Virus genome (UHGV): UHGV-1374671
Strand: one strand, 5' to 3'
Origin: a virus
Length of the DNA stretch: 64,000 nt
In this document: positions 1-64,000 of the stretch, in pieces
How the letters are laid out: every line of letters starts with the position of its first letter
Numbering within the stretch: the first letter of the stretch is position 1
The notes under the pieces: model-generated
What the model was told of the DNA's origin: nothing
Database searches by the model: none
The model's input: the letters and a program-made list of their open reading frames with translations, nothing else
Program-made: the position numbers and the translations under genes

Positions 1-20
1 ATGTTTCGTCCGGTACCAAG

Positions 21-716
21 ATGAAGGCCACTGCTTGGGGAATCTGTGCCGGCAACGGCGCTACGTTCGATGTGAAGATCTACTTCGTGCCCACTCCTGG
101 AGCTTCCTCTCCTGCTCAAATCCCGTCTTCTCCGAGCGCGACCACCACGTTGTCGTTCTCAGGGCAGTCAGGACAGCTTACCTATGCGGAGACTCCTGCG
201 GTGGTTGAATTTGAAGGTGACGGGATGCTGGTTGCCTCGGTGGCGATCCAGAGTGCGCCGAATACCGACATCAGGTTGCTGCGCGTGGGTTTCAAACTGG
301 ATATTGTGAAGGCCGAATCCGGAGACGACGAGGAAGAACCGCCTGTGGACACCACGAATGCGATTACCGGTACGCTGGCGTCCGGATACACGGCGTCCAA
401 GTACGATCTCGTGTACGTAGTGGACGGCAGGCTCGCACTGTGCAGAAGCAATAATGTGGCCAGTGCAAACAGCTGCGTCGGCATGGCGCTGGCGAACGCA
501 AGCACCGGTGACTCTCTGGAGTACATCATCACCGGCATTGTACAGGACCCGTCCTTTGCGTTCAATCCAGGGCAGCCTGTCTATGTCGGGCTGGACGGCA
601 AGATGACTCAGGCCGACCTGTCGCAGACTGCCGCGTACGTGCAGAAGGTCGGCATGGCGCTCACTGCGGTGGCCGTGCAGATCAGACTGGAAACCGCTGT
701 AATCACGGAGAAATGA
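21..716 (+). CDS. hypothetical protein, first gene of a packed + strand operon (possible virion module); reading frame is open to the window edge so the true start may lie upstream
   Basis: ATG at 21; 231 aa ORF; next gene starts 4 nt after stop; no recognisable catalytic motifs; Ser/Thr/Ala/Gly rich. Confidence 0.45.
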   Translation: MKATAWGICAGNGATFDVKIYFVPTPGASSPAQIPSSPSATTTLSFSGQSGQLTYAETPAVVEFEGDGMLVASVAIQSAPNTDIRLLRVGFKLDIVKAESGDDEEEPPVDTTNAITGTLASGYTASKYDLVYVVDGRLALCRSNNVASANSCVGMALANASTGDSLEYIITGIVQDPSFAFNPGQPVYVGLDGKMTQADLSQTAAYVQKVGMALTAVAVQIRLETAVITEK

Positions 717-719
717 TAA

Positions 720-1718
720 ATGGGTTGGAACGCGCTGGAATGGCTGAACGAGAATATGCACCGCAACTATCCCATTGTGGACGATGCGGTAGTGAACGGA
801 GTAACTGGAGAGTCCCTGCCGTCCAGCCTTATCGTTGACTTCTCATTGCTGATCCCTCCGCTGGACGATACGGACGCTGCGAACAGGTTCTACGTGTCCG
901 AGGTTAACCAGACCGGAGGCTACGTACAGATCGCCATCTCCTACTGCATGCCGTCCGGAGGAGTGTTCGTGGTGGCCAGAACCCAGAACATCTCGATCGA
1001 CGTGCAGTCCGGCGATCCGGTGGAATCCAGAACGTTCCCGTTGATCGCAGCCAATACGATTCCTGATGGATACTCCCAACTGCGGGATCTCACCGGGCGC
1101 CTTATCATAGGCACCTGTCAGGACATCATAGGCAAGGGATCTTTCACGTTCAACTACGAGAACTCCACGCTGCTGAGCACGTTGATCACACAGTCAATTG
1201 CCGGTATCCAGCATATCACAGTGGTGGACAAGGACGACAACTCCACGTTGCTTGCAGGAGATTTTGTCATTCGCGCCGGGGACGGCATCAACTTCGCCGT
1301 ATCGCAGGAATACAATTCAGAGGCCGGTGAGTACATGGACGTTCTTACGATCAGCCGTGTACCGACGGAGGCGGAGACCAGTGCGGAATTCAAATCCGTG
1401 GACGACATTTTGAGAGCGCTGGCTGAGGAATACGGGAATCCGATCAAGAGCATCAACGGAGCCACTCCGGACTCGTCAGGAGCCATCGTCATCCAGGGAG
1501 GCGACTGCACCAGCATCACCACCACGGAGAACGGTATCGCGATCTCAAATCCGTGTTCCAAACCCTGCTGCTCGGAAGCGTCCACATCAGACGCGCAGAT
1601 GGCCTTGCAGCTGCTGGAGGAAGCTCGTACACGCCTGACCGGGTACTTCGAGTCCGTATCGACCAACATAAACGCGATCCAGTCCCGTCTGGCCTCCCTG
1701 ATCGCCTCCAGGAGGTGA
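720..1718 (+). CDS. hypothetical protein (possible virion structural protein)
   Basis: 332 aa ORF tightly coupled to neighbours; no motif recognised. Confidence 0.45.
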   Translation: MGWNALEWLNENMHRNYPIVDDAVVNGVTGESLPSSLIVDFSLLIPPLDDTDAANRFYVSEVNQTGGYVQIAISYCMPSGGVFVVARTQNISIDVQSGDPVESRTFPLIAANTIPDGYSQLRDLTGRLIIGTCQDIIGKGSFTFNYENSTLLSTLITQSIAGIQHITVVDKDDNSTLLAGDFVIRAGDGINFAVSQEYNSEAGEYMDVLTISRVPTEAETSAEFKSVDDILRALAEEYGNPIKSINGATPDSSGAIVIQGGDCTSITTTENGIAISNPCSKPCCSEASTSDAQMALQLLEEARTRLTGYFESVSTNINAIQSRLASLIASRR

Positions 1719-1721
1719 CCA

Positions 1722-3071
1722 ATGGCCATCAGACGCATTTACATCCAGGACAACAACAAGAACAACCTCAAGACCATCGACGGAAACTTGACGCTGAAGG
1801 GCACCAAGTCGGACTGGGAAACGCAGGACCTTAATCTTGAAGTGAACCAGGTCACGAAAGAGATCACCATCTCCAGTCCCGGATACAGCGATATCTATAC
1901 CCAGGCTTACGATTCGTTCACCGCCACGCAGATGATCACCAACATCAACGGGGTTCACGCCACCGACGACGGAAACTTCTTTATGCTGGGGTCTGAGTGC
2001 ACCAGCTGGAGGTACGGGAATTCGGATTCCGATCTGGAAGGGGCGGGCAGCATTATCTCCGTACTGGATCTGTGTCCCACCTGCGTCAGCTGCGACGCCG
2101 CCATCAAACTGAAGAAGCAGATCGAGTATTACAAGATGGTGTTCAACGCGCTAAAGGACGCCCAGCTGTATTACGATGATATTCTTCAGCTCAGAACTCA
2201 GTACCTGGCTGCGAACAGACTGGCACTGCCTTCCAACTGCGCGGAAGCCGTGGCCACACTGGATCCGAAGTTCCTGGAGTCACCGGAGATCAAGGGATTG
2301 AGCCTGTTCCAGCAGTATGCCACGTTGGTCCACATGTGGAACTACGTGGTGAGTCAGAACAACGCTTCCATTGAGATTCACAACACTCCTGAGGACTCTG
2401 CCGGATTCTACGTACAGACGAAAAGGTCGCTGCCGAGCTGCAATCGTCAGAGCACCATCAAGTGCACGATTGAAGTCAGGCTGAACAGCGGACAGGCCGG
2501 GCTCAGCATGTATGTGCATGAACCGGTGACTGAGTTCAAACCCTTCAAGGACGAGGGAGGCGTAACCGAGCACCAGGCGACTGTTACCCATGTCGGGTTC
2601 ACGGAAAAGCGTGTCGAAACCAATTTCGCACCTGCATCATGCGCCGGCACCTATGTGCTTACTGTGAAGTTCCTGCCTTTCATTTACTCGTTCATGCTGG
2701 ACAAGTACGGGAACCAGATCAACATCCGCGATTTTGCATGGAGCATCTTATCAGAGGAAGGCTCTGTTCCTGGAAGCGGGGGCGAGGACACTGACTTTGA
2801 GAACACCACGTACAATCTCGGCGCCAAATACACCACGGCTCAGATCATGCAACCGACGGAGAAGAATTATAACGACGCCAAGACGTATCCGTCCAAATCA
2901 GTCGCCACCAGAAACATCTGGGAAGTGCGCATAACCTGGCAGCTGGAAGGCAGCATCAACAAGACGTTCGTCGACACGTACTATTACGCATGCAACGGCG
3001 TTCGTGAGTATATGGACGGCATCTTGAAAGACTCCGACCTGATCTCTATTGCGTCTGGGAGCTACTTATGA
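1722..3071 (+). CDS. hypothetical protein (possible virion structural protein)
   Basis: 449 aa ORF; 4 nt after preceding stop; overlaps next start. Confidence 0.45.
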   Translation: MAIRRIYIQDNNKNNLKTIDGNLTLKGTKSDWETQDLNLEVNQVTKEITISSPGYSDIYTQAYDSFTATQMITNINGVHATDDGNFFMLGSECTSWRYGNSDSDLEGAGSIISVLDLCPTCVSCDAAIKLKKQIEYYKMVFNALKDAQLYYDDILQLRTQYLAANRLALPSNCAEAVATLDPKFLESPEIKGLSLFQQYATLVHMWNYVVSQNNASIEIHNTPEDSAGFYVQTKRSLPSCNRQSTIKCTIEVRLNSGQAGLSMYVHEPVTEFKPFKDEGGVTEHQATVTHVGFTEKRVETNFAPASCAGTYVLTVKFLPFIYSFMLDKYGNQINIRDFAWSILSEEGSVPGSGGEDTDFENTTYNLGAKYTTAQIMQPTEKNYNDAKTYPSKSVATRNIWEVRITWQLEGSINKTFVDTYYYACNGVREYMDGILKDSDLISIASGSYL

Positions 3072-3850
3072 TCAACACGTACATCAACGACAACGTAAAC
3101 GTACCGTATCCGTTTTTCGGTATGGGGTCCCTGCCGTTCCCCATGTGCTGCATCGTCGGGTTCGGCATCTGCATTCACGGACCGCTTACCGGGCTGATCT
3201 TCATATCGTCGCTGGAGATCACCAACAGCTCGATCAAGGCTGTCGTTGTAATGGGAAGCACCATCCTGGGTACCGTGGAGTGCCGGTCGTATTCCGGAAA
3301 CAGGACTTCGGCTATCCAGGCAACGCAGTCCGACGTTCAGCTGTCAGGGTTCATGACCATCGGTGACATCCCGAAGACGGCTATCGGTCACTATGATGGG
3401 GTGTTCCCGATCGATCCGTCTTGTATAACCAACATGCCTGATGCAGTGTTCGGATACCACAGGGCTGTGGAGATCAACGGAACATCTTACACGATCGGAC
3501 AGCAGTTGGAGATCTCGGCGTCCGGTCTGTTGTCGATCTCCGGAAACACCATTCAGGGAACGAACCAGGTCACGAGCGCCAACCTGACGACGTTCGACTA
3601 CATGAACGACTACTCCATGGTGAAGACCGTAAACGGCATGTCCTTTCATCCTCACACGGAGTCCAACATACCGACGCTGACCTTCAAGACGGACTATCCT
3701 GATTGTGTGAAGTTCGACGTGATAGGCGGGGCCGGCATGCCCGAAGAAGGAGATGTGGATGAAGGCATCGGGGACGTTACGGTACTGGTGATCAATGGAA
3801 CCAAGAAGTTTCCGAACTGCTACAAGCAGGAAGATGACGAGGCCCTGTAA
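3068..3850 (+). CDS. hypothetical protein
   Basis: 260 aa ORF with ATGA start/stop overlap with previous gene. Confidence 0.45.
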   Translation: MINTYINDNVNVPYPFFGMGSLPFPMCCIVGFGICIHGPLTGLIFISSLEITNSSIKAVVVMGSTILGTVECRSYSGNRTSAIQATQSDVQLSGFMTIGDIPKTAIGHYDGVFPIDPSCITNMPDAVFGYHRAVEINGTSYTIGQQLEISASGLLSISGNTIQGTNQVTSANLTTFDYMNDYSMVKTVNGMSFHPHTESNIPTLTFKTDYPDCVKFDVIGGAGMPEEGDVDEGIGDVTVLVINGTKKFPNCYKQEDDEAL

Positions 3851-3865
3851 GGAGACCTGACAGAA

Positions 3866-4603
3866 ATGCTGAACTCATTCAACATAGACAGATCCGATTC
3901 CGAGATCAACACCAATTTCCCATTCCAGTGGCAGTGCAGGCTGCAGCTTGGATCCGTACAGCTGCCATCAGGTCTGATACGCTCCATTCGAGTGCATTGC
4001 ACGGAAGGCATACTGCCCCCTGTGAGGCTTCACAAGGTCCAGATCAACGGCGACAACGGAACGGCCGAGTTTCGTGATTCACAGGGCGTATCCGTCTGCT
4101 TCTGGAAATTTTCTTACAAGTCATCCGACACTCGTATCAGTGCGTTTCTGACGAACAGTTACAACGTGATCAGCGGACATATCGTGTGCTCGGAAGAATT
4201 GCCGGCCATGCTGTTCTCGATTGCGGCTGCCAATAATAACGAGGTGACCACAGAGAGCGACGATTTCCTGTTGCTGCCCCAGTGTCACACCTCCAGTTTG
4301 TCCGGGTACTGCAAGGCGTTCAAGATCGGTGATACTGTTTACAACAGCGATCTTACAATCAAGTCAGGTGCTTACACCAGTTCAGAATTCAAGGGCGGCG
4401 TGTACTCCATAAGCCTGCTTGGCAAATACGCAGTAGACACGGATTCCGCCATGAACAGGGACGGTATCATGCAGTTGAGCGTGAACGGTGAGACCTATTA
4501 CGTTGGTGGACGACACCTGCTTATCCGGGCGGGAATGACGTCGAACCTGAGAGTGGTGATGGCGAACTCCGCAATAACGCTGAAGGGGGTGCAGGATGAT
4601 TGA
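3866..4603 (+). CDS. hypothetical protein
   Basis: 245 aa ORF in operon context. Confidence 0.45.
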   Translation: MLNSFNIDRSDSEINTNFPFQWQCRLQLGSVQLPSGLIRSIRVHCTEGILPPVRLHKVQINGDNGTAEFRDSQGVSVCFWKFSYKSSDTRISAFLTNSYNVISGHIVCSEELPAMLFSIAAANNNEVTTESDDFLLLPQCHTSSLSGYCKAFKIGDTVYNSDLTIKSGAYTSSEFKGGVYSISLLGKYAVDTDSAMNRDGIMQLSVNGETYYVGGRHLLIRAGMTSNLRVVMANSAITLKGVQDD

Positions 4604-5330
4604 GGCTGTAAAGGATCTTGCGGTCAGCTACCCGTTTATCCCTGGAAGCACGGTGCCTGAGGCGCTGAAGCACATCAAGGACGCCAGGATCATCTTTGAG
4701 CTGCCGGCAAACACGTATCGACAAGGCGACAGCAATACGATGCAGTTCTACGCCGAGCTGGTCAGCATTGATCCGAGCAAGGCTGTGTTCCATGTTGTGT
4801 GCACACCGTTCTCGGTGGACGAGAACGTGACAGTGCCTGTCAACGTGGGAATCTTCAATGTTCCGATGGGCAACAATTACGTGCTGGTGGACGAGCCTGT
4901 GACTTATACCGGGTCTCACACGCTGCATCCGGATTGCCTGATCTTCTTCCAGAAAGCTCCCAAGCTCAGTGCGGCTGATAGGACCGCTGTACGGTCTGAT
5001 GATTCGTATTCTTCGGAAGTGTACGGTTTTGGGCCAACCATAGCCTTTGCGGACGGGTACAATGTGAACGTGTCCGGCAACGAAAGCACGGTGGTGTTCA
5101 ACGGAGGAGAAGGAAGCGGACTCGGCATCTGGCTGACGTCTCCGTGGGTCGACGTTAAGGACTCCACCTTGAGAGCCGCAGTAGGCCTTCGCACCATAAA
5201 CGGAAAGAACGGCAACGTCCAGATCAACGGAAGCCAGTCAGTCGGCGTCGAGGGTACCGGAGGCATCGAGCTGGTGATTAACCCGCTGCCTTATCCAGAA
5301 GACGATGAGGACGAAGAGGTCACCCCATGA
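4596..5330 (+). CDS. hypothetical protein with acidic C-terminus
   Basis: 244 aa ORF overlapping neighbours by 8 and 4 nt. Confidence 0.45.
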   Translation: MIEAVKDLAVSYPFIPGSTVPEALKHIKDARIIFELPANTYRQGDSNTMQFYAELVSIDPSKAVFHVVCTPFSVDENVTVPVNVGIFNVPMGNNYVLVDEPVTYTGSHTLHPDCLIFFQKAPKLSAADRTAVRSDDSYSSEVYGFGPTIAFADGYNVNVSGNESTVVFNGGEGSGLGIWLTSPWVDVKDSTLRAAVGLRTINGKNGNVQINGSQSVGVEGTGGIELVINPLPYPEDDEDEEVTP

Positions 5331-6487
5331 TCAGGATCAAAGAGAACAGGTGCGGTTACGCCGGATACAAGTGCGTCGGTATTGAAGAGCTGAAAGAACC
5401 GTTCCGGTATAAAAAACTGGTGTGCGACACCGAGATAAACCGTACCGAGTTCCCTGTGCAGGACTGGTCCGAGGATACGCCTGACGAGGCCAAGTATCAT
5501 CTCATAGACAACTACAAGAACATCCCGACCCTGCTGAAGGGTTTCATGATGACCAGCAGCACTCTGATCGATATGGACGTTGCCGTGTCCTACCCTGAGA
5601 AAGAGTGCCGCACCAATGTGAACCCGTTCCTTACCGTTAATGGCGAGGTCGGATTCCTGGACATGTTCAACGAGTACAGCGACCGGGTCAAGGGCCGCAC
5701 CGAGGGCAGCGAATACGTTGATTTGAAGACCAACATGCTGTGCTTCAACACGAATCCAGGAACGGCTGAAACAGAGGGCACTGACGGGGATGAGTTGATG
5801 TTCGAGCCTGGCATCATTGAGCCCATGCTCGACACGGAATTTTCTCCTGTCGGAATTGAACTCAGCACAGGTGTGGACGCCAGTCTGGACGGTATCATGC
5901 TCGCGATTGCCATGCTTACCAAGTGGCGTACTGTCATCGAGGGCAAGATCAACGATATCTACACCCGGCTCGGTCATATCACCGGGATCAGAAACATGCT
6001 CATCTCGATGCAGATGGAAAGTATCTGCGACGACTTCCGGATTGAACTGGTATCAGGAGATCCTATTCAGTGGACCGGATCCAAACGCGAACCTCGGTAC
6101 CGCGTAGGGGATGGTTACGTATATGTGAACGGCAATCCGATATACGTCAGTGGACGGTCAGCAGAGGGAGAGTTCTACATGTACATAAACCTGTACAAGG
6201 AAGGAACCGACCCGGAAGCGACAATCACTGCAGAGATGGAGACCGAGCCGAAAGGAGACTTCTCTCTTGGCATAGGCGGCGTCAAGATGACGTACAAGAC
6301 TCAGCGCGGAGTGCCTACCTATCGTGTATATCAAATTTGGCAGGAAGGCTGCATGTTTGAAATCGACATGGTACGCACCAATGACGAGGGCTTCCTGTTC
6401 CGTACACTATCCGGTGATTCCCCGTACAAGGCATATCCATACGGTACCTGTCCGAAGGAAGGCGATGAAGACAATCCGAGCTCGTAA
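5327..6487 (+). CDS. hypothetical protein
   Basis: 386 aa ORF, ATGA overlap with previous gene. Confidence 0.45.
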   Translation: MIRIKENRCGYAGYKCVGIEELKEPFRYKKLVCDTEINRTEFPVQDWSEDTPDEAKYHLIDNYKNIPTLLKGFMMTSSTLIDMDVAVSYPEKECRTNVNPFLTVNGEVGFLDMFNEYSDRVKGRTEGSEYVDLKTNMLCFNTNPGTAETEGTDGDELMFEPGIIEPMLDTEFSPVGIELSTGVDASLDGIMLAIAMLTKWRTVIEGKINDIYTRLGHITGIRNMLISMQMESICDDFRIELVSGDPIQWTGSKREPRYRVGDGYVYVNGNPIYVSGRSAEGEFYMYINLYKEGTDPEATITAEMETEPKGDFSLGIGGVKMTYKTQRGVPTYRVYQIWQEGCMFEIDMVRTNDEGFLFRTLSGDSPYKAYPYGTCPKEGDEDNPSS

Positions 6488-6561
6488 ATATTGATAGTTG
6501 TGCTACATTATTGGGTATACGGAGTATACGCAATTTGGCTTAACTAGCAAAGGACACAGCT

Positions 6562-7299
6562 ATGGCGATTCATGGGTGTCACAGTTGTGGGGTAGACATT
6601 TCACAGTACAAGAGCTATGAAGAAAGTCCATGCGCCACATGCAAGCTGACAAAAGAGCACAACAAGACTCACCGTCCGGAGCTGTTTGACAGCGGTATTG
6701 ACGTCTCCACGGCGGAAGAGCAGGAAAAACTCGAAGTACAAGAGGACAGCGACACTGTATTGCTGCTTCAGCGACTGGGATGCGGTAAAGAGGACAAAGA
6801 CAAGGCCATCCATCTCCTGATGGAGGTCATACAGAACCAGGTTTACATTACCGCGTCCAACATCATCATCAAGATGTTGAAGCTGGCGAAGATCAGTCCG
6901 ATCATGTTTGAAGTCGTTCTTAAGAAAATGCAGTTCCCGTACATGAGCTACTCGGAAATAGGGGACAGCATGAATCCGCCATGCAGTAAACAGAACGTGC
7001 TCTATCATCTTAAGCACGCGGTTGAACTGTTCCCCGACCTGAACAACGCGCTGCTGACTGACACCAGATTCAGCGCCGGCAGGTACGCACTTCAAACCGT
7101 AGCCAATCGTTACCGCCAGATACAGGGCAAACGAAAAATACACGGCTTGATTTACAGCAACGACCCGGCTATGCGTGCCCATGCCATGACTGAGTTGAAT
7201 GCGATACTGTCTGCTCCGTTCATGATAAGTGACGCCATTGTAGATTTTGATCTGTACACCAAAGACGAGGAACATAATGAGCGCACCGCTGCGAATTGA
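6562..7299 (+). CDS. hypothetical protein
   Basis: 245 aa ORF after 74 nt intergenic gap. Confidence 0.4.
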   Translation: MAIHGCHSCGVDISQYKSYEESPCATCKLTKEHNKTHRPELFDSGIDVSTAEEQEKLEVQEDSDTVLLLQRLGCGKEDKDKAIHLLMEVIQNQVYITASNIIIKMLKLAKISPIMFEVVLKKMQFPYMSYSEIGDSMNPPCSKQNVLYHLKHAVELFPDLNNALLTDTRFSAGRYALQTVANRYRQIQGKRKIHGLIYSNDPAMRAHAMTELNAILSAPFMISDAIVDFDLYTKDEEHNERTAAN

Positions 7300-8473
7300 C
7301 GTAAACCAGGAAGTATTCAAAATCAAAGACCCCAGGGTGGACAAGTTGAAGGCCGGGAAGCTGTCCGCAGAGGGGTTCTCTTTTCTGTTGTCCGACAGGG
7401 ATCCTTTCGTGCTGATCGGACACACCATCTATGTGCTGACAGAGCAGGAGTTCTATGCGCTGCGCGCCGTGTATCCGATTAATGAAATCACTGAGGAAGG
7501 GTTTCACAAGATTCTCGAAATTGAAGACCTGTCGTTCATGCACCAGGTGGACAGAGAATTCATGGAGCTCGTGAAGCGCGAGCTTCCTACCTGTCCCAAA
7601 TGCAAGTACAAGCGTTACCAGGACGCCGTGTACAAGCTGGCTAAGAAATACAACCTCAAAATGATCAACGAGGTGCCTGGCGAGGATGCTCCTGACATGA
7701 ACAGCTGGGCTCAATATCCTGAGACCACTGAACCTGTCATCTCATACGTGTCCGCCTTGCTGGATCACATGTACAGGGTTCCGAAACAGCAGCGTCGCGA
7801 CTGTCTGGACTGTGTGGAAAAGCATGTGTCGCAGGCCTGGATACTCGGCAACGAGGCCCTTATGGGGTATCCGTCCCACCTTGCACTTGCCGTCGGACAT
7901 CTAAGTGAGGCGCTGGATGAGATGCCGAAGGACTTCACCGCGCTGCACGACACCATTGAGTTCTGCTTGGGCAAGACCAACGTAATGCGCCAGGCCTTCA
8001 TCCCTGTCGGTCTGATCCTGCCTCTCATAAACGCCGCCAGGCAGCACCAGGGTACGGAGTTCGAGAAGGAATCCGACGACGTCACTGAAGCCCGCAGCGC
8101 AGTGATGGAGATCGATTTCACGTTCCATATGCGTGAGGAGCTGGTAAATGCAGACAGGAACACGTTGTCCAGAGTGACGACCATGATAGCAGACGCCGAC
8201 AAAATTATACTGGAGTATAAAACCTCTCCAAGCTACAAGAACAGAATCATTTGGGAAGGTGCGTTGTCCTGTGCCGCCGACAACCTGGCATCAGTTGCCC
8301 CGGAGTTTGCAAATATGCTTCGCAACCGCAGGCTGTTATTCGTTGCCGATCCCAGCATTGCACAGGACGCCGGCTACAGATTCACCGATGTGCTGATCTA
8401 TCTGAAAGAACTGATGGATCAGAATGACGTGGAACCCTCGGAGTTCAGCTCGTCGTCCTCGAAGTCATTGTAG
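7277..8473 (+). CDS. hypothetical protein
   Basis: ORF 7247-8473; internal ATG at 7277 preceded by GAGGA; start choice uncertain. Confidence 0.4.
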   Translation: MSAPLRIDVNQEVFKIKDPRVDKLKAGKLSAEGFSFLLSDRDPFVLIGHTIYVLTEQEFYALRAVYPINEITEEGFHKILEIEDLSFMHQVDREFMELVKRELPTCPKCKYKRYQDAVYKLAKKYNLKMINEVPGEDAPDMNSWAQYPETTEPVISYVSALLDHMYRVPKQQRRDCLDCVEKHVSQAWILGNEALMGYPSHLALAVGHLSEALDEMPKDFTALHDTIEFCLGKTNVMRQAFIPVGLILPLINAARQHQGTEFEKESDDVTEARSAVMEIDFTFHMREELVNADRNTLSRVTTMIADADKIILEYKTSPSYKNRIIWEGALSCAADNLASVAPEFANMLRNRRLLFVADPSIAQDAGYRFTDVLIYLKELMDQNDVEPSEFSSSSSKSL

Positions 8474-8796
8474 GCGTTAACCAGGGTGCGGATGTCGTGC
8501 TGCACCCTGTCCAACACGGCACTGGCCAACGTGACCGTATCGAAGATCATCGTTATGTCGTCAGTGCGGAAGTAGCAGTTGTCGCCTGGAATGCTGTCCG
8601 GGAATTCAACCATCTCCGACGGGGAACATACGTGACTGAACCGGTATAAGGGCTTCAACTTGTCAGCGCTCCTGGGAAGAAGTTCGATGGCGAAAATTTT
8701 TGGGGAAATGCCTTCAGCCTCCACATACAAGTGCAGCTTCGTGTATCCCTTGCGGGCAGTGGTGATCTTGTGATTGAGTTTTATAGAGACGCTCAT
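8419..8796 (-). CDS. hypothetical protein (convergent with previous gene, 55 nt 3' overlap)
   Basis: 125 aa minus-strand ORF. Confidence 0.35.
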   Translation of the reverse strand: MSVSIKLNHKITTARKGYTKLHLYVEAEGISPKIFAIELLPRSADKLKPLYRFSHVCSPSEMVEFPDSIPGDNCYFRTDDITMIFDTVTLASAVLDRVQHDIRTLVNAYNDFEDDELNSEGSTSF

Positions 8797-8803
8797 GACA
8801 TCC

Positions 8804-9037
8804 TCACTTTATCAAGACTCCGCCGATCATGCACGGAAGCGGAAACAGCTGTCGGCACGCTTCCACAAATATCGGATCGTTAGCATATTTAGTCGCTGCC
8901 AGTCTCAATGCGGCGTTCACGTTCACATTAGCGTGCCCGCACTTTCCGCAACGCTTCCAGGCTGCTGACGCGGCACTTATCATAGGAAAGCCCTGTAGAT
9001 TGGCGTTGAGAAGAGTTTTCTCGGCATTGCTTAACAT
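8804..9037 (-). CDS. small Cys/His-containing protein, possible zinc ribbon / HNH-like remnant
   Basis: 77 aa; CGKCGHANVNVN segment; weak. Confidence 0.25.
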   Translation of the reverse strand: MLSNAEKTLLNANLQGFPMISAASAAWKRCGKCGHANVNVNAALRLAATKYANDPIFVEACRQLFPLPCMIGGVLIK

Positions 9038-9095
9038 AAGAACCTTTCAACCCTGACTTTATCTTAAAAATACAGTTTCCAGAAGGGACAATAAC

Positions 9096-10013
9096 ATGAA
9101 CAACTTGAGTGACAGCTGTTTCGCATACCAGTCCATGCGAAAATATCCGATCCATACCAAAGAGGCCGCGTGTAACTCGTATCAGGAGTTTTCCAAAGAG
9201 GCGAGCTGCTATCCGAAAGCGCTGGCCGACTCCATTAAGAAGCGCTTTCAAAAGGCCGCAGAGTATCACGAGATCGATCTGGAGTCCCTCACCAAGGAGG
9301 CTTCAACCACTCCCAGGGAAACGATCACCTTCAAGGGCGTTGATGGCAACATTACGATGTCCAAAATCGCGTCCGCAAGCGACATTCCGGCTGCAATGGA
9401 GAAAATCCTGGAATACAGAGCGGTAACCAAGCGAGCCAACCTCCAGGAGGCTGCAAAGTACGTTATTTGGGCTGCTGCGAACACTGATTTCGACATGGAC
9501 TCCGATGACATGCGCAAAATTGCCCATATCGCAGGGCTGGGAGTCGGTGACCGGGAGCAGATCCAGGCAGAATTTGAGAAACGGGCCACTTTGAACATTC
9601 TGGATGGCGAATCCAAGGACGCGTTTTGGAAATTTGCTTCCGAATTGAAGGATCTCAGCGACGAGGACTTCTATTCCGAGGGCAATTTGAACAAAATGTG
9701 CTCGATTTTGGAAGAAATCGACACGCTGTACGACAATACGCACAAGTACGGAACCCAGCTCAAGCGGCCTGAGGATATTGTTTTTGCCCAGACCATGGAC
9801 GATCTCATCAAAGAAGCGCATGATCTGCTCCTGATCCCGTCCATCGACGCCACAATCAGCAAAACGGCGCTCCTGGAGCGTGCCGACAAGGCGAATTCCT
9901 TCTTCAAGACCTATCTTGGACAGGAAAAAGAACTCTCCGGAGACGATTTGTTCGGAAAAGTGGCGTCTCTGGATGCTGAAATCGCAGCCGCGCTGCTGGA
10001 AAGGATCGCATGA
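9096..10013 (+). CDS. hypothetical protein
   Basis: 305 aa ORF; divergent from the minus-strand ORFs upstream. Confidence 0.45.
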   Translation: MNNLSDSCFAYQSMRKYPIHTKEAACNSYQEFSKEASCYPKALADSIKKRFQKAAEYHEIDLESLTKEASTTPRETITFKGVDGNITMSKIASASDIPAAMEKILEYRAVTKRANLQEAAKYVIWAAANTDFDMDSDDMRKIAHIAGLGVGDREQIQAEFEKRATLNILDGESKDAFWKFASELKDLSDEDFYSEGNLNKMCSILEEIDTLYDNTHKYGTQLKRPEDIVFAQTMDDLIKEAHDLLLIPSIDATISKTALLERADKANSFFKTYLGQEKELSGDDLFGKVASLDAEIAAALLERIA

Positions 10014-10630
10014 GCGAGCTTCCGATCAACAAAGACACGTTTGTGACCACCATGGCGCTGCTCGGGGTGCGCGAACTGGGGCTGGAATCCCTGGACTGGG
10101 AGCCGGAAATCCTCAGAGACGCCTTCGAGGACGCCTATGGGATCAAAAAACTGTCCCAAAAGCTGTTCGACAAGCTGAACTGCGGGTATACGCTGATCGG
10201 TACTGACTCGTTCACGTCGTCCATAGAGGCGTTTCTGGCGGCTACGGCGGTTATGAACAACCGCGTGTTCGAGGCGGACGAGATTCCCTACTGTACTTTT
10301 GAGATGTGCGCCTGGAGCGTGTGGGAATACATCAACCTGATGGGCGACATCGAGGACGGGAAACCAACTGATCAGTTCAGTCCTGACATCATTGAGTACA
10401 TTCGCCAGGCCGCAAACGAGAACGGGATCTCCAGATTCCCCTTGTGGCTAAAGTTTGCGGAGCCAGAGAACAACCTTCCTGACCTGTCCGGCGACATCGA
10501 CCAATTCGAGATGTATCAGGAGCGACAAAACGACCGTATCAGTGACATGAATGGGTTCGTTACCAAGCGTCAGGAAGATCTTACAGCTGAACTTACGAAA
10601 ATGCAGGAACTTGGTTTTCTGGGGAACTGA
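10010..10630 (+). CDS. hypothetical protein
   Basis: 206 aa ORF, ATGA overlap with previous gene. Confidence 0.45.
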   Translation: MSELPINKDTFVTTMALLGVRELGLESLDWEPEILRDAFEDAYGIKKLSQKLFDKLNCGYTLIGTDSFTSSIEAFLAATAVMNNRVFEADEIPYCTFEMCAWSVWEYINLMGDIEDGKPTDQFSPDIIEYIRQAANENGISRFPLWLKFAEPENNLPDLSGDIDQFEMYQERQNDRISDMNGFVTKRQEDLTAELTKMQELGFLGN

Positions 10631-10631
10631 C

Positions 10632-11057
10632 ATGATCAAACTTACCTACACGAAAGTGGCTGCTCTCAGGAAGTTGGCTTATGGCGGGGATATGGGAGAC
10701 GGTTCCTATTACGACCGCACGTACATCCCGCTTCCAGGACTGGATGAGTGGGACCCGGAGCTGAACAAGGAGTATAACAACGCTGATGCGCTCATCAAGG
10801 AGCTGGACAGTTGGCTCCCGATGTACAAAAGACATCTCAAGTCCTTTGCCAAGGACCCGGACAACTCCGTCATGGTCAGTCAGCACGCATACAACGTGAA
10901 CGACAATGGGGACGTGGACGAAATCCCTCTGTCGGAGTGGGTGGCCCGCTACAATGCTGCCAAAAAGGCAAAAGATCCGAAAGCGCTGCGGGATATCGGC
11001 TCATACGCCTTCTACAGGTACGCTGAGCCCAGGAAGAAATTTCTGGGCATTTTCTAA
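10632..11057 (+). CDS. hypothetical protein
   Basis: In-frame ATG 2 nt after previous stop (ORF track gives 10551 as frame start). Confidence 0.4.
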   Translation: MIKLTYTKVAALRKLAYGGDMGDGSYYDRTYIPLPGLDEWDPELNKEYNNADALIKELDSWLPMYKRHLKSFAKDPDNSVMVSQHAYNVNDNGDVDEIPLSEWVARYNAAKKAKDPKALRDIGSYAFYRYAEPRKKFLGIF

Positions 11058-11146
11058 CGAAAATAGCTTAAAATCGCCCACTTTTAGGGCATAATAAGGT
11101 GGATGGAATTTAACATCCGGTTGCTGGGACCTTAACCGGCTGATCT

Positions 11147-11179
11147 GCTCCTTCTCATCGAAGGAGCGTTTTCATTTTT
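11147..11179 (+). terminator. putative Rho-independent terminator
   Basis: GCTCCTT-ctcatcg-AAGGAGC stem-loop followed by GTTTTCATTTTT, about 90 nt after the stop at 11057. Confidence 0.55.
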
Positions 11180-11249
11180 ACACTGGCTTGATTTGATCGG
11201 TGATTCGCCGACCGTGTTGATCGTCACAAAGCGGTACTGAAGTCGCAGC

Positions 11250-11430
11250 ATGACGAACTGGATCCTGGTCAGGAACCGTTCTGAGAATCAGACGCTCATC
11301 CTTCCCAGCCTCGCTTGCGGAGCTGGGAAGGAACATCGTCTCTCAAAGAGTAAACTCTTCGAGTGAACTCTTCGAGTGAAGCGACACGCTTCAGATTCCC
11401 AGAACTTACTTCCGACCAGGATCCATATTT
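11250..11430. repeat. imperfect ~30 bp inverted repeats flanking ~150 bp that contain a 10/12 bp hairpin and a 2.5x tandem 13-mer (GAGTGAACTCTTC)
   Basis: GGATCCTGGTC...GTTCTGAGAATC at the left end is mirrored by GATTCCCAGAAC...GACCAGGATCC at the right end; CCTTCCCAGC/GCTGGGAAGG hairpin; tandem repeat 11357-11392. Confidence 0.5.
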
Positions 11431-11465
11431 ATACTGCGTGAAGCCAGATTTTCTGATTTGAGTTG

Positions 11466-12683
11466 TCCTATGCTTCGTAGGATTGAATGTTTAGTGCGTG
11501 AATGCATTGAAATTACAATCGTTCTTTCACACGCAGCGAACGGGATCCCTTCGTTTCCTTCCTCGGTAACGGCACGCCGTTACCGGATACGTCAACGAAA
11601 GGGATCCCTCACGCTGCATTGTTCATTCTCAGACTGCAAGAAATCAGAACAGCCGGTACGTTGGGGCTGTAAATCCAATGAGCAAACTGGAACTTTGCAT
11701 ATGCTTCGTATGCTGATGAACCTGGTAACTGACACCAGTAAGTATCGATGTGACATGGGCTGCGCTCTGAGTCGCGATCTGTTCACCGGGCTTAAAACTC
11801 GCAGCCTGGCGGCTGCGTGTTCACAGCCACGTTCACAAACGCGACTCAGAGCGCTTTTCGCCCTTGTCTTGAATATGTCACCGCCATCAATAGCAGTTTG
11901 CATTTTCTACTCCAGATATAAAATCCTCTATGACCCGGTATGTGGTTCGCATACAAGCCCAGCAGTCAGATTTGCCTGTTGAAATGTGAAACCCTGCGAG
12001 AACCATGAACCTTCCTGGAAGTGGTTTTCCAGGAAGTTCATTTCGTCTCGCTGTCTCGGGTTTCAGATAGAGGTGTGTTTGTTGAATTTCTGTATGATTC
12101 GTACAGGTGATGTAGTGTACGACTGTCCATGTAAACAGCATGGTCGTTACCACTATTACGACTCAACTGGACCTACCGTCTGGCGCCCGCTACCTTAACC
12201 GGAATGCGAGGCGCCTGACGACGGTCCATTGAGTCTACATAGTTATAACAACCGCTTCAGAACAAACACCGTCCTTACTGATTTTGAATTTTGCCGTGCT
12301 TCGCGGCAATGTGTGCGGCACCAAATCCAGTGTCGGAAACAAGGTTCTGCATACAAACCGGCTCCCTCCTGAATTTCTGCCTTAGATGCGGGGATCGCCC
12401 CCGCATCTACAGCCAAAATTCAGCGGGTTCCGGCTTGACTTTGAACCATTAGAAAATCAGTCGATTACTTGAATTCTTTGGTGCTTCGCCAAAGTGCGCG
12501 TATGTCTGGAATACGTGTTTAAACAAGAATGAGCTTGCATCAGTACGACGACCAGTCATGCAGCGCCTTCGTCTTCTTTCAGAAGTACAAAGGACGCATG
12601 CAGACTGGCGTCTCCCTATCCCCAAGCATATTCTTCAGAAGTAATCAAATTACGCGAATTGACTAGGTCAGTGCTTCGCTGAC
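11466..12683 (+). repeat. array of five stem-loops with invariant 7-nt loop TGCTTCG and covarying 5-6 bp stems
   Basis: tccta-TGCTTCG-tagga (~11466-11482); gcata-TGCTTCG-tatgc (~11697-11713); ttgccg-TGCTTCG-cggcaa (~12291-12309); ctttgg-TGCTTCG-ccaaag (~12476-12494); gtcag-TGCTTCG-ctgac (~12667-12683). TTGAAT/TTGACT-like hexamers lie 4-8 nt upstream of three of the five. Confidence 0.7.
12384..12408. other. very stable 11-bp perfect hairpin (TAGATGCGGGG-atcgc-CCCCGCATCTA) without U-tract
   Basis: seen directly in sequence. Confidence 0.6.
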
Positions 12684-12858
12684 ACGGGAAAACGTAGCGG
12701 CATCCCTGATGGAGTAATGACGTTCATTTACCTGCAGGATACCAGCCTACACGAACACATCGATCCCTTGGCTTCCGTCGAGCTTCGACGAAGCTCAGAC
12801 TCCACCAAGGAGATCTTATGTTATTCGTTACGGCCTGGACACCTGCTGGCAATTCATC

Positions 12859-13239
12859 TCATTTTGAATTCGCGTTCTTTCCGGCTTCCCGTTTCTCGAA
12901 TTCAAGCGCGACAGCGGGAATCGGCATGTTCAGCTTTCTGCGTTGCTCACAGGCCTCCAGAATGCGTATGCGGAAGTCCTTGGCGATGTCCGCCAGCGTA
13001 TCCCATCCTCTGATCCCGTACCTGAAATAGTGTGAGACAGTGAGCTGGGTGTCGTTGTACTTCTCGATAGCCTTTCCAAGCGGGAAGATCACGTCCCGCT
13101 GGCCTTGCCTTCCACGAAGCACGATATCGCCGTTCACAGCCTCCAGTAAACCGATTCCACCAAAGGTCTGCGTGGAATCCTGCAGACTGGAATATCTGTC
13201 TGCTTTCGGCTTTCCTGCTTCTTTTTTTACATTGTCCAT
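12859..13239 (-). CDS. hypothetical protein, translationally coupled downstream of terminase large subunit
   Basis: 126 aa minus-strand ORF starting 11 nt after the TerL stop. Confidence 0.4.
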   Translation of the reverse strand: MDNVKKEAGKPKADRYSSLQDSTQTFGGIGLLEAVNGDIVLRGRQGQRDVIFPLGKAIEKYNDTQLTVSHYFRYGIRGWDTLADIAKDFRIRILEACEQRRKLNMPIPAVALEFEKREAGKNANSK

Positions 13240-13250
13240 GCTGGCGCTCC

Positions 13251-15086
13251 TTATATGAACTGGTTGTCAGGTGTTATTACGGATGCTCTCAAATCCACGG
13301 CTTCCTTGAAGCGCTCGAAATCCCCTCTGGGACCAAACACTTCGTCGTCCATGATCTTGTTGTGGTTCTCGTCGAAGTCCAGTACGGACGCGTCGTATCT
13401 GGAGCCGATTTTGGGATATGCTCCGAAGTGGTCCCATATCTGGGAGCATCCGAAGTTGACGGCATGCGCGAAGTCGTCAGGCGCTCCCGGCTTCTTGATG
13501 ATCAGCACGACGGTTTCGTTCCCCATGGACTTTCTGGGATCCTCCCGAAGGGCCAGCAAATCGCGCTGGAAGGCCTTCTCATCGGTTTCGGCGAATCCGG
13601 GCAGTCTGACCCGGGTTGCCTTGATCGACATCACTGTGATCGCCAGAGAGCGGCTTTTATCAAGGGTGTAGTAGTACAGGTCCGACTCACGCATCCCGGT
13701 ATGGGGAACCATCACATCCCCGGCACGGGGCCTGACGTAGTTGATGGGAATGACGATCAGCCCGGGAATGTCCCGCAGCCCCTGGTGGTTCATGATCTCC
13801 AGCCGGGCGAACCCGGCCCCGCCGTTGTCGTAAGTGAAGGCGTCGGCACCGGTTCCCCGTATCCAGTCCATGATCTCGTTCGCTTCATCGGTAGGAGTGA
13901 CGCCGTGCTTGATGCGCTTCCCGTACAGCACGTCGATCACGTCCGAATCCCGCCGCAGCCCCAGCACGGCATACGCGGTGTACGAATCGCTGACCATGGA
14001 ACCGCCTGACCAGTCCACCGCAACCGTGATGTACGAGTACAGATGCTTCAGCCCACGTACATCGGCAGGACGCTGCACGGAGATGTCATGCGTGGCCTTC
14101 TGCAGGTCGGACATGGTCAATGGGCTGGTGGCCGCATCGTAGGGCCACCCGAACACTTCGTTGTACAGCGCCAGCGGCGCATAGTTCTCGATCTTGTCCA
14201 GCAGCTTGTTCCACTTGTCCTGCGACAGGATGTGAAGCGGGTGCACTGTCTGCGAGATGTGATATCCGGGAAACGACAACTGGCGTTCCGGTCTGGCGTG
14301 CACGTATCCGCCGTTCTTGGGAAACACCGGCTTTCCGCAGTGGGCGCATACCGGGCCGTGCTTGCCGATCATCTTCAGCAGGTGCTGTTCCGGGTTCGGG
14401 ATGTTGAACTTGTTGCAGTGCTCGCAGCGGATCACCCACTCGGCCTGGCTGGAGCGGTTCCACAGCAGCGCCAGTGTGGTATCGGTGGTTTTGGGTGTTC
14501 CGGTGTACCGGGCGAAGCCCCAGAAAATCGAGGCCGACATCATCTCGTTACCGATGTCAATGAACTCGTACTCAATGTCTTGCACTTCATCCCACGTGGT
14601 GCTGGCCACGTTCGAGATACCGCGAGCCCGATCCGGTGACTCGAACATATGTTCTGCATAACACATGGATCCATTTTTAAATTCGCGTAAAGCCATTTTC
14701 TGCAATTCCGTGCTCTGAATGAACTGGGTTCGGATAGGGCAGGAGGAAAGGAGGGGTCTGTAAACAGTATTCACTAAACGCTGCACCTGGTCCGCTCTGG
14801 GCTGGATCAGCACTGTGTGGTAGTAGGGAATCAGCATGTTCCTGAGTCCGATATCGGCGGATATGCTGTACGACTTACCAAGCTGGCGGCCGCACATGTA
14901 AACAGAATGGGGAGACTGGACTGTGCTGAACATCGGTGCGAACTGATAGTGCAGATGCAGCGTCATGGGCTTTCCATTCAGCCGGAACAAGCATAGGAAA
15001 GGGATCAACGTCTTCAGTGATCCCTTCCTGATCTTATCGTAGGCATCCGCAAAGATGCTGTTCAGTTTTGTCGTTGAATTCGTCAT
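13251..15086 (-). CDS. terL: terminase large subunit (ATPase + nuclease)
   Basis: 611 aa; Walker A-like CGRQLGKSY; Walker B-like WDEVQD; ARYTGTP; C-terminal RNaseH-like nuclease region (VAVDWSGG, DNGGAG); CxxC...CxxC. Confidence 0.85.
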   Translation of the reverse strand: MTNSTTKLNSIFADAYDKIRKGSLKTLIPFLCLFRLNGKPMTLHLHYQFAPMFSTVQSPHSVYMCGRQLGKSYSISADIGLRNMLIPYYHTVLIQPRADQVQRLVNTVYRPLLSSCPIRTQFIQSTELQKMALREFKNGSMCYAEHMFESPDRARGISNVASTTWDEVQDIEYEFIDIGNEMMSASIFWGFARYTGTPKTTDTTLALLWNRSSQAEWVIRCEHCNKFNIPNPEQHLLKMIGKHGPVCAHCGKPVFPKNGGYVHARPERQLSFPGYHISQTVHPLHILSQDKWNKLLDKIENYAPLALYNEVFGWPYDAATSPLTMSDLQKATHDISVQRPADVRGLKHLYSYITVAVDWSGGSMVSDSYTAYAVLGLRRDSDVIDVLYGKRIKHGVTPTDEANEIMDWIRGTGADAFTYDNGGAGFARLEIMNHQGLRDIPGLIVIPINYVRPRAGDVMVPHTGMRESDLYYYTLDKSRSLAITVMSIKATRVRLPGFAETDEKAFQRDLLALREDPRKSMGNETVVLIIKKPGAPDDFAHAVNFGCSQIWDHFGAYPKIGSRYDASVLDFDENHNKIMDDEVFGPRGDFERFKEAVDLRASVITPDNQFI

Positions 15087-15316
15087 AATTGCCTGCCTGG
15101 TATGTGTTCACGCTCTGCTTACAGTAGACTTGAACACAAACCCAGGAGCACTAAGATGCTGGTACAGGCACAGAAGTATATGAGATCCAAACATGTGATC
15201 CCGGCAGACAGATACCTGAAGAAAGACTCTTTGGGAACGGACCGAACGCAGGAGACAAGGAGGCCTGACAGAACGGACGTCGTGTCTGTGCAGAAACCGA
15301 ACAAACAAAGATCACA

Positions 15317-15703
15317 TTGAGCAGAACACTCAACAACAAAGTATGGGCACTGATCGGTCTGCTGATCGCAGTGCCCGTTTTCATTTCACCGGTAACGGTT
15401 GTCCTGACCGTCGGAATCATGCTGTACTGCCGCGCCAACATGGCGCGCGCACTGAACCCGTGGATCAAATCCGGGCTCATGTTCGTACTGGCTGTTCTGA
15501 TGCTCAGCGTACTCAGCGCTTACGACCCGACGTGGAAGATCTGGTTCTGGACCGTGAACACGGCACTCATGCTGACCGTCTGCATGCACTTCATCGGGGG
15601 CATACTGGATGAAGCCAGGAACAGAAGGGAAACCAGAAGACTCGACTCGGAGGTCGTGGATCCTGAGTGGTACAATCCGAAGACCGGTAAGTGGGAACGA
15701 TAA
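15317..15703 (+). CDS. small integral membrane protein (3-4 predicted TM helices)
   Basis: 128 aa; long hydrophobic stretches then charged C-terminus. Confidence 0.45.
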   Translation: MSRTLNNKVWALIGLLIAVPVFISPVTVVLTVGIMLYCRANMARALNPWIKSGLMFVLAVLMLSVLSAYDPTWKIWFWTVNTALMLTVCMHFIGGILDEARNRRETRRLDSEVVDPEWYNPKTGKWER

Positions 15704-15929
15704 CCTGATTCAAATGCAGGGCTCTGGAGGCCGGGATAGGTCTTACCCATACAATGAGAGGGGTAACGACCTAAGTCGCGCCACAGGGCCCTTTCCGTTG
15801 AATTCTGGGCATTTTGGACGACTACTGACGAAATTCATTGCAACGACAGTATCCGATCATGTCATTTTCAACATGCCTGGCAACAGGCGGAGAACAACAA
15901 GAGAAAACCATGAAGAAATTCACTTAGTA

Positions 15930-16700
15930 ACGCCTAAATTAGACGCGTCTAAAAAATTTTTACAAGAAAGAAGTGATCAAGAAAGAACTGGGTGCGAGAA
16001 TCCCCGCACTGTCCACGGCAAATCATCTGAGGATCCTTGCGAGCACTGCTTGGTTCACGGGGCTTGAGGGCAGTTCCGGCATAGCCCGACAAGACCCCCA
16101 CAAGTACGGTATACCCGGCACGCCTAGTGTACTTAAATAAATTTAAGTACCTTAGTCGCGCCCGTGCATACGTACACGTGAGAGCCAGTCCAGCCATGGC
16201 GGAGCTCTCCCCTCCCCCATGACCAATCAGCGCCGCAGGCTCTCGAGACGATTTCCGCCGGGACGGCGGAAATTCTCGCCGCGTAGCGCGCGCTAGCGCG
16301 CTGAATGCGCACGCGCAGGCGCGATAGAAGATCGCGCGATCTTCTACGCGCGCCTCCCCGGCGCATACCTGCGGATCTGCGCACGCATTATGCGTGCGCT
16401 ACCCGCATCGCAGGACTTGCGCGTGCGCATTATGCCTGCCGCCCGAAATACCGCACGCCTTGTAACACGCGAAACTGGTGATGCGCTTGCGCATACCGCG
16501 CAGCGCGCGAGGATGAAGCCCGGTCCAGCGCCTGACGAAGCCTCCAACCTGCGGTATACCCACCCTTGCCCCTTCGGGCACAACCGCTAGCGCGGTTGCC
16601 AAGGCATTGGGGATAACGCAGGTTTCGGCTTCTAACCCAGCCATGCCTGCTGACGCAGGATAGCTGGGAGCCAGAGGGTGGTTGGAAGAGAAAACTGACG
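15930..16700. repeat. palindrome-rich, GC-rich non-coding region
   Basis: TTAGACGCGTCTAA (~15938); GTACTTAAAT-aa-ATTTAAGTAC (~16129-16150); TTTCCGCCG-gga-CGGCGGAAA (~16251-16271); GCGCGCTAGCGCGC; AGAAGATCGC/GCGATCTTCT 20-bp perfect palindrome (~16326-16345); GCGCACGCA-tta-TGCGTGCGC; ATGCGC-tt-GCGCAT; direct repeat CTTAGTCGCGCC at ~15767 and ~16146. Confidence 0.6.
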
Positions 16701-16717
16701 GTCACATCAGGTGAAAC

Positions 16718-17120
16718 GCAAATAGAGCGATTTTGAGGCCCACATAGCTGTCACCCCATGTCGTTGCCCGGTTTTGAGACCGATCGCCATCAGAAGGGCC
16801 TCAGAATTGATTTATCTGGTATTCGCACCGGATACCTGACCCGGCTTTCGCACCACCATCAGCTGATCCAGGTCTAAGCGCCGGTGAAAACACCGGATTC
16901 AGACGCCGGAAAACGACCGATTCAGCGCCAGGAGAACCACCGGATTCAGCGACCCTGTTCACGACTGTTAATCCCTGCGCCAGGTTTTCATGCCAGGTTT
17001 ATCGGGATTCAAATAGAGCGATTTTGAGGCCCACATAGATCGACCCCTAGTGAGAGCCCGTTTTCGACCACGTCGTCGATCAGAGACAGTCAGGAATCGA
17101 TTTATCGGGCATTTCCATCA
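16718..17120. repeat. two ~110 bp direct repeat units starting CAAATAGAGCGATTTTGAGGCCCACATAG, plus 3x ~21 bp tandem repeats and 3x GATTTATC(G/T)GG (iteron-like)
   Basis: units at ~16718-16830 and ~17010-17120; AACACCGGATTCAGACGCCGG / AACGACCGATTCAGCGCCAGG / AACCACCGGATTCAGCGACCC at ~16886-16952. Confidence 0.65.
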
Positions 17121-17286
17121 AGTTGTTGATCCGGCAACTGTCCATCAGACCCGTACCAGGATGAAACCGGGTCGCCGACATGCGCTTCTCAACCGGGTTC
17201 AGGTTGTAGTGTATGTGCACGTCCGACGACCAGGTTCACGAGCCTGGTTATTTAGTCATAAAAAGTTTAACATAAGGAGGTTATAC

Positions 17287-18420
17287 ATGTTCGAGAAGAT
17301 ACTGTTCATGGCTGACTGTCACATCAGGTCACGCACATGGACGAACTTCATGCAGCTCCAGGGAGACGCCTACTGCGCGCTGCAGAAAGTGTCCGATCAG
17401 CTGGCCGCCATGAAGAGCCCGCCGAAGGTGCTCGTAGTCGGAGGAGACTGGTTCGACGGAAACCGACCCAGTTCGTGGGACGTCAGGGAGACGTTCCGGT
17501 TTCTGAGTCAGTTCGAGCTGGTGTTGTTCGTGAACGGGAATCATGACAAGGTCGAGCCTTCGTTTCTGGAGATTCTCCAGGGACTGGGCTGTACGAACGT
17601 CAGGGTCGAGAATCTGCAGAACCAGCCCGGTCGCGTACTCCAGTTCGATAACCAGTTTTTCATAGCTGGACTGAATTGGGTGGAGAACGCTGATCAGCTG
17701 AAAGCGGCGATAAGGGAGATCGCCGTGGAGTACAAATCGCTCGGTACAGACCAGCCGCTGTACCTGGTTCTGCACACCAGCTTTCAGCATCTGCTCGGTT
17801 ACGAGGGCTCGTACAAGCTCACGATTCAGGACGTCGAGGAGATCTTCGGAGACAGCCAGGTTCGTGTGCTTGTGGGAGACATTCATACCCGTGACCTGAC
17901 TCACATCAGCAACATGAACGGAAGCTACGTTCACAGTCCAGGATCGCTGTATCCCAGGAGCTTCGACAAGGTGAACGAGGAGTACGCCGTGTCGTTGATC
18001 GACACGGGCACGGGAGAGATCAGGGACCTCGACTGTCGTGTCAGGCTCTACTACCGATACGATTACAAGAGCCGTGACGAGCTCGATCAGCTGGTCGAGA
18101 TCGCGAAGCAGGAAAGCAAGGACCTTCCACTGCCGCCGTTTATCAGGGTCGTCGTTCCGAAGGATTCTGAAGTCAAGATTCTTCAGACGGACTACGAGGA
18201 CGTCGTCATCCAGGTCGTAACCGAGGATGTTGAGGACCAGGAGGAAGTCACCGCCAGACAGCTCCAGGAACAGTACACGCTTGCCCAGGCCGTTGCCGAG
18301 GAGGCGAACGAGGACGACGACATCAGGGATCTCGCCGTGGCGCTGATTTCAGCAGACGACCCGCTGGCCGAGATCGAGGGCTGGTTGAAGTTCTGGAATG
18401 TCGTCAGATCAACGATATGA
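17287..18420 (+). CDS. sbcD: SbcD/Mre11-like metallophosphoesterase nuclease (T4 gp47-like)
   Basis: AGGAGG RBS; phosphoesterase motifs ADCH, GGDWFD, NGNHD; followed directly by Rad50-like gene. Confidence 0.8.
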   Translation: MFEKILFMADCHIRSRTWTNFMQLQGDAYCALQKVSDQLAAMKSPPKVLVVGGDWFDGNRPSSWDVRETFRFLSQFELVLFVNGNHDKVEPSFLEILQGLGCTNVRVENLQNQPGRVLQFDNQFFIAGLNWVENADQLKAAIREIAVEYKSLGTDQPLYLVLHTSFQHLLGYEGSYKLTIQDVEEIFGDSQVRVLVGDIHTRDLTHISNMNGSYVHSPGSLYPRSFDKVNEEYAVSLIDTGTGEIRDLDCRVRLYYRYDYKSRDELDQLVEIAKQESKDLPLPPFIRVVVPKDSEVKILQTDYEDVVIQVVTEDVEDQEEVTARQLQEQYTLAQAVAEEANEDDDIRDLAVALISADDPLAEIEGWLKFWNVVRSTI

Positions 18421-18429
18421 GGTCATAGC

Positions 18430-20439
18430 ATGTTCAAGTTATCGAGAGTGCGTTTGCACAACATCTGCCAGTACGACGATGCGGACATTCCGATAGAGGG
18501 CGGACTGACTGCTGTGTGCGGCAAAAACGGGGCTGGCAAGAGCAACTGCATCAGGGCCATCGCCTACGGGCTCACCGGATTGGTGGACGGTTCCTGGGGC
18601 AATCAGCAGAAGCTCCAGAAGGACGGCACCGCCGATCCTGGCTGGGTTGAGGTGTACCTGACAGGAACCGAGGATCTGGTCGTCAGGAGATTTTCTACTT
18701 CGAGTACAAAATTTCCGGATCGGATTCTGAAGACGGTCAACGGAGTGGTAACCGAGGTCGCTGTCCGCCGCAAGGAGGTGGACAAGTACATGACGGGCGT
18801 GTTCGGCATTCCAGTGCCGCTCATGTTCCAGATCATGTGGGGAAGACAGGGCAGGCTGGACGATCTGCTTACGTCTCCTCCGGCGCTGGTGAACACGTTC
18901 CTGGCTGCGGTGTTCGACACCAAGAAGCTGGACAAGCTCAGAGAGAAGCTCAAGATCCAGATCGACACGATAGCTAACATCCCGGCCGACAGCGTGACCC
19001 TGCTTGAGCGATACAAGGCCGAGCGGGAAGCGCTGCCGTCAGTGGAGAGCCTGGCGGCGTCACTGGAGTCCAGCAAGGCAGCTCTGCATGATGCGGAGGC
19101 CAGACTGGAGGAGCTGAACGACACGATGAAAGCCGGCATCACGAAAGCGTCCCTGGATGGGTGCATCGCGATGTACACAGAAGAGCTTCAGACGTCCGAG
19201 AACTGGCTTTCCAGCAATCCTGAGACGCCTGAACCGTCTGTGCCGTCCATAGACGCGGCAACCGTTGATGTCAGCCTTGCAGGCGCTTCCAACGAGCTTT
19301 CCCAGCTGCAGAACCGGCGTAACCACACTGAGCTCACGCTGCGCAACCTGGAGGCAGGTCTTCCGGTCAAGAAGACCAATCTGCAGGATCTTCGTGACAG
19401 CCATCAGTCTATTCTGGACAAGATGTCGGTGCACGACTCCGAGTGCCGGCTGTGCAAGGGCCATATCGTGGACCACGTCAGTTACGACGCAGCGCGCTGG
19501 AAGATGCTGACCGGGTACACTACCCAGGAACAGTACGAGAAGGCCTTCACGGGCAAGGAAAGCACCCTTCTGGCCGTTATAAGCGCGGACGAGGATGCCA
19601 TCCGGACAGCCAGCCAGATGATCGATGCCATGGATGTGGAGATCTCGAAGCAGCAGGAGCTGCTTCAGAACCTGTCGGAATTGAAGGCGGCACATGAGGC
19701 GCATGCAAGATGGTCTGCGACCAACGAGCTGCGAATCATGCACACCGAGAAATCTAAAGGTCTTAATGAAGCACTTGACAAGTACAGGTCGATGACTCCG
19801 ATAGACGACTCGATTCCTCAGGACATCGCCGAGCTTTCCAGCAGAGTCGACCAGCTCAGAACCGAGGTGGAGACCAGGCAGAAAGCACTGTTCAAAACAG
19901 AGGCGGATTTGAAGTATTACGACAGGTCCATCCAGGACTACGAGAAAGCGGCTCAGAGCTACCAGATCAACTCAGAGGCCCGCAGAGTGCTCACTACGAT
20001 CCGTGACATATACTCTCAGGGACGGGCCCAGGCCAGGTACCTGCGTTCCAAGATCCAGCAGCTGAACAGGCGGATCGGTTCCTACATGGAACAGACCGGC
20101 ATGCCTTTCAGCCTGTATTTGAACGAGGACACCCACGTGTTCGAGTATGTGACTGACAGCGGATTCACGCACCCGGCAGCCCACCTGTCCGGAGCTCAGA
20201 AAAGCATCTCGTCTGTCGTTCTTCAGATGGCTATGCTGTCTGTAATCGGGCCCCAGATGAACCTGTTTCTCGTTGATGAGCCATCCGAGGCTCTTGATGA
20301 TGAAAACAAGATTGTCATGAGTTCGTTGTTCCAGAGGCTCAACAACTTACTACCGTCCATGGACGGAGTGATGCTGATTGTGACCCGAGATTCGCTCATT
20401 ATTGAGAGTTGTGAAAATGTCATAAATGTAGGAGATTGA
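18430..20439 (+). CDS. sbcC: SbcC/Rad50-like SMC ATPase (T4 gp46-like)
   Basis: Walker A GKNGAGKS; long coiled-coil middle with CRLCKG zinc-hook-like CxxC; C-terminal signature LSGAQKS and Walker B LFLVDEPSEALD. Confidence 0.85.
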   Translation: MFKLSRVRLHNICQYDDADIPIEGGLTAVCGKNGAGKSNCIRAIAYGLTGLVDGSWGNQQKLQKDGTADPGWVEVYLTGTEDLVVRRFSTSSTKFPDRILKTVNGVVTEVAVRRKEVDKYMTGVFGIPVPLMFQIMWGRQGRLDDLLTSPPALVNTFLAAVFDTKKLDKLREKLKIQIDTIANIPADSVTLLERYKAEREALPSVESLAASLESSKAALHDAEARLEELNDTMKAGITKASLDGCIAMYTEELQTSENWLSSNPETPEPSVPSIDAATVDVSLAGASNELSQLQNRRNHTELTLRNLEAGLPVKKTNLQDLRDSHQSILDKMSVHDSECRLCKGHIVDHVSYDAARWKMLTGYTTQEQYEKAFTGKESTLLAVISADEDAIRTASQMIDAMDVEISKQQELLQNLSELKAAHEAHARWSATNELRIMHTEKSKGLNEALDKYRSMTPIDDSIPQDIAELSSRVDQLRTEVETRQKALFKTEADLKYYDRSIQDYEKAAQSYQINSEARRVLTTIRDIYSQGRAQARYLRSKIQQLNRRIGSYMEQTGMPFSLYLNEDTHVFEYVTDSGFTHPAAHLSGAQKSISSVVLQMAMLSVIGPQMNLFLVDEPSEALDDENKIVMSSLFQRLNNLLPSMDGVMLIVTRDSLIIESCENVINVGD

Positions 20440-20458
20440 TAATCATGGAGTTGCAAAA

Positions 20459-21736
20459 ATGAAAATTGTACTGGCCGATACAGTGATCACTGTGTTCGGG
20501 TGGCTCAATGTGATGGATCAGATCGGAAAGTACAAGCTGAAGATCCGCAAGACTCCTCAGGAGATCCGTGAGGAGAAGGAGATCAGACGACAGCGGTACG
20601 GAAGCGACGCCCATAAGGTGAATCCTATGCGGTACGAAGATCGCACCGTGATCGCCAAGAATCCGTCTGATCCTACCATCGCATACTTTCTCCCAGGGCT
20701 GTGGCCACGGGTGAAAGGCTATCTGGATACGCAGAAGATTACATACGAAATCGAGGACAAAAGGGATCCTTCCATCAGGCCTGACCCGGACTATTCAAAA
20801 CTGGCCGGAGCGACATTGAGACCAGGACAGGATACCGCCTTGGCCCTGATTACGTCGTTGGATTGTGGGCTAATAAATACCAGCACGGCATGGGGAAAAA
20901 GCCATCTAATATCTTTTATATGCAAGGTTTATCCCACGCTTAACATTGTCGTCACCACTGGATCCACCACGGTGGTCTCAACTCTGTACGAATATCTGTG
21001 CAAGCAGCTGCCCGGCCAGGTCGGTTACCTGTACGCCAGGGGCAACACCACGCATGGAAAACGGGTGATTGTGACCACGCTGAAGTCGTTGCCGAACATC
21101 TCTCCTGAGCGCGTCCAGTTGCTGTTGTGCGACGAGTGTCATGCCTGCGGAGACAACGAGGCCGGCAGGGCAGTGTCCAAGTTTGTGTTCAGCCGCAGAT
21201 TTGGATTCTCCGCCAGTCCGATCCGCAATGACGGCTCCAGAATCGTTATGGAGTCCATCTTCGGACCTGAGATCATGAAGATGACCTACCAGGAGTCTGT
21301 TGACGTTGGAAACATCGTTCCCATGAAGTACCTGATGCTGCCTTGTCACAAAGGGCCAACCAGCTTGTGCGACAAGCCGGGCATGGACGATGTATTCAAG
21401 AAGCGCTTCGGGTACTGGTGCAACTACAACAGGAACAGGGCTATTGTGGAACTGGTCTACGACATCAAGCAGGTGTATGAGGGCCAGATTTTGATAATGG
21501 TCGGTTCACTGGAACACGCAATTCAGTTGCACATTATGCTGCCCTGGTTCAAGGTCGCTCATTATGGCGCAACTGACTTGGACGAACTCAAGAAAAAGAA
21601 GTTCTCCAAAGACAAATACTCCGACATTGACTTTTCTCAGTACAAGATGAGCCAGAAGCAGCTGGACATTATGCGGGCCGCCTTTGCAAAAGGTACGCTC
21701 AGGTACGTGATCTGCACCAAAGTGTTTAAACAAGGT
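20459..21736 (+). CDS. SF2 DExH-box helicase, exon 1 (interrupted by group I intron)
   Basis: motif I TSTAWGKSH; motif II LLCDECHACG; motif III FSASP; ORF runs into a stop at 21760 before motifs V/VI, which resume in the ORF at 22024. Confidence 0.7.
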
Positions 21737-22023
21737 AAACATCAATGCCTCGCAGCATAGGAATGTGCTGTCGTGAGCCGCTTAATTGCTGGGAACTCCG
21801 ACCGGGTAATGCCGAGGACAATCAGCAGCGAAGTCCTGAAAAGTAGGAAACGTTCAACGACTATCCCTGCGGGGAGTACACGCAAGTGCGTGGAAACAGC
21901 GGCCACCCAGAACGGGTGAAGATATAGTCTGACCTTGCATGGTAACATGCAGCTGGATTAACAATCCGGGCTGAGCGTAACGAACTCAGTTGAACACAAA
22001 AGGTTGATTTTAAAGCACTTACG
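21737..22023 (+). ncRNA. group I self-splicing intron (ORF-less, ~290 nt) in helicase gene
   Basis: P/Q/R/S-like elements: TAATTGCTGGGAACTCC, AATCAGCAGCG, GTTCAACGACTATCC, GAAGATATAGTCTGACC; exon 1 ends on T (ggt); G immediately precedes exon 2. Confidence 0.7.
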
Positions 22024-22284
22024 GTGTTGTTCCGTGGAGACGGCGACGTGTCTGGTGTGGAATGTATCCAGATCCCTGGCCGAGTTGCCCGTCTGTCGGA
22101 AGGCAAGGACTGCGGTTACCTGATCGACGTCAATGACACGTTCAGCACTTGGTCCAGAGAGCGGTCACAGGCCAGAGAGAAGCAATATCAGGAGCAGAAA
22201 TGGACGAAGATAACAAGGGAGGATCTGCTGGATGATCTCCGTAGACTCACTGAAGGCAACCCTGACAGGGCTTCTGGGGAGTAG
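22024..22284 (+). CDS. SF2 helicase, exon 2 (motif VI QIPGRVAR)
   Basis: ECIQIPGRVARL matches helicase motif VI Q-x-x-G-R-x-x-R; exact 3' splice site among 22024/22027/22030 unresolved. Confidence 0.65.
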   Translation: MLFRGDGDVSGVECIQIPGRVARLSEGKDCGYLIDVNDTFSTWSRERSQAREKQYQEQKWTKITREDLLDDLRRLTEGNPDRASGE

Positions 22285-22756
22285 GGTTCCCAGTGGATTC
22301 CCGTTCGAGTTGGTTGCCAAATCCCTGTTGAAGCAGGAGAAGGCAAGGGACATCAAGCTCAGTTCCTATGGGTATCTGATGTATGCCATCGATCACTACG
22401 GCGCCGGCATCCTGTACCGGAACATACTGGCGTCCAACAAGACGATCGAGGGCTATGCAGCGGAGGCCGACAAGTACAGAACCGACATGCCTGTCATGCT
22501 GGTCAATGCGGCACAGTACGTGGAGCATATCTTCAATCTGATTCCTGACATGGAAACATGCTTCAGGAAGCTGGAGGATATGACATTCCCGTATGTGCTG
22601 TATGTGCTGTTCACAGCCGGAGGCCAAGAGGAGCTTGTCACAAAGTACAAGGAGGACTTCGAGGAGCATATGCACAGATACCCGTCCACGCTGGATCTGC
22701 TGCCTGAGTCCTATAAGAAAGTCGGTACGGAGGTCAGCGATGCAGACGTTAAGTAA
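22232..22756 (+). CDS. hypothetical protein
   Basis: 174 aa ORF between the two helicase genes. Confidence 0.4.
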   Translation: MISVDSLKATLTGLLGSRVPSGFPFELVAKSLLKQEKARDIKLSSYGYLMYAIDHYGAGILYRNILASNKTIEGYAAEADKYRTDMPVMLVNAAQYVEHIFNLIPDMETCFRKLEDMTFPYVLYVLFTAGGQEELVTKYKEDFEEHMHRYPSTLDLLPESYKKVGTEVSDADVK

Positions 22757-24215
22757 GGTTGAGCTGGCGTTCCTGTCCGTGATCGGATATCCTGAACTCA
22801 CTTCCAAGGCGCTGAAGCTGTGTGCTGACAAGGTGATCCTGTTCGATAAGAACACGCACCCTCATGTGAGCATGATGTGGTCTGTTTACCTGAACACGTT
22901 GAAGAAGTACAAGAAGAAGTTCGGGTTGAAGGTATCCCATGATCTCATTGCAGGCGACCTGGACGAGGCGATCAAGAACGACGAGGACATGCCTGAGGAG
23001 GTGTTGTCCAGTTGTGAGACCATTCTCAACCGACTGGTAACTGGTCAGCTGCCGTCCAGGGAGGAAGGCATCGCGTTGATCCAGTCTCTGGTGAACCTGG
23101 ATGCCAACCGCAAGATCAGCGCCCAGGTGCTGAAGAACGCGGATCTGGAGGCCATCCAGAAAACCCTGGATTCGTCGAAGCGGGTCATGACCATACTGGA
23201 CAACACAGAGGATCTGAACAAGGGCAGGATCCTGTTCAATCCGTTCAATGAGATCCAGAACCTGGCCAAGCACGTGGTGCGGATCCCGACAGGCATCAAC
23301 TTCCTGGACATCGCATCCAGCGGTGGAGGCCGGTCCCAGGAGCTGTGGCTTCTTCTTGGTCCGTCAGGAGGAGGCAAGTCGACGTTCTCTGTTCAGTATT
23401 CCGCATCGCAGGCTCTGATGGGCAACAATACGCTGTGGGTCACTTACGAGCAGAGCATGGAAGGAGACTTGGCCGAGCGACTTATCGCCAACGTGACGGA
23501 CTGCAGTCTGGATGACATCCGTGATATCGGGTTCGACAATTTGAGCCAGGATATCAGGAACAAGTTCTGGGCTGCTGTGAACGGCTCCGAGGAGCACCTG
23601 AAAGTGTTGGACATGACCAGAATGGAGTTCGACCAGGAAGATCCTGCCGATGACTCCGGCATCTACTCGGTATGGAAGCGCATCAAGGAGCTGAAAGCGG
23701 AGGGATGGAGCCCGAAGACGGTCCTCATAGACTGGTTCGGCGCAATGATGTCCATGATCGGAACTGTAACCGGTCAGGACTTGTCCAAGGCGTACAGGTT
23801 CCTGGCTCAGCATCAGATCGACATTGCCCGCAAGATGGTCAAGGACGAGGATATCATGTGCATCTTCACACATCAGACCGACATGCAGACACAGCATGCC
23901 AGGCCGACCTATCCTCCCGACAAGACCAACTCGAAGGACATGAAAGACCTGTGCAACTACATGGACATCGTTCTCACACTTGGAAACAGGGACAAGAACG
24001 ACATCCAGTATTTCAATGCGGCCAAAGCCCGTAAGGGCGCGTCCGTCCTGCAGACGGTGCAGCTCATTGGAGAGAAGGCCAGGTTCAAGAAAGCCGACGG
24101 CTGGCTTCCAAACCGGGATGGGAACTTCTACCGACCCTCGGATGAGTACACATCAGACGAGGACGACGATATACAAGACGAGACTGCAAGGTCGTATACA
24201 AGAGAGATCATGTAG
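22740..24215 (+). CDS. DnaB-like replicative helicase (RecA-fold ATPase)
   Basis: Walker A GPSGGGKST; Walker B-like VLIDWFGAMM; overall DnaB/gp41-like C-terminal domain layout. Confidence 0.7.
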   Translation: MQTLSKVELAFLSVIGYPELTSKALKLCADKVILFDKNTHPHVSMMWSVYLNTLKKYKKKFGLKVSHDLIAGDLDEAIKNDEDMPEEVLSSCETILNRLVTGQLPSREEGIALIQSLVNLDANRKISAQVLKNADLEAIQKTLDSSKRVMTILDNTEDLNKGRILFNPFNEIQNLAKHVVRIPTGINFLDIASSGGGRSQELWLLLGPSGGGKSTFSVQYSASQALMGNNTLWVTYEQSMEGDLAERLIANVTDCSLDDIRDIGFDNLSQDIRNKFWAAVNGSEEHLKVLDMTRMEFDQEDPADDSGIYSVWKRIKELKAEGWSPKTVLIDWFGAMMSMIGTVTGQDLSKAYRFLAQHQIDIARKMVKDEDIMCIFTHQTDMQTQHARPTYPPDKTNSKDMKDLCNYMDIVLTLGNRDKNDIQYFNAAKARKGASVLQTVQLIGEKARFKKADGWLPNRDGNFYRPSDEYTSDEDDDIQDETARSYTREIM

Positions 24216-24227
24216 TTTGGTTCGATT

Positions 24228-24256
24228 GTGACTTGACTTTTTTTCGTTTTGGTGTT
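24228..24256 (+). promoter_or_regulatory. possible sigma70-like promoter (TTGACT-17-TATGTT) followed by 10-bp hairpin GTTATGTTGC/GCAACATAAC
   Basis: hexamers and spacing read directly; hairpin at ~24250-24276 just upstream of the RBS of the 24300 gene. Confidence 0.3.
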
Positions 24257-24299
24257 ATGTTGCGAACGAGCAACATAACCTGAACGAAGGAGGTCGGTC

Positions 24300-24701
24300 A
24301 TGAAACAACCCGAGTTCGAGAAGCTCTGTAAGGATCTGGCCCGCATATGGACCAGAAAAGACGGGGCCCTGGCGAAGCTGGGCAGCTGCTCTGAGAGCAC
24401 TGGCTCGTACATCTTGTGCATCGGAGCGAAGAACAATACAGGGTTCTCCGCTCACTATTGCGTTGTGTGGGAAGGAGACAACAAGGCGTTTGAAGGCCGT
24501 CTCCATTCCATCGAACTCAGAAAATTCCTCACATCGAAACACCTCTGTTTCGCAGAGGTAACCACTTCACGCATGCTGGATCAGAACAAGAAAGGTCTGA
24601 TCAACTGCTACGGAAAGAAGGAGTCGTGCTGCAAGCTGAACTGCTCTGTACGCGACAGGAAGCCGTTCCAGGTGACTGAGACGGTGGCAACCACTCTGTA
24701 G
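24300..24701 (+). CDS. hypothetical protein (between helicase and primase; possible loader/accessory)
   Basis: 133 aa; GGAGG RBS. Confidence 0.4.
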   Translation: MKQPEFEKLCKDLARIWTRKDGALAKLGSCSESTGSYILCIGAKNNTGFSAHYCVVWEGDNKAFEGRLHSIELRKFLTSKHLCFAEVTTSRMLDQNKKGLINCYGKKESCCKLNCSVRDRKPFQVTETVATTL

Positions 24702-24747
24702 CGCTCCCGGTATTGCCGGGCAGCGTGCATGTCCGGGAGGAAAGCAA

Positions 24748-25878
24748 GTGTTGAACAAACCACTCTATGACACGCTTGTGCGCATGTTCAAGCGTGTCGA
24801 AATCGCCAACGAAGGGCAGCATGCACGGGTCAGCAGGAAAGCGGGTACCGTGTCGGCGTGGTGTATTGAAAGGAACAACGAACACGGTGAGCAGTACCGT
24901 GTGAATTGTCCTTTCTGCGACGACCGGAACAAGCACCTCTACATTTCGTATCTGTCCTACATTCGTCCAGTCGTGAACGGTCAGGTGCTTCAGGTAGGCA
25001 AATTGAGAGCCCAGTGCTTTCGCAGAGGCTGTCTGAAGAAGATTGAGAACAGAGAATGGCTCGAAGGGCAGATCGCTATGTACAGGTTAGCTCTTGGAGC
25101 AGGTGCGGAAATTCCAAACATTGAAATCTCGGAAACAGACTCGGAAACCCTTCCCAGATACGAGGTGTCGGACGACATTTCCGTGGATGGGTTCAAGACA
25201 TGGGTACCTGATTATGAGCCGATCACAGCGCAGTCCAGGAGTGACATTCTGGAGTACCTGGCGGCTCGTCGTGTGTCCATGGATGACGTGGAATGGATGA
25301 GACTCGGCTGGGGGCCTGTCAAGTCCCCGCGTTCAGGCAACTACCTGAACAACGGCAGTCCGTTCATTCTGATTCCGATGATACAGAACAACCAAGTGAA
25401 GGGCATCCAGGGCAGGTGCCTTCCCCAGTACCTGAAGGAGGACGGCATCAAATACTGGATTCACCCTGCCTGCAGAAAACGTACTGTTGTGCTGAACATC
25501 GACATTGCCAGACAGCTCGGCCTTGGTGTCGTCTGTGAAGGCGCTTTCGATGTGCTCAGCATTGGTAAACCGGGCGTATGCACCTTTGGACATACACCAT
25601 CAGAAACGCAAAGGCGGTTGCTTACCACGTTCTCACAGGGCATCATATGGTGTCCTGACACGGACGTGACGCCGAGGCTGAATCCTATTCAGATCGCCAG
25701 GGAGCATGTTGCTGTCTGGAACGCGTCCAATGCGTTTCCGAAAGGTGCGCACGTCGTAGAACTGTCCCAGAAAGATGCCGGCAGTATGTCCCGGCAGCAA
25801 GTATGGGAGGAGATCGTTTCCCAGGTTCCTGCTCATATGCAGGACTTCCTGCTGGAGAGGATCATCCCAAACCTATAG
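24748..25878 (+). CDS. DNA primase (zinc-binding + TOPRIM)
   Basis: GTG start with GGAGG RBS; N-terminal CPFCDD...C..C zinc motif; TOPRIM acidic motif VVCEGAFDVLS. Confidence 0.7.
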   Translation: MLNKPLYDTLVRMFKRVEIANEGQHARVSRKAGTVSAWCIERNNEHGEQYRVNCPFCDDRNKHLYISYLSYIRPVVNGQVLQVGKLRAQCFRRGCLKKIENREWLEGQIAMYRLALGAGAEIPNIEISETDSETLPRYEVSDDISVDGFKTWVPDYEPITAQSRSDILEYLAARRVSMDDVEWMRLGWGPVKSPRSGNYLNNGSPFILIPMIQNNQVKGIQGRCLPQYLKEDGIKYWIHPACRKRTVVLNIDIARQLGLGVVCEGAFDVLSIGKPGVCTFGHTPSETQRRLLTTFSQGIIWCPDTDVTPRLNPIQIAREHVAVWNASNAFPKGAHVVELSQKDAGSMSRQQVWEEIVSQVPAHMQDFLLERIIPNL

Positions 25879-25895
25879 GAACAGAGGAGATCGAG

Positions 25896-26921
25896 ATGCA
25901 AGACTTAGGCGTCGTCGACGTCAGCATGCGGCACTTTGTCGGGCCGGTTCACATCCGGGTATGGGAGCCCGGAGATCCGTTCCCGACACTGGGGCCTTCC
26001 GTTGGCGTTGACACAGAAACCGAGCTGATCACGGACACGGTGAAGGACCCGCCGGTAGTTGTTACCGGCGTGTTCGACCCTGCGAACTCGAATTGCTGGA
26101 TCGTTTACTGGCAGCATACCGCAGCGTTCATGCGGGAGCTGAACAAGCGCGACATCCAGCAGAGGTACTTCAACGTCGGGTTCGACGAACAGGTGCTCGA
26201 CAACGAGGACGAGGAGAAGAGCCTTCTGACGGCTGTCGACGCAAGGCGGGTGCGTGATATGCAGATCCGCATTCACCTGCACGAGATCGCCACGCTGGGT
26301 TGGATCCGAGGCAATCTGTACAACCTGGCGGACTGTGCTCTGCACTTCCTGAATGTGACGCTGGACAAGGGTGATCCGGACGACTACGAGAACTCTGCAC
26401 GAATGACGTTTCGGCGGCATAATAAAGATGGGAGCGTTTATCGCATAACGGATGAACAGGCCAAATACCTGTGTTATGACTGCGCTTCCACCTGGGGTCT
26501 CGGAGAATCGGTACCGGAACAGCCAACCGAGGTGGAACATACCAAGGGCATGATCGTCCTGGCACACATCAGCACCAACGGCATTCAGGTCGACCCTGTA
26601 GTGTTCGACGCCATGGAGGAGAAGCTGTTCAAAGCCAGGGACGAGGCCAGGCTTCGTCTGCTGGCGTTTGGATTCCCAGATCCGTACAAGGACGTCAAGA
26701 AGGAGGCCGCAGCCGAGCGTCAGCTTTTCTACTCGGAATACAAAAAGCTGTGTGAATCGGCAGGACTGGAGTGCCATCTCGGCATGGAGGAACAGACACT
26801 CGATGACGAAGACGAAACCGTCATTCAGGTTCCTAAAATACCAAAGAAGGACTCTCTCAGGCTGATGGTCTGCTACCTGTATCGATGCTTCACGTTCGTA
26901 CACAATACCAAGAACGCGGCG
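25896..26921 (+). CDS. polA: family A DNA polymerase, exon 1 (3'-5' exonuclease domain)
   Basis: Exo I VGVDTETE; Exo II/III-like YLCYDCAS; frame hits a stop at 26924 immediately before an intron core. Confidence 0.7.
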
Positions 26922-28478
26922 TAGGTACCTTTGCGGCGTGAGCCGCATCGAAGAAGAAAGTGAATTGCTGGAAGCCTAAACCGGGAGTGTAGCCCGGCAT
27001 GGTAATCAGCAGCCAATCAACCGGATCGCTAAACTGGATTCAACCATCCAGCATGCACCGGGGAAAAGGTTCAACGATCATCGGGGTGTCCACCTGATAA
27101 GCGGCCCCGTTAGCGTGCAAGCGTGCGCGAAGTGCTCCGTGACGGGAAACCGTCACGATGATATGATCTGTGCTACCCGAAAGGGATAGGAAGCCCCAGC
27201 CTGATCAGCTGGATAAGCCGGGTGAGCGTAGCGAACTCACTTGAACAAGAACCATGAGGTCTTATGAATCGACGTAAATTCTCACATTTACGCTTGATAT
27301 TGTTGACGTACATGCTATATTAGAACCAGGTACTATAATACACGGAAGTTTTGAAGTGATAAGCAGAGCTCATACAATCAAGCTGAAACCCAATAAAGCA
27401 CAGGCGATCATGCTGGCCAAGACGGCCGGTACTGCCAGGTATGCCTACAACTGGGGATTGGCCAAGTGGAATGAGCTGTACGAAGCCGGTGAGAAGTGCA
27501 GTGCTTACAGCCTGATGAAACTTTGGCAAGAAGGCAGACCTGACTGGGCATTGGAAGTGGGCGCTGCGTGTTTGCAGCGCCCGTTCATGCACCTGGAAGG
27601 CGCCTTCAAAGCGTTCTTCAGAGGACAGCGTAAGCACCCAACCTTTCACAAGAAGGGTTTGCGGGACGGGTTCTACGTCCCGAATACTCATTTCAAACTC
27701 CGTGGTAACAAGGTTCAGCTACCCAAGTGCGGACTTGTCAGAATGACCGAGCGTATTCGTTACGCGGATGTGAAGGTTGTTTCTTCGGCAGTCAAGCACC
27801 AGGCAGACGGCTGGTATGTCGTAATCCAGGTCGAGCTTGAAGAGGAACACAGAACCGAATCCGACTCTTTTGTCGGAGTCGATGTCGGATGTACCCAGCT
27901 CGCAACAGCGAGCGACGGTACGACCTGCTGCTCACCGGCCAAGCTCAAAGACCTGGAACGTCAGCTGAAACGTAGACAGCGCTTGCTGGCACGCAAAGCC
28001 AAGGGCTCCAACAATCGAGCGAAAGCGAGATTGAAGGTAGCCCGTACCTGGCAACGAATCAACAATATCAAACAAGACACAGCTCACAAGTTCACTGCAC
28101 TCATTGCCAAGAACCACGGCACTGTTTGCATTGAAAAGCTGGATGTGAAGAGTATGCAATCAGGAGACAACGCCCTCGTAAGAAAGGGCGTGCATAACTC
28201 CTGCATGTCGGAAATCCTGAGACAACTCAAGTACAAGTGTAACAACTTTATTGAAGTTGACAAGTATTTCCCGTCCAGTAAGACTTGTTCGAACTGTGGG
28301 CACATAAACGCTGAACTGACCCTTGGGGATCGCACGTATAATTGTCCGGGCTGCGGACTGAAAATCGACAGGGATCTGAACGCAGCGTTGAACCTCCGTA
28401 AGGAGGGTCTGAGGATTTACACGGTGGGTCACACCGGCAGTGCCTGTGGAGTTGCCCGGTAACGGGCGGCGCTGAAGC
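26922..28478 (+). mobile_element. IStron-like element: group I intron ribozyme core fused to an IS605-family (TnpB-only) module, inserted in the DNA polymerase gene
   Basis: ribozyme core ~26950-27290 shares P/Q/R/S elements with the helicase intron (GAATTGCTGGAAGCC, AATCAGCAGCC, GTTCAACGATCATC, GATATGATCTG); IS left-end-like hairpin CGTAAAT-tctcac-ATTTACG (~27268-27289); tnpB 27356-28462; right-end hairpin GCCCG-gtaa-CGGGC spanning the tnpB stop; the polymerase frame reopens right after a TGA at 28473-28475. Confidence 0.7.
27356..28462 (+). CDS. tnpB: TnpB (IS605 OrfB-family RuvC-like RNA-guided nuclease)
   Basis: 368 aa; RuvC-I GVDVG; CSNCG...CPGCG zinc finger; RuvC-III DRDLNAALNL. Confidence 0.85.
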   Translation: MISRAHTIKLKPNKAQAIMLAKTAGTARYAYNWGLAKWNELYEAGEKCSAYSLMKLWQEGRPDWALEVGAACLQRPFMHLEGAFKAFFRGQRKHPTFHKKGLRDGFYVPNTHFKLRGNKVQLPKCGLVRMTERIRYADVKVVSSAVKHQADGWYVVIQVELEEEHRTESDSFVGVDVGCTQLATASDGTTCCSPAKLKDLERQLKRRQRLLARKAKGSNNRAKARLKVARTWQRINNIKQDTAHKFTALIAKNHGTVCIEKLDVKSMQSGDNALVRKGVHNSCMSEILRQLKYKCNNFIEVDKYFPSSKTCSNCGHINAELTLGDRTYNCPGCGLKIDRDLNAALNLRKEGLRIYTVGHTGSACGVAR

Positions 28479-29453
28479 AGGAAGATTCATAAGAATCGTG
28501 AACAGAACCACTCGGACGAGCCTGACGAGCTCCAGCTGTGTGCCGAGAACGTCAAAATCGTGTGCGAAATGGAGAAACCGTCACTGCGGAAAGACGCCAG
28601 GAACATGTACTCGAAGCTCCTGGAGGACTACGAGATCATGGCGTTCGACCAGGCCACCAAGGGAATCGTCATGCCGTCGTTTGTGGCGCATCTGATGGAG
28701 CACTACAACAAGCAGCGTGATTCCGGAGAGGTCGCAGCAAAGGGCTACGACTTCGGAGCCGCAGTCAAGTACGCCAGCGAGTACATCGACGATCATCCTG
28801 AATGGCTGTCGAAATCCGAGCAGATAGGTCCCAGCAAATTCTTCCAGAATCATGTGAAGGGCATCATGGAGGCCAATCCGAAGCTGGAGCTGGAGACCAC
28901 TCCCAAGAGTGGGGCAGTCAAGCTGACACTCAAGGACAAGTGGCGGTTGGAGGACAACGGCATCAAGGACAAGTTCTTGGATGCTTACATTGACTTCAAT
29001 CATTGCCAGAAATATTTAAGTACCTATATGAACCGTTTGTTCATCAAAGGGGATAATCGGATACATGCCAGGTTCACAAATATTTTGCGGACCGGACGTA
29101 CCAGCTGCACCGGACCTAACTTGCAGAATTATCCCAGCAGGGACAAGGTGTTTCCGTTGAAGAACATCTTCTGTCCTTACGATGGCATGCTGTTGTGTGC
29201 TACCGACTTCTCGTTTATTGAGTTGTGTGGCTTTGCCCAGTCCTGTTACAGCAGGTTTGGGTTCAGCGTTATGCGCGACGTCATCAACGCAGGTCTGGAT
29301 CCGCACCGCTGGTTCGCAGCGGTGATGGACAAGCTGATCAAGCCGGACCTGACGCACAAGGACGACCCGAAATGGGTCGCGGAACTGAAAGGATTTTTGA
29401 AAGCAAATGTAGACGATTCAAGACGACAAAAGGCCAAAATGGCCAATTTCGGT
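28479..29453 (+). CDS. polA: family A DNA polymerase, exon 2 (fingers/palm, motifs A and start of B)
   Basis: RTGRTSCTGPNLQNYP and DFSFIELC (motif A); RRQKAKMANFG (motif B start); frame then breaks after NFG. Confidence 0.7.
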
Positions 29454-29680
29454 CGACCATCAAGGCCGAATTAAAACTGCGGAATTAAGCGGGGAACTCT
29501 CATTGAGACGATCCGAACCGAAGCCTGGAAGGGATTCCAGTCAGGGACAGAGCATACCGGCAGGGGAAGAACTCCCATCAGCCGACACGAGGCCGCAGCA
29601 ACTGGAGAAACAACTCTGGTTGAAAAGATATGCCGAGCTGTGTGGCGACATACAGAAGTGCTGGATAAAAAGCCGGCACG
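29454..29680 (+). ncRNA. putative small group I-like intron (~227 nt) splitting polA motif B
   Basis: exon ends TTCGGT; GCCGAA 12 nt downstream can form a 6-bp P1 with a G-U pair at the splice site; GAATTAAGCGGGGAACTCT resembles the P element of the other introns; AAAGATATGCC is S-like; a G at 29680 precedes an in-frame continuation ITKLFPGALGV...EEAEF. Confidence 0.5.
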
Positions 29681-30328
29681 ATAACAAAACTGTTTCCAGG
29701 AGCACTGGGTGTCAAGACTTTCTACAGGAACTGCAGGGAGTCCGGCGTACACCTGACCATGGAAGAAGCTGAATTCATGCGGGATGCGTGGATCAGCACT
29801 TTCAAGGAAATGAAGTTCCACATGAAGCCAGAGAAGTTGCGTAACTCGACAGGGTTCGGCAACCAGTTCGGCTTCAGGGACGACGAAGAAGAGTACATCG
29901 ACCCGTCCGAGCAGGACAGGCAGTTGTACAGGGCAAAATTAATTAATGGAATGGTTAGAAACAGGTGCAGTTTCAATGCGGCCTGTAATATGCAATTCCA
30001 AGGGCTCGTGGCATTTGGCGCGAAGCTGGCAGGCTGGAATCTAGTAACTCACGGATACGAACATAGAGTAGTCAATTTCGTACACGACGAATTTCTGTAC
30101 TGCCTGTATCCGGAGGAGCTCAAGGTCCACATCCCTGTCATTGAGCGCCTGATGATCGACGGGATGAGAGTTGCCATCCCGGATGTTAAAGTAGGAGTGG
30201 AATCCAGCGTCATGCGTCATTGGGACAAGAAGGCGACGGAATTCCACGACGTGAAGTGGGACGAGCAGGGAAGACCGCTCATTGAAGAGCCGCTGTTCGT
30301 CCAGAGTGTTCTCAAAATGGCCCAGTAG
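29681..30328 (+). CDS. polA: family A DNA polymerase, exon 3 (motif C, C-terminus)
   Basis: ESGVHLTMEEAEFMRDAW (post-motif-B helix); NAACNMQFQG; NFVHDEFLY (motif C HDE). Confidence 0.7.
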   Translation: MTKLFPGALGVKTFYRNCRESGVHLTMEEAEFMRDAWISTFKEMKFHMKPEKLRNSTGFGNQFGFRDDEEEYIDPSEQDRQLYRAKLINGMVRNRCSFNAACNMQFQGLVAFGAKLAGWNLVTHGYEHRVVNFVHDEFLYCLYPEELKVHIPVIERLMIDGMRVAIPDVKVGVESSVMRHWDKKATEFHDVKWDEQGRPLIEEPLFVQSVLKMAQ

Positions 30329-30356
30329 GGCGAACGAAAACGAAAGGTACGCAAGA

Positions 30357-31862
30357 ATGAAAACGACAATTGGTGCAACCACCCGCAGCAACCGCAGCGA
30401 GTACGTATCCATCGTCAAGAAGGAGTTCCGCAAGGGCTACACCATCCCCATGATTCCCTATCAGACGAACGGCATCATCAGCAAGTCGCTGTGGCCGTCC
30501 CGGGATCAGATGGTCCGGATCGTTCCAGGATACGATCCCGTCACCGGCCAGGTGTTCAGCCAGAACATCAACGCCAACGAATACTGCACGGACGCCAACC
30601 TGCAGGACTACCTCAGCGACACGTTTATCCTGTCCACCGTTGTGAACGGATTCGGCGCTTCCCGTCAGACCTTCATCACTGACTTCGCTCCCGGTTCCCC
30701 GGACGAGGAGAAGTGGGGAGGCGACACTCCGATTCACTGGTTTATCCGTAACATGTTCTACAGCGTGAACAGCAAGAGTAAACGGAAACCCAAGTACCAG
30801 CCCATCAATGAATGGAACATCTGGTGCGGCAAGAACGGGACCATTTCGTTCGACAAGGCTGCCCTCATGTTCCAGGCGCTGATGTACAAGATCAACGGCA
30901 AGGAGATGCAGGACGAGAACGAGCAGCCGCTGGTGGACGAGTATGGCAATGCGTTGCCGCTGTTCGGCATTGTGACCATCGACAACGTGGCATCGATCAA
31001 CCTGCTGATGCAGGCGCTGGTCGAGCCTACGAATCCTGCCCTGCCGCTGGATGCCATCAACAATAACAAGTATGGGGGTCTCGCTGAAATGAACGGCAAT
31101 ATGTTGTTCCTGAACAGCGTGAAGGATCCGGAATCCGGCAAGAGCATGATGCGCCCGTCCGTTCAGCTTCCCGGCAAGGGCTGGACTGCGACACCGCTCC
31201 CGTTGTCCGAGGATAATGTTAAGGCGCTGTGGCGTCCGTGGGAGCAGATCCTGCACTACATGACCGCTGAGGAACAGCTGAAGCTGCTGGCTGCGGAATT
31301 CGGAGCTGACACCGTGAACTATCTGATCGGTACTGATCCGAAGTTCGCGGATCTGCAGATGCCGGATGAAATTGCCAAGGCAGGTTTCGGCCGGTATGCG
31401 CAGTTCTGCGGCGGTGTGTCTGTACCGCAGAAGATCACGCTCCAGCAGAACACTGCTCCGGCTGCGAATGGCGGACTTGCTGCTCCCGGGATTGCGATGC
31501 CTGGTGCCAGTGTGGCTATTCCCGCCGTTCCTGCTGCTCCTGCCGCTCCTGCTGCTCCGGCAGTTCCCAAGGCTGCTGGCTTGGCTGCTCCCAGGCCGGC
31601 CGTTCCGGTGCCTCCATCCCCGGTTGCAAAGCCGGCGGTATCGGTGCCCGGTATGGCTGTGAGTAACGCAGTCGATCCCAAGAAGATCGCCGAGGAGGTC
31701 AGGAAGATGAAGGCGGCTGGAATCAATACCCCGGTTACCCCGGCCTCCAGAGAGCTCGAGGATCAGGCTGCCGCAGCTGCCACGCTGCTCGAAGGAGATG
31801 ACGAGGATCTGGAACAGGTTGTTCCCGAGTTTGTAGAAGACCCCACTGAAACCGAGGAATGA
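30357..31862 (+). CDS. hypothetical protein with Ala/Pro-rich linker and strongly acidic C-terminal tail; possible ssDNA-binding protein
   Basis: 502 aa; AVPAAPAAPAAPAVP repeats; C-terminal EGDDEDLEQVVPEFVEDPTETEE; position in replication module. Confidence 0.3.
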   Translation: MKTTIGATTRSNRSEYVSIVKKEFRKGYTIPMIPYQTNGIISKSLWPSRDQMVRIVPGYDPVTGQVFSQNINANEYCTDANLQDYLSDTFILSTVVNGFGASRQTFITDFAPGSPDEEKWGGDTPIHWFIRNMFYSVNSKSKRKPKYQPINEWNIWCGKNGTISFDKAALMFQALMYKINGKEMQDENEQPLVDEYGNALPLFGIVTIDNVASINLLMQALVEPTNPALPLDAINNNKYGGLAEMNGNMLFLNSVKDPESGKSMMRPSVQLPGKGWTATPLPLSEDNVKALWRPWEQILHYMTAEEQLKLLAAEFGADTVNYLIGTDPKFADLQMPDEIAKAGFGRYAQFCGGVSVPQKITLQQNTAPAANGGLAAPGIAMPGASVAIPAVPAAPAAPAAPAVPKAAGLAAPRPAVPVPPSPVAKPAVSVPGMAVSNAVDPKKIAEEVRKMKAAGINTPVTPASRELEDQAAAAATLLEGDDEDLEQVVPEFVEDPTETEE

Positions 31863-33259
31863 AAATGGCCGTGAGCTTCATTGACTCATTGATGGACGAT
31901 CTTGTCAAGGACGACAAGGAAGGCGCCATCATGACAGTTCAGGAGCTCCGTGAGCATCAGTACGGGATACCGTTGCGTTACTATGCGCAGCGGTATCTTT
32001 TTGGAGCTACCGGACTCCGTTTGAAAGTCTTTCACTCCATCTCAGGATTGCCTCAGTCGTGCAAGAGTCCCCTGTTGTTCGATCTCATGGGACATGTCTG
32101 CGCGGACTCTGAGCATCATGGGATGGGTGGAATCGGGTTCATCTACGAGCTCGAGGACAAGATCAGCCCCACGCTGCTTGCCAGCATCATGAGCCAGTAC
32201 GGGGATATCGTCGGGAACTCCTTTCGCGTGGTCAAGAACATGACCATCGAGGAAGCGTTCTCGCATATCTGCAGAAAGCTGATTCCGATGTATAACAAGC
32301 ACATGCGGGATTACGACATCCCGATCATCGTCGGGTTGGACTCCATTGGAGGAGCCGCAGCCAAGGATACCGTCGCCAAGCTCAGGGAGGACGGCGTAGC
32401 AGGCAAGGGCTTCTACGACAAGGCGCACTTCATGAAGTATTTCTGTGAGAACGCAGGCCAGGTGATCGGGGACATCCCGATGGTGGTAATCTGCATCAAT
32501 CAGGAAAAGGAGGCTGCAGCCACTACTCCAGGATCCTATGGTCCTCCCCAGAAGAAGATCACTGGGGGAGCGAGCCAGGTCTTCAAGGACGGGCACATGA
32601 TCAGCGCGTCGTTCCGAACTCTGGCGTCCGGCGACGGGAAGATCATCACCCTGCGCACCACCAAGACCTCCTTCAGCGACGCAAGAAAGCTGGAGGTCGA
32701 GTTCAGGTGGAACAAGTTCGGGTCCAGTCTTGCGGATTCCTATGGGCATCACTTCGAGTGGGCCCTGGCGTCTGCTAAGTGTCTGGCAGCCCCGGACAAG
32801 GGCGTGGGTGATCTTAGGGATATCGCCAATGTGTCCGTCAGCGAGAAGAATCTGGTTACATGTCCTCAGCTGGACTGCAGGTCGGTCCCGCCGGAGGAGT
32901 TCGAGGCCGCGCTCAATGCTCCCGAGTATGAGAAGGTCCTGAATGATCTGTACATGTACCAGAAGATCGAGCGCATCAAGGACATGGCCGCCTACGGGGA
33001 ATACATGAAGACCCGCAAGGAGCGCATGAAGACCAAGAAGGAAAAGGAAGAGGAAGAGAAAGCGAGCAAGGTGAAGGTAACCAAGGTCAAGGCCGCAGCC
33101 AAGCCTGCGAAGACCACCAAGGTCAAGACCGTGAAGGTGGCTAACCAGCCTGTCAAGTTTTCTCAACCGTTACTGGGAGGAATGAAGGATGGGGGACAGG
33201 AATCAGCTGAAGGCGTTTCTGGACTCGATACCTCAGCAGGCGAAACGACAGAGTCGTAA
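31859..33259 (+). CDS. RecA-superfamily ATPase (recombinase-like) with Lys-rich C-terminal tail
   Basis: Walker A-like GLPQSCKS; Walker B-like IIVGLDSIGG; ICINQ; tail KKEKEEEEKASKVKVTKVKAAAKPAKTTKVKTVKV. Confidence 0.45.
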   Translation: MKMAVSFIDSLMDDLVKDDKEGAIMTVQELREHQYGIPLRYYAQRYLFGATGLRLKVFHSISGLPQSCKSPLLFDLMGHVCADSEHHGMGGIGFIYELEDKISPTLLASIMSQYGDIVGNSFRVVKNMTIEEAFSHICRKLIPMYNKHMRDYDIPIIVGLDSIGGAAAKDTVAKLREDGVAGKGFYDKAHFMKYFCENAGQVIGDIPMVVICINQEKEAAATTPGSYGPPQKKITGGASQVFKDGHMISASFRTLASGDGKIITLRTTKTSFSDARKLEVEFRWNKFGSSLADSYGHHFEWALASAKCLAAPDKGVGDLRDIANVSVSEKNLVTCPQLDCRSVPPEEFEAALNAPEYEKVLNDLYMYQKIERIKDMAAYGEYMKTRKERMKTKKEKEEEEKASKVKVTKVKAAAKPAKTTKVKTVKVANQPVKFSQPLLGGMKDGGQESAEGVSGLDTSAGETTES

Positions 33260-33707
33260 TCGCAAGAGCGACGACATTATCGAGTTCATAAAGAAATACT
33301 GGCGGCTGTTCTGCTCCAGCCGGTATGATATGCGGAATGCCGTGGAGCAGCTTGGCACCACGGTTCCGTACTCGGTGGACGCGCTGTGCGATCTGCTCGG
33401 GGTACCTACCAACGTGCTGTTCAAGAAAGTCAAGGTCATCGACACCAGCGCCGCTCTTCTTGACTTCGAGAAGAGCGAGCTGTTCAACCAGTTCGTGAAC
33501 TTGTGCCAGTCGTTCAAGAGCGGAGAGGTGTGCCTGTTCGCTGTTGCAGGACAGAGGTCGCTTATCATTACGAACATGCAGACCGACTATGTTGAAGGTC
33601 GAATGCATCTGCTGTTCAAATCCATGGGGAATCTGCCTGACATCCACGTGTTCAGACCGGAGGACGCTCCTCTCAGAATCCCCACGTTATTCGATCATAC
33701 AATCTGA
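33189..33707 (+). CDS. hypothetical protein
   Basis: 172 aa ORF; start choice uncertain (overlaps previous gene by 71 nt). Confidence 0.35.
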   Translation: MGDRNQLKAFLDSIPQQAKRQSRNRKSDDIIEFIKKYWRLFCSSRYDMRNAVEQLGTTVPYSVDALCDLLGVPTNVLFKKVKVIDTSAALLDFEKSELFNQFVNLCQSFKSGEVCLFAVAGQRSLIITNMQTDYVEGRMHLLFKSMGNLPDIHVFRPEDAPLRIPTLFDHTI

Positions 33708-33721
33708 AAGGAAACAATAAA

Positions 33722-34744
33722 ATGGAAGAATTACAGGAAGTATCCGTTGAGAACGAACTTCCGGCTATTCTGGAAGAGGGCGAGGACCGCGATCTTGTTG
33801 TCGGCATCTCGCTTCCGTCCTATGACGACGTAGACGACAAGAAGGCCGCAGGATACATCAAGGACGTGTTCAAGGGTTTCACGTTCGACGCATCAGCGGA
33901 CTTCGCCAAGAAGTTCTCGAGCATGGACATGCTTGCCAACTACGTGCAGGAGTCCCTGACCGACATCCGCAAGGTGCGTAATCAGGCGGAGATGTCCGAG
34001 GTGCTTCAGCGCGGAGCCTGCCTGGCCCGTTTCTGGTGCCTCGGCAAGGCGTTGTCCAAAGCGCTGAACGAGGGTGAATACGGTACCGGCGCCGGCAGCC
34101 GTCTGGCCACCCAGCTCGGCAAGTCGGTTCCGTACATCTACCAGATCAAGGCAGTTGGCGAGCGTCTCACGCTGACCGACTGCTTCCTGCTCGGCGTTCG
34201 TGGATGCGACACCACAACGCTGAGAGGGCTGGCCCAGATCAAGGACGACGACACCAGAAAGAACATCATCCAGGCGTTCGTGGACAGCTTCATGGAATAT
34301 ACGGACGAGGCTTCCCGTATGCGGGCTAAGGCCAGCCTGGTGGCATCCATCAACATGAACCGCAAGGCGAAGGCCGGGTATATTGAGGAAGCGAACTCGG
34401 ACCCGGCTACCGGCGCGTCACCGGTGATGGTGAGCGAGATCTACCAGGAGACGATGGAGAACATCAACGCCTGGAAGAAATACTTGCTCAAACCATCCAA
34501 CGCCTCCGTGACGGAGGCGCTTATCCGGGCGCTTACCAACTTCTTCATCACGGAGTCTACACCGGATGCGCAGTCCCACCTGACTGCGATCAAGGGAGAG
34601 GCCGACCAGCTCAAGGTCACTATCCAGGCAGTCAAGAACAACCTGGACGATATCCTGATCCAGCTGGACAGCTTTGCTGCCAATGAAGTCCTGGTGGATA
34701 CGGACGACGAAGGAGAGCTCGAAGATGAGGGAGCCGAGCAGTAA
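33722..34744 (+). CDS. hypothetical protein
   Basis: 340 aa ORF. Confidence 0.45.
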   Translation: MEELQEVSVENELPAILEEGEDRDLVVGISLPSYDDVDDKKAAGYIKDVFKGFTFDASADFAKKFSSMDMLANYVQESLTDIRKVRNQAEMSEVLQRGACLARFWCLGKALSKALNEGEYGTGAGSRLATQLGKSVPYIYQIKAVGERLTLTDCFLLGVRGCDTTTLRGLAQIKDDDTRKNIIQAFVDSFMEYTDEASRMRAKASLVASINMNRKAKAGYIEEANSDPATGASPVMVSEIYQETMENINAWKKYLLKPSNASVTEALIRALTNFFITESTPDAQSHLTAIKGEADQLKVTIQAVKNNLDDILIQLDSFAANEVLVDTDDEGELEDEGAEQ

Positions 34745-35465
34745 GGTCATTGCTGCCAGGCTTTCCAATGTGCTGACCAGCGTGTCAGACCTGAATGGCA
34801 GTGTCTGTGATGAGCGGGCACTGTCATTTTTGTCCGGACGCATACGAGATGCCAGCCTTACCAGGGGAAAGCATCTGACAGCGGAACAGGAAACTGCCCT
34901 TTACAACAGCTTGAGCCACCTGCTTGGCAGAATACTTTCACCAGAACTACTGAGAGCCAACGTCCACCGTGTGGTTGCCAACTGGCACTTCATCATGGAA
35001 GGCATGGATATCCCGGAGTGGGGCGGTGAAAGGATCGACGCCAAGATCATATTCATCGGCGTTCGCAGGGCCAAAGTCAAGGATGGTGATCGTCCCAGGT
35101 ACCATGTTCGATTCAAATTAAAAAGCGGGCTTGGGGCTGGCATAATACTGTGTGCAGTGCTTTATGAGGCGGCCATGTACAGGTTCCTGGACAAGTTCTC
35201 AGGGGCCAGATCCTTCAACTGTCCGGCCGAGGAGATCGCCGGAATGGAGGCCAGAGTCCAGTTGTCCATCACCGAGAAGACGGTGACGATACACGACTGG
35301 AACTGTACAGCGGAGCAGCGTAAGCATAATGCAGAGCTTGCCACCCTTCGCAGCAATGTAGCGAAGTGCCGGCTGGGCGTTCCATGTAACACATGTCGAA
35401 AGAACATACTTCAATGCAACCTGGCGGTATGGCTGCCGGCTGCAAGAAAGGAATCAAATGAGTGA
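34725..35465 (+). CDS. hypothetical protein
   Basis: internal ATG chosen to limit overlap; frame start 34674. Confidence 0.35.
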   Translation: MREPSSKVIAARLSNVLTSVSDLNGSVCDERALSFLSGRIRDASLTRGKHLTAEQETALYNSLSHLLGRILSPELLRANVHRVVANWHFIMEGMDIPEWGGERIDAKIIFIGVRRAKVKDGDRPRYHVRFKLKSGLGAGIILCAVLYEAAMYRFLDKFSGARSFNCPAEEIAGMEARVQLSITEKTVTIHDWNCTAEQRKHNAELATLRSNVAKCRLGVPCNTCRKNILQCNLAVWLPAARKESNE

Positions 35466-36207
35466 AAAGACGAAACTTCACTTCACAAGGATCAGGGCCA
35501 AAGGGGAACCGTCGTTCTTCGATCCACAGACCGATATCAGGCAGCTGTTTCCTGCTGTGGCCAAAGCGGCGATCATGACGCTGCAGGACCAGAACCCAGG
35601 GGACAAGGAACTGCAGCACGACCTGACCTACATTCACAACTGTCTCTGCATTTTCCAGATCAGGATTGCTGAGGACACCGCTCCGGTTGCCGATCAGGTT
35701 GCCGCGTTTTGCAAGGCGCTGGACAAGTGCCGCAGCTCGACCGTGTCATTGTTGAAGTCCAGATTCTTCACGATGATCATGATGCTGTTCGCGTTGTTCT
35801 GCCGGCGTGACGCCAAGGTGGATAAGGACCAGCTGTCAACCATGATGTCCATGATCCAGCTCGCACCGCTGTCCACCATGATCAGCAAGGAGCTGTTTCA
35901 GCAGGTGCAGGAGGAGCTGACGGCCAATGCTCCGGCAAAGCTGCATGACGTCTGTTATCCGGACGGGTGCAACATCATGTGCGAGGAGACCCAACAGCAG
36001 CTCAAGGGAGCAAAAGACATTATTCGTCTTTTCGTCTCTGCTTCCGGTGACACCAGCTGGGAGGCCCTGGCTGCGGCCTGTGACGAGGCATTTTCTACTC
36101 CGGGTATAAAATCCGACGCCCAGAACATTGCTCTGGCGTTGGCGTATCCGGATTACGAACACCCGTCCCTGTCTGTTGAAGTGGAGGCGGAGCATGACTC
36201 TCTATGA
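35458..36207 (+). CDS. hypothetical protein
   Basis: 249 aa ORF. Confidence 0.4.
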   Translation: MSEKTKLHFTRIRAKGEPSFFDPQTDIRQLFPAVAKAAIMTLQDQNPGDKELQHDLTYIHNCLCIFQIRIAEDTAPVADQVAAFCKALDKCRSSTVSLLKSRFFTMIMMLFALFCRRDAKVDKDQLSTMMSMIQLAPLSTMISKELFQQVQEELTANAPAKLHDVCYPDGCNIMCEETQQQLKGAKDIIRLFVSASGDTSWEALAAACDEAFSTPGIKSDAQNIALALAYPDYEHPSLSVEVEAEHDSL

Positions 36208-37003
36208 CAAGTTGCAAAGACTGAAACGGATGCAGGACCTGGTGCTGTTCAAGTGGGTTTGCGGTCAGAAACGAGTGGCCAGCAATTTCATCATGCTCAG
36301 CGATCTCAGGCTGAATACGCTTACCTGTCACGCCGGTCGCGTCGTGTTCTCCAGTGCGGCTCCTATTCTGTTCATGGAGAAAGGCAGACCGGTGATCCAG
36401 TTCCGTGACTCGGACATCATGACTGTACTGAACGGACCAAGAAAGGGGATCAACATCCTTAGCCGTTTTTTGCAGCCTGGTGAGGAGGCTTCTGCTTGCA
36501 GATATTGCGACTGGCGTGAGGTCGTGGATTCCAGCTACTGTCCTAAGTGGTTGGAAGATAAGATCATGTCCATGGGAAACAGCCCGACGTATCCGGTCAG
36601 CAAGATCATCATGCCGGAACTGTTTCGCATCAGTAAGAAGCCGGAGACTCTGAAACCGATCTTCAGCTCCAGTTTCATCGAGGACATTGGAGGCTCCAAA
36701 ACGGACTCGATGCAGGAGCTGCTGCAGAAGTTCTACAACAATTTGGACCTGTTTGGATATCACACCGACGAGGGTTATGTGATCAGCAACGATTACATCG
36801 CCACTGGAGGATGCTGCGTAGCCGCCTCCAAGGGAATCAACGCACGTACAGGAAGCAGCGTGCACATGATGACCTTGAGAGCGTTCGCAGCGGACGTAGC
36901 CAGACGTCATTGGAGTATCCAACTGGCCAGACAAACCAAGCAATCAGGAGGCAACAACAATGGAGATGTGGAAAGATCTGATACTGTCCGTAACACCAGG
37001 TGA
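36194..37003 (+). CDS. hypothetical protein
   Basis: frame start 36128; ATG at 36194 gives 14 nt overlap. Confidence 0.35.
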   Translation: MTLYDKLQRLKRMQDLVLFKWVCGQKRVASNFIMLSDLRLNTLTCHAGRVVFSSAAPILFMEKGRPVIQFRDSDIMTVLNGPRKGINILSRFLQPGEEASACRYCDWREVVDSSYCPKWLEDKIMSMGNSPTYPVSKIIMPELFRISKKPETLKPIFSSSFIEDIGGSKTDSMQELLQKFYNNLDLFGYHTDEGYVISNDYIATGGCCVAASKGINARTGSSVHMMTLRAFAADVARRHWSIQLARQTKQSGGNNNGDVERSDTVRNTR

Positions 37004-37586
37004 TATCTGTTTCCTGGCTACTGCCACCACAGGACTGAATCCGGGGCCTGACAAGCTGTTGGGAGTGTCCTTGTGCAGATACAGTCCCCAGGAAGAGGCA
37101 GGGCAGACACTGCAGTTGATTCACAGCGTGGATCGGCTGCTGCTTTTGAAAGGCGAACGGTATCACAAGATATCGGAGAGCCTGATGCAGTCCGACGGAC
37201 TCGATACACGGGAGTTCAGCGACCGATTCGACGAGTTCACCCAGGACTGTACGTTCCTGTCGTACAATCCGGAGTTCCAGGAGAAGTTCCTGAACACCAT
37301 ACTCAGGAATCCTGTCCACATCTACGATCTGCCGTTGCTGCTGCGCGGCGCGGAGACCAGGATGGTGTGGGACAGGGAAGAACTGTCGTCCCTGGACGAG
37401 ATCACCAAGACGTTCTCGAAGGTGGTCGGAAAGGTTCCCAGCTTGAAGCAGTTGCTCAGACTGAACAACATGGTTGCCGAGCCGCCGTTCAACATGCTGC
37501 CTATGACCTACTTTTGCGCAGCCCTGTCCGGGCTCTGGGAGAAGTTCGACCTGATCCCTTTGGCAGTGCAAGAGTCGTTGGCTTGA
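36960..37586 (+). CDS. DnaQ-like 3'-5' exonuclease-fold protein with substituted catalytic residues (predicted inactive)
   Basis: FLATATTGLNPGPDKLLGVSL versus canonical FDTETTGLNP..D (Asp and Glu replaced by Ala); Exo II-like YNPEFQEKFL. Confidence 0.35.
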   Translation: MEMWKDLILSVTPGDICFLATATTGLNPGPDKLLGVSLCRYSPQEEAGQTLQLIHSVDRLLLLKGERYHKISESLMQSDGLDTREFSDRFDEFTQDCTFLSYNPEFQEKFLNTILRNPVHIYDLPLLLRGAETRMVWDREELSSLDEITKTFSKVVGKVPSLKQLLRLNNMVAEPPFNMLPMTYFCAALSGLWEKFDLIPLAVQESLA

Positions 37587-38061
37587 CGAGGTTGCGCATG
37601 CCTGCGGCAGCGGCCAGCAGATTGGCCCGGTTCACAAAACCGATCGCAGGCACGGCTTCCTTCGTTATGACCAGGCACTTGTTGGACTGCTTGCGGTTCA
37701 GCAACCCTGTGCTGGCGCCGGCAGGATAGTACAGCAGTACCTTTCCTCCCAGCCCGCACGGGTCGATGGCGCAGGATTTGTCGTCAGGTCCTGAGAGCTG
37801 CCATTTGGTCATGTCCACGGCAATGAATACGCCTTGCCTCTTTGTTCTTGGTGGTTTGCTGCAAGCGAGCAGGAAGCACAGGGATATCGGGGCAAGGTCT
37901 TCTATTTCCGTGTCCTTTGTCTCAAACAGAGGGCATGTCTGCAGAGTAGCGTACCGAATCACATCCGTTCCGGTTGCCTCTGTTATAATGCTCTCAAAGT
38001 CAGCTACACGGATTCCTTTTGTGAGCTGATCCGCAAGCGTATAACACTCTAAACAATCCAT
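37501..38061 (-). CDS. hypothetical protein, convergent with and overlapping the previous gene by 85 nt; weak LOG/nucleoside-deoxyribosyltransferase-like segment
   Basis: 186 aa minus-strand ORF; DPCGLGGKVLLYYPAGASTG; diverse composition argues against a spurious ORF. Confidence 0.35.
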   Translation of the reverse strand: MDCLECYTLADQLTKGIRVADFESIITEATGTDVIRYATLQTCPLFETKDTEIEDLAPISLCFLLACSKPPRTKRQGVFIAVDMTKWQLSGPDDKSCAIDPCGLGGKVLLYYPAGASTGLLNRKQSNKCLVITKEAVPAIGFVNRANLLAAAAGMRNLVKPTTLALPKGSGRTSPRARTGLRKSRS

Positions 38062-38070
38062 GAGGTCCCA

Positions 38071-39024
38071 ATGTTCGATTTTGACATGCCGCCCCTTGAC
38101 TGGAGAACGGCATTTATCCCAAAAAAGTCAGGAGGGATGCGTAAGCTGCGAATCCCCAATGACGAGCTCAAGCGCGTTCAGCGCGACATCTTAAACTACC
38201 TGTACACTGTAAAGGAGTTGAGGCCGTCAGGCTTCGCTCACGGCTTTGTTCCGTTCAGAAGTACCTGTACAGGAGCCATGCGACATGATAGAAAGGCCGA
38301 GGTCATCCTGTGTATGGACGTACAGGATTTCTTTGACAACTTCCCGGTGGAACCGGTAAGGCAGGCCTTGCTGAATGCCCATATCGGTCGGGTTCTCACT
38401 GACAAGATCATCACAGCCTGCACCTGTGACGGGTCCTTTCCGCAAGGTGGACCGTGCAGTCCGTACCTGACCAACATCGGCATGAAGGAAGTGGACTTGT
38501 TGATCTCCGCGTATGCGGCCAACAACGGGTTCAATTACTCAAGGTATGCCGATGACATCGCCCTCAGTCGTGATCCGCATACGACAGTTCCAGAGAAGCG
38601 CAACTACAAGCACATTTTCTTCGGAGTCGAAAAGATTCTGAAGGAACGACTGGGGCTTCACCTGAAGCACAAGAAAGATCACACGATCTGGCTTCACAGC
38701 AAGAAGGCGCCCAGACGTATCACAGGTGTGGTGATCCGGAAAGACGGCACAGGCTACAACGCTCCGATGAAGATGCGCAAGCTGGGCCGTGCCATGTTGC
38801 ACCGTCTGTATCAGAGAATCTCGGACCGCAACGGTGTGGTGCTGGATTCGGACTGGGCGGACTGGAGAAAGGTGCTGGGCTATGTCCAGTATTTCGACCG
38901 TATCCGTGCTTACAGCGAACCGGAGTCCGCCACTGCGGATCCCAAGATACCGGAGAATCAATTCAACTATATGGCAGCCAGATTTGGCATGAAGAGGAGA
39001 ACAAACAATGAAAACATACAGTGA
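38071..39024 (+). CDS. reverse transcriptase, retron-type (no maturase/endonuclease domains)
   Basis: FIPKKSGGMRKLRIP (RT1/2); HGFVPFRSTCTGAMRH; LCMDVQDFFDNF (motif A, retron-like DFF); FPQGGPCSPYLTNI (motif B'); YSRYADDIALS (YADD); RRITGVVIR (retron VTG-like); N-terminal patterning close to retron-Ec86 RT. Confidence 0.8.
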   Translation: MFDFDMPPLDWRTAFIPKKSGGMRKLRIPNDELKRVQRDILNYLYTVKELRPSGFAHGFVPFRSTCTGAMRHDRKAEVILCMDVQDFFDNFPVEPVRQALLNAHIGRVLTDKIITACTCDGSFPQGGPCSPYLTNIGMKEVDLLISAYAANNGFNYSRYADDIALSRDPHTTVPEKRNYKHIFFGVEKILKERLGLHLKHKKDHTIWLHSKKAPRRITGVVIRKDGTGYNAPMKMRKLGRAMLHRLYQRISDRNGVVLDSDWADWRKVLGYVQYFDRIRAYSEPESATADPKIPENQFNYMAARFGMKRRTNNENIQ

Positions 39025-40981
39025 ACTCCTGCAGGAAGCCTGGGACGCCGACCGGGACTACTACGTCCTGGACAAGCCCACGCTCACCGACGAGGAGTAC
39101 GACAAACTCATTCGCAGCATAGAGGCCTATGAGATGCAGCACCCGGACGAGATCGATCCCAACAGCCCGACTCAGCGCATCGGCGGCAAGGTCTCAGGCG
39201 CGTTCCAGAAGGTAAAGCATCCGCAGAAGATGTTAAGCCTGAACAACGCGTTCACGCTGACAGAGCTTCAGCTGTTCGCCACCAAGGCCAACAGGACGGC
39301 GCCAGATGGTGTGACGTTCCTGGTGGAGCCGAAGCTGGACGGGCTCACGTTGGTCTGCTTCTACGAGGAAGGAAAGCTGATCAGGGCGGTAACCCGTGGC
39401 AACGGCGTAGAAGGAGAGGACGTCACCGCGACAGCCAGGACGATCCGCAATCTTCCGTTGACAGTTCCGTATGCCGAATCGTTCCAGGTGCGCGGCGAGT
39501 GCGTCATGCCCATCCAGGTGTTCATGGAGCTGAATGCGAAACTGACGGACGCCGGTGAGGAACCGTTCGCCAATCCCAGGAACGCGGCTGCCGGCAGCAT
39601 TCGGCAGAAGGATCCGGCATTGGCTGCCGAGCGCAGGTTGTCCGTGTGCTTCTACGATCTCATCAACGGACCGGCAGACCGGATTTATACTGAATCCGAC
39701 AAGCTGGACTGGATGGAGGAGATCGGACTGCCCACCGTGAGATCAGCGTCCGAGGCGTTCGAGGACATCGAGGGCGCCTTCGAGTTCTGCACCCAGTGTG
39801 GAAAGGTTCGCTCCGATATGCCTATCGAAATCGACGGCATGGTTATCAAGGTGAATCGCATCTTCGTACAGGACAAGATGGGAGTCGGAACCAAGTTCCC
39901 GAACTGGGCCGTGGCTTATAAGTTCCCTGCGGAGCACAAGGCGACCAGCCTGACCTCAGTCGAGTGGCAGGTGGGGCGCACCGGAAAGGTGACTCCCGTG
40001 GCAGTGGTGGACGCCGTCAACATGAACGGCATCTTGCTCACTCACGCCAGCCTTCACAACCCGGCCTACATTGAAGCCCTGGACCTTCGTATCGGGGACA
40101 AGGTGACGGTGTACAAGGCGGCTGAGATCATCCCGCAGGTAGGCACGGTACTGGAACACGGCGACGGGCAGAAGGTGAAGATCGCGGATCAGTGTCCCAG
40201 CTGCGGAACCAAACTGGTGCAGGACGGTGCCGATCTCATGTGCACGAATCCGAAGTGCATTGGACGCCTGGTCACCTGGCTGTACTATTTCGGAGCCAGG
40301 GCCAACATGTACATCAAGGGTCTCGGTGTTGCCGTTATCAAGCAGCTGGTGGACTCAGGTATGTGCAAGGATCCTGCAGATCTGTACGCGCTGACCAGGG
40401 ATCAGCTGCTGAAGCTGGACGGGTTCAGCGACAAGAAAGCTGACTCGCTGCTGGCCTCCATCCAGGAGTCCAAGGCGCGTCCGTACCACAGAGTGCTCGC
40501 ATCCCTGGGCATCGAGATGCTGGGCGATTCCACTGCCGTTGACGTGGCTGCCCAATTTCCCACCATGGAGGCCCTTCTGGCTGCGACTGTGTCCGACCTG
40601 ATGGAAATACCTGGGATCGCACAAAAGACAGCCACAGCGATCTATGCGGGCCTGCATGACGATTCCATGGAGGACATCATAACCAGACTCGGAAAACAGG
40701 GTCTGTCGATGGTCAGCGAGTCGTCCAAGGAGCCGCAGACGCTGTCCGGGCTTTCCATCTGCATCACCGGAACTCTCACCAGGGATCGTGATTCCTACAA
40801 GGACGAGATCCAGTCGCATGGTGGAAAATTCGCAACCTCGGTGTCATCCAAGACCAGCTACCTGGTCGTAGGCGAGAACGTTGGTGAAACAAAACTGACA
40901 AAAGCAAGGAAGCTCGGCATCCCGATGATATCGGAGGACCAGCTTCAGGAGTTGATCAAACATGGAAAACAACAAAATTGA
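39008..40981 (+). CDS. ligA: NAD-dependent DNA ligase (LigA), full length with C-terminal BRCT
   Basis: EPKLDGL (KxDG adenylation lysine); RGNGVEGEDVT; OB, Zn (CPSCGTKL...C..C), HhH and BRCT regions; start overlaps RT stop by 17 nt. Confidence 0.9.
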   Translation: MKTYSELLQEAWDADRDYYVLDKPTLTDEEYDKLIRSIEAYEMQHPDEIDPNSPTQRIGGKVSGAFQKVKHPQKMLSLNNAFTLTELQLFATKANRTAPDGVTFLVEPKLDGLTLVCFYEEGKLIRAVTRGNGVEGEDVTATARTIRNLPLTVPYAESFQVRGECVMPIQVFMELNAKLTDAGEEPFANPRNAAAGSIRQKDPALAAERRLSVCFYDLINGPADRIYTESDKLDWMEEIGLPTVRSASEAFEDIEGAFEFCTQCGKVRSDMPIEIDGMVIKVNRIFVQDKMGVGTKFPNWAVAYKFPAEHKATSLTSVEWQVGRTGKVTPVAVVDAVNMNGILLTHASLHNPAYIEALDLRIGDKVTVYKAAEIIPQVGTVLEHGDGQKVKIADQCPSCGTKLVQDGADLMCTNPKCIGRLVTWLYYFGARANMYIKGLGVAVIKQLVDSGMCKDPADLYALTRDQLLKLDGFSDKKADSLLASIQESKARPYHRVLASLGIEMLGDSTAVDVAAQFPTMEALLAATVSDLMEIPGIAQKTATAIYAGLHDDSMEDIITRLGKQGLSMVSESSKEPQTLSGLSICITGTLTRDRDSYKDEIQSHGGKFATSVSSKTSYLVVGENVGETKLTKARKLGIPMISEDQLQELIKHGKQQN

Positions 40982-41945
40982 ACTGGACGACATCACGCCG
41001 GCCTCGTTCGCGCATCTGATCGAGCGACGTGACGACATCCTCCTTCAGCACGGAGGTGTGGTTACCCGCATGTATTTCGACAAGGTCGAGCTGATGGATC
41101 TGGACGCTTTCCTTCAGCAGGAGGTGCCCAGGCTGAAGCGACAGCAGCAGGAGCTCACGATCATACGTGACTCCGTCAGCAAATCCGTCAGCCTGATTAC
41201 CGGAGACCAGGTGATCAAGTACCACCTCACGAACATGGAGGAGTGCTTCGCGGACGAGCTGGCCAAGCTGATCAAGGTGGATGAGGTGAAGACGTTCATC
41301 CCGGACATTCACTATCCGTTGATCGGGTATGTGGACAAGGCCGATTACAAGGTGATAACTGTTCTTATCGAGAACAAATCGTTCACGTACAGAACCAAGA
41401 TGTTCGGCGGCGATCAGAAGGAATACGCCACGCGTGTTCACCTTCCACCGATATGGCTGGCTGTCCGCGTCAACAGGGCCGGTACGGTTCTCGGGGCCAG
41501 GATCGCTGCAGTACCGGAGAAGTCGTTGAAGACGGAGGACACGGTGCTGTACCGGCTCCCGCTTCCGAACATACACGTCAACGGAGAACTGTGTCTTGGC
41601 ACAGCTGCAGTAAAGGACGCATTTGCGCACGTGGAGCAGCCTACTGATGGCATGATTATTCAGGTCGTTGTTGATCAGATCTTCAACAGTCTGTGGAACT
41701 ATGACCTTATAGATCGCGATCTCGCCGAAGTGGTGAATGACGCCTACAGGAAAGCGCGTGTCAACAACCGTGACGCGTTCGACTCGTTTATTTCATATGC
41801 TGCTGGTAACCAGGCTGTTGCGATGCAGATCCGTATTGTTGGAATCCTGACCGATCCCAATGGTTGGAAGTTATTGAAGTACCGCAAGATGAACAAATAC
41901 GGCGGTGGAGACAGGATGCCTGTTACGCAGTTTCTGGAGGGCTGA
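40962..41945 (+). CDS. hypothetical protein
   Basis: 327 aa ORF overlapping ligA end by 20 nt. Confidence 0.4.
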   Translation: MENNKIELDDITPASFAHLIERRDDILLQHGGVVTRMYFDKVELMDLDAFLQQEVPRLKRQQQELTIIRDSVSKSVSLITGDQVIKYHLTNMEECFADELAKLIKVDEVKTFIPDIHYPLIGYVDKADYKVITVLIENKSFTYRTKMFGGDQKEYATRVHLPPIWLAVRVNRAGTVLGARIAAVPEKSLKTEDTVLYRLPLPNIHVNGELCLGTAAVKDAFAHVEQPTDGMIIQVVVDQIFNSLWNYDLIDRDLAEVVNDAYRKARVNNRDAFDSFISYAAGNQAVAMQIRIVGILTDPNGWKLLKYRKMNKYGGGDRMPVTQFLEG

Positions 41946-41948
41946 CAG

Positions 41949-42188
41949 ATGCGGGAACCCTTGTTTAAAAGGAAGCGGCCGATCAGGGTCGTCCTGCAGC
42001 GCGCCCCGTATTACGGGTACGCTCCGATCGGCAAAGAGGGGAACAGCGGAATGAACGCGTTCAACGCAGCCTTCGAGCAGGCTGTGAAAGCCACCAAGAT
42101 GACGGTGATGGCCAACGCCATGAAACAAATCCAAAAAGAGGCCGAGCATGTAGACTCGGATCTCGATATCCGAACAATTGAGGTGTAA
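41949..42188 (+). CDS. small hypothetical protein
   Basis: 79 aa ORF filling the gap between neighbouring genes. Confidence 0.3.
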   Translation: MREPLFKRKRPIRVVLQRAPYYGYAPIGKEGNSGMNAFNAAFEQAVKATKMTVMANAMKQIQKEAEHVDSDLDIRTIEV

Positions 42189-43344
42189 GATGAGAAGTTA
42201 TCTGATTGGGAGCGACAGGTGTCTTGTGCACACCAAATCTCCCATGCTGGAAGGGTGGGAGCCTTGCAAGGACCTGGAGGTCATCAAGGCGTTCGCCCCC
42301 AAGTGCAACCCCAAGTACCAGCCTGGGATGGTCTGGGTAGGCAGCAAGATGCCGTCCGAGCTCTTCCAGAAGGTGCTTGGCACGTTTGCGCAGTTCCCGA
42401 AGATGGAAACAGCGTACTCGATCTATTACCGGCTCAGCGACAGAAGCTGGCACATTAAAGTTCCTTCCCAGTGCGGGGCAGGGGCGTCCGTGCAGTTCGA
42501 GGACAAGGGGGATGGCGTACCGGCAGGCTATGCTCTGATCGGGTCCATTCATACGCATCCAGAAATGGGTGCGTTCTGGAGCGGTACCGACATGAACGAC
42601 CAGAAAAGCAAGTACGGGCTGCATATGGTATTCGGTCTCAAGGACGGAAAGGTGGCTCATCACAAGTGCTCCATCTTCACTCCCACGGACAAGTATGACC
42701 AGGAGATCTGGAACGTGGTCGAGGAAACCGACTTGGACGCCGACTATGAAGCTCCCCCGGAGTGGGTCGAGAAGATCAGGGCCCAGGATTACAAGCCGGT
42801 GAGGCAGTCCTGGGTGCAGCCTCTTCCGTACGACGTTTCCGGCAAGTACAGGTCTCCGGGTCAGTTTATGCGACCCCGTTACAACGTCCTCAGGCCTGTC
42901 ACGTACACCTGGGATGCCGGCAGCGGCTGGCACAAGAATGATCCAGACGTGGCACAGCCCACTTGGGAAGCCGGCACTTTCTCTTATCATGAGCCTGACG
43001 TCAATGCCCAGGAGCAAGTGTCCGACGCTGTTCTGAAAGCGCGTAAGGAATTTGAGAACGCACTGGACGTCCTTGTATGCGAGGCCGACTCCGAATACGT
43101 TCAGGAACTTCTGGACAGCTACGGGTTCTCCACGATGGACATGGAAACCGGCGCCATTGCCGGCGACGACGAGGACATCTCCTGGGAGGAGTCCCTGGAC
43201 GAAGCTCTGGCAGTGGCTGCGGAGTTCGCCGACGCGGACCCCAACCCGGAGACCAGGGATACTATGCGGGCCATCCTGCAGAAGTACGGGTTTGTCAGTG
43301 TCCATGCTCTGGATGAACAGGAAGAGGAGGCTCCATCATGCTGA
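42178..43344 (+). CDS. JAB/MPN (JAMM) metallopeptidase-domain protein with acidic C-terminal region
   Basis: IGSIHTHPEMGAFWSGTDMND matches H-x-H-x7-S-x2-D JAMM zinc motif. Confidence 0.6.
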   Translation: MRCKMRSYLIGSDRCLVHTKSPMLEGWEPCKDLEVIKAFAPKCNPKYQPGMVWVGSKMPSELFQKVLGTFAQFPKMETAYSIYYRLSDRSWHIKVPSQCGAGASVQFEDKGDGVPAGYALIGSIHTHPEMGAFWSGTDMNDQKSKYGLHMVFGLKDGKVAHHKCSIFTPTDKYDQEIWNVVEETDLDADYEAPPEWVEKIRAQDYKPVRQSWVQPLPYDVSGKYRSPGQFMRPRYNVLRPVTYTWDAGSGWHKNDPDVAQPTWEAGTFSYHEPDVNAQEQVSDAVLKARKEFENALDVLVCEADSEYVQELLDSYGFSTMDMETGAIAGDDEDISWEESLDEALAVAAEFADADPNPETRDTMRAILQKYGFVSVHALDEQEEEAPSC

Positions 43345-44234
43345 ACATCTATGTGATCGGCTGTGGAGGCATCGGAGGGTACCTGACTGAGATGCTGCCG
43401 ATGGCGATCGCCAGTCTGTCCCTGGACATTCTCCAGAGCAAGGGCATGTCCATTCAGGCGTACTTGGACAAGGCCGGCAACATCGCACTGCCTTGTGTCG
43501 CTGACCGGCTCACTCTGGTAGACGGGGATATCTTCAACGCCAGGAACTCCCTGCGACAGGGAGCAGGCGCCGGCAGCAAATTGGCCCAGCGAATGCAGGA
43601 CATCCAGCACTCCGTGGTCAGGCTCAGCTATCTGCAGAACATGAAGCTAGTCGGGTATAACGCCTATGTGAACCCGGCCAACATGTCACAGATCATACCT
43701 GAGCATCCGGAAATCAACCCGGACAACGCGGACGCCGCCATGAAGTACGGTAGCGATAGGCCTGCAGACTGTCCGAGACTGTTGGACAACTCGGTAGTGT
43801 TCCTGTGCGTGGACAACCTCAAGACCAGGTACGAGGTTTCCAAGTACATGGAAAACTTCCAGAACTGCCTTGTCATCAATGGCGGGAATGAGAAGACCTC
43901 AGGACACGTCACTCTCTATGAGCGCCGGAACGGGGAAGCACTTGATCCCAACATCTACGACGTGTATCCCAACATCACACCGGACGCGGACAAGCGTCCC
44001 GACGAGGAGGCATGCACCGAGATGTCTCCCAAACACGATCAGATTGCGGTGACGAACAGCATCGTCGCCAACATCATGATAGCCAGCTTCAACCGGTGGG
44101 CCAGATCAGGACTGACCCAGACGGAGGGAACCGGCGAAAGAAAGCGCACGGTGCGCAAAAACGAGGTGATCATTGACACTGACAGGATGTCCATGATTTC
44201 CGTGTATCACCCGCTGGGAACGCCCAGCAAGTAA
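43338..44234 (+). CDS. ThiF/MoeB/E1-like adenylyltransferase
   Basis: Rossmann VIGCGGIGGYL; E1 signature LTLVDGDIFNARNSLRQ (h-D-x-D-x-V-x-x-S-N-L-x-R-Q). Confidence 0.65.
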   Translation: MLNIYVIGCGGIGGYLTEMLPMAIASLSLDILQSKGMSIQAYLDKAGNIALPCVADRLTLVDGDIFNARNSLRQGAGAGSKLAQRMQDIQHSVVRLSYLQNMKLVGYNAYVNPANMSQIIPEHPEINPDNADAAMKYGSDRPADCPRLLDNSVVFLCVDNLKTRYEVSKYMENFQNCLVINGGNEKTSGHVTLYERRNGEALDPNIYDVYPNITPDADKRPDEEACTEMSPKHDQIAVTNSIVANIMIASFNRWARSGLTQTEGTGERKRTVRKNEVIIDTDRMSMISVYHPLGTPSK

Positions 44235-44260
44235 CCAGGCAAACGAAAGGAAAAACAATC

Positions 44261-44689
44261 ATGCCTACCACCCTGTTCAACGTCTATTCCGACCGTACCC
44301 GTGACATCCAGCTGAATCCCGGCACCACTGTCGGGCAGCTTCGTCGCATTCTCAAGGAGGGCGGATACGACGTCGTCGAAGCAACCGCCCACGTGGATCG
44401 TGCCGACGGCAGCGTCCTGCATGGCTACGTGGACAACTACGTACTCAAGGAGGGCGATGGCGTTCGCTTCAACACCGTCGTTCATGAGTACCCCGCCGAG
44501 GACTACCTCCAGAAGCAGGAGGAAGCCCGCAAGGCGGCTCATGCCTGCACCTGCCACGAGTGCAAGTGCGACGCCGCCGAGCAGTCCGTCAGCGTCGATA
44601 CGCTGAAGTCCGGTGACCGCACCATTGTCGTCGGCAAGGCCAAGATCACCATGAACGGTGATACGGTCACCATCGTTATCGGCAAGTAA
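44261..44689 (+). CDS. ThiS/MoaD-like beta-grasp (ubiquitin-like) protein with Cys-rich C-terminal extension
   Basis: N-terminal ~75 aa follows a ThiS-like pattern (YVLKEGDGVRFNTVV); then CTCHECKC; no terminal GG. Confidence 0.4.
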   Translation: MPTTLFNVYSDRTRDIQLNPGTTVGQLRRILKEGGYDVVEATAHVDRADGSVLHGYVDNYVLKEGDGVRFNTVVHEYPAEDYLQKQEEARKAAHACTCHECKCDAAEQSVSVDTLKSGDRTIVVGKAKITMNGDTVTIVIGK

Positions 44690-44794
44690 ATGTCAGTCGA
44701 TAGAGTAAAAACAACGTCAACAACAAACAATCAAGTCATGGAGACGGGTATGGTATCCGTCTCCGAATCCAAAAACAAAGAAGGAAACAGTATC

Positions 44795-45382
44795 ATGAAA
44801 GAGATCATCATCAACGGCATCAACGGCGCTTCCATCAACTTCGCGGCGGAGGACAACACCACTCTGGCTCAGATCTGCGAGCACGAGACGGTCATGGCGT
44901 TCTTCGACGAGGAAGCCGATACCATCAAGGAGAGCCTGCTGGAGATGAACGGCGGTGACGTCAGCGCGTTCCGCTCCTCCCTGCTCACCGCTCAGCCGTC
45001 GGACGGTGACTCTCTCCTGTTCGATCTGGACGGAGAGGTTGAGGAGGATAACTCCGATGAGGACGGCGAGGATGGCGTGGTCGTCGTGGCCACCAGCGGC
45101 GGTCTGCAGACCACCAACGTGGACATCGTCTGCGGCCGCACCACGGTCCATGACGCGATTTACTGTGACGTGGTCCGTGCCCGCAGCGGTATGACCGACG
45201 CCCAGCTGTCGAACTGCACCATCCTCCTGAACGAGGAGGAGATCTCCGACGAGGTGTCCCGTACCCGCACTCTGCGCAACGGCGACACCATTACGCTGTC
45301 CGCCCGTGCTGCGTCTTCCAAGGGCAAGACCTCGAAGAAGGTCGGGTTGCTGAAGGCCTTTGTCAAGGTCGTCTGCCGGTAA
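44795..45382 (+). CDS. tandem ThiS-like beta-grasp protein (two Ubl domains, internal Gly-Gly sites)
   Basis: MKEIIINGINGASINFAAEDNTTLAQI (ThiS-like start); internal GG at LEMNGG and VVVATSGG; second domain ...TLRNGDTITLSARA; hairpin GGAGACGG/CCGTCTCC just upstream. Confidence 0.4.
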   Translation: MKEIIINGINGASINFAAEDNTTLAQICEHETVMAFFDEEADTIKESLLEMNGGDVSAFRSSLLTAQPSDGDSLLFDLDGEVEEDNSDEDGEDGVVVVATSGGLQTTNVDIVCGRTTVHDAIYCDVVRARSGMTDAQLSNCTILLNEEEISDEVSRTRTLRNGDTITLSARAASSKGKTSKKVGLLKAFVKVVCR

Positions 45383-45388
45383 CCAACC

Positions 45389-45907
45389 ATGGAGGACAGT
45401 CGGATGAGAACGTGGAAGATTGAGATCCCTTTGAGGGTTCGCTGTGTTCAGAGCACCAGAGGAGGGCGAGGTCATTTTCACGTCGATCCGGCTGTCCGCA
45501 AGTGGAAGGAAGCCATTGCTCCGTACATCCGTGCCTGCAGTCCTGGACGACCGTCCAAGATGCCTATCCGGGTGAAATCCTTCGTGTACTACTTCCGCTG
45601 CCCGAAATCGGCAAAGGCTCCCGTCGTCCGCTACATCAAGGACGGCGGCGAGGTCCCGTACATGGGCGTTGCAGACATCACGGACAACATGAACAAAGGT
45701 GTTGTGGACGTCTGCAAGGGAGTGGTGTTCGAGGACGATTCTCAGATATGGCACGTCTGCGGCATCAAGAAGTTGTATGGACTTACCGATCACATCTTGC
45801 TGGAGTTCGAGGAAACACCTGACGTTGTCCTGATCAACGGCAAAAGAGGAAGTTCTCTCAGTGACGATCAAGACGAGATTCAAGACGACACCTGCTCTCT
45901 TATCTGA
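45389..45907 (+). CDS. hypothetical protein (member of Ubl/E1/JAB gene cluster)
   Basis: 172 aa ORF directly after the Ubl genes. Confidence 0.4.
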   Translation: MEDSRMRTWKIEIPLRVRCVQSTRGGRGHFHVDPAVRKWKEAIAPYIRACSPGRPSKMPIRVKSFVYYFRCPKSAKAPVVRYIKDGGEVPYMGVADITDNMNKGVVDVCKGVVFEDDSQIWHVCGIKKLYGLTDHILLEFEETPDVVLINGKRGSSLSDDQDEIQDDTCSLI

Positions 45908-46343
45908 GAGAGGTGCGTTGCATGTCCTGGTTGACATGCTTTGGAAAAACGGAGAGTACACCCGATCAGAAGTGTACTCGCTCCTGTCCCGTATTCTGCA
46001 GCAAGACAACCCGGTGCACATCTCTGATCTTGATCACAGCGAGATGTTGAAGGTAAGCCTGCGGATACAGAGGATGTTGGAGCAGGACGGGATAGCGCCC
46101 TGCCGTCAGTGCAAGTTTTGCGGCGCCGAGTGCACAACGCTCGGTATGCGGATCTGCGCACTGACCGGCAGGCCTTTCTGCTATCGGTATCAGAACAGTG
46201 AATTGATGCTCGCTCCTTGCGAGCGATACACAGAGGCCAGACATGCGAAGATTCTGCAATCTGAAGAAGCCGTCATTTTCCGAGAGGAAAATCGTGTATA
46301 TGAACGTAATGGGGATACCGCTACCTGTTGCCGTTCCCAGTGA
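45861..46343 (+). CDS. Cys-rich hypothetical protein (zinc-ribbon-like CRQCKFCGAEC)
   Basis: start uncertain (45861 or 45936). Confidence 0.3.
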   Translation: MTIKTRFKTTPALLSERGALHVLVDMLWKNGEYTRSEVYSLLSRILQQDNPVHISDLDHSEMLKVSLRIQRMLEQDGIAPCRQCKFCGAECTTLGMRICALTGRPFCYRYQNSELMLAPCERYTEARHAKILQSEEAVIFREENRVYERNGDTATCCRSQ

Positions 46344-47469
46344 AAGAGAATTGGCCAAATACCAGGAGCAGGACTGCACGCTGGAAGATCTGCTGATTTT
46401 TCAGGTGTCAGAGCTCAATGCGACATTCCCCAATAACCCGTACCAGCTGCTGTGCAAGGCAATGGATCCGGTGCGTGATTCTTACTGGCTGCTCGGTAAA
46501 ACAGACTGTGAAGCTACACGCCGAATAAGGGGCGAGGTCGAGGCTTCCTGCGTGCGCAAATACAGAAGTTTCGTCCACATCTTTGATGGGCGTCTCTGGG
46601 GCAACGACCACATAGTGCGGGTAGACCGCACCTTAAGTGTGGCCGACTTCCGGGAGATGCTGAACCGGACGATTTACTACATCGACGGTAAGAGCGACCT
46701 GCCGAAGTGCGATCAGTTGCTTGGGTTGCCGTACAACGTCTCTCCGTCTACTGGAGATACATCTGCCGATGACATGCTGGATCAATCTTTCGTGTTCGTC
46801 GTTGACTGGTTTAAAGCCTGGTTCAGTTACCTGCAGATCGATGCGGTAAGCATGATGTGCGATTCCTTCAGCTCAAACGTGAAGTACGACGACCGTTATG
46901 TCAAGTCCTTTATCGGGCATTATCTGCTCGGTATCAAAGAGCCTGAACCTGATCCTGAGGCTGAGCCAGTCGAAGAGATCAGGACAGACGCTGAGGTACC
47001 GGAGGTTGAGAACCAACCCCAGGAGCCTGTTATTCAGCAGGAAGAAGAGGAAGTGCTCGATCCGGTTGTCTACCCGGATGGAATCCACATGCTGGAGACC
47101 ATGTCCGGCCAGGAACAGCAGTTCTTCCGGGTCAAGGCCGAGGCCACAGTCAACTTCAGCATGCAATTCAGCTTCACGGAGCACTACCTGAAGCAGTACG
47201 TCGACACATTCAACGCAACGCTCGCTCCGGCAGGAGTCACAGTCAGGGCGACAGGCGCGAACTTCGCCTGTGTCGAGTTCGATCGCCTGGAGGTGTGCGA
47301 CGGATATCCGACAGCCGAGTCCATGAACTTTGAGAGCATCAAGGAGAAGGCGGCGTTGGTGGACATGATCTACAAGATTTTGGTCGACATGCACCGGCGC
47401 AACCGGCTGTACAAGCAGGTCGTAGCCACAGGCAAAACCCAGTTGCTCGATGGAGCACAGAAAGGATGA
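46300..47469 (+). CDS. hypothetical acidic protein
   Basis: ATG at 46300 with GAGGAAAA RBS; frame start 46243. Confidence 0.4.
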   Translation: MNVMGIPLPVAVPSERELAKYQEQDCTLEDLLIFQVSELNATFPNNPYQLLCKAMDPVRDSYWLLGKTDCEATRRIRGEVEASCVRKYRSFVHIFDGRLWGNDHIVRVDRTLSVADFREMLNRTIYYIDGKSDLPKCDQLLGLPYNVSPSTGDTSADDMLDQSFVFVVDWFKAWFSYLQIDAVSMMCDSFSSNVKYDDRYVKSFIGHYLLGIKEPEPDPEAEPVEEIRTDAEVPEVENQPQEPVIQQEEEEVLDPVVYPDGIHMLETMSGQEQQFFRVKAEATVNFSMQFSFTEHYLKQYVDTFNATLAPAGVTVRATGANFACVEFDRLEVCDGYPTAESMNFESIKEKAALVDMIYKILVDMHRRNRLYKQVVATGKTQLLDGAQKG

Positions 47470-47470
47470 G

Positions 47471-47926
47471 ATGATTCTTCTGTTCACAGATGGAAGCGCC
47501 ATCCGGAATCCTGGGCCGTCAGGTTGGGCGTGGGTCGCCGTCCGGGAAGGACAGCGACTCGCCTATCATGCCGGCTACATTCCGAACGGCACCAACAACC
47601 GGGGAGAGCTCACGGCCGCCATCAACGCATTGAAGTTCGTTTCCGGCATCCGTGGGCAGTACCCGAATGAGCGCATCGTTCTGGTGTCTGACAGCCGGTA
47701 TGTCATCGGCGGGCTCAGTCAGTGCGACGAATGGGCTGTGGAGCCGGGAAAGCCGAACTCCGATCTGTGGGAGCAGGCCTACGATGCGCTTTTGAATGTC
47801 GGATGCCCGATCTCCATGAAATGGGTGAGAGGGCATACCGGAAACAAGAACAACGAACTTTGTGACCGGCTGGCCAGGAACGCGGCCAAGACCGGTGAGG
47901 AGGATCAATGGCGGCTTTCCAAATGA
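47471..47926 (+). CDS. rnhA: ribonuclease HI
   Basis: TDGSAIRNPGPSG (Asp); NRGELTA (Glu); VSDSRYV (Asp); WVRGHTGNKNNELCDRLA (His/Asp). Confidence 0.8.
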   Translation: MILLFTDGSAIRNPGPSGWAWVAVREGQRLAYHAGYIPNGTNNRGELTAAINALKFVSGIRGQYPNERIVLVSDSRYVIGGLSQCDEWAVEPGKPNSDLWEQAYDALLNVGCPISMKWVRGHTGNKNNELCDRLARNAAKTGEEDQWRLSK

Positions 47927-49308
47927 CAGCTGCAGAGAAGGAAAAGGACGACGCCATGCGTCAACTTTTCCACGGGGTGGCGATGCGGACGGCCGGTGTG
48001 CGGGGTGCCTGCAAGGTACTGGTTCAGGGTGAGATTTACCACCTGTGCCCGGCCTGCGTTTACAAGGGCATCCCGAACGAGGAAGAAATCAACCAGGCGG
48101 AGGACAAGTTCGTTCCATACGATGACGAGCTCCCCTGCCTGACAACGTCCGAGTTGTCCAGCTTTCGACCGGAGGTGCTTCTGGATTACGGGTCCATTCC
48201 CGTAACGCAGGAAACCTGCCCGGAGCTGCTTACCGTGCCTGAAGACGTCTTTCTTGTTCCGTGCAGGAAAGCGCCGTCAGGTGTACCTGGCGTCGTGGTT
48301 GTGAAGAAGTCCACAAGGGCACAATACGAGCTCCTGCGTGAGATCCCGTACCCTGAGGGAACGTTCTTTCACACTCTGCCGGTTCGCGTCGTGTCGATGC
48401 CGTCCGAAATAAGCTCCACTTTGAAGGACTTCAATCTCACATTGCAGGACTTCAAGGCCGAACTTCGTAGAGCCAAGCTGAAAGACTTTATAGTGCTCAT
48501 GCTGCGTTCCGAGACCAGTATGGTGTACGTAACCACAAGCCACATGAACGAACCAAACTCACTTGACTCAGTATTTGATCCTGCAAGCGGGATCACGTAC
48601 TGCGGTGATGGGTGGGACGATAAATCGAGATCATACAAAAATCTTGTCAAGAAGAAAGGAACGAAGAAAGTGAAAGGATTGGCGAATCCGTTAATCGGGG
48701 CTCGTAGCGCGAAGGCTGCCCCGCTGCCCTCTCCGAAAGCGACTGTGGAAGCACAGCCCGCAGAGAGCATTCCCATGGGACCCAAAGCCGACGCCAATGC
48801 AGCTGCTCAGGCTGCTGAAACCAAAGCTGTTCCGGCAGTGCCGGCGGCCGCGCTGGCAGTCGAGGTCCCGGATACTGACGCGGAAGTGAACAAGGCCATG
48901 GAACAGGCGTCTGCTGCTCCGGAACCCGCTGTTCAGGGGTCAGTGGCTGTCCCTCAGGAAGCCACTGCTCAGGAGACCGCTCCCCAGGAGGAACCTGTCA
49001 AGGAGGAGCCGGTGCAGGAACCTAAACAGGAAGATCCTGCCCAGCTGCGCAAGCCCTCCAGGCGCCGCAAGGAGCCTGCCAAGGTCGGCTACGACTTCAC
49101 CACCGTCATGGAGTACATAGGTGCTCCGGTGGATGAGATCAAGGCCGAGGACATCGAGAAGGCCGAGACCGAGATGCGCAACCTGCGTGATCTGATGATC
49201 GCGGCAGCCAGGCGAATGGCCAATATCTCCCTGAAGATCACCGAGTCTTCCAAGGACGCTGTCATCAGCATGGCCAAGGTTCAGGAACTTCTTGGTGGGC
49301 GCAAGTAA
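47908..49308 (+). CDS. hypothetical protein with long Ala/Pro/Glu-rich disordered region
   Basis: 466 aa ORF. Confidence 0.4.
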   Translation: MAAFQMTAAEKEKDDAMRQLFHGVAMRTAGVRGACKVLVQGEIYHLCPACVYKGIPNEEEINQAEDKFVPYDDELPCLTTSELSSFRPEVLLDYGSIPVTQETCPELLTVPEDVFLVPCRKAPSGVPGVVVVKKSTRAQYELLREIPYPEGTFFHTLPVRVVSMPSEISSTLKDFNLTLQDFKAELRRAKLKDFIVLMLRSETSMVYVTTSHMNEPNSLDSVFDPASGITYCGDGWDDKSRSYKNLVKKKGTKKVKGLANPLIGARSAKAAPLPSPKATVEAQPAESIPMGPKADANAAAQAAETKAVPAVPAAALAVEVPDTDAEVNKAMEQASAAPEPAVQGSVAVPQEATAQETAPQEEPVKEEPVQEPKQEDPAQLRKPSRRRKEPAKVGYDFTTVMEYIGAPVDEIKAEDIEKAETEMRNLRDLMIAAARRMANISLKITESSKDAVISMAKVQELLGGRK

Positions 49309-49329
49309 ACAGTCAACCATTAACAAACG

Positions 49330-49372
49330 AGAACGCTGGATTCCTTTCTGGGTTTCCGGCGTTCTCTTTTTG
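49330..49372 (+). terminator. putative Rho-independent terminator
   Basis: GAGAACGC...GCGTTCTC stem followed by TTTTTGA. Confidence 0.5.
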
Positions 49373-49379
49373 AGGGATT

Positions 49380-50480
49380 ATGCTCACATTTTTACACAGG
49401 AACACAAGGAGATACATAGCGGCCATCCAGCATGCTATCACTACTCATTTGAAGTATCCAGACTGTTCCGGGCGCTTCTCTGACGATCCTATGGTGATCG
49501 TAGGAGAGGACGGCAGACTGGACAAGGCCCCGTCCGCTAAAGTGACGAACTGCACGATATGGGGAACGCTGATCGTCGAAGACGATTGCACCGTGTCCAA
49601 CATCGTTGTTCAGAACAACACGACAGTCATTGTCAAAAGAGGGTCCACGGTGCTTGGCGCCGCGTTTTCCGGAGTCAGTGATACACCTGCCGTCCATATC
49701 ATAGACGAGAACTCGTTTGTGATGCACTTCATTGTCGTGGCAACCGGAGCGCACATCAGACGAGACGCTCTTATCCTGGAGGGTGTGGTGCAGGGAGGCT
49801 GCATTGATCTCGGAGAGCACTGCGTCATGCTGGCAGGGCAGTTGCAGTCAACAAACATGACTGTAGGGAAAGAGTTCGTGTTGTACAGCAGTCGGCTGGT
49901 GACGTGTCGTGGGTGCGACCATGCCTGCGTTGGAGATAATGTGTGCATAGCACCATATGCCAACGAGTCCTATGAAAAGCCTGCTGCCAGGGCGGATCAG
50001 ATCATTACTGCGGTGTCCCATGGCGAAGGAGTCGCAGCCAGTATGAACACGACCTGTCAGTTTGAAGCGTCATCTGTTTATGTAGCGAATTCAGTGGTCA
50101 TGACCACAGGTTGCTGCATGATGGCGCACAAGCAGATCGTCGTCGGGGAAGGCAGTGTGATCACGAGCAGCACGCACGGCATCGGAGGCTCGTTCTCGTT
50201 ACGGCTGATATCCGGAGACATTCGTATCGGCAAGAAGAACCAGCTGATCAAACAAAGCACTGGCAATTACACTGCTTACCATCTCGGCAACACGGAGGTG
50301 GAACGTTTCTCCTGTCTCCATACAGGCGATAACGTAACCGTGTTGGACTGCGGAGCCTACAGAAACTTGACCGATTCGCTGTATTTTCAGTACGGAGCGA
50401 AGAGCCGCAGCGTCCGCTTGCGACCCATATCCCAGGTGTGCAGGATCAAGGTCAATCCTGGTGGCACAATCATTTTGTAG
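49380..50480 (+). CDS. hypothetical protein, beta-helix-like repeats
   Basis: repetitive T/V/N/G-rich short segments (TNCTIWGTLIVEDDCTVSNIVVQNNTTVIV...). Confidence 0.4.
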   Translation: MLTFLHRNTRRYIAAIQHAITTHLKYPDCSGRFSDDPMVIVGEDGRLDKAPSAKVTNCTIWGTLIVEDDCTVSNIVVQNNTTVIVKRGSTVLGAAFSGVSDTPAVHIIDENSFVMHFIVVATGAHIRRDALILEGVVQGGCIDLGEHCVMLAGQLQSTNMTVGKEFVLYSSRLVTCRGCDHACVGDNVCIAPYANESYEKPAARADQIITAVSHGEGVAASMNTTCQFEASSVYVANSVVMTTGCCMMAHKQIVVGEGSVITSSTHGIGGSFSLRLISGDIRIGKKNQLIKQSTGNYTAYHLGNTEVERFSCLHTGDNVTVLDCGAYRNLTDSLYFQYGAKSRSVRLRPISQVCRIKVNPGGTIIL

Positions 50481-50489
50481 GAGGTAGAA

Positions 50490-51074
50490 ATGGCACTGAC
50501 TGAACAGGCCAGAAAGTCTTTGAATGCCAAGATAGTCGGGCATGAAGGCGTCGCCAACGGCGTCGTCCTTGCATCAGGACTGACAAAGATATCAGGAGGT
50601 CTGGTTGCCAGACCTTCCACGGATACCACGAACACCAGAACCGGTGCATTAGTGGACGCTTCCGACCAGCCCATAGCGGAGCAGCCGGAGGCGCAACCCC
50701 AGCCGCAGCAGCCGGTGATTGAGACTGTTCCTGTCGAACAGTCCAGGAAAAAGACAAGAGGCGGCAGGAAGACCTCGGAACCGGCAAGGGCAGTGAGGGT
50801 AGAGCTGGAGATCCAGGGGATTGGAATCCTGCCTTCCCAGTACACGCACTGCTATGTCGGAACCGGAGTGGTCGTGCTGGGGCTGAACGAGTATTCGTAT
50901 GTGCCGGCGGAAGCCCACTATGAAGGTGACCGGCTGATGGGAGTCATTCAGCTCAAGATCGTCCCGGGGCGTTACGGATACCTGGGGAATTCATTCACGG
51001 ATTCGTCAGGAATCCGCAATATCATCCTGGCCGAAATCAAGGAGGAAAGCTATGATGGAGAAGAACTCGGCTGA
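50490..51074 (+). CDS. hypothetical protein
   Basis: 194 aa ORF. Confidence 0.4.
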   Translation: MALTEQARKSLNAKIVGHEGVANGVVLASGLTKISGGLVARPSTDTTNTRTGALVDASDQPIAEQPEAQPQPQQPVIETVPVEQSRKKTRGGRKTSEPARAVRVELEIQGIGILPSQYTHCYVGTGVVVLGLNEYSYVPAEAHYEGDRLMGVIQLKIVPGRYGYLGNSFTDSSGIRNIILAEIKEESYDGEELG

Positions 51075-51190
51075 GAACAAGGTGTGCACTTACTGTGACC
51101 GGGACGCGCTCCCGGACACGTACCCGCCGGTGTGCGAAGAGCACATTCATACCAAGCAGGCCGCCGGAGAGGCCACTACGTTGAAGGAGC

Positions 51191-52219
51191 TTGAGACCAA
51201 AGATGAATAAACCACAGGAAATGCTCCTGTGGCTGTTGTCCTGCATGGTACCCCGGTTTGATCAGTATTTTCTGGTCAAGCTGGGGTGCCCGGCAATAAC
51301 ACCACAGGTGGTGTCTGCTTCAGGGGTCCGGGTTCCGGACTCCTTTTCTGTTTCTGATGACAAGGAGGACGATGGCGCCGTCATTGCCGGCATGTTCAAC
51401 AAGACGAGCACGGAGCCTTGTTCTGCATCCAGATACAAGGCATTGCTGCATCTTATGGAATGTGGCAGCACCCCGTCCGCCGTGCTGCGTCAGGTGCAGA
51501 CTGTTTACAACAACTTCTTTGGGAACTCCACAATCTGTGACAGTAACCAAAGACCGGCAGAGAGCCTGAATGTGATCACTTATCCCAGCTTTGACAGGGA
51601 TGGCAATTCACTGGCCTACACGATTCCCAGGGACAAGATCCTGAGCACGGACTGGGTCACTACCGGAATCAAAACGGCAGACCTGGCGTTTGTCTGGTAT
51701 GTGCGCATGATGCTGGAACTGTGCCCGTCCATGTGCACTTTTCAGGTGATCGCGCATATCTGGGACGGCGCACTCAAGCAGGTGGCGGTATCTATCGTCA
51801 GGCTGTATCCGTACATGGAAGAGGACTCCGACGGTGTTCAGGATCTTACACTGGACAGGAATGCGCAGATCACATGTTATCAGAGGACCATAAACGGCAT
51901 GTTGGATCATCTCGGAAATCTTGCCGTTTTCGCGGACTTCTCCAGAAACGACAAATACATCAGAGACCACAATCCCTGGTCCATGGATTCCTTCCTGCCA
52001 ATGCTTAACCAGATGAAGAACAACAAGGCCTTCGCTTATATGTGGCTGCAGCAGTTCGATAATCTGGGATCAGGCTTGTGGTCAGGTTTCAATGGCTTCC
52101 TGGATACTGCCGACCGTTTGGCGGCTGTTGTCAAGCGCGGCAGCAAAGTACCTGAAGTGCAGTCCTTGCTGGACGACGTGAAGCAACAGTTCAACGCATT
52201 CGCTGCACATGCTGAATAG
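51191..52219 (+). CDS. hypothetical protein
   Basis: 342 aa ORF. Confidence 0.4.
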   Translation: MRPKMNKPQEMLLWLLSCMVPRFDQYFLVKLGCPAITPQVVSASGVRVPDSFSVSDDKEDDGAVIAGMFNKTSTEPCSASRYKALLHLMECGSTPSAVLRQVQTVYNNFFGNSTICDSNQRPAESLNVITYPSFDRDGNSLAYTIPRDKILSTDWVTTGIKTADLAFVWYVRMMLELCPSMCTFQVIAHIWDGALKQVAVSIVRLYPYMEEDSDGVQDLTLDRNAQITCYQRTINGMLDHLGNLAVFADFSRNDKYIRDHNPWSMDSFLPMLNQMKNNKAFAYMWLQQFDNLGSGLWSGFNGFLDTADRLAAVVKRGSKVPEVQSLLDDVKQQFNAFAAHAE

Positions 52220-52228
52220 GAGGGTGTC

Positions 52229-52351
52229 ATGTCATTCTGGGAATTTTGTCAGATGCTGTTCGGATTCTGGCTTGCTTTCGTACTGTTGGGTATTCCGGCA
52301 GGTATTCTGAAGTCATTGCTGGAGTCTATCGGAAGAAAATCAAAGATATGA
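52229..52351 (+). CDS. possible 40-aa single-pass membrane peptide
   Basis: GGAGGG RBS 5 nt upstream of ATG; MSFWEFCQMLFGFWLAFVLLGIPAGILKSLLESIGRKSKI; below the ORF-track size cutoff. Confidence 0.3.
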   Translation: MSFWEFCQMLFGFWLAFVLLGIPAGILKSLLESIGRKSKI

Positions 52352-52359
52352 GGTTACAA

Positions 52360-53331
52360 ATGAACATCATAGATCAGAGCGTCGAATCTGTGTTGATGGA
52401 CAACGCCATGGAGCGCATCGAGTTCGCCGGCCGGGTGTGTTACAACAGCACGGATCGGATCAAGAAAGGCGAGACAGCCCTTCCGTTTGTGAAAGGGCTT
52501 ATCCAGGCAGGGCACGGTACACCGCTGGAGGCGGCCCGTGTCGGGATCGTTGTTTCCGATCTGCTGGAGTTTGTGCGCTGGCACAAAGGGGACGAGGCCG
52601 CCAAGGTGGCGGACACTATCATTCAAGACTTCCGTGTAAACAGGAACCATCGTGTGTACTTTGTGTGCGACGATGCTTTGTCCATCACGGTGCGCGACTA
52701 CCTGATGGAAGGGTTTCCGTTGGAGTTCCTGGAGAATCCGGATAACTACTGCATGGACCCGTCGTTCGCCACAGTGGTGATTGTCACGGATCGAGGCATA
52801 GCCAATGAGTGCGTCAGGCATCGTGTGCTGCACTATGACGATGACGGGTATCCGACTGTCTGGAACGATCCTCCTGCCGGAAACCAGGAGGACATGTCCA
52901 TGGTGCAGGCCAGTACGCGGTACATCAATTACGGCAAGAAGCCGTTCAGTCTTGTGCGCCCGTCTCCGGCTCCCTGGGCCACTCAGGAGGACAGCAAGGA
53001 GTACCAGCTTTGGTATGCATCCTGCAAGCAGTCGTTCGACACCTACAAGATCATGCTTGAGTCCGGTGTTCCCCAGCAGTTCGCCAGAAACGTGCTTCCT
53101 CTCAGTACCGCCACTACGGTAGTGATGTCAGGAACTAGCACACAATGGACCGATTTCCTGAAACTCAGACTGGATACGGCTGCGCATCCGCAGATGATCG
53201 TACTTGCAAATATGATTCTCAGATCTGAGGCCGTGAAGCAGGCAATCCCCACCCTGGTGTATGCGGATTTGCTGGAGCTCGCCAAGCCAGGAATTGAAAA
53301 GGTAAACAAGATACAGGAAGGACTGTTATGA
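52360..53331 (+). CDS. thyX: FAD-dependent thymidylate synthase (ThyX), with insertion inside the RHR motif
   Basis: ECVRHRVLH ... SMVQASTRY (RHR-x-S...Q-x-S-x-R-Y with ~25 aa insert); GAGG RBS before ATG 52360; frame open from 52246. Confidence 0.55.
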   Translation: MNIIDQSVESVLMDNAMERIEFAGRVCYNSTDRIKKGETALPFVKGLIQAGHGTPLEAARVGIVVSDLLEFVRWHKGDEAAKVADTIIQDFRVNRNHRVYFVCDDALSITVRDYLMEGFPLEFLENPDNYCMDPSFATVVIVTDRGIANECVRHRVLHYDDDGYPTVWNDPPAGNQEDMSMVQASTRYINYGKKPFSLVRPSPAPWATQEDSKEYQLWYASCKQSFDTYKIMLESGVPQQFARNVLPLSTATTVVMSGTSTQWTDFLKLRLDTAAHPQMIVLANMILRSEAVKQAIPTLVYADLLELAKPGIEKVNKIQEGLL

Positions 53332-53600
53332 GCGCAAAAGGATATGGCGGATTCAACAGAATCCCCATGCATGGAGCCGCCGGCACGGTGATCGCCGGCA
53401 AACACGTCGTCGAGGAACCCAAACCGGTGGAGTCTCCCACGGTCGTGGATACGCCTACTAAGGCGACCAATACGCTGTTGGTTCCGTACGAAGACCGGCA
53501 GAGCCGGATTCGGTATCTGCGGCACATCAAGGACTATCTCACGGTTCAGCTTGCGATTGTGGAGCAGCAGCTCACGTTTGAGGAGGAACACGTGGGCTGA
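53328..53600 (+). CDS. hypothetical protein
   Basis: 90 aa ORF. Confidence 0.35.
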   Translation: MSAKGYGGFNRIPMHGAAGTVIAGKHVVEEPKPVESPTVVDTPTKATNTLLVPYEDRQSRIRYLRHIKDYLTVQLAIVEQQLTFEEEHVG

Positions 53601-53649
53601 GATTTTCTACTTGAAGTAGAAAACCGAGGCTATACTAAGGGAGCCCCGG

Positions 53650-53720
53650 GCCGAATGGATCAGCGGTGTGACCGACCTCTGCTCTTGTTCAGCGGCCCGG
53701 GGCTCTTTATGTAAGGAGGC
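53650..53720 (+). terminator. strong stem-loop (13-bp perfect GC-rich stem GAGCCCCGGGCCG / CGGCCCGGGGCTC, ~36 nt loop) followed by CTTTATGT; possible terminator/attenuator
   Basis: read directly; lies between the stop at 53600 and the RBS of the 53725 gene; preceded by palindrome TTTTCTAC-ttgaa-GTAGAAAA at ~53594-53614. Confidence 0.4.
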
Positions 53721-53724
53721 CACC

Positions 53725-54255
53725 ATGGCATCAAAGAAACCAATATCAGGAAGGAAATCCTTTCCGATCAAAAAACACGAGCTTGACCTGGTGATGAGCT
53801 TCCCGACTGCCGAGCACGCCGCCAGTGCCCTGAATATCAGCCTGGCCAAGGCCAAGCGCATCCGGCACGACAAGGAAAACACCAGGCTCAGCTGGGACAC
53901 CAAACTGTGGCTGAAGATGACCTCAACCACCACCAGGTACAGATATCTGGAACGGTACCTGATGCGTATTGCCCCGTTCAACTACGGAAACATCGTGTTC
54001 CAGAGGTTGAACGCGTTGGCCAGAATCGTTGATCAGTACGATGGCGTCTTCCGGTTCACCACCAAGCGACAGGGCAACCTTGACCAGCCTCGAAAGGAGT
54101 TCAAGGTTATGGACGATGCCATCCGAACTGCCAGGAGGCTGCTCAAGAAAGCATACTTTGGGTGTCCTACGTTGCGTGACCGCATCTTCTATGACACCAG
54201 GCTGCCGGAACAATTCGAGCAGGAGCAGAGCGACGACGATGACGACAATTCTTAA
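53725..54255 (+). CDS. hypothetical protein
   Basis: GGAGG RBS then ATG 53725. Confidence 0.4.
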   Translation: MASKKPISGRKSFPIKKHELDLVMSFPTAEHAASALNISLAKAKRIRHDKENTRLSWDTKLWLKMTSTTTRYRYLERYLMRIAPFNYGNIVFQRLNALARIVDQYDGVFRFTTKRQGNLDQPRKEFKVMDDAIRTARRLLKKAYFGCPTLRDRIFYDTRLPEQFEQEQSDDDDDNS

Positions 54256-54487
54256 GTTCGAGCTGCCGTCGTGCAGAGACTGCAGAGAGCTGGACAAATT
54301 GGTGGACAGTCTTGTCAGGAAGCATCCGGACATCAAGGTGGAAACGCATAACCTGATGCTGAGCCTGGAGGCCAGGCAAAGGCGCGTTCGGGTGGTTCCC
54401 ACAGTTATCGTGTTGAAGGAGGGCCTTGAGATCGTCCGCATCGAAAGACTTCCTTCCATGGAGGAGCTGGAAGCCTCATGCACGTGA
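54239..54487 (+). CDS. thioredoxin/glutaredoxin-fold small protein (CxxC)
   Basis: 82 aa; ELPSCRDCREL (CxxC) and VVPTVIVLKEG (cis-Pro region). Confidence 0.4.
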   Translation: MTTILKFELPSCRDCRELDKLVDSLVRKHPDIKVETHNLMLSLEARQRRVRVVPTVIVLKEGLEIVRIERLPSMEELEASCT

Positions 54488-55416
54488 ACGTATTGAATTC
54501 TGCTGTCGGAGTCCAGGAGGATCTTCCTCTCAGTGGTGCCACTGTCAGGACGACCAGCAGAGGCATTTTCGGCATCGAGCATTACGTCGGTGTCAGTGAA
54601 CAACTTAAACAGGATCAGAAAATGAAGACATTCGCATATAAACTCGAGATGGTGCCTGGAGTAGAAGATCCGGACAAGTACATACTCGATATTCATTGCG
54701 CTTGGTGCGGGATGAAATGCCCGCACTGCAACGACTGGGAAAAGAGATCGGACGACCCGTTTCGCTGCAATATCAGGGCGTCGCTTATCGGCAACTACAT
54801 ACGGGACCACGCGCATGAGCTGGAGGCTGTTCGTATCATTGGTCCCCGCGTTTTTGAGATACCCACCATGTATCTCAGAGAGATCTATTATTGGACTTCC
54901 GAGAACAACCTGCGTCTGTTCGGCGAGTCCAATGGCATTGGCTATCAAAACTTATACAACTCGTTTACAGATGCGGTTACTGACTTCTGTGTACATATCC
55001 ATGGTCCTGCCGGCACCTATTACAAGTGGTTCGGATACACGCTGGAACAGTACACAAACAACGGACTGGCTGCGCACCTGGTGAATGATACAGTTTCCAA
55101 TTTGGACTCGATGCTGCGCGTCATTGACACTGTATTCGCGGCCCGGGAGACTGAAGCCAATCTGCCTATGCACTTCCGTGGATTGAGGAATCTCAGGATA
55201 CAGACAAGGGTGAGCAAGGCGCTGCATCCTACGTGTGATCTGGAGAGAATCAAGACTGACTGGATTCCTGACAGATTACTGAAGTACTGGGTTCTAGTGC
55301 CGGCGTCTGCTGAGGAAGGCCAAGACGAATATACCCATGACGAGCTTCAGATCATTGCTGATGCTCTGGGTTGCAAAGTAGAATTCCAAATAAAGAAAGG
55401 AAATCAAAATGAGTGA
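54478..55416 (+). CDS. hypothetical protein with Cys cluster CAWCGMKCPHCNDW (possible Fe-S / radical-SAM-like)
   Basis: 312 aa; C-x3-C-x2-C reading WCGMKCPHC; otherwise no clear motifs. Confidence 0.3.
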   Translation: MHVNVLNSAVGVQEDLPLSGATVRTTSRGIFGIEHYVGVSEQLKQDQKMKTFAYKLEMVPGVEDPDKYILDIHCAWCGMKCPHCNDWEKRSDDPFRCNIRASLIGNYIRDHAHELEAVRIIGPRVFEIPTMYLREIYYWTSENNLRLFGESNGIGYQNLYNSFTDAVTDFCVHIHGPAGTYYKWFGYTLEQYTNNGLAAHLVNDTVSNLDSMLRVIDTVFAARETEANLPMHFRGLRNLRIQTRVSKALHPTCDLERIKTDWIPDRLLKYWVLVPASAEEGQDEYTHDELQIIADALGCKVEFQIKKGNQNE

Positions 55417-55858
55417 ACAGGAACAGTTCAAGTTCTGCGTGACCGACCCCGGTCTCGATCAGCTTACCCGCAAGCGCGTGGACGATGCTGGATACGACAT
55501 TCGCTGCGCCGAGCACAACGTCGTGGTTCCGGCACGGGAATCGGCTGCCGTCAGCACCGGCCTGTACGTGGCTATTCCGCATGGTTATGTCGGTCTGGTG
55601 AAGAGCCGTTCCGGTTCCGCGTTCAACTACTGCGTGGAAGCAGGTGCCGGTGTCATCGACGCGTCCTATCGCGGAGAGGTGAAGGTGTTGCTGCACAATC
55701 ACGGCGACGTGGACTTCAACATCGGCTACGGTGAGCGCATTGCCCAGCTGGTGCTCATGCGGGTCTATACTGACGATCCTGTGGCAGTCGCCAGTGTGGA
55801 TGCTCTGGGAACCACTGATCGCGGAGACAAGGGCTTTGGAAGCTCCGGAACCAAGTAA
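55409..55858 (+). CDS. dut: dUTP diphosphatase
   Basis: AGYDIR; KSRSGSA; IDASYRGEV; TDRGDKGFGSSG. Confidence 0.85.
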   Translation: MSEQEQFKFCVTDPGLDQLTRKRVDDAGYDIRCAEHNVVVPARESAAVSTGLYVAIPHGYVGLVKSRSGSAFNYCVEAGAGVIDASYRGEVKVLLHNHGDVDFNIGYGERIAQLVLMRVYTDDPVAVASVDALGTTDRGDKGFGSSGTK

Positions 55859-55888
55859 TCATACGAAATCAGCAACAAACACAAGGGC

Positions 55889-55918
55889 GCCATTATGGCG
55901 CCCTTTCTTAATCCTAAG
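55889..55918 (+). terminator. putative Rho-independent terminator after dut
   Basis: AAGGGCGCCA-tta-TGGCGCCCTT followed by TCTTAAT. Confidence 0.5.
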
Positions 55919-55929
55919 GAGAATACATC

Positions 55930-56298
55930 ATGAACGAACTCAAAGCAATCCTGATCGATCCCACCACCAGAACCATCAAAGACACAGTCGTTGACTATGA
56001 TCTGCAGGCCTGGTACGACAAGCTGGACTGTGACGCTGTCCAGATTACTACTCTTCCGCTCGAAGCTGGACGGTTCCAGATGATTATCGATGAGGAAGGA
56101 CTGTTCAAGCCGGAGCTGGACCAGTTCAGGTTTGAAGAGGTGTTCGCCCAGCAGTACGCCGGCAAAGCACTGCTGGTTCAGTTCGACGAGACTGAGGACG
56201 AGGACGGCAACGTGATCATCAAGGACCGTATGGAGGCCACGGCAGAGGACGTCGAGGATTCCGTCATCTGGTGCGATACCAAGATGGTGCTGGAATGA
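55930..56298 (+). CDS. hypothetical protein
   Basis: 122 aa ORF. Confidence 0.4.
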   Translation: MNELKAILIDPTTRTIKDTVVDYDLQAWYDKLDCDAVQITTLPLEAGRFQMIIDEEGLFKPELDQFRFEEVFAQQYAGKALLVQFDETEDEDGNVIIKDRMEATAEDVEDSVIWCDTKMVLE

Positions 56299-56369
56299 GC
56301 GCGGTTGCAACCGGTTTCTTGATAGGCGTCATCGTACTGTTCCTGTACACGGTAACGGAGGGCTGGTAA

Positions 56370-57317
56370 ATGGTTATAGTGCCAAAGCCTGAAGTCAGTG
56401 ATCTTACGTGCAATACGTTCGCTGATTTCGATACGTTCGATCTCCGCCGGGTGGAATGTCCACCCCTTCCGGTTTCGGACCTCGGCAACAGAAAGATATT
56501 GGGCATTCACAAGGTGCACAAGCAGTGGAGACTCAGCACGGAGGAACAGCAGTGGACAGATCCTGCCGCATCTGTTGACCATATGCTTGCACCTATCCGG
56601 ATCGAGTATCTGCTGGGGATGCCGAAGGATCTCAACGGGAAGTGGCAGCTGCTGTCTACCTGCGAGCTGCAGTCCGTCAGCGAGAAAAGCGCTACGATAT
56701 CCTGGACGGGTCTGAACGGAAGCAAGCACAGCTACACCAGTAACGCGATGGATGTGGTGCTGAAGATCCAGCAATACCTAAGCGCCGGACTCAATATTTG
56801 TCAGTACACTTCCCATGCACATGACGTCGAGTCGCATGTCGAGAGACTCAAGGCGTTCCGGGAAAAGATCGGATACAAGTTGGAAGGGGTGCCTCCTTCC
56901 GCGTATGTCAACAGAAACGCGTCTCTTCAGGTTTCCGGCATGCTGACTGCTGGAGTCACAATTCCCTGTGACCTGCTTTCAGAATATGGGCTGTTCGACG
57001 CTGATCGGCTGCATGTGCCGTGTTCGACCCCGTTCCGCGCGGCCGCTGCGTTCAAGACGCGCAACGTGGTGCTTGACATCATCCCGTTCAAAGATCTGAA
57101 CAAGTTGGACAGCACCACGCTGCCTCTTACCAGGCTCCCTGATGAGACCGACGAGCAGTACGCTGCTCGCAGACAGGAACGGTTTTCCGATCTGCTTACG
57201 AATATCGTACATGGCGGGTTGGTTGCGGTGGTCAAGGTGGAAACCAGGACCATCGACAATGAGCTCATTCTTCGCAGATTGAAACGCCAGGACGAGCGGA
57301 GCGACGACTGGGAATGA
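56370..57317 (+). CDS. hypothetical protein
   Basis: 315 aa ORF. Confidence 0.4.
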   Translation: MVIVPKPEVSDLTCNTFADFDTFDLRRVECPPLPVSDLGNRKILGIHKVHKQWRLSTEEQQWTDPAASVDHMLAPIRIEYLLGMPKDLNGKWQLLSTCELQSVSEKSATISWTGLNGSKHSYTSNAMDVVLKIQQYLSAGLNICQYTSHAHDVESHVERLKAFREKIGYKLEGVPPSAYVNRNASLQVSGMLTAGVTIPCDLLSEYGLFDADRLHVPCSTPFRAAAAFKTRNVVLDIIPFKDLNKLDSTTLPLTRLPDETDEQYAARRQERFSDLLTNIVHGGLVAVVKVETRTIDNELILRRLKRQDERSDDWE

Positions 57318-57808
57318 GCTGTCCGTGGCTTTCCCATTACCTGACTCTGGTCAGGAACAAAGGTCAGTGCAAACGTCCACGAGGGTGTTACTACAACAGG
57401 CTTCAGGGCTACTGTCCTGACAGATGCACTCTGGGACTATGCACTGACTACGATGGCATCATGTGGAACGGGGAGCTGTTCGTAGCCCTCGAATCGCAGT
57501 CCGTGTATCACAATGCCGACGGCACTTACCGATTGATCCAACCTTATGCCAGTGAACGCAAGGCATTGCGTACGCTGTCCTGGAGGCTCCTCCCAGGAGA
57601 GGATGCCTTCAAGGACACCTTTGAGCTGCTGCAGTTCATTGCCCGCAAAAGCGGGTGCAACCTGTATACCCGTCATGGCGCGGTCATGTACGCCGACTGG
57701 CAGAACAGACACAGCAAGCTGGAAATCGGCAAGTGGTACCGCTGTTTCAACTACATGTTCGAGGAGCGCAGTGACGCTCCCAACTATCCAACCTCAAGGA
57801 GAATATGA
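57314..57808 (+). CDS. hypothetical Cys-rich protein
   Basis: 164 aa ORF, ATGA overlap. Confidence 0.4.
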   Translation: MSCPWLSHYLTLVRNKGQCKRPRGCYYNRLQGYCPDRCTLGLCTDYDGIMWNGELFVALESQSVYHNADGTYRLIQPYASERKALRTLSWRLLPGEDAFKDTFELLQFIARKSGCNLYTRHGAVMYADWQNRHSKLEIGKWYRCFNYMFEERSDAPNYPTSRRI

Positions 57809-58449
57809 TGAGTGAATTCATTACCGGGCAAACCGTGTTTGTGCCAGACGACACTGGCGGGTCCATCAAACAGGGAACGTTGCTCGCAATCAGAGGCGAG
57901 GTGGCGCTCGTTGCCTATCCTCAGGAGAGCAAGCCAGTATGGGTCTCCACTGACCAGCTTCGCAATCAGGTTCCTGTTACAGTTTCACAGGAGGAAACCG
58001 AACAGGAAACTGAGCAGGAAACAGATGCGAATGGTCTCGATGTCGAACGGCTTTCGTTCATGGTGATGTACGACGGGCAACCGGATCAGGTGTTGATAGT
58101 TGATCATGACGGGTTCAAATTGAAGGAACATGGCTGGGTGTATGCCGAGGATCCGAAGCTGGCTCCGTATGTTCAGCCTGCTTTAGAGTCTCCTGCATCG
58201 GAGCCCGACAGCGGCAGCTATCTTGACGGCACCGACTACCTCGGCCTTATGGCAGTGTCCAAAGACAACATGAACTATGCCTGGATCATCACCGGTGCGT
58301 CATTTATGTCCGTCAATAAGAAGCGCAAGCAGTGGTACTTCTCGTTCGGCAGCCGGAAGGCAGTGTCGTTGCAGCTCTTGCTGAAGGACTTCAACTTGTA
58401 TCGCAGAAACGCGGACGGGTACTGGGTACTTGTTCATGTAAATCCTTAA
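57805..58449 (+). CDS. hypothetical protein
   Basis: 214 aa ORF. Confidence 0.4.
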   Translation: MMSEFITGQTVFVPDDTGGSIKQGTLLAIRGEVALVAYPQESKPVWVSTDQLRNQVPVTVSQEETEQETEQETDANGLDVERLSFMVMYDGQPDQVLIVDHDGFKLKEHGWVYAEDPKLAPYVQPALESPASEPDSGSYLDGTDYLGLMAVSKDNMNYAWIITGASFMSVNKKRKQWYFSFGSRKAVSLQLLLKDFNLYRRNADGYWVLVHVNP

Positions 58450-58530
58450 TCTTAAATGGATTACGTGGCAAAATACAGTAGAATATAAAAATAAACTCGT
58501 AGATTTTCTACGGGTGTTCAGGAGGACAGA

Positions 58531-58740
58531 ATGGAAAACAACCGTTCACGCAACTTGGAAGAGAAAGCCAAGTACGCTCATCTTGTCGGCCAGGCGGTGA
58601 GACCGTCAAGCGACCCCACAGCCGACTGGCTGGTCGTCACTGCATGCACCGACGTCGGTATCACGTTGATCACAGATGCCGTGATTCCGTGGAACGAGCT
58701 CAACAAATGGTCAACATTGAAAGGGCCCATTCATGGATGA
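58531..58740 (+). CDS. small hypothetical protein
   Basis: 69 aa; GGAGG RBS. Confidence 0.3.
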   Translation: MENNRSRNLEEKAKYAHLVGQAVRPSSDPTADWLVVTACTDVGITLITDAVIPWNELNKWSTLKGPIHG

Positions 58741-59239
58741 CGAGTTTGGAACCTGCAGTGTCTGCGGCCAGTGCAAGGACACTGCCGACGGCTGCTACGA
58801 CTGGTTCATGTTCGAGGAGCTGACTGAAGATCGGTATCCAGCCGTTCGTGTCGGTGACGAGGATCGTGGAGACTTCTGCAAAGGGCAGTGCCCGGAATGC
58901 GGAGCAAAAGAAGGCTACGTTCATCACCATGAATGTCGCAACGAGGTGTGCCCGTACTGCGGTGAATTGCTTAATGTCGGCAATCACCAGCACACACAGG
59001 TGACCGCTGAGTTCCGTCATCGCAGCGGTCTTCCGCTTCCGTTGACGAGCCCGGTCAGGTGCTGTCTGAACTGCAAGTACGCCAGGAACATCGTAGCCTA
59101 CATCTGGGACCAGGGACGCTGGGCCTGCTATCTGGATCAGTCCAGGAACCTGGAGCCTGCGGAGCTGATCGAACAGAACAGGCTTCGCGGAGACGGCTTG
59201 TTTGTCTGCTCTCATTGGGATCCGAAACCCATTGATTGA
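58733..59239 (+). CDS. Cys-rich hypothetical protein (multiple CxxC)
   Basis: 168 aa; CSVCGQC, CPECG, CPYCG, CLNC. Confidence 0.4.
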   Translation: MDDEFGTCSVCGQCKDTADGCYDWFMFEELTEDRYPAVRVGDEDRGDFCKGQCPECGAKEGYVHHHECRNEVCPYCGELLNVGNHQHTQVTAEFRHRSGLPLPLTSPVRCCLNCKYARNIVAYIWDQGRWACYLDQSRNLEPAELIEQNRLRGDGLFVCSHWDPKPID

Positions 59240-59366
59240 GCTTATCCGATAATCACGCAACCCACGCCGGCGTAGGAGGACCGGCGTGACCAGTATCCGA
59301 ATGTGTACAGGGACAGCGATGAGATATCCTGTCCGACCCAATCCAATAACATCATAGGAAAAGTAA

Positions 59367-60020
59367 ATGGCTGAAGAATTCAAGTCCGAACTCGAAGCTG
59401 GCATTGCCCAGTTCAATCTTCTGTACAAGAAATCCACAGAGACCCGCAAGAAGGCCTGTGAGATCTACGCCACGCTCTCAAATGGTGATCCGGTTGCTGA
59501 TGCCGCGTTTCGTGCTCAGCATCCGGAATGGACGACCACTCAGTGGCGCATTCTGTTTCTGGTCGGCACCGGTGTGCTGTACGAGGAGTATTTGAATCTG
59601 CATGTGTTCTCGGTGTCGCTGTATATCAGCAAGCTGCCGATCGATCAGCAGAAGAAATACTACCACGAGGGAGTTCCCTGTCTGCTTCCCGCCGGCTCCG
59701 TGCGCAATATCAAGATCGGCAACGTGCACGGTGAGATGATCCGTCAGCTCTTTTGCGATGACGGTCATTTGCGCACTGTCAAGGAGCAGGAGGCGTATCT
59801 CAACGAGCTGGAGGAGCACAAGAAGGCCGCCATCAAGAACGACGTCAACTGGACGGTGTACAACGGCGGCATCCTGGTGCGCCGCGCCAACATCAAGCTC
59901 ACTCCTGATGATCTCAGGGAAGCGCTGATGCGCCGGCGCAAGAAGCCGTTGCTGTCTCCTGCCGTGCTGCGCGAGATTGCGGACTTCTGGGAAGAACGCG
60001 AAAGAAAGGCCAATCGGTAA
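59367..60020 (+). CDS. hypothetical protein
   Basis: 217 aa ORF. Confidence 0.4.
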   Translation: MAEEFKSELEAGIAQFNLLYKKSTETRKKACEIYATLSNGDPVADAAFRAQHPEWTTTQWRILFLVGTGVLYEEYLNLHVFSVSLYISKLPIDQQKKYYHEGVPCLLPAGSVRNIKIGNVHGEMIRQLFCDDGHLRTVKEQEAYLNELEEHKKAAIKNDVNWTVYNGGILVRRANIKLTPDDLREALMRRRKKPLLSPAVLREIADFWEERERKANR

Positions 60021-60029
60021 GGGCATGCT

Positions 60030-60308
60030 ATGAACAATGATGCTGTGTGGTTGCAGCAGAATTGGTCCAGCATGCCTCTGGCGTTACAGGCAAAGGCGAG
60101 AGCGCTCCAACGAACGGAGGAGCGCTTTTCTCCTGAAGCCTGGTACGCCCTGATGCAGGAGGGTAGGAAGGAATTCAACCTCCCTCCGATCCATCCCTGG
60201 TCCAACTTCTGCATTCTGATGATGAAGTCCCTGTCGTCCGGTCAGGAAAAGCAGGTGGCCCCTGCCGCACTGCTCGACTCGTTAGGAGGCGACAATGGCG
60301 CATCATAA
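60030..60308 (+). CDS. hypothetical protein
   Basis: 92 aa ORF. Confidence 0.3.
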   Translation: MNNDAVWLQQNWSSMPLALQAKARALQRTEERFSPEAWYALMQEGRKEFNLPPIHPWSNFCILMMKSLSSGQEKQVAPAALLDSLGGDNGAS

Positions 60309-60900
60309 ATCACCAATCAGGATGCTCTCCACGTGGGAGCCTCCTGACTACATCCAGGAGGAAGTCTGGTACTACCTGGAGGTGGAAGGCGTCCAGCTGT
60401 GTTACCGGTACATGGTGTCCGACCACGGTCGGGTGTACAATCCTCAAACTGAGAGACTGGTCAGGGCTGAAGGTCTTGCCTGGGGCGTGGAGATGTACCG
60501 GCTGCGCGCTGTGAACGTGGACACTTACGGGTCCGTAGTCACTATCAGCCAGGGACCGCTCCGCAGGATGCTGCGAACTCAGAAGCCCAAGCCGTTCGAC
60601 ACGGTGGTGTACCCGTATCGACCAAACAAGCCTCGCATGGCTCAGTCCCGTACTCAGGTGCAGGAACCGCAGGTAGAGGTAAAACCTAAACCTGAGGTGT
60701 TGAAGGAACGCACCGAACAACTGGCTGCAAAGGTCGCTTTTCCGGATCCTCATTCACAGGACCTTCCGTGGATGAAAATCACCCCGGAGGAACTTACCGT
60801 GGTGCGGATGATGCTGGCCTCGCTTGAAGATCATGAAGCTGTGCACGTCGTTCAGGCAGCCAGACAGGGGCTGAAGCGATTACTGGAGGAAAATCCATGA
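60295..60900 (+). CDS. hypothetical protein
   Basis: 201 aa ORF. Confidence 0.4.
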   Translation: MAHHKSPIRMLSTWEPPDYIQEEVWYYLEVEGVQLCYRYMVSDHGRVYNPQTERLVRAEGLAWGVEMYRLRAVNVDTYGSVVTISQGPLRRMLRTQKPKPFDTVVYPYRPNKPRMAQSRTQVQEPQVEVKPKPEVLKERTEQLAAKVAFPDPHSQDLPWMKITPEELTVVRMMLASLEDHEAVHVVQAARQGLKRLLEENP

Positions 60901-61427
60901 CAGGACAGAATAAACTCAGACTGGTGATGACGTTGGCGTGTCCCAGGCAGTGCGCCGGGTGTTGTAACAAGCAATGGGACTGGAACCAGGTGCCGACGTT
61001 CGACGGCGACTACTCCAAGTTCGACATGGTTATGTTCACGGGTGGAGAACCCATGCTTATACAGGACAGGATCATGGAGGAAGCATTGAAGGCCCGTAAG
61101 CAGAATCCCGACATCCGGCTCGTTCTTTATACGGCCAAGCTGGATGATCCTGTTGCCATTCGTGATGTGATGAACGTCATGGACGGGCTCACTGTCACGC
61201 TGCACGACCCGCAGGACGTGCCGTTGTTCCGTGAACTGGACGCATATCTCAGCCACAATTTGAATTACGTCTTGGAGAAATATCTGAGATGTAACGTATT
61301 CAAGGAGGCCGGCAAGATTGAGTCCAGCTCGTTGTGGCATCTCAAGACTGACATGGAGTGGATCCCTGATTGTCCGCTGCCTGCCGGCGAGGCGTTGATG
61401 AAACACGAGAAATTCTACTCGAAGTAG
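60897..61427 (+). CDS. radical SAM enzyme, NrdG/QueE-like small activase
   Basis: CPRQCAGCCNK (C-x3-C-x2-C) and FTGGEP SAM-binding motif; 176 aa. Confidence 0.6.
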   Translation: MTGQNKLRLVMTLACPRQCAGCCNKQWDWNQVPTFDGDYSKFDMVMFTGGEPMLIQDRIMEEALKARKQNPDIRLVLYTAKLDDPVAIRDVMNVMDGLTVTLHDPQDVPLFRELDAYLSHNLNYVLEKYLRCNVFKEAGKIESSSLWHLKTDMEWIPDCPLPAGEALMKHEKFYSK

Positions 61428-61444
61428 AAAACAGGAGGACACAC

Positions 61445-61669
61445 ATGACTTGGGTATGGTGGTATCTGGGCGTCGGCCTGTCACTTGGACTGCTTCGTGG
61501 GATTCTGCACAGGAGCTTCTGGGCAGTTCCCCTGGTCATGGTGTTCTGGCTCCCGTTTGTGCTGGCCGTCATGGGGCTGGCCCTGTTGTTTCTTCTGGCT
61601 GACTCGTTTCAGGCTGAGGAAACTTACAAAGACATCGAAGAAGGAGATTACGATGGACGAGATCAATAG
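61445..61669 (+). CDS. small membrane protein (2 TM)
   Basis: AGGAGG RBS; hydrophobic core then acidic tail; palindrome TTCTAC-tcga-GTAGAA immediately upstream. Confidence 0.35.
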   Translation: MTWVWWYLGVGLSLGLLRGILHRSFWAVPLVMVFWLPFVLAVMGLALLFLLADSFQAEETYKDIEEGDYDGRDQ

Positions 61670-62030
61670 TCAGATCCCCAGCGGGGAGTTCTGTGAGAAG
61701 CTCATCAAAGGAGACGACTTTCAGGATTCAGCTCTGATCTGGATTAAGGATCCGAAAGGAAATCATTACCAGGCGCGTCTGAGAGAGTCGGTGCACAAGC
61801 GCACGTTGGAGGTCTTTCAGGCGTTTCCTGCGCCGTTACCGTTCGAGATCATGGACGCATTGCACAAGCTGGGCTGTGCGATCAGGATCGAACAGAACGA
61901 GAGCTTATCAGCGTACCGCATCGAGGCTGAGAGAGGGGACCGCGTGTTCACCGCATACACACAGCGAGGAGCTGAAGGGCTTCTCGAAGTGTGGAGCGAT
62001 GTTAAGCAGGCCATCACCGAAGTCCAGTGA
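61653..62030 (+). CDS. hypothetical protein
   Basis: AAGGAG RBS then ATG 61653. Confidence 0.4.
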   Translation: MDEINSQIPSGEFCEKLIKGDDFQDSALIWIKDPKGNHYQARLRESVHKRTLEVFQAFPAPLPFEIMDALHKLGCAIRIEQNESLSAYRIEAERGDRVFTAYTQRGAEGLLEVWSDVKQAITEVQ

Positions 62031-62090
62031 GCATACCGTATGCAAGGACCCTGTCGCAAGGCAGGGTCTTTTTGCGTCTTCAAAACAACA

Positions 62091-62300
62091 ATGGAGGTGC
62101 TCGTGCACAAGATGACAAAAACCAAAATGGTTGTTGAGCTCGCGTTCAGCAACGAAGACTGGAATAAGATGGTCCAGAAAGAATCCGACAGCGAAACGAC
62201 AGCGCTGCTCAAACTGGGATCCAAGATAGAGTGGCTGCTGGAAGATGCCGCTATTGCCGAAGACGTCACGGTCAGCATGCCGTATGTCGATCACGAATAA
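62091..62300 (+). CDS. small hypothetical protein
   Basis: start uncertain. Confidence 0.25.
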   Translation: MEVLVHKMTKTKMVVELAFSNEDWNKMVQKESDSETTALLKLGSKIEWLLEDAAIAEDVTVSMPYVDHE

Positions 62301-62329
62301 TCCAACCAATCAAAACAAAGGAAATCAAA

Positions 62330-62809
62330 ATGAACAGAGAACAGCGCAAGTATTTCTTCAATCGTCTTGAGAGCACCTATATGAAGGCTGTCAATGAGAT
62401 CAACAAAAAGGCCAACGAGGCGATCGAGAAGCTGGAAGGACCGAACATCAGAATCGCCCGCCTCATGCTGGATCCCGACATTCAGCGTAGGATGATCCAG
62501 TGCATGGCCGAGTTCTTCTCCAATAAGGATCACCAGCAGGATCCCATTCGTATGGGCGTGAATCTGGATCGCTATTACAGGGGCCTGGATTTCATGCTTT
62601 ACATTCCGGAGATCCGGGAGGCGTTCGAGGATCACCAAAAGGAAATGGACAGCATCAACGCCAGGCGCAACTCGATGTCAGAGCAGCTGCATCGTGAACA
62701 GCAGCGGATCAAGGACAACGTTATGTTCGGTGAAGATGCGAAAGAACTTCTGAACGCAATCCAGTCATTTTCAAAGCTGGCCACGGAGTTGGTAGGTCGT
62801 TTCGAGTAA
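62330..62809 (+). CDS. hypothetical protein
   Basis: RBS context AAAGGAAATCAAAATG, identical to that of dut. Confidence 0.4.
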   Translation: MNREQRKYFFNRLESTYMKAVNEINKKANEAIEKLEGPNIRIARLMLDPDIQRRMIQCMAEFFSNKDHQQDPIRMGVNLDRYYRGLDFMLYIPEIREAFEDHQKEMDSINARRNSMSEQLHREQQRIKDNVMFGEDAKELLNAIQSFSKLATELVGRFE

Positions 62810-62884
62810 ACAACTTCATGAAGCAGGGCGGCGCGCAATGCTGCTCTGTTTTCAGAAAACAACAATCAACATGGAGGAAACAAA

Positions 62885-63577
62885 ATGATCCAATTGTCGA
62901 AAGAACTGATGCACAGCTTTGTCTCCGCAGCCGTGCAACCCATGAAGCCGTATTACCAGCTCACACCCGGAAAGCACTACCACACGCTTCAGCACATCCA
63001 GAACATGCTGGAGTTTTGTCTGGAGCATGCCGACACCCTGGGAAAGTTGTACCCCGTGCTTACCGCTGCGGACGGCTTCAAGCAGCTCATCACCGCCATC
63101 CTGTGGCATGATGCGGATTACAGACCAGGAGATCAGGGCAACGAGATTCGGGCTGCCGCCTTGTACATGGAGCACAACGGCAAGGACGCCGACATTGTAG
63201 TCGGCAAGGCTGTTCTCAGTACCATGATCGGCAACAGCACTTTCAACAACGCCGTGGAGCTGGTGCTGCACGATCTTGACTACAGCAACTTCCTGGACGA
63301 GATCAAAATGGCGGAAGCCGAGGAGCAGCTGTATCAGGAATATCTGGATACGGTTCATCCGGACGGATCTGATCCGACTCTGGAAGATCGCAGGGACTTC
63401 CTGAAACGTCAGCGTGCATTTTACCACACCATGTGCGGGCCCTGCATATTTGTGTCCTTGTTTGCGGAGCACGATGAGCAGGCCCAGGTCAACGTAGCCA
63501 AGCGCATTGACAGCCTGTCAGATGCTATTAAACTGTGCGAGGAAGCCATTGCCACGTGCAGCAATGGACCGTTCTGA
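62885..63577 (+). CDS. hypothetical protein, possible HD-domain phosphohydrolase
   Basis: HYHTLQH ... WHDADY (H..H...HD..D spacing); weak. Confidence 0.3.
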   Translation: MIQLSKELMHSFVSAAVQPMKPYYQLTPGKHYHTLQHIQNMLEFCLEHADTLGKLYPVLTAADGFKQLITAILWHDADYRPGDQGNEIRAAALYMEHNGKDADIVVGKAVLSTMIGNSTFNNAVELVLHDLDYSNFLDEIKMAEAEEQLYQEYLDTVHPDGSDPTLEDRRDFLKRQRAFYHTMCGPCIFVSLFAEHDEQAQVNVAKRIDSLSDAIKLCEEAIATCSNGPF

Positions 63578-63580
63578 CGA

Positions 63581-64000
63581 TGACAGCTAAAGCCAGAGAC
63601 AGGATGCTGTCCACCAAACGGCATCTCTACGTCACAGCCAGGGACGTGCGCGGCATACTGAGCGGAGAGCTGACAGCGCTCCTTCAGCCGTTGCGCGGCC
63701 CCAGGCTGATCCCTGGAGCAGTTCAAAGAGCTCCGGACAAAGACAAGAAGCGCTGGATGGCCTTTGCAGACGGCAGCGAGGTTTTGATTACTTCTGGCAA
63801 GGATCTGCAGTGGTACTCCCTGGTGGAACCTGTCATGCTGGACGCCGGAAACGGGAATCCCGTGTACGAGGCTGACTATCCGGCCGGAGGACTGCCCATA
63901 CAGCGGTTTGGAGGTGCCGCACGCAGAGTGGTAGCGCAGCCGGAAGCGTACGTCAGGTTGCAGGTGCAGCTTGCCGCTCCTCGTTATTTCCCAATCTCCG
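63581..64000 (+). CDS. hypothetical protein, 3' end truncated by window
   Basis: ORF open to the window end. Confidence 0.35.

Follow-up and report, generated by a model that had tools for sequence, protein, structure and literature searches.

The region at 11183–12875 on the + strand of the window (the whole 64,000-nt stretch of virus genome UHGV-1374671 that was analysed) is, in our judgement, probably a natural multiplexed retron template array, in which eight tandem msr-msd units would be served by one trans-acting reverse transcriptase (RT). Retrons are familiar as bacterial defence systems with a single template, and as tools for genome editing. Because retron-like units and a retron-type RT occur in one and the same phage, it is likely that the phage produces several small hairpin DNAs. 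A limited literature search for natural phage retron arrays returned only a remark on the Staphylococcus jumbo phage MarsHill and the engineered arrays called multitrons, both discussed below.

Each unit carries a short conserved hairpin (hairpin A), consisting of an 8-bp stem and a 3-nt loop. A sequence-only reading of the window had reported five hairpins with the loop heptamer TGCTTCG, and all five are present on the + strand, with heptamers starting at 11471, 11702, 12297, 12482 and 12672. In all five cases the 5–6 bp arms pair without a mismatch while their sequences differ, as had been described. The true total is eight, as three further copies have one-base loop variants (TGATTCG at 11201 and 12095, TGGTTCG at 11943), and all eight lie on the + strand within 11183–12875 at a spacing of 152–270 nt. 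The proposal that the loop closes to a triloop also held, with heptamer positions 2 and 6 being G-C in 81/81 copies from this and related phages and positions 1 and 7 pairing and covarying (U·G, C-G, A-U, U-A, G·U); the top of the stem is typically kept as U·G or C-G followed by G-C. Over the 81 copies 97% of cells are paired and the covariation score is 0.94 vs 0.24 when shuffled, statistics that are partly circular because the copies were chosen for being hairpins. Selection for structure, which had been argued from the compensatory stems, is supported independently of this by the arrays of distant relatives left out of covariance model training.

A covariance model built from the 81 copies matches these eight sites alone in the window at E<=1. 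The bare TGCTTCG heptamer is not enriched (12 matches in the window vs 10.6 expected), so the significance comes from the composite motif, in which the tetramer TTGA starts 13 nt 5′ of the heptamer at a fixed offset. TTGAAT-like hexamers had been noted 4–8 nt upstream of some hairpins; the TTGA part is indeed there, but always in one position, with 3 nt left before the stem. The combination of TTGA and hairpin was absent from the rest of the 64 kb window and from the flanks of related loci on both strands. Several familiar elements were considered for it and set aside. Taking TTGA and the hairpin as a sigma-70 promoter or a terminator was dropped, there being no conserved −10 element and the counts lying at shuffle level. 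CRISPR arrays or solitary repeats would have near-identical repeats and spacers of 25–50 nt, whereas here the stems differ in every copy and the units are spaced 150–270 nt apart. K-turn or box C/D, hammerhead, SECIS, nut/boxB, attC and CRISPR-repeat elements were dropped by inspection, as their order, spacing or invariant bases did not fit. No conserved small ORFs were found in the array region; the TGA stops at TTGA are incidental, with "GA" the sole invariant part.

The form of hairpin A resembles that of the phage N4 early promoters, which contain a GC-rich heptamer of two base pairs and a 3-nt loop flanked by variable inverted repeats (PMC4496689), and the sequence-only reading had offered such promoters as a candidate role. 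In that case a phage single-subunit RNA polymerase would recognise hairpins that supercoiling extrudes from the DNA, and the conserved sequence alongside the hairpin adds to the likeness. We give this explanation almost no credence, given that hairpin A differs from the N4 promoters in distribution, strand and context. The motif is confined to the array and never stands before protein genes, and the "conserved upstream sequence" is the end of a helix specific to each unit. Of the two strands, it is the sense and not the template strand of the tRNA genes neighbouring the array in relatives that folds, and a template-strand hairpin would drive transcription backwards into those tRNAs. The non-Watson-Crick pairs of hairpin A on the motif-sense strand (G·T 21 vs A·C 4) also speak for folding in the sense strand. 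Neither a polymerase-sized ORF nor an RNAP domain was found among the ORFs scanned in the 64 kb, and no virion RNA polymerase was seen in the window, where the longest ORF is 669 aa; the genomes of relatives are 165–190 kb, which places ~110 kb outside the window.

Each hairpin A belongs to a larger unit of 150–265 nt, with the order 5′ arm of a closing helix, G, hairpin A, hairpin B, long hairpin C, "AG" and 3′ arm of the closing helix. The near-invariant G lies directly 3′ of the 5′ arm and hairpin A follows 4 nt later, so that TTGA represents the final two base pairs of the closing helix plus the conserved G-A. The copies were partly selected for this "GA", and xTGA is also seen in distant arrays that were not used in training. 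The closing helices are specific to each unit and short (6–12 bp, and 7–12 bp in the eight units of the window), and were called by energy. The 10 nt before "GA" pair with the tail of the same unit at a median of −9.2 kcal/mol (n = 68), as opposed to −4.0 with the tail of the preceding unit and −4.1 with the tails of other units. The unit's own tail was the best partner in 56/73 units vs 11 expected (P ~1e-31), though in the most distant clade the helices are just 4–6 bp and the own tail was best in 3/6 units. The helix stops exactly before the G in 46/51 units; on the other side, the base preceding the 3′ arm is G in 44/51 and the one further back is A in 39/51. The terminal pairs of the closing helix covary as well (TT/AA, CA/TG, GC/GC, AC/GT). 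A local hairpin between an AGAA box and the next TTGA was dropped in favour of this same-unit closing helix.

All eight units lie on the + strand. Unit 1 (11183–11447) has its 5′ arm at 11183–11189 (CTGGCTT), the G at 11190 and its 3′ arm at 11441–11447 (AAGCCAG), a 7-bp helix that is found in the unconstrained minimum free energy (MFE) fold; hairpin A at 11195–11213 (loop TGATTCG) is followed by a long branched hairpin region. Unit 2 (11451–11649) has arms at 11451–11459 (TTCTGATTT) and 11641–11649 (AAATCAGAA) with the G at 11460, a hairpin A at 11465–11483 (TGCTTCG) that was the first of the five originally reported, and a long hairpin at about 11533–11617. Unit 3 (11682–11901) is bounded by arms at 11682–11689 (GCAAACTG) and 11894–11901 (CAGTTTGC), with the G at 11690, hairpin A at 11696–11714 (TGCTTCG), hairpin B at 11715–11746 and hairpin C at 11747–11888, the last containing perfect 15-bp arms at 11762–11776 and 11840–11854. 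In unit 4 (11925–12073) the arms are at 11925–11931 (CCTCTAT) and 12067–12073 (ATAGAGG), the G is at 11932, and hairpins A (TGGTTCG), B and C occupy 11937–11955, 11960–11981 and 11987–12065, respectively. Unit 5 (12072–12274) has arms at 12072–12083 (GGTGTGTTTGTT) and 12261–12274 (AACAAACACCGTCC), the G at 12084, hairpin A at 12089–12107 (TGATTCG) and a long hairpin at about 12142–12253. Unit 6 (12277–12461) has arms at 12277–12285 (ACTGATTTT) and 12453–12461 (AAAATCAGT), the G at 12286, hairpin A at 12291–12309 (TGCTTCG), hairpin B at 12310–12341 and hairpin C at 12343–12447, with "AG" before the 3′ arm. For unit 7 (12463–12646) the arms are at 12463–12470 (GATTACTT) and 12639–12646 (AAGTAATC) with the G at 12471, and hairpins A (TGCTTCG), B and C are at 12476–12494, 12496–12518 and 12525–12635. 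Unit 8 (12652–12875) has its 5′ arm at 12652–12660 (ACGCGAATT), the G at 12661, hairpin A at 12666–12684 (TGCTTCG), a long hairpin region, and its 3′ arm at 12867–12875 (AATTCGCGT). This last arm overlaps the final codons of a − strand ORF at 12859–13239.

The closing helix was recovered in the unconstrained MFE fold of 6/8 window units, and a clean split into three hairpin domains was obtained for four of these six, units 3, 4, 6 and 7. Hairpin C measures 80–140 nt in these four units and in relatives, and follows hairpins A and B. Unit 6 has an MFE of −82.7 kcal/mol (z = −7.2) with a 9-bp closing helix, and z is about −6 to −7 in the array, which is very stable on both strands. The sequence-only reading had pointed to a mini-element bounded by inverted repeats and to unusually stable palindromes in this region; these fit the closing helices and the long hairpins, respectively, and we read them as parts of the units and not as separate curiosities. 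The long hairpins, which we refer to as payloads, change very rapidly from one close relative to the next, with the hairpin A handle and the arms staying fixed, and units can be aligned in sequence between close relatives alone. Whole-unit folding energy was tried as a way to call the strand and favoured the opposite strand in 28/29 segments, but shuffles were equally biased, and this was dropped as evidence because base composition alone explains it. The wobble pairs are more informative, as the rest of the unit has G·T 81 vs A·C 116 in place of the 21 vs 4 of hairpin A (Fisher p = 6e-5). This contrast is what one would expect if the handle acts as sense RNA and the payload must fold as the complementary DNA too.

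The layout of the units is that of bacterial retrons. In Ec86 (Eco1), as in the array units, the two ends are complementary, a G follows the 5′ arm and another precedes the 3′ arm (TGCGCACCCTTA-G ... CTGAC-G-TAAGGGTGCGCA), and short msr-type hairpins are followed by one long hairpin. We take the G after the 5′ arm of Ec86 to be the known branching G. This Ec86 sequence has matches of 100% identity in 48 genomes of E. coli, next to a retron effector gene. The closing helix and hairpins as folded here correspond to the defining features of retron ncRNAs listed in PMC8632793. The array differs from bacterial retrons in template number, with eight different templates in tandem here (4–11 in relatives) and one in bacterial retrons. 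The setting differs as well, since retrons sit in bacterial defence islands and this array lies in a tRNA/RNA island of a large, probably lytic phage. The Rfam retron msr family covers just a few classical retrons. In the window it had no match at E<=1 (10500–17500), and other Rfam hits were at chance level.

About a dozen related uncultured phages have arrays of 4–11 units in the corresponding position, and there the region takes up 1.7–2.5 kb and is conserved over deep divergence. Loss of the motif from relatives would have counted against the sequence-only reading, and it is instead kept down to 46% terminase identity. The window's own array has no close relative in this set, with three loci (L021, L022 and L029) sharing only a 1 kb terminase segment, and no DNA similarity to known phages was found. 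In nine related loci tRNA genes lie upstream of the array in the same orientation, with the array starting 17 nt after a tRNA in L010, and the tRNAs flank the arrays without overlap. Being downstream of and co-oriented with tRNA genes, the array appears to belong to an RNA gene island that is read in the motif sense. ARAGORN found 0 tRNAs in the window itself, in agreement with the observation that nothing in the region resembles a tRNA.

This location raises the question of whether the units are simply structured small RNAs in a row that no RT ever copies, such as stable sRNAs, protein sponges or passengers of a tRNA operon. The units would then be cut from a tRNA-type precursor, with hairpin A and "GA" serving as a processing or protein-binding signal. 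The phage T4 species 1 and 2 RNAs and E. coli rtT are small stable RNAs processed from tRNA operons, and the array is like them in consisting of structured non-tRNA RNAs in or after a tRNA cluster, probably on the same precursor. The co-oriented tRNA genes next to the array, the strong structure (z about −6 to −7), the sense-RNA wobble pattern of hairpin A and the lack of a matching Rfam family all agree with this explanation, and a generic four-way-junction RNA beside tRNA genes would also consist of a closing helix and three hairpins. We nevertheless consider it unlikely. It leaves unexplained why the ends of the helix copy the Ec86 geometry, with a G after the 5′ arm and a G before the 3′ arm, and why the long hairpin does not share the sense-RNA wobble bias of hairpin A. 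The T4 RNAs and rtT are also single RNAs that lack a tandem layout, a closing helix with G and any connection to an RT.

The array fills a convergent gap, with the + strand genes ending at 11057 and the − strand genes ending at 12859. Together with the high stability on both strands, this position would suit a passive barrier, a row of stable hairpins that separates the terminase operon from the RNA island or upstream operon and halts exonucleases or convergent transcription there. A barrier, though, needs no conserved handle, fixed G or unit-specific closing helices, and a region that costs 1.7–2.5 kb would hardly be conserved over such deep divergence for this purpose; we regard this as highly improbable. 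Signals acting in single-stranded DNA, including replication-origin or primosome hairpins, packaging signals next to the terminase gene, and IS200/IS605-type or REP-like mobile-element ends for an HUH enzyme, were weighed as well. The array abuts the terminase operon, the window contains a TnpB gene, the preference for one strand (G·T vs A·C) is also seen in top-strand-specific HUH systems, and the long palindromes exist in the DNA just as much as in RNA. Among the ORFs scanned, however, there was no TnpA, Rep or HUH gene, and whereas mobile elements have near-identical copies, those of the array have diverged with compensatory changes. Such signals would also not be expected as syntenic, conserved arrays of 4–11 units co-oriented with tRNA genes, the ~200 nt spacing is unlike that of iterons, and a closing helix with G at both ends is not needed. 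We found nothing specific in favour of the origin or primosome sites that the sequence-only reading had listed, and hold this group of explanations to be very unlikely.

The retron reading is strengthened by the RT encoded in the same window (38071–39024, + strand, 317 aa), which has a YADD catalytic motif and RRITGVV as a VTG-type motif 7 (RRVTGVV in two relatives, L058 and L059), placing it with the retron clade as in bacterial retrons. It matches PADLOC retron RT models at about 1e-41 and the NCBIfam retron St85 model at 7e-42, the latter below that model's curated cut-off. Its best solved structures are the retron RTs Ec67 (1.6e-24) and Ec86 (5e-19), with group II intron RTs at about 1e-7. 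A diversity-generating retroelement (DGR) was considered as an explanation for the RT and dropped, as there is no TR/VR repeat within 11 kb. In known retrons the ncRNA lies beside the RT, immediately upstream in one operon, whereas here the array is ~25 kb from the RT gene. The start of the RT gene is abutted by a conserved − strand ORF and its end is overlapped by a ligase gene, leaving no non-coding space and therefore no room for a template beside the RT. The products of the neighbouring genes are a DEDDh-like exonuclease and an NAD ligase. Tripartite retron defence systems also include an effector, and PADLOC and NCBIfam recognised none beside the RT or the array; effectors are missing from about a quarter of retrons (PMC8632793).

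The RT is present on 7/8 related phage contigs tested, with orthologues of 41–66% identity on the contigs of arrays L002, L003, L004, L005, L006, L007 and L010, though these cases of co-occurrence are not independent, coming as they do from one related phage clade. On the IMG/VR contig of L001, whose array runs to 11 units, the RT was not detected. That a retron RT with no template of its own is conserved in the same genomes as the arrays is not something the small-RNA explanation accounts for. No RT orthologue above 37% identity was found in bacterial species genomes, and no host can be inferred from it.

We propose that the array is expressed in the + sense, probably as a single precursor, and that each unit folds through the closing helix formed by its own 5′ and 3′ ends. 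The conserved G next to the 5′ arm would be the branching, priming guanosine, and hairpin A the handle by which one RT recognises all units. A protein-binding RNA site had been among the roles guessed for these hairpins, and we count it as right, with hairpin A as a putative RT handle. Hairpin B would be a second small msr-like hairpin and the long, fast-evolving hairpin the likely msd template. The RT would bind the handle, prime from the 2′-OH of the G and copy the long hairpin, and the outcome would be eight small hairpin DNAs (msDNA), each different from the others. Sequence analysis shows the unit architecture with its conservation and covariation, the family of the RT, the joint occurrence of RT and array, and an independent case in a second phage with the array beside its RT (see below); that the array is transcribed and reverse transcribed, that the G is branched, that msDNA is made and that it has a biological role is inferred from these. 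The terminator-like hairpin at 11146–11168, just upstream of the array, counts against the proposal. If this proposal is correct, phages too use retron chemistry, and the array would be a natural set of 4–11 templates served by one RT in trans and carried by phages rather than hosts. It would also account for orphan retron-like RTs that have been noted in jumbo phages, raise the new question of how a virus uses several small hairpin DNAs, and provide parts for multiplexed DNA production in cells, with a short shared RT handle and orthogonal arms.

That one RT can serve several templates has a precedent in engineered tandem msr-msd arrays (multitrons), which are reverse transcribed by one separately supplied RT (10.1101/2023.07.17.549397). 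Like the window array, multitrons have tandem msr-msd units in one transcript and a single RT expressed apart; they are man-made from Eco1 parts with the msr and arms repeated, whereas the window units each have their own arms and payload and share the handle alone. A natural parallel is found in MarsHill, whose RT (PADLOC RT_II-A, 1e-39) is 22% identical to that of the window. A 1.2 kb non-coding stretch directly upstream of the MarsHill RT holds five tandem repeats at a spacing of 173–213 nt, each with a conserved UG...CG-topped hairpin and covarying stems, and three of the units have unit-specific closing helices in the layout arm-G ... G-arm. The array of MarsHill lies directly upstream of its RT in the canonical retron order, in contrast to the distant array of the window; its loop is 8 nt vs 7 here, and an extra hairpin precedes its hairpin. 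The authors of that genome only guessed that "the ncRNA" lies there and described no array (10.1101/2020.12.14.422802). The phage lineage, host and RT are unrelated to those of the window phage, and small RNAs that no RT copies do not explain why a similar array lies directly upstream of a retron-like RT in an unrelated phage.

As to what the DNAs might do, our guess is that they act as anti-defence decoys. It is possible, though doubtful, that this gut/rumen phage clade and, independently, Staphylococcus jumbo phages have come to use one RT and a template array to produce an msDNA repertoire against host immunity. The msDNAs might imitate the "antitoxin" msDNA that retrons of the host produce, or might titrate DNA-targeting nucleases or sensors. 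Within the window no convincing antisense targets of the payload hairpins were found, with one 27-nt match in a coding region at 36088. A role against immunity would explain why payloads are replaced wholesale while the handle and arms stay fixed.

The window is a piece of a large uncultured phage genome; a DNA similarity search of 50,697 phage records gave no match to it, and its large terminase (13251-15086, - strand) has at most 26% identity to that of any cultured phage. Its relatives in IMG/VR and metagenomes are 165-190 kb contigs that come from human-gut and rumen-type samples. The sequence-only reading had picked out five hairpins with a TGCTTCG loop between 11466 and 12683, with perfectly complementary 5-6 bp arms that differ in sequence from one hairpin to the next, and all of this was confirmed on the + strand. 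Three further copies with a one-base loop variant were found at 11201, 11943 and 12095, giving an array (11183-12875) of eight copies on a single strand, 152-270 nt apart. By itself the heptamer shows no enrichment, with 12 matches in the window vs. 10.6 expected. In most copies a TTGA begins 13 nt 5′ of the heptamer; elsewhere in the 64 kb window, and in the flanks of the related loci, this composite of TTGA and hairpin was absent. Among 81 copies taken from the window and related phages, a G-C pair is invariant at loop positions 2 and 6, and covariation is seen between positions 1 and 7 (C-G 39, U·G 34, U-A 4, A-U 3, G·U 1). Since both pairs form, the conserved hairpin (hairpin A) is an 8-bp stem with a 3-nt loop, and the triloop guessed earlier was correct. 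With a covariance model built from the 81 copies, no site in the window other than the eight of the array scored at E ≤ 1.

The array occupies a convergent gap: the + strand genes on one side end at 11057, and the - strand terminase operon on the other ends at 12859. Arrays of 4-11 copies are kept at the syntenic site and in the same orientation in about a dozen related lineages, including clades at just 46-47% terminase identity, which lie outside the training set of the covariance model. Between the window and the related locus L001 the inter-hairpin sequences cannot be aligned, but the layout is constant nonetheless. The 7-10 nt directly 5′ of each unit's GA are complementary to the 3′ end of that same unit, forming a closing helix with a median duplex energy of -9.2 kcal/mol; pairing with the tail of the preceding unit gives -4.0, and with any other tail -4.1. 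In 56 of 73 units the best pairing was with the unit's own tail, where 11 such units would be expected (P about 1e-31). In 46/51 units the last paired base of the 5′ arm directly precedes the conserved G; immediately before the 3′ arm there is a G in 44/51, and one position further 5′ an A in 39/51. The TT of TTGA makes up the final two base pairs of the helix, and where it is replaced by CA, GC or AC the 3′ arm begins TG, GC or GT. Unconstrained folding recovered the closing helix in six of the eight window units and split units 3, 4, 6 and 7 cleanly into the conserved hairpin A, a smaller hairpin B and a long hairpin C, with unit 6 reaching z = -7.2. Two orthologous arrays (L004 and L019, 71% identity) keep the arms, the G-A and hairpin A, while several long hairpins have been swapped for unrelated sequences that also fold into hairpins. 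Inside the array, just before unit 4, is a sigma-70-like promoter match (TTTGCA-16-TAAAAT, 11897-11924), and its 27-nt core recurs at 36088-36114 in a coding region with 93% identity.

Retron msr-msd RNA has complementary ends, a conserved G ending the 5′ arm, short stem-loops and a single long hairpin (PMC8632793), and the array units show the same layout. The helix ends also have the geometry of E. coli Ec86 (5′ arm-G ... G-3′ arm), a sequence that 48 genomes carry with 100% identity next to a retron effector gene. In Ec86 the G following the 5′ arm is the branching G. The Rfam msr model did not match the array, and no retron effector was recognised.

The window also encodes a 317 aa reverse transcriptase (RT; 38071-39024) of retron type, unlinked from the array. 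It matched PADLOC retron RT models at about 1e-41 and the NCBIfam retron St85 model at 7e-42, under that model's curated cut-off; the nearest solved structures are the retron RTs Ec67 and Ec86, with group II intron RTs far behind, and it carries YADD and the motif-7 ITG/VTG signature. A diversity-generating (DGR) enzyme was rejected because there is no TR/VR repeat nearby. No close homologue was found in cultured phage or bacterial species genomes. The gene leaves no space for an adjacent template, as a conserved - strand ORF (37501-38061) abuts its start and an NAD-dependent DNA ligase gene (39008-40981) overlaps its end. The surrounding DNA-metabolism block (36960-43344) opens with a DEDDh-like exonuclease (36960-37586) and continues past the ligase with prokaryotic E2-like and JAB-like proteins (40962-41945 and 42178-43344). 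The order exonuclease, ORF, RT and often ligase is common to relatives; every relative checked keeps the exonuclease-RT pairing and some also keep the ligase, and enzymes of this block may process the putative RT products. RT orthologues (41-66% identity) are on contigs with arrays L002, L003, L004, L005, L006, L007 and L010, all within one clade and so not independent cases; none was detected on L001's IMG/VR contig. From sequence comparison, the array is probably a natural multiplexed retron template array, in which the hairpin first noticed would be the common RT handle of the units. N4-type promoters (an earlier guess), ssDNA signals and a passive hairpin barrier could each explain some of the data but not all.

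Genes for tRNAs adjoin the array in nine related loci, always on the motif strand and always upstream, and in L010 the first unit begins 17 nt past the last tRNA. These genes number 1-6 (L001, L002, L005, L010, L011, L017, L020, L042 and L044); the syntenic site in L042 carries six tRNAs without hairpin units, and the window has no tRNA gene within 64 kb. Non-Watson-Crick pairs in hairpin A on the motif strand are G·T rather than A·C (21:4), despite that strand being A+C-rich. Because of this bias and the tRNA co-orientation, the hairpin element is probably read in the + sense, within an RNA gene island. Inter-hairpin segments folded better on the opposite strand in 28/29 cases, a preference we dropped since dinucleotide shuffles are equally biased and the test therefore says nothing on strand. 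The main rival, that the units are structured RNAs of the tRNA island and never reverse transcribed, draws on the same setting, and we consider it unlikely. The remainder of the unit has a G·T:A·C ratio of 81:116 (Fisher p = 6e-5 against the handle), and the lack of a sense bias outside the handle is what one would predict for a long hairpin that has to fold as complementary cDNA as well. This contrast is consistent with the retron-template model.

For Staphylococcus jumbo phages, a preprint noted 1.2 kb of non-coding DNA upstream of a retron-like RT and hypothesized that it contains the ncRNA, without calling its units an array (10.1101/2020.12.14.422802). In phage MarsHill we found five tandem retron-like units (L219 23946-24806; MW248466 213945-214805) directly upstream of RT gp206, spaced 173-213 nt apart, each with a conserved hairpin with covarying stems, a U·G and G-C top and loop TGAATACG. 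Closing helices specific to the unit, in which one G follows the 5′ arm and another precedes the 3′ arm, occur in at least three of the five: ATATTTTATTATAAA-G ... G-TTTATAATAAAAT in one, TTTTTAACTTAAA-G ... G-TTTAAGTTAAAA in another and TTTCGATTTAAA-G ... G-TTTAAATCGAAA in a third. The MarsHill RT is also retron-type, with 22% identity to the window's RT; therefore, a retron-type RT is paired with a tandem array of retron-shaped units in two unrelated phage groups. The MarsHill array sits beside its RT, the canonical retron position, whereas the window array is unlinked; engineered tandem msr-msd arrays work with an RT supplied separately (10.1101/2023.07.17.549397). Our literature search turned up neither natural tandem arrays of retron ncRNAs nor phage RTs that act on templates unlinked to them. 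As the payload hairpins (hairpin C) turn over fast, our guess at a role is anti-defence decoy DNA or antitoxin-mimic DNA.

Several other features were observed. A terminase gene segment of ~1.05 kb (13535-14582, residues about 167-517) has 94-96% DNA identity to three human-gut contigs (L021, L022 and L029) that otherwise share nothing with the window, suggesting mosaicism or a recent exchange of this segment. The terminase ORFs of L004 and L005 are 1202-1248 aa long with alignment restricted to residues 168-610, suggesting that an intein-like element is inserted at the same boundary. In distant human-gut relatives the terminase gene (L006, L007 and L031) contains 18-19 in-frame TAG codons and the RT gene (L060) none, which suggests TAG recoding limited to some, possibly late, genes. 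A TnpB gene (27356-28462; IS200/IS605 RNA-guided nuclease, NCBIfam 3e-80) lies between an ORF with no family match (25803-26924) and one matching the C-terminal part of a phage DNA polymerase (28560-29474, phrog_17), and across 25803-29474 a TnpB element or intron-like insertion may have split a polymerase gene. A second ORF-poor region (15700-17050) has a high GC content and numerous short palindromes (GCGCGC, TAGCGCGCTA). It contains two copies, at about 16721 and 17011, of a direct repeat (caaatagagcgattttgaggcccacatag) about 29 nt long, and ccggattcag repeats at 16895-16950; the hairpin covariance model had no match there, and the region could be an origin, mark a genome end or encode another RNA. 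Next to it are SbcD-like (17050-18420) and SbcC/SMC-like (18430-20439) genes, a palindrome-cutting nuclease pair of note given that the same genome retains eight long palindromes.

Follow-up and report, generated by a model that had tools for sequence, protein, structure and literature searches.

The sequence studied here belongs to an uncultivated gut phage with a genome of ~176 kb, of which a stretch of 64,000 nt (the window) was analyzed. Between the end of a gene for a 128-aa membrane protein (position 15703) and the start of sbcD (17287, confirmed by translation and a match to the Pfam family Metallophos), the source assembly's gene caller placed no gene in L054, L055, or L058. TerL is encoded on the minus strand (13251-15086), and downstream of the block the plus strand encodes SbcD, SbcC, a helicase, and a DnaB-like helicase in a replication operon with the order sbcD-sbcC-helicase-DnaB-like helicase-polA. 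The initial annotation had placed the block between the terminase gene, on the opposite strand, and the replication module, which is accurate but for two small plus-strand genes that separate the block from TerL. Two co-oriented transcription units flank the block. Its features are collected in Table 1.

Table 1. Features of the gene-free block and its sbcD-proximal edge, in window coordinates
Feature	Positions	Strand	Basis or remark
Gene-free block, from membrane-protein gene to sbcD	15704..17286		three assemblies without gene call; no family match
Island A, motif (..CCTAAGTCGCGCCACAGGGCC.TTTCCGTTGAATT..GGGCAT)	15745..15825		conserved versus L058
Island B, 14-nt palindrome TTAGACGCGTCTAA, A6T5 run, and a pair of CAAGAAAGAA(G/C)TG repeats with 15-nt spacing	15935..15990		
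Small GC hairpin followed by U/C-rich tract (terminator-like)	15992..16009	-	
Island C, ~190-nt imperfect hairpin, apex GTACTTAAAT-AA-ATTTAAGTAC	16040..16236	-	fold energy, relatives
GC-rich (0.65) perfect-palindrome cluster, GCGC/CGCG and GCGCATTATGC cores	16237..16529		lineage-specific (by comparison)
Island D, 139 nt, six helices (14-bp hairpin and multi-branch domain)	16530..16668		modeled on - (candidate strand)
Relic copy of sbcD 5' coding end, matching 17312-17353	16695..16739	+	conserved in L058
Repeat unit U1, 29-nt box 1 (CAAATAGAGCGATTTTGAGGCCCACATAG), variable core, box 2 (GAATTGATTTATCTGG)	16719..16845	+	
Tandem array, internal dyad in each copy (CCGGTG..CACCGG)	16877..16951	+	Tandem Repeats Finder (TRF)
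Repeat unit U2, box 1 as in U1, box 2 GAATCGATTTATCGGG	17010..17135	+	
Hairpin ACCAGG-TTCACGAG-CCTGGT, AT-rich tract, ribosome-binding site AAGGAGG, and sbcD start codon	17222..17289	+	direct sequence reading

The earlier observation that the block holds no convincing ORF is borne out. Besides the absence of gene calls, its nine longest ORFs matched no Pfam family and had no significant match among PHROGs (two weak ones had E values of 0.027 and 0.032), and in a six-frame comparison with L058 all frames were equally "conserved," all contained stops, and none was favored. Protein coding was rejected on these grounds, as was a small ORF in Island A (encoding a "GPFP" peptide), which has no start codon in L058 and has both prolines mutated in L055. 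A search for tRNA and tmRNA genes found none, and against Rfam 15 the block had no match at the gathering threshold and, at relaxed thresholds, nothing more than chance matches owed to hairpin shape, for example to miRNA precursor models (38 bits, with a cut-off of 168 bits). The block DNA matched nothing in 50,697 phage records, a tblastn search with SbcD found no match among known phages, and TerL is 22-26% identical to its counterparts in characterized phages. All motifs of the block are unique within the window, including at the other operon starts, and a genome-wide promoter or terminator motif was rejected on this basis.

For comparison we used two relatives of the same lineage, with SbcD 95% and 74% identical (the latter is L058), and about 15 more distant ones, all from one family of uncultivated phages of the gut and rumen with genomes of ~165-190 kb. 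Most of the relatives examined that share the arrangement of TerL pointing away from a unit that leads to sbcD carry, upstream of sbcD, a non-coding stretch with a long AT-centered hairpin and (CG)n-type elements; among relatives the block varies in size from 0.44 to 1.6 kb.

Palindromes, repeats, and their turnover

Nine perfect inverted repeats (stem at least 7, center at most 8 nt) occur in 15930-16700, at 15939-52, 16129-50, 16251-73, 16285-302, 16288-301, 16319-37, 16325-46 (22 nt, no spacer), 16379-99, and 16581-98. This is a density of 11.7 per kb versus 1.09 per kb in the rest of the window, and 1000 dinucleotide shuffles gave a mean of 0.54 and a maximum of 4. The "at least seven perfect palindromes of 14-22 bp" first reported are therefore present if short centers are allowed, but only three are spacer-free and at least 14 nt long. 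GCGC and CGCG are enriched 8-10-fold in the block; a role as restriction-site decoy was rejected because neither is notably avoided outside it. The GC-rich cluster between Islands C and D is only 35-60% alignable to L058, with none of its perfect palindromes kept there, and seven of the nine inverted repeats are missing from this relative. The L058 counterpart of the cluster still folds (z -5.1 and -4.5), and one hairpin survives through compensatory changes (ATTTCCGCCG/CGGCGGAAAT in the window versus ATCCCC(T)GCCG/CGGCGGGGAT in L058). Motifs of the (CG)n and GCGCATWATGCGC types recur in L006, L015, L059, and L061-L064.

Two direct repeat units of about 110 bp had been noted, and these are real: an exact 29-mer occurs at 16719 and 17010 only (chance expectation none; longest repeat in shuffles 11), and U1 and U2 align at 71-75% over 107-129 nt. 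Their boxes are conserved in L055 and L058 and the interior varies; a T-to-C change in box 1 is present in both L058 units, a case of concerted evolution. The paired boxes probably bind protein. A scan of a viral contig collection with the 29-mer returned nothing, and the 17-mer box pattern gave six matches in viral contigs, at chance level and with no flanking similarity. The three reported GATTTATC(G/T)GG motifs comprise two exact copies, which are the 3' boxes of the repeat units, and a third with a mismatch, a count that by itself does not exceed chance (1.4 expected). Similarly, the three tandem "~21-mers" do form a tandem array, of 3.2 copies, but with a period of 23-24 nt; L058 has one copy, with a compensated stem CCGGCT..AGCCGG.

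The relic upstream of the repeat units is identical to the sbcD 5' end at 17/18 nt and at 75.6% over 45 nt (E 1.6e-4). It includes a hairpin (16695-16710) that is terminator-like on the bottom strand, and the bottom strand of 16695-16712 is complementary to sbcD mRNA 17312-17329. An independent duplication in L006 took in 93 nt of upstream sequence and 12 nt of sbcD. From these alignments, part of the block is evidently the product of a duplication that took in the sbcD 5' end, and comparison with the relatives indicates rapid turnover of the tandem array and of the GC-rich perfect palindromes, both of them lineage-specific. The combination of perfect palindromes and iterons, on which the initial annotation had rested its case for an origin or packaging site, thus proves to be the least conserved part of the block, with seven of nine palindromes absent from L058 and the 23-mers reduced there from three copies to one.

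Conserved islands and their folds

As judged from the alignments, the conserved parts of the block are Island C, Island D, and the U1/U2 boxes, not the conspicuous palindromes and repeats. Islands C and D are 90-97% identical to L058, compared with about 75% for coding sequence, and the neighboring non-coding DNA is unalignable. A 1.1-kb tract of TerL is likewise 90-100% identical to L058; because the phage group is mosaic, the high identity of C and D may partly reflect recent recombination.

Island A is 77-88% identical to L058, versus 25-50% for the sequence next to it, and is unique within the window. L059, L062, and L063 carry related motifs (..AGAGGGCCGTTTCCGGCCAATT..), and these Island A relatives have the look of intrinsic terminators (GGCCG-TTTC-CGGCC, then AATTTTT). 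Island B, the AT-richest spot of the block, is partly conserved in L058, and in L062-L064 two copies of TTTCTTTCTTT have the same 15-nt spacing as its repeats, in opposite orientation. For the small hairpin that follows, L058 keeps the pyrimidine tract and not the hairpin; L059 has a (CG)n dyad and then T6 on the bottom strand.

Island C folds far better on the bottom strand. The RNA minimum free energy is -117.1 kcal/mol (z -10.5, 11 G.U) for this strand versus -81.5 (z -7.3, 2 G.U) for the top strand, and DNA parameters give -52.3 (z -7.1) versus -34.8 (z -2.8). The bottom-strand fold contains 10-11 G.U pairs, with a matching bias in relatives, and the top strand has A.C at these places. Among transition mismatches between the arms in eight phages, 41 are G.T on the bottom strand and 15 on the top strand (p=7e-4), and the bottom-strand excess is seen in six of the eight. 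Island C is about 90% identical to L058 with seven compensated pairs, and analogous hairpins lie upstream of sbcD in L059, L061, L015, L008, L004, and L017, with L004 and L017 differing, between identical flanks, by five compensated changes in a perfect 15-bp stem. A covariance model of C has a single match in the window and does not retrieve the L059 and L061 hairpins at E ≤ 1, so that their homology rests on position, CACGTGTAC-type arm sequence, and shape. Complementarity between the arms of C is 82% across 22 nt and falls to about 70% across about 140 nt; a protelomerase target (a hairpin-telomere resolution site) needs a long perfect palindrome and was rejected for this reason. C may lie beside sbcD simply because the operon begins with this gene.

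Island D is 96-97% identical to L058, with fold z scores of -7.4 and -6.6. Its covariance model (R1) has a single match in the window and finds a full-length homolog in L061 (36.8 bits, E 2.6e-5). In an alignment that was fitted to the model, and in which one distant sequence, L061, supplies most of the changes, the 51 pairs are 93.6% paired and 20 of them have changed on both sides; none of 500 shuffles matched this observation, and slid controls gave 2-5. Such strong covariation indicates that the base pairs of the six helices have been held by compensatory change between the lineage of the window and L061. Read on the bottom strand, the apical loops are all GNNA or GNA, including a C-GAA-G core, and the strand balance is 2 G.U versus 0-2 A.C. 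In L061, hairpin 1 of D has a TGCTTCG apex, as do hairpins of L001 that lie ~30 nt before ribosome-binding sites, which points to a top-strand promoter or 5'-UTR role and not to an origin; only 48 nt separate D from the sbcD start codon in L061. A scan of viral contigs with the Island D pattern returned nothing.

The conserved parts thus look like single-strand folds, judging from the covariation of D and the G.U/G.T asymmetry of C, a pattern unlike that of double-stranded palindromes bound by protein. We also considered a miniature or IS-derived mobile element, and rejected it because there are no terminal inverted repeats, no typical target duplication, and no related flanking repeats, and C and D each have a single match; the block is present in L055, which is without the TnpB insertion. 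An invertible TerL cassette was rejected as well, there being no long repeats shared by the two non-coding blocks that flank it.

Candidate roles of the block

The block is most likely a region for replication start or control, of a type so far uncatalogued. More specifically, and tentatively, we read it as a control or origin region that heads the replication operon and would work through single-strand folds, and, with equal reserve, as the lineage-expanded form of a conserved non-coding module in that position that probably contains an origin. The link to replication is drawn from the position beside replication genes, the uniqueness of the locus, and analogy with known origins. The working parts would be the ~190-nt hairpin C on the bottom strand, the 139-nt Island D, short GC-rich dyads, and the paired U1/U2 boxes, and the folds would form upon opening or transcription of the DNA. 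Leftward transcription or local unwinding may expose the G-rich bottom strand, on which the hairpin and the six-helix element would then fold into a priming or assembly signal, after the pattern either of an R-loop or structured-primer origin, such as ColE1 RNA II or T4 oriF, or of a single-strand initiation signal, such as G4 oriC or plasmid ssi. Palindrome-stimulated duplication and template switching, which would have copied the sbcD 5' end as well, may have added the perfect GC palindromes, the 23-24-nt array, and the U1/U2 duplication recently, and these additions would be evolving fast.

Transcription- or R-loop-primed origins include the ColE1 RNA II origin, oriF and oriG of phage T4, and the T7 primary origin. 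The block resembles them in being a non-coding region beside replication functions, with a G-rich, highly structured strand over several hundred nucleotides and a putative function via a single-strand fold and not a symmetric duplex site; it differs in lacking any sequence or Rfam similarity to them, and its near-continuous 190-nt hairpin has no counterpart there. Single-strand initiation signals are represented by the complementary-strand origin of phage G4, the primosome assembly site of phiX174, and the ssi/PAS sites of plasmids. These too are clusters of stable hairpins of 100-150 nt that act on one strand, and the GNA/GNNA apical loops and C-GAA-G core of Island D, on its candidate bottom strand, are comparable; however, these signals come from single-stranded phages and plasmids, whereas the block lies in a double-stranded DNA phage of ~176 kb. 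PAS sites in phages have been mentioned (PMC11707656).

What stands of the origin first proposed is a singular, gene-free, cis-looking region heading the replication module, together with a non-coding module kept upstream of sbcD in most relatives examined, which fits an origin or control region; the signature features by which it was recognized are not conserved. Like iteron origins (lambda ori, plasmid oriV), the block has three tandem 23-24-nt repeats with internal dyads, spaced at about two helical turns. An iteron origin is expected to conserve at least three repeats of ~17-24 bp in helical phase, which the array does not do, and next to the repeats there is no AT-rich unwinding element (GC is 0.53-0.55 at 16800-17100, and the only AT-rich patch, at 15950-15990, is about 900 nt away). 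No initiator gene of a Rep- or O-like family was recognized among the neighbors (membrane protein, SbcD), and DnaA boxes form no cluster: the block has one DnaA-like 9-mer with a mismatch, and the window has fewer such sites than the mean of the shuffles. The cumulative GC skew of the window shows no turning point at the block; the skew of the top strand is negative in the block and positive in the plus-strand genes from sbcD on.

In the main alternative, which is possible if doubtful, Islands C and D with the GC element between them form a conserved core (about 0.4 kb in L061, about 0.7 kb in the window) that is a structured ncRNA transcribed leftward and antisense to the flanking operons, acting as a regulator or decoy (for example, on sbcD or the membrane-protein genes) and not as an origin. 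Covariation over several helices is typical of RNA, the bottom-strand G.U pairs of C recur as a bias in relatives, and the reversal of GC skew is the trace expected from leftward transcription. Bottom-strand hairpins with U-rich tails at 16710-16695 and 16009-15992 resemble terminators, as does the dyad with T6 in L059, with overall counts at chance, and the complementarity to sbcD mRNA would suit an antisense RNA. However, no promoter for a leftward transcript was found in the block, and in L061 the 48-nt gap would put one over the sbcD start. Neither the gathering threshold nor relaxed ones yield an Rfam family, perfect palindromes without a spacer are explicable in DNA but not as RNA hairpins, and the G.T asymmetry equally fits single-stranded DNA or strand-biased C-to-T mutation pressure. 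Top-strand transcription enters with the unlikely alternative of an ordinary transcription boundary, in which upstream terminator(s) would precede the promoter(s) and operator(s) that serve the replication operon, with a long, structured 5' leader after them; it is no more probable that this leader is processed by RNase III and that U1/U2 are duplicated promoter or operator copies. This reading accords with the place of the block between two co-oriented transcription units, the terminator-like relatives of Island A, the origin of U1/U2 from a duplicated sbcD upstream region and 5' end (with a similar event in L006), the TGCTTCG apex in L061, and the resemblance of the box 1/box 2 pairs to dyad operator sites. 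Yet sigma-70-like promoter matches are at or below chance in the block and absent from its top strand, C folds clearly worse on that strand, with A.C for G.U, no other operon start in the window reuses the motifs, and a 139-nt element at 96-97% identity is far larger than a promoter or operator.

A packaging site or physical genome end (pac, cos, or terminal-repeat boundary) of the adjacent terminase is improbable, and the pac function first suggested finds no support. As at SPP1 pac and lambda cos, a repeat-rich non-coding region lies near a terminase gene, here about 0.6-2.2 kb upstream of that for the large subunit, and the nearest database relatives of TerL are mostly from Herelleviridae-type phages, which have fixed ends with long terminal repeats. 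Such sites, however, share the strand of the terminase small/large-subunit operon and lie inside it or a short way upstream, and the block is on the wrong side and strand, with TerL on the minus strand beyond two plus-strand genes; no small subunit was recognized (orf126, considered for this role, has no solved-structure relative by sequence), and TerL is only 22-26% identical to characterized phages. Three contigs (L056, L057, and the 186.7-kb L060) start within the module, but their breakpoints differ (17143, 17196, and 358 nt upstream of sbcD in L060) and fall in the hypervariable part of the block, in itself assembly-breaking; of about 11 genome-length contigs one starts in the module, and about ten others of the family end at scattered places. 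Contig ends were judged uninformative as a guide to physical ends. Very unlikely indeed is that the block is mostly non-functional debris, made of decaying tandem duplications of the sbcD 5' end, self-propagating palindromes, and possibly the leftover of a mobile element. The relic, the rapid turnover of GC palindromes and array, and the variable block size would fit, but conservation in Islands A, C, and D and in the U boxes far exceeds that of the sequence around them, D covaries, stems are compensated in C and in L004/L017, and the terminal inverted repeats, target duplication, and second copy in the window expected of an element are missing.

To our knowledge, hardly any origins or control regions have been mapped in large uncultivated gut phages. 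The analysis yields a family-wide, positionally conserved non-coding module with two concrete elements, a strand-specific 190-nt hairpin and a covarying six-helix element. If the module is an origin, it would belong to a structured-strand type with no description so far among large double-stranded DNA phages; if an RNA, it would be a new phage RNA class, antisense between packaging and replication genes. It also counsels caution, in that the most conspicuous palindromes and "iterons" of such blocks can be evolutionarily the youngest and least informative.

Long interrupted palindromes are substrates of SbcCD, as studied with E. coli lacZ::pal246 (PMC3315005, PMC4245961), and the sbcD-sbcC products fall in PHROG families annotated as palindrome-specific endonuclease subunits. 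Island C is comparable, being a long inverted repeat that forms a hairpin on one strand and directly adjoins sbcD-sbcC, and the duplications around it are of the type that palindromes provoke; its arms, however, are about 70-82% complementary, whereas the model substrates are perfect. It is a long shot that the hairpin is a programmed fragile site, cut by the phage SbcCD when extruded during replication. In that event a defined double-strand break would lead to recombination-dependent replication or concatemer formation, and this activity would have left its scars in the duplications around the hairpin and in the young perfect palindromes.

A gene-free module ahead of sbcD

The window comes from an uncultivated phage, and an identical stretch is found on a 176,044-bp ENA metagenome scaffold (L054; window = L054 + 7286). 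Across 50,697 phage records, the best identity of TerL (terminase large subunit) is ≤26%, and neither SbcD nor the DNA of the block at 15704-17286 finds a match; the phage is far removed from anything cultivated. Scanning viral and metagenome contigs with TerL recovered 53 loci with TerL 42-99% identical, and an SbcD search identified two informative same-lineage relatives, L055, whose SbcD is 95% identical and whose block measures 1579 nt, and L058 (74% identical, 1599 nt), as well as a group with SbcD 45-49% identical (L059/L060, L061, L062, L063, and L064). The order of leftward TerL, rightward small ORFs, and then sbcD, sbcC, and helicase is kept among relatives, with an interval of 0.44 to 4.9 kb ahead of sbcD; in the window, SbcD is followed by SbcC, a superfamily-2 helicase, a DnaB/KaiC-like helicase and, farther along, PolA. 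A singular gene-free module has been retained in front of the replication operon across the phage family.

The claim that the block holds no convincing ORF stands as far as these analyses reach: no gene is called there in three assemblies, and family searches and a six-frame comparison concur. ORFs of the block have no significant family matches, and against the 74% relative L058 no reading frame is favored, all frames being equally "conserved" and containing stop codons. Several other identities were rejected for the block. It matches no known RNA family; a reused promoter or terminator motif is ruled out, as every motif of the block is unique within the 64-kb window; a multi-copy mobile element was not borne out; and a restriction-site phenomenon was discarded.

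Features of the block and of the surrounding window
Feature	Position	Strand	Remarks
Second non-coding block	11058-12858		other side of TerL cassette
TGCTTCG-apex hairpins	11472, 11703, 12298, 12483, 12673, 12782
TerL	13251-15086	minus	PHROG 675, E 1e-38; Pfam GpA_ATPase
TerL tract	13400-14550		codons ~167-517
126-aa ORF			after TerL
54-aa ORF		plus	between TerL and block
128-aa membrane protein	15317-15703	plus
Gene-free block	15704-17286
Island A	about 15745-15825
Island B	about 15935-15975
Terminator-like hairpins	16009-15992, 16352-16333, 16710-16695	bottom
Island C	16040-16236
GC-rich palindrome cluster	16237-16529		poorly conserved
Island D	16530-16668
Conserved hairpin and start of unit U1	16690-16820
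Relic of sbcD 5' coding end	16695-16739
Conserved unit U2	17005-17115
SbcD	17287-18420	plus
Group I intron	21727-21952		Rfam RF00028, 88 bits, E 4e-21
Group I intron match, sub-threshold	26873-27189		26 bits, E 3.7e-4
Candidate IStron-like insertion	26873-28462
IS605-type TnpB gene	27356-28462

Conserved islands and recent repeats

The description of palindromes and repeats in the initial annotation is confirmed with small corrections. The first half of the block does carry a palindrome cluster, with nine perfect inverted repeats (stems 7-11 bp, centers 0-5 nt) where 1000 shuffles give a mean of 0.54 and a maximum of 4; their density is 11.7 per kb versus 1.09 per kb elsewhere, GC reaches 0.65, and GCGC and CGCG are 8-10-fold enriched. 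In the second half, two direct repeat units, U1 and U2, are present, with an exact 29-mer common to both and 71-75% identity over 107-129 nt. The tandem array is real (3.2 copies), but its period is 23-24 nt and not ~21 nt; two of the three reported GATTTATC(G/T)GG motifs, which are not significant taken alone, are exact, and the third appears only with a mismatch.

When the block was aligned with L055 and L058 and identity was plotted along 9.8 kb, conserved islands (77-97% identical) stood out amid otherwise unalignable (20-45%) non-coding DNA, with sbcD/sbcC coding DNA at ~75% in the same comparison. L058 retains just two of the nine, the apex of island C and one hairpin of island D. The L058 counterpart of the GC-rich cluster nevertheless folds significantly (z -5.1 and -4.5), with at least one hairpin kept via compensated changes, and the tandem array is down to one copy there, its stem compensated. 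Because palindromes and array are so poorly kept in L058, these eye-catching features are young and fast-evolving: the conspicuous palindromes and repeats are recent.

When U1 and U2 are compared across three genomes (six copies in all), only two boxes prove conserved, box 1 (AATAGAGCGATTYTGAGGCCC...) and box 2 (GAATYGATTTATCGGGCAT, which repeats box 1 imperfectly in inverted orientation), around a variable interior. Within U2, GAGGCCC is invariant despite having no pairing partner, so the constraint is on sequence and not on pairing, as is the case for protein-binding sites; a T-to-C change common to both L058 units marks concerted evolution. Just ahead of U1, the start of the sbcD coding sequence has left a relic (17/18 nt match; 75.6% over 45 nt), and in L061 merely 48 nt separate island D from the sbcD start codon. 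U1, array, and U2 are therefore best explained by a duplication of the sbcD upstream region and 5' end that was inserted between D and sbcD. The relic has a parallel in L006, in which a 105-nt direct repeat (6482-6586 and 7164-7268, 95% identical), made up of 93 nt upstream of sbcD and its first 12 nt, arose independently and flanks the hairpin and GC-element module of that phage on both sides. Rearrangements of this kind are a known consequence of palindromes (PMC3315005).

Folds of islands C and D and possible functions

Island C forms an imperfect hairpin of ~190 nt centered on GTACTTAAAT-AA-ATTTAAGTAC, picked up by a 286-nt self-inverted BLAST match, by a chance Rfam match of miRNA-precursor shape and, as a third independent signal, by folding. 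It is strongly strand-asymmetric, with RNA parameters giving -117.1 kcal/mol (z -10.5, 11 G.U pairs) for the bottom strand and -81.5 kcal/mol (z -7.3, 2 G.U pairs) for the top, and DNA parameters -52.3 (z -7.1) and -34.8 kcal/mol (z -2.8), respectively. Relative to L058, 55 pairs of the stem are invariant and seven are changed on both sides. Upstream of sbcD, L059 and L061 also have a long hairpin, with arms sharing CACGTGTAC-type sequence, and long hairpins occupy the equivalent position in L015 (50-nt arms), L008 (53-nt arms), and L004 and L017 (perfect 15-bp stems); L042 and L006 have hairpins at this place too. In a fold-independent alignment of arms from eight phages, mismatches include 41 G.T on the bottom strand versus 15 on the top (p = 7e-4), a bias present in six phages and reversed in L042 and L006. 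The stems of L004 (6556-6589) and L017 (8964-8997) diverge at five positions, each with a matching change on the other arm, between flanks that are identical (left, 40 nt) or one base different (right), a sign of very strong selection for pairing or else of palindromes being symmetrized at the DNA level. Given asymmetric fold, G.T bias, and compensated stems, the hairpin is maintained as a bottom-strand structure, whether in a leftward transcript or in DNA that has been unwound; a mutation pressure from C to T that favors one strand could contribute to the asymmetry. Top-strand GC skew, which is below zero within the block and above zero in the plus-strand genes that begin with sbcD, points the same way, to leftward transcription or to a bottom strand that is often single-stranded.

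Island D, 96-97% identical in L058, folds into a 14-bp hairpin and a five-helix multi-branch domain (z -7.4 and -6.6). With a covariance model built on three close sequences, a full-length homolog is found in L061 at the same place and in the same orientation (36.8 bits, E 2.6e-5). The four-sequence alignment, itself fitted to the model, has 93.6% of its cells paired and 20 of 51 pairs altered on both sides, most changes coming from L061; none of 500 shuffles gets this far, and slid controls give 2-5. Signals for the strand of D are mixed: wobble counts are balanced between strands, and on the bottom strand every apical loop reads GNNA or GNA, but read on the top strand the first hairpin of L061 ends in a TGCTTCG apex, typical of a hairpin family that in L001 sits ~30 nt ahead of ribosome-binding sites. 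The conserved parts of the block are single-strand folds, one of them clearly bottom-strand.

As to function, which we infer, our tentative preference is for a replication-start or control region working via strand folding, of the R-loop/structured-primer or single-strand-initiation type. An origin had been proposed from the palindromes and iteron-like repeats; the idea is possible, but on grounds other than those features. No DnaA-box cluster and no GC-skew turning point occur at the block. A structured non-coding RNA from the bottom strand is a close rival, only slightly less favored. It is unlikely that the block is an ordinary terminator, promoter, or 5'-leader boundary. Scanning for promoters and terminators gave results at chance level, and the only terminator-like hairpins scored in the block are on the bottom strand.

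Hairpin C might be a programmed substrate of the adjacent phage SbcCD, which we consider very improbable. The proposal of a pac site is unsupported, and a packaging site or genome end is very improbable. Three independent contigs begin inside the module, L056 at 17143, L057 at 17196, and the 186.7-kb L060 at 358 nt before sbcD; all three breakpoints lie where the block is hypervariable and likely reflect assembly breakage there, and the ends of about ten further genome-length contigs are scattered, so contig starts give no conclusion on physical ends. That the block is debris, alongside islands so well conserved, is scarcely credible for all its fast-evolving sequence.

Observations elsewhere in the window

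The second non-coding block is more structured than the main one, with RNA fold z-scores of -11.8 and -15.2 (11060-12000) and -11.1 and -11.0 (12000-12860). Its six hairpins have a constant TGCTTCG apex and differing stems; TTGA(A/C/G)T or TTGG precedes five of them and TGGA the one at 11703. The block has no Rfam match, and the region in relatives has no called genes except a doubtful 170-aa call in L054. L001 and L002 have the same motif array in syntenic position, and there RBS-like sequences follow ~30 nt after the motifs.

Downstream, a helicase gene contains a group I intron; the ~240-nt intron segment is missing from L055 and L058, in which the helicase is continuous (519 and 518 aa). 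The sub-threshold intron match lies directly before the TnpB gene, at a position where L055 has an intact 607-aa PolA, and the two may form an IStron-like insertion splitting polA. Within TerL, one mosaic tract is 90-100% identical to L058 at the DNA level, with flanks at about 75%; its residues are 95-99% identical in L019, L020, L027, and L049, in which no neighboring window genes were detected. The tract starts at aa 167/168, the exact site of a ~1.9-kb insertion in TerL of L004 and L005; a homing element may have left it as a co-conversion tract.

Follow-up and report, generated by a model that had tools for sequence, protein, structure and literature searches.

A group I intron without an endonuclease gene interrupts motif V of an SF2 helicase gene in an uncultured phage lineage

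Results

The stretch of viral DNA analysed here (virus genome UHGV-1374671; 64,000 nt, hereafter called the window) carries an SF2 helicase gene whose sequence is distributed over two open reading frames on the plus strand. The first of these (20459-21760, +) encodes 433 amino acids, and its frame is lost 24 bases past the sequence ..TKVFKQG, where reading through into the intervening DNA leads to a stop codon at 21758-21760. Translation places motifs I, II and III in this ORF and the QIPGRVAR sequence of motif VI in the frame of the ORF starting at 22024, just as a preliminary description of this DNA had claimed. Joining 20459-21736 to 22003-22284 yields a helicase of 519 amino acids in which, on translation, all SF2 motifs are found (TAWGKS, motif I; DECH, motif II; SASP, motif III; TKVFKQGVDF, motif V; QIPGRVAR, motif VI) and for which the Pfam domains Helicase_C and ResIII both score above their cut-offs. 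Exon 1 (20459-21736, +; 426 codons) carries motifs I to III and the first half of motif V (..CTKVFKQG), and aligns with residues 1-426 of uninterrupted homologues. Exon 2 (22003-22284, +; 93 codons plus stop) carries motif VI and the remainder of motif V (VDF..). The insertion had been proposed to lie between motifs V and VI; it is instead located inside motif V (T-x5-G|VD, here ..TKVFKQG|VDF..), between the G and V codons.

About 120 relatives of the 519-aa helicase were found in a large protein collection, many of them full length and uninterrupted. The closest homologue is 96% identical and likewise 519 aa long. Across the junction it reads VFKQGVDFKALTVLFRGDGDV, which is identical to the spliced product and includes the same junction peptide, VFKQGVDFKAL. 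Ten uninterrupted homologues could be aligned across the junction without gaps, showing the sequence ..VFKQG|VDFKALTVLFRGDGDV.. at this position. In a tblastn search of cultured phages with the helicase, no homologue above about 27% identity was obtained, and the phage harboring the intron is therefore assigned to an uncultured lineage, the contigs of which reach 120-195 kb.

The gene for the closest homologue is located on a 123-kb Logan assembly representing a sister phage (contig L001), which shows 90-95% DNA identity to the window and 90.6% across the helicase gene. DNA comparison showed that this contig lacks exactly positions 21737-22002 (266 nt, +): collinearity stops at 21736 and restarts at 22003. 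The predicted ligated exon junction is AAACAAGGU|GUUGAUUUU and the corresponding intron-less site of the sister phage is GTGTTTAAACAAGGT|GTTGATTTTAAAG. The last base of the 5' exon is T21736, and the last intron base is G22002, the final base missing from the sister contig. Because the sister sequence resumes at 22003 and homologues read through the junction, 22003-22023 (VDFKALT) belongs to the exon, and GTG22024 encodes an internal valine. The intron start at 21737 given in the preliminary description was exact, while its end at 22023 (ca. 290 nt) was wrong by 21 nt. The splice-site features it had pointed out were confirmed, namely a T at the end of the 5' exon, a U·G pair and a G as the last base, but this last base is G22002 and not G22023. 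An intron or spacer extending to 22023, with a downstream gene beginning at GTG22024, was suggested by G22023 preceding the mechanically listed ORF start. We give this reading next to no chance, as it is refuted by the collinearity restarting at 22003 and by the conservation of VDFKALT in all full-length homologues. The P10 pairing with 22003-22008 described below also speaks against it.

The insertion was identified as a group I intron using Rfam. When the 64 kb were searched on both strands, a match to RF00028 at 21727-21952 (+) was the sole one above a family threshold (88.1 bits, gathering score 50, E 4e-21), covering model positions 1-253, i.e. the full model. A covariance-model search with a group I model had been suggested as a check, and its outcome agrees with the preliminary description, as does the presence of P, Q, R and S elements between the two ORFs (AAUUGCUGGGAA, AAUCAGCAGC, GUUCAACGACUA and AAGAUAUAGUC, respectively). 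At its 3' end, the intron carries a conserved tail, UUGAACACAAAAG (21991-22002, +), which ends in G22002.

An internal guide sequence, AUCAAUGCCU (21741-21750, +), forms P1 by pairing with the last exon 1 bases plus the first base of the intron, and P10 with exon 2. P1 consists of 5 bp (A21733-U21750, G21734-C21749, G21735-C21748, U21736·G21747 and A21737-U21746) with the U·G pair at the splice site, whereas P10 consists of six contiguous bp between 21741-21746 (AUCAAU) and GUUGAU of exon 2 (22003-22008) and lies directly next to P1 in the guide. Exon and guide change together between phages, reading AGGU/GCCU in the window, GGGU/GCCC in others and ACAGGGU/GCCCUGU in one further intron from the same site (L013). 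A P2 hairpin (21753-21770, +; CAGCAUA / UGUGCUG with a GGAA loop) is seen in the minimum-free-energy fold. The catalytic core was delineated by Rfam alignment and fold and spans 21777-21929 (+). It comprises P3 (21777-81/21899-903), P4 (21787-92/21822-27), P5 (21797-99/21816-18), P5a (21803-05/21812-14), P6 (21828-30/21851-53), the 5-bp hairpin P6a (21834-38/21844-48), P7 (GACUA/UAGUC, 21859-63/21925-29), which forms a pseudoknot with P3, P7.1 (21864-67/21872-75) and P7.2 (21879-83/21888-92), both of which co-vary, and P8 (21904-08/21914-18). It is followed by three peripheral 3' hairpins recognized in the fold (21936-21990, +), P9 (21936-41/21946-51), P9.1 (21953-59/21963-69) and P9.2 (21970-75/21985-90). 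The minimum-free-energy fold of this single sequence gives P1, P2, P3, P4, P5/5a, P6/6a, P7.1, P7.2, P8, P9, P9.1 and P9.2, and the fold z-score of the intron is -3.3 compared with shuffles. In the Michel-Westhof classification, an architecture with P7.1 and P7.2 is that of subgroup IA, as in phage IA2 introns. With both helices located between P7 and P3' and with P2 present, we assign the helicase intron to subgroup IA (IA2-like), based on architecture and similarity to the td intron rather than on a subgroup-specific model.

Covariation was analyzed in a set of seven introns, consisting of the window intron, five introns from the same helicase site and the polA intron of the sister phage. 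For alignments A3 and A4, the input was edited manually: the P6 inserts and the P8 insert of one intron (L011) were taken out or trimmed. In the MAFFT alignment, the 5' half was placed wrongly (P1 and P2, and P3-P5 of L013); P1 and P2 were excluded from the covariation counts, and P1 and P10 were scripted separately. RNAalifold yielded 54 pairs for the seven introns, 27 of them with compensatory changes. When P3 was included as a pseudoknot, the share of paired cells was 93.7%, and two-sided changes were found in 31 of the 54 pairs. None of 500 shuffles matched the 93.7% or the 31 pairs, and sliding the partners by 1-3 columns left 33-42% paired and 7-11 such pairs. Two-sided changes were distributed over P3 (4 of 5 pairs), P4 (3/7), P7.2 (4/5) and P8 (5/5), and compensatory changes were also present in P5, P7.1, P9 (4/7), P9.1 (2/6) and P9.2 (5/6), while P7 is invariant among the helicase-site introns. 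The P1-P9 fold on which the preliminary description had staked its reading was thus recovered and is supported by covariation. RNAalifold additionally paired GUUCA at 21852-21856 (P6'/J6-7) with UGAAC at 21992-21996 (within UUGAACA of the 3' tail). The two blocks are almost invariant and so show no covariation either way; their pairing may represent an alternative conformation or may be fortuitous.

We found introns at the same site in other phages. Eleven protein clusters of the helicase stop at residue 426, and in all seven contigs fetched from these clusters (L002 and L008-L013) the helicase is broken at the identical codon boundary (..F[KR]QG|V[DN]..). Five of the introns are complete, with sizes of 434 nt (L002), 1108 nt (L008), 1105 nt (L010), 1200 nt (L011) and 1090 nt (L013), and two (L009 and L012) are cut by contig ends. 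Core blocks, P9-P9.2 hairpins and a 3' tail of the form ..GAACAnnnnG|G, with the exon following the last G, are common to the same-site introns, bar single substitutions. A covariance model built from six helicase-site introns, the window copy among them (model R1), matches both ribozyme halves in every interrupted locus. Its score of 133.9 bits on the window intron is not independent, as this copy is one of the six training sequences. Five uninterrupted IMG/VR loci from a scan with the helicase alignment served as negative controls and gave no match with R1. Homologues split at the same boundary in the absence of a ribozyme, which the preliminary description had named as a finding that would speak against an intron, were not encountered: all seven interrupted contigs carry the ribozyme.

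The closest relatives of the helicase intron are same-site introns of other phages, with 78-80% core identity. Overall, identity to the window copy amounts to 61-80% for ribozyme cores, compared with a DNA identity of 55-61% for the exons. The intron is absent from most homologues. It is missing in aligned homologues that are 96%, 79% and roughly 60% identical, and present in one that is 59% identical (L002). This patchy distribution, taken together with the identities of cores and exons, fits repeated gain and loss.

The additional length of the long same-site introns is due to sequence in the P6 loop that codes for a protein of ca. 290 aa. Three complete introns carry HNH-type ORFs of about 280-320 aa (L008 4418-5293, L010 4438-5316 and L011 4306-5268), as do the two cut copies. 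Searches against PHROGs matched the intron ORFs to HNH endonuclease and endonuclease VII families (E 1e-14 to 5e-17), while Pfam gave no match for them at E<0.1. The encoded proteins have several conserved zinc-finger-like cysteine pairs and the motif NG[VI]DRxD..GY..N.V.CC..CN..K, and may represent an undescribed HNH homing endonuclease subfamily. The 3' end of the HNH ORF (ERSTTI..) overlaps P6', P7 and P7.1. The ORF of the L013 intron carries stop codons, and this copy looks like an intermediate in ORF loss.

The window intron contains only one mechanically called ORF of 48 aa and no intron-encoded endonuclease. No free-standing gene homologous to the relatives' HNH enzyme was detected by tblastn anywhere in the 64 kb. 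With the HNH ORF as query, the window gave a single match, 23 aa long and located within the intron (21845-21913), which we read as conserved ribozyme nucleotides since it corresponds to the ORF 3' end that overlaps the core. As relatives at the same site carry an HNH ORF in P6, the window copy is best read as a derivative of an HNH homing intron circulating in this clade that would have lost its endonuclease, with P6a left behind as a 5-bp hairpin; loss, rather than original absence, is deduced only from the comparison with these relatives. Such a copy may now persist passively, or may move only with an endonuclease supplied by a co-infecting relative. The site is polymorphic, being empty in the 96%-identical sister and occupied in seven sequenced loci. 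Comparing the window with the sister contig in 60-nt bins, we counted 1-4 differences near the junction and 5-13 in most of exon 1, and no stretch of raised divergence indicating a co-conversion tract was seen in the flanking exons. With no divergence peak beside the site, there is no direct trace of homing, and a gain in the window and a precise loss in the sister phage look alike.

The lost endonuclease ORF would also be expected of a decayed intron that no longer splices and leaves a truncated 433-aa helicase, with or without a C-terminal fragment translated from GTG22024. The P1 of merely 4-5 bp is short and counts against an active intron, and public gene callers also give truncated proteins at this site. 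However, no core helix is damaged, and at the R and S blocks the sequence agrees with the Rfam consensus. P1 and P10 can be formed with the exons of this phage itself, to which the guide sequence is complementary, and both exons are in frame, with 96% protein identity to the intron-less sister. Further, no Shine-Dalgarno-like sequence is visible before GTG22024, and motif V would be halved while motif VI would be stranded on a fragment of ca. 86 aa. Taken together, we consider a decayed intron very unlikely and favor an intron that splices.

Two further insertions are located in the polA gene of the window. The first (26883-28505, +; 1623 nt) is absent from the sister phage, follows T26882 and ends in G28505. 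Removing it joins the frame as ..VCYLY|NHS.., the same as in the sister. Its ribozyme, at about 26883-27250, scores 26.3 bits with Rfam and 37.5 bits with R1 (E 4e-8), and is followed by a TnpB gene (27356-28462; Pfam OrfB_IS605, Cas12f1-like TNB and HTH_OrfB) and a short 3' tail ending in ..GAACAG; no TnpA was found in this insertion. The layout, ribozyme then TnpB, is that of an IStron. P7 of this ribozyme (GAUCA/UGAUC) is two compensatory changes away from GACUA/UAGUC. Reverse-complement sequences lie near the ends of the TnpB part, TCTTATGAA near 27262 and TTCATAAGA near 28486. The second insertion (29454-29692, +; 239 nt) lies inside motif B (..KMANFG|FPGALG..) and is likewise absent from the sister phage. 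It follows a T, ends in G, has a fold z-score of -3.5 and can form a P1 of 6 bp (UUCGGU/GCCGAA) with a U·G pair; a P7 pairing (GCAUA/UAUGC) was read by eye only. An Rfam search with this insertion alone produced no group I match up to an E of 10, while R1 scored it at 16.7 bits (E about 0.01), the only other match in 85 kb. It is probably a divergent group I intron, and all three window insertions are thus probably group I introns. The sister phage carries a group I intron of its own at 16763-17042 (Rfam 94.8 bits), in a polA site where the window has no insertion (corresponding to 29117|29118). Window and sister phage thereby show four intron presence/absence differences in two replication genes, with all three window insertions missing from the sister.

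According to the preliminary description, the helicase intron core is highly similar to the ribozyme of the polA IStron, and one intron family has spread to at least three sites in replication genes. The count of three holds, as each insertion follows a T, ends in G and is absent from the sister phage. The similarity does exist in the form of the 37.5-bit R1 match but was overstated, given that the same model scores the intron of a phiKZ-like phage at 96 bits and the polA intron of the sister phage at 72 bits. Recent copying of one intron family within this genome, into the helicase gene and twice into polA, would agree with the shared absence from the sister, the common T and G boundaries with formable P1 helices, and R1 matching both polA insertions and nothing else in the window. 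It would also agree with a 47-nt stretch (P9.1-P9.2 and tail) in which the helicase intron is 83% identical to polA insertion 1 and which includes a compensatory change in P9.2. This stretch is, however, the only extended similarity that BLAST finds between the two, there being none beyond universal core blocks. The window polA insertions score far below the phiKZ-like and sister introns with R1 (37.5 and 16.7 bits versus 96 and 72 bits), and the helicase intron is nearest to the same-site introns of other phages. Since the three window introns are not mutual nearest relatives, recent within-genome spread is not supported, and we regard it as improbable. Instead, judging from sequence comparison, the three introns seem to have been acquired independently, out of a common pool of phage IA2-type introns. 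Global pairwise identities of 64-75% among four introns were dropped as uninformative due to lenient gap penalties, and local BLAST and covariance-model scores were used in their place.

The helicase family is interrupted at several further positions, with insertion sites for an intein in motif I and for group I introns in motif II, at residues 349|350 and in motif V. At least 13 helicase protein clusters (P0019, P0027, P0038 and others; L016 3441-4358) contain an insert of ca. 315-340 aa between residues 147 and 148 (GK|S, motif I), and most of these inserts have Pfam intein/Hint or homing-endonuclease domains (PF05203, PF05204). A group I intron of about 239 nt without an ORF interrupts motif II (DEC|H) in L016 (4602-4840; R1 59.6 bits). 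In L015, an intron of 1144 nt is located at residues 349|350 (4545-5688, ..LIMVG|SLEH..; R1 106 bits). The latter carries an ORF that shares 46% identity with the HNH ORF found in the motif V introns, indicating that the same pairing of intron and endonuclease occurs at different sites of one gene. In protein cluster P0109 (428 aa, from a 1583-nt contig), GIY-YIG and NUMOD3 domains come first and are followed by helicase residues 228-426. This suggests a GIY-YIG ORF at the motif II site that is read in frame into the next exon, with the motif V site occupied as well.

Two observations concern other loci. In IMG/VR, the P9/P9.1 signature of the intron family was found only once, on a 95-kb contig (L017, about 9100-9450, -), in a host gene unrelated to the helicase, polA or the HNH ORF. 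Within the window, a long near-perfect hairpin at 11764-11852, also present in the sister phage (L001 1268-1354), gave sub-threshold Rfam matches to a microRNA family on both strands. Rather than a microRNA, it most likely represents an inverted repeat or a structure resembling a terminator.

Discussion

That an SF2 helicase gene is split by a group I intron, the central claim of the preliminary description, was borne out by the RF00028 match of 88.1 bits, the absence of the insertion from the sister phage, the uninterrupted homologues and the covariation. We are highly confident in the combined explanation that the insertion in motif V is a phage IA-type (IA2-like) group I intron that self-splices to give a 519-aa helicase, and that it is a derivative having lost its endonuclease. 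Both splicing and the mode of mobility are deduced here, for an intron whose identity, boundaries, covarying fold, frame restoration, presence/absence polymorphism and shared site in relatives were established above. According to this model, the helicase gene and the intron would be transcribed as one pre-mRNA, in which the intron RNA would adopt the P1-P10 fold and splice by the two guanosine-initiated transesterifications usual for group I introns. In the first, an external guanosine bound by P7 would attack after U21736, which the guide sequence would hold in the U·G pair. The freed exon 1 would in turn attack after G22002, aligned by P10, and the product would be an mRNA for a single 519-aa SF2 helicase. 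The right annotation for this locus is one helicase of 519 aa in place of the 433-aa and 86-aa ORFs obtained from gene callers. At least 11 public protein clusters are cut off at the same residue for the same cause.

The helicase intron is an ordinary example of a well-known mobile element and leaves the knowledge of group I introns unchanged. It does represent a further clear case of mobile elements aiming at those catalytic motifs of phage replication genes that are the most highly conserved, in a helicase family that is a hot spot for such elements and with an IStron-like intron in the same replication module. Further, it provides a compact ORF-less ribozyme of 266 nt that can be compared with a natural intron-less allele and with endonuclease-bearing relatives. 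A more far-reaching idea, which we put forward tentatively and consider rather doubtful, is that a single ribozyme pool gave rise to the endonuclease-less helicase intron, its HNH relatives and the TnpB-carrying polA intron. If true, the same kind of intron would be riding on two homing engines in a single genome, a protein-guided HNH enzyme and an RNA-guided TnpB, one of which would mobilize the bare copy in trans, and the clade would be a natural system for how IStrons arise from ordinary homing introns.

In a collection of cultured phages, only the intron finds matches, with 487 records obtained when using the intron alone as query. The best cultured DNA match is an intron of a phiKZ-like Pseudomonas phage located by PHIKZ072/073, which is 71-72% identical over intron positions 81-263. 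In case of this intron, an ORF precedes the 3' half of the ribozyme, whereas the window copy has none, and both the host gene and the phage lineage are different. The 3' half of the T4 td intron is about 72% identical over window intron positions 120-263 and was matched in many T4-like phages, in records annotated td / I-TevI. The td intron is the archetypal self-splicing phage IA2 intron. It shares the IA-type core with P7.1 and P7.2 between P7 and P3', and both introns are located in a conserved part of a DNA-metabolism gene, which is a thymidylate synthase gene for td and an SF2 helicase gene in the window. The td endonuclease ORF is found in the P6 loop, as is the case in the relatives of the window intron. 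The enzymes themselves differ, being the GIY-YIG endonuclease I-TevI in td and an HNH protein in the relatives, while the window copy encodes none. Introns from Staphylococcus, Bacillus, Campylobacter and other phages likewise match the helicase intron.

It is textbook knowledge that group I introns occur in phage DNA-metabolism genes (PMC3984707). In Twort-like Staphylococcus phages (Romulus, Remus, K and G1), such introns have been reported in helicase genes (PMC5526547), and ribonucleotide reductase, polymerase and lysin genes of these phages are interrupted as well. They provide a precedent for the interruption of a helicase gene. The helicase of Twort is also reported to contain an intein, which has its counterpart in the inteins found here in homologues. 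IStrons are known from CdISt1 of C. difficile and from CbISt3/4, including examples in C. botulinum phages (PMC4227781), and their ribozymes have been classed as IA2 (PMC4227781, PMC13565253). In contrast to these elements, the helicase intron carries no insertion sequence, TnpA, TnpB or guide-RNA scaffold and is a plain ribozyme of 266 nt. The feature characteristic of IStrons, a TnpA and/or TnpB element of the IS200/IS605 or IS607 type embedded towards the intron's 3' end, is represented in the window only by the polA insertion at 26883-28505.
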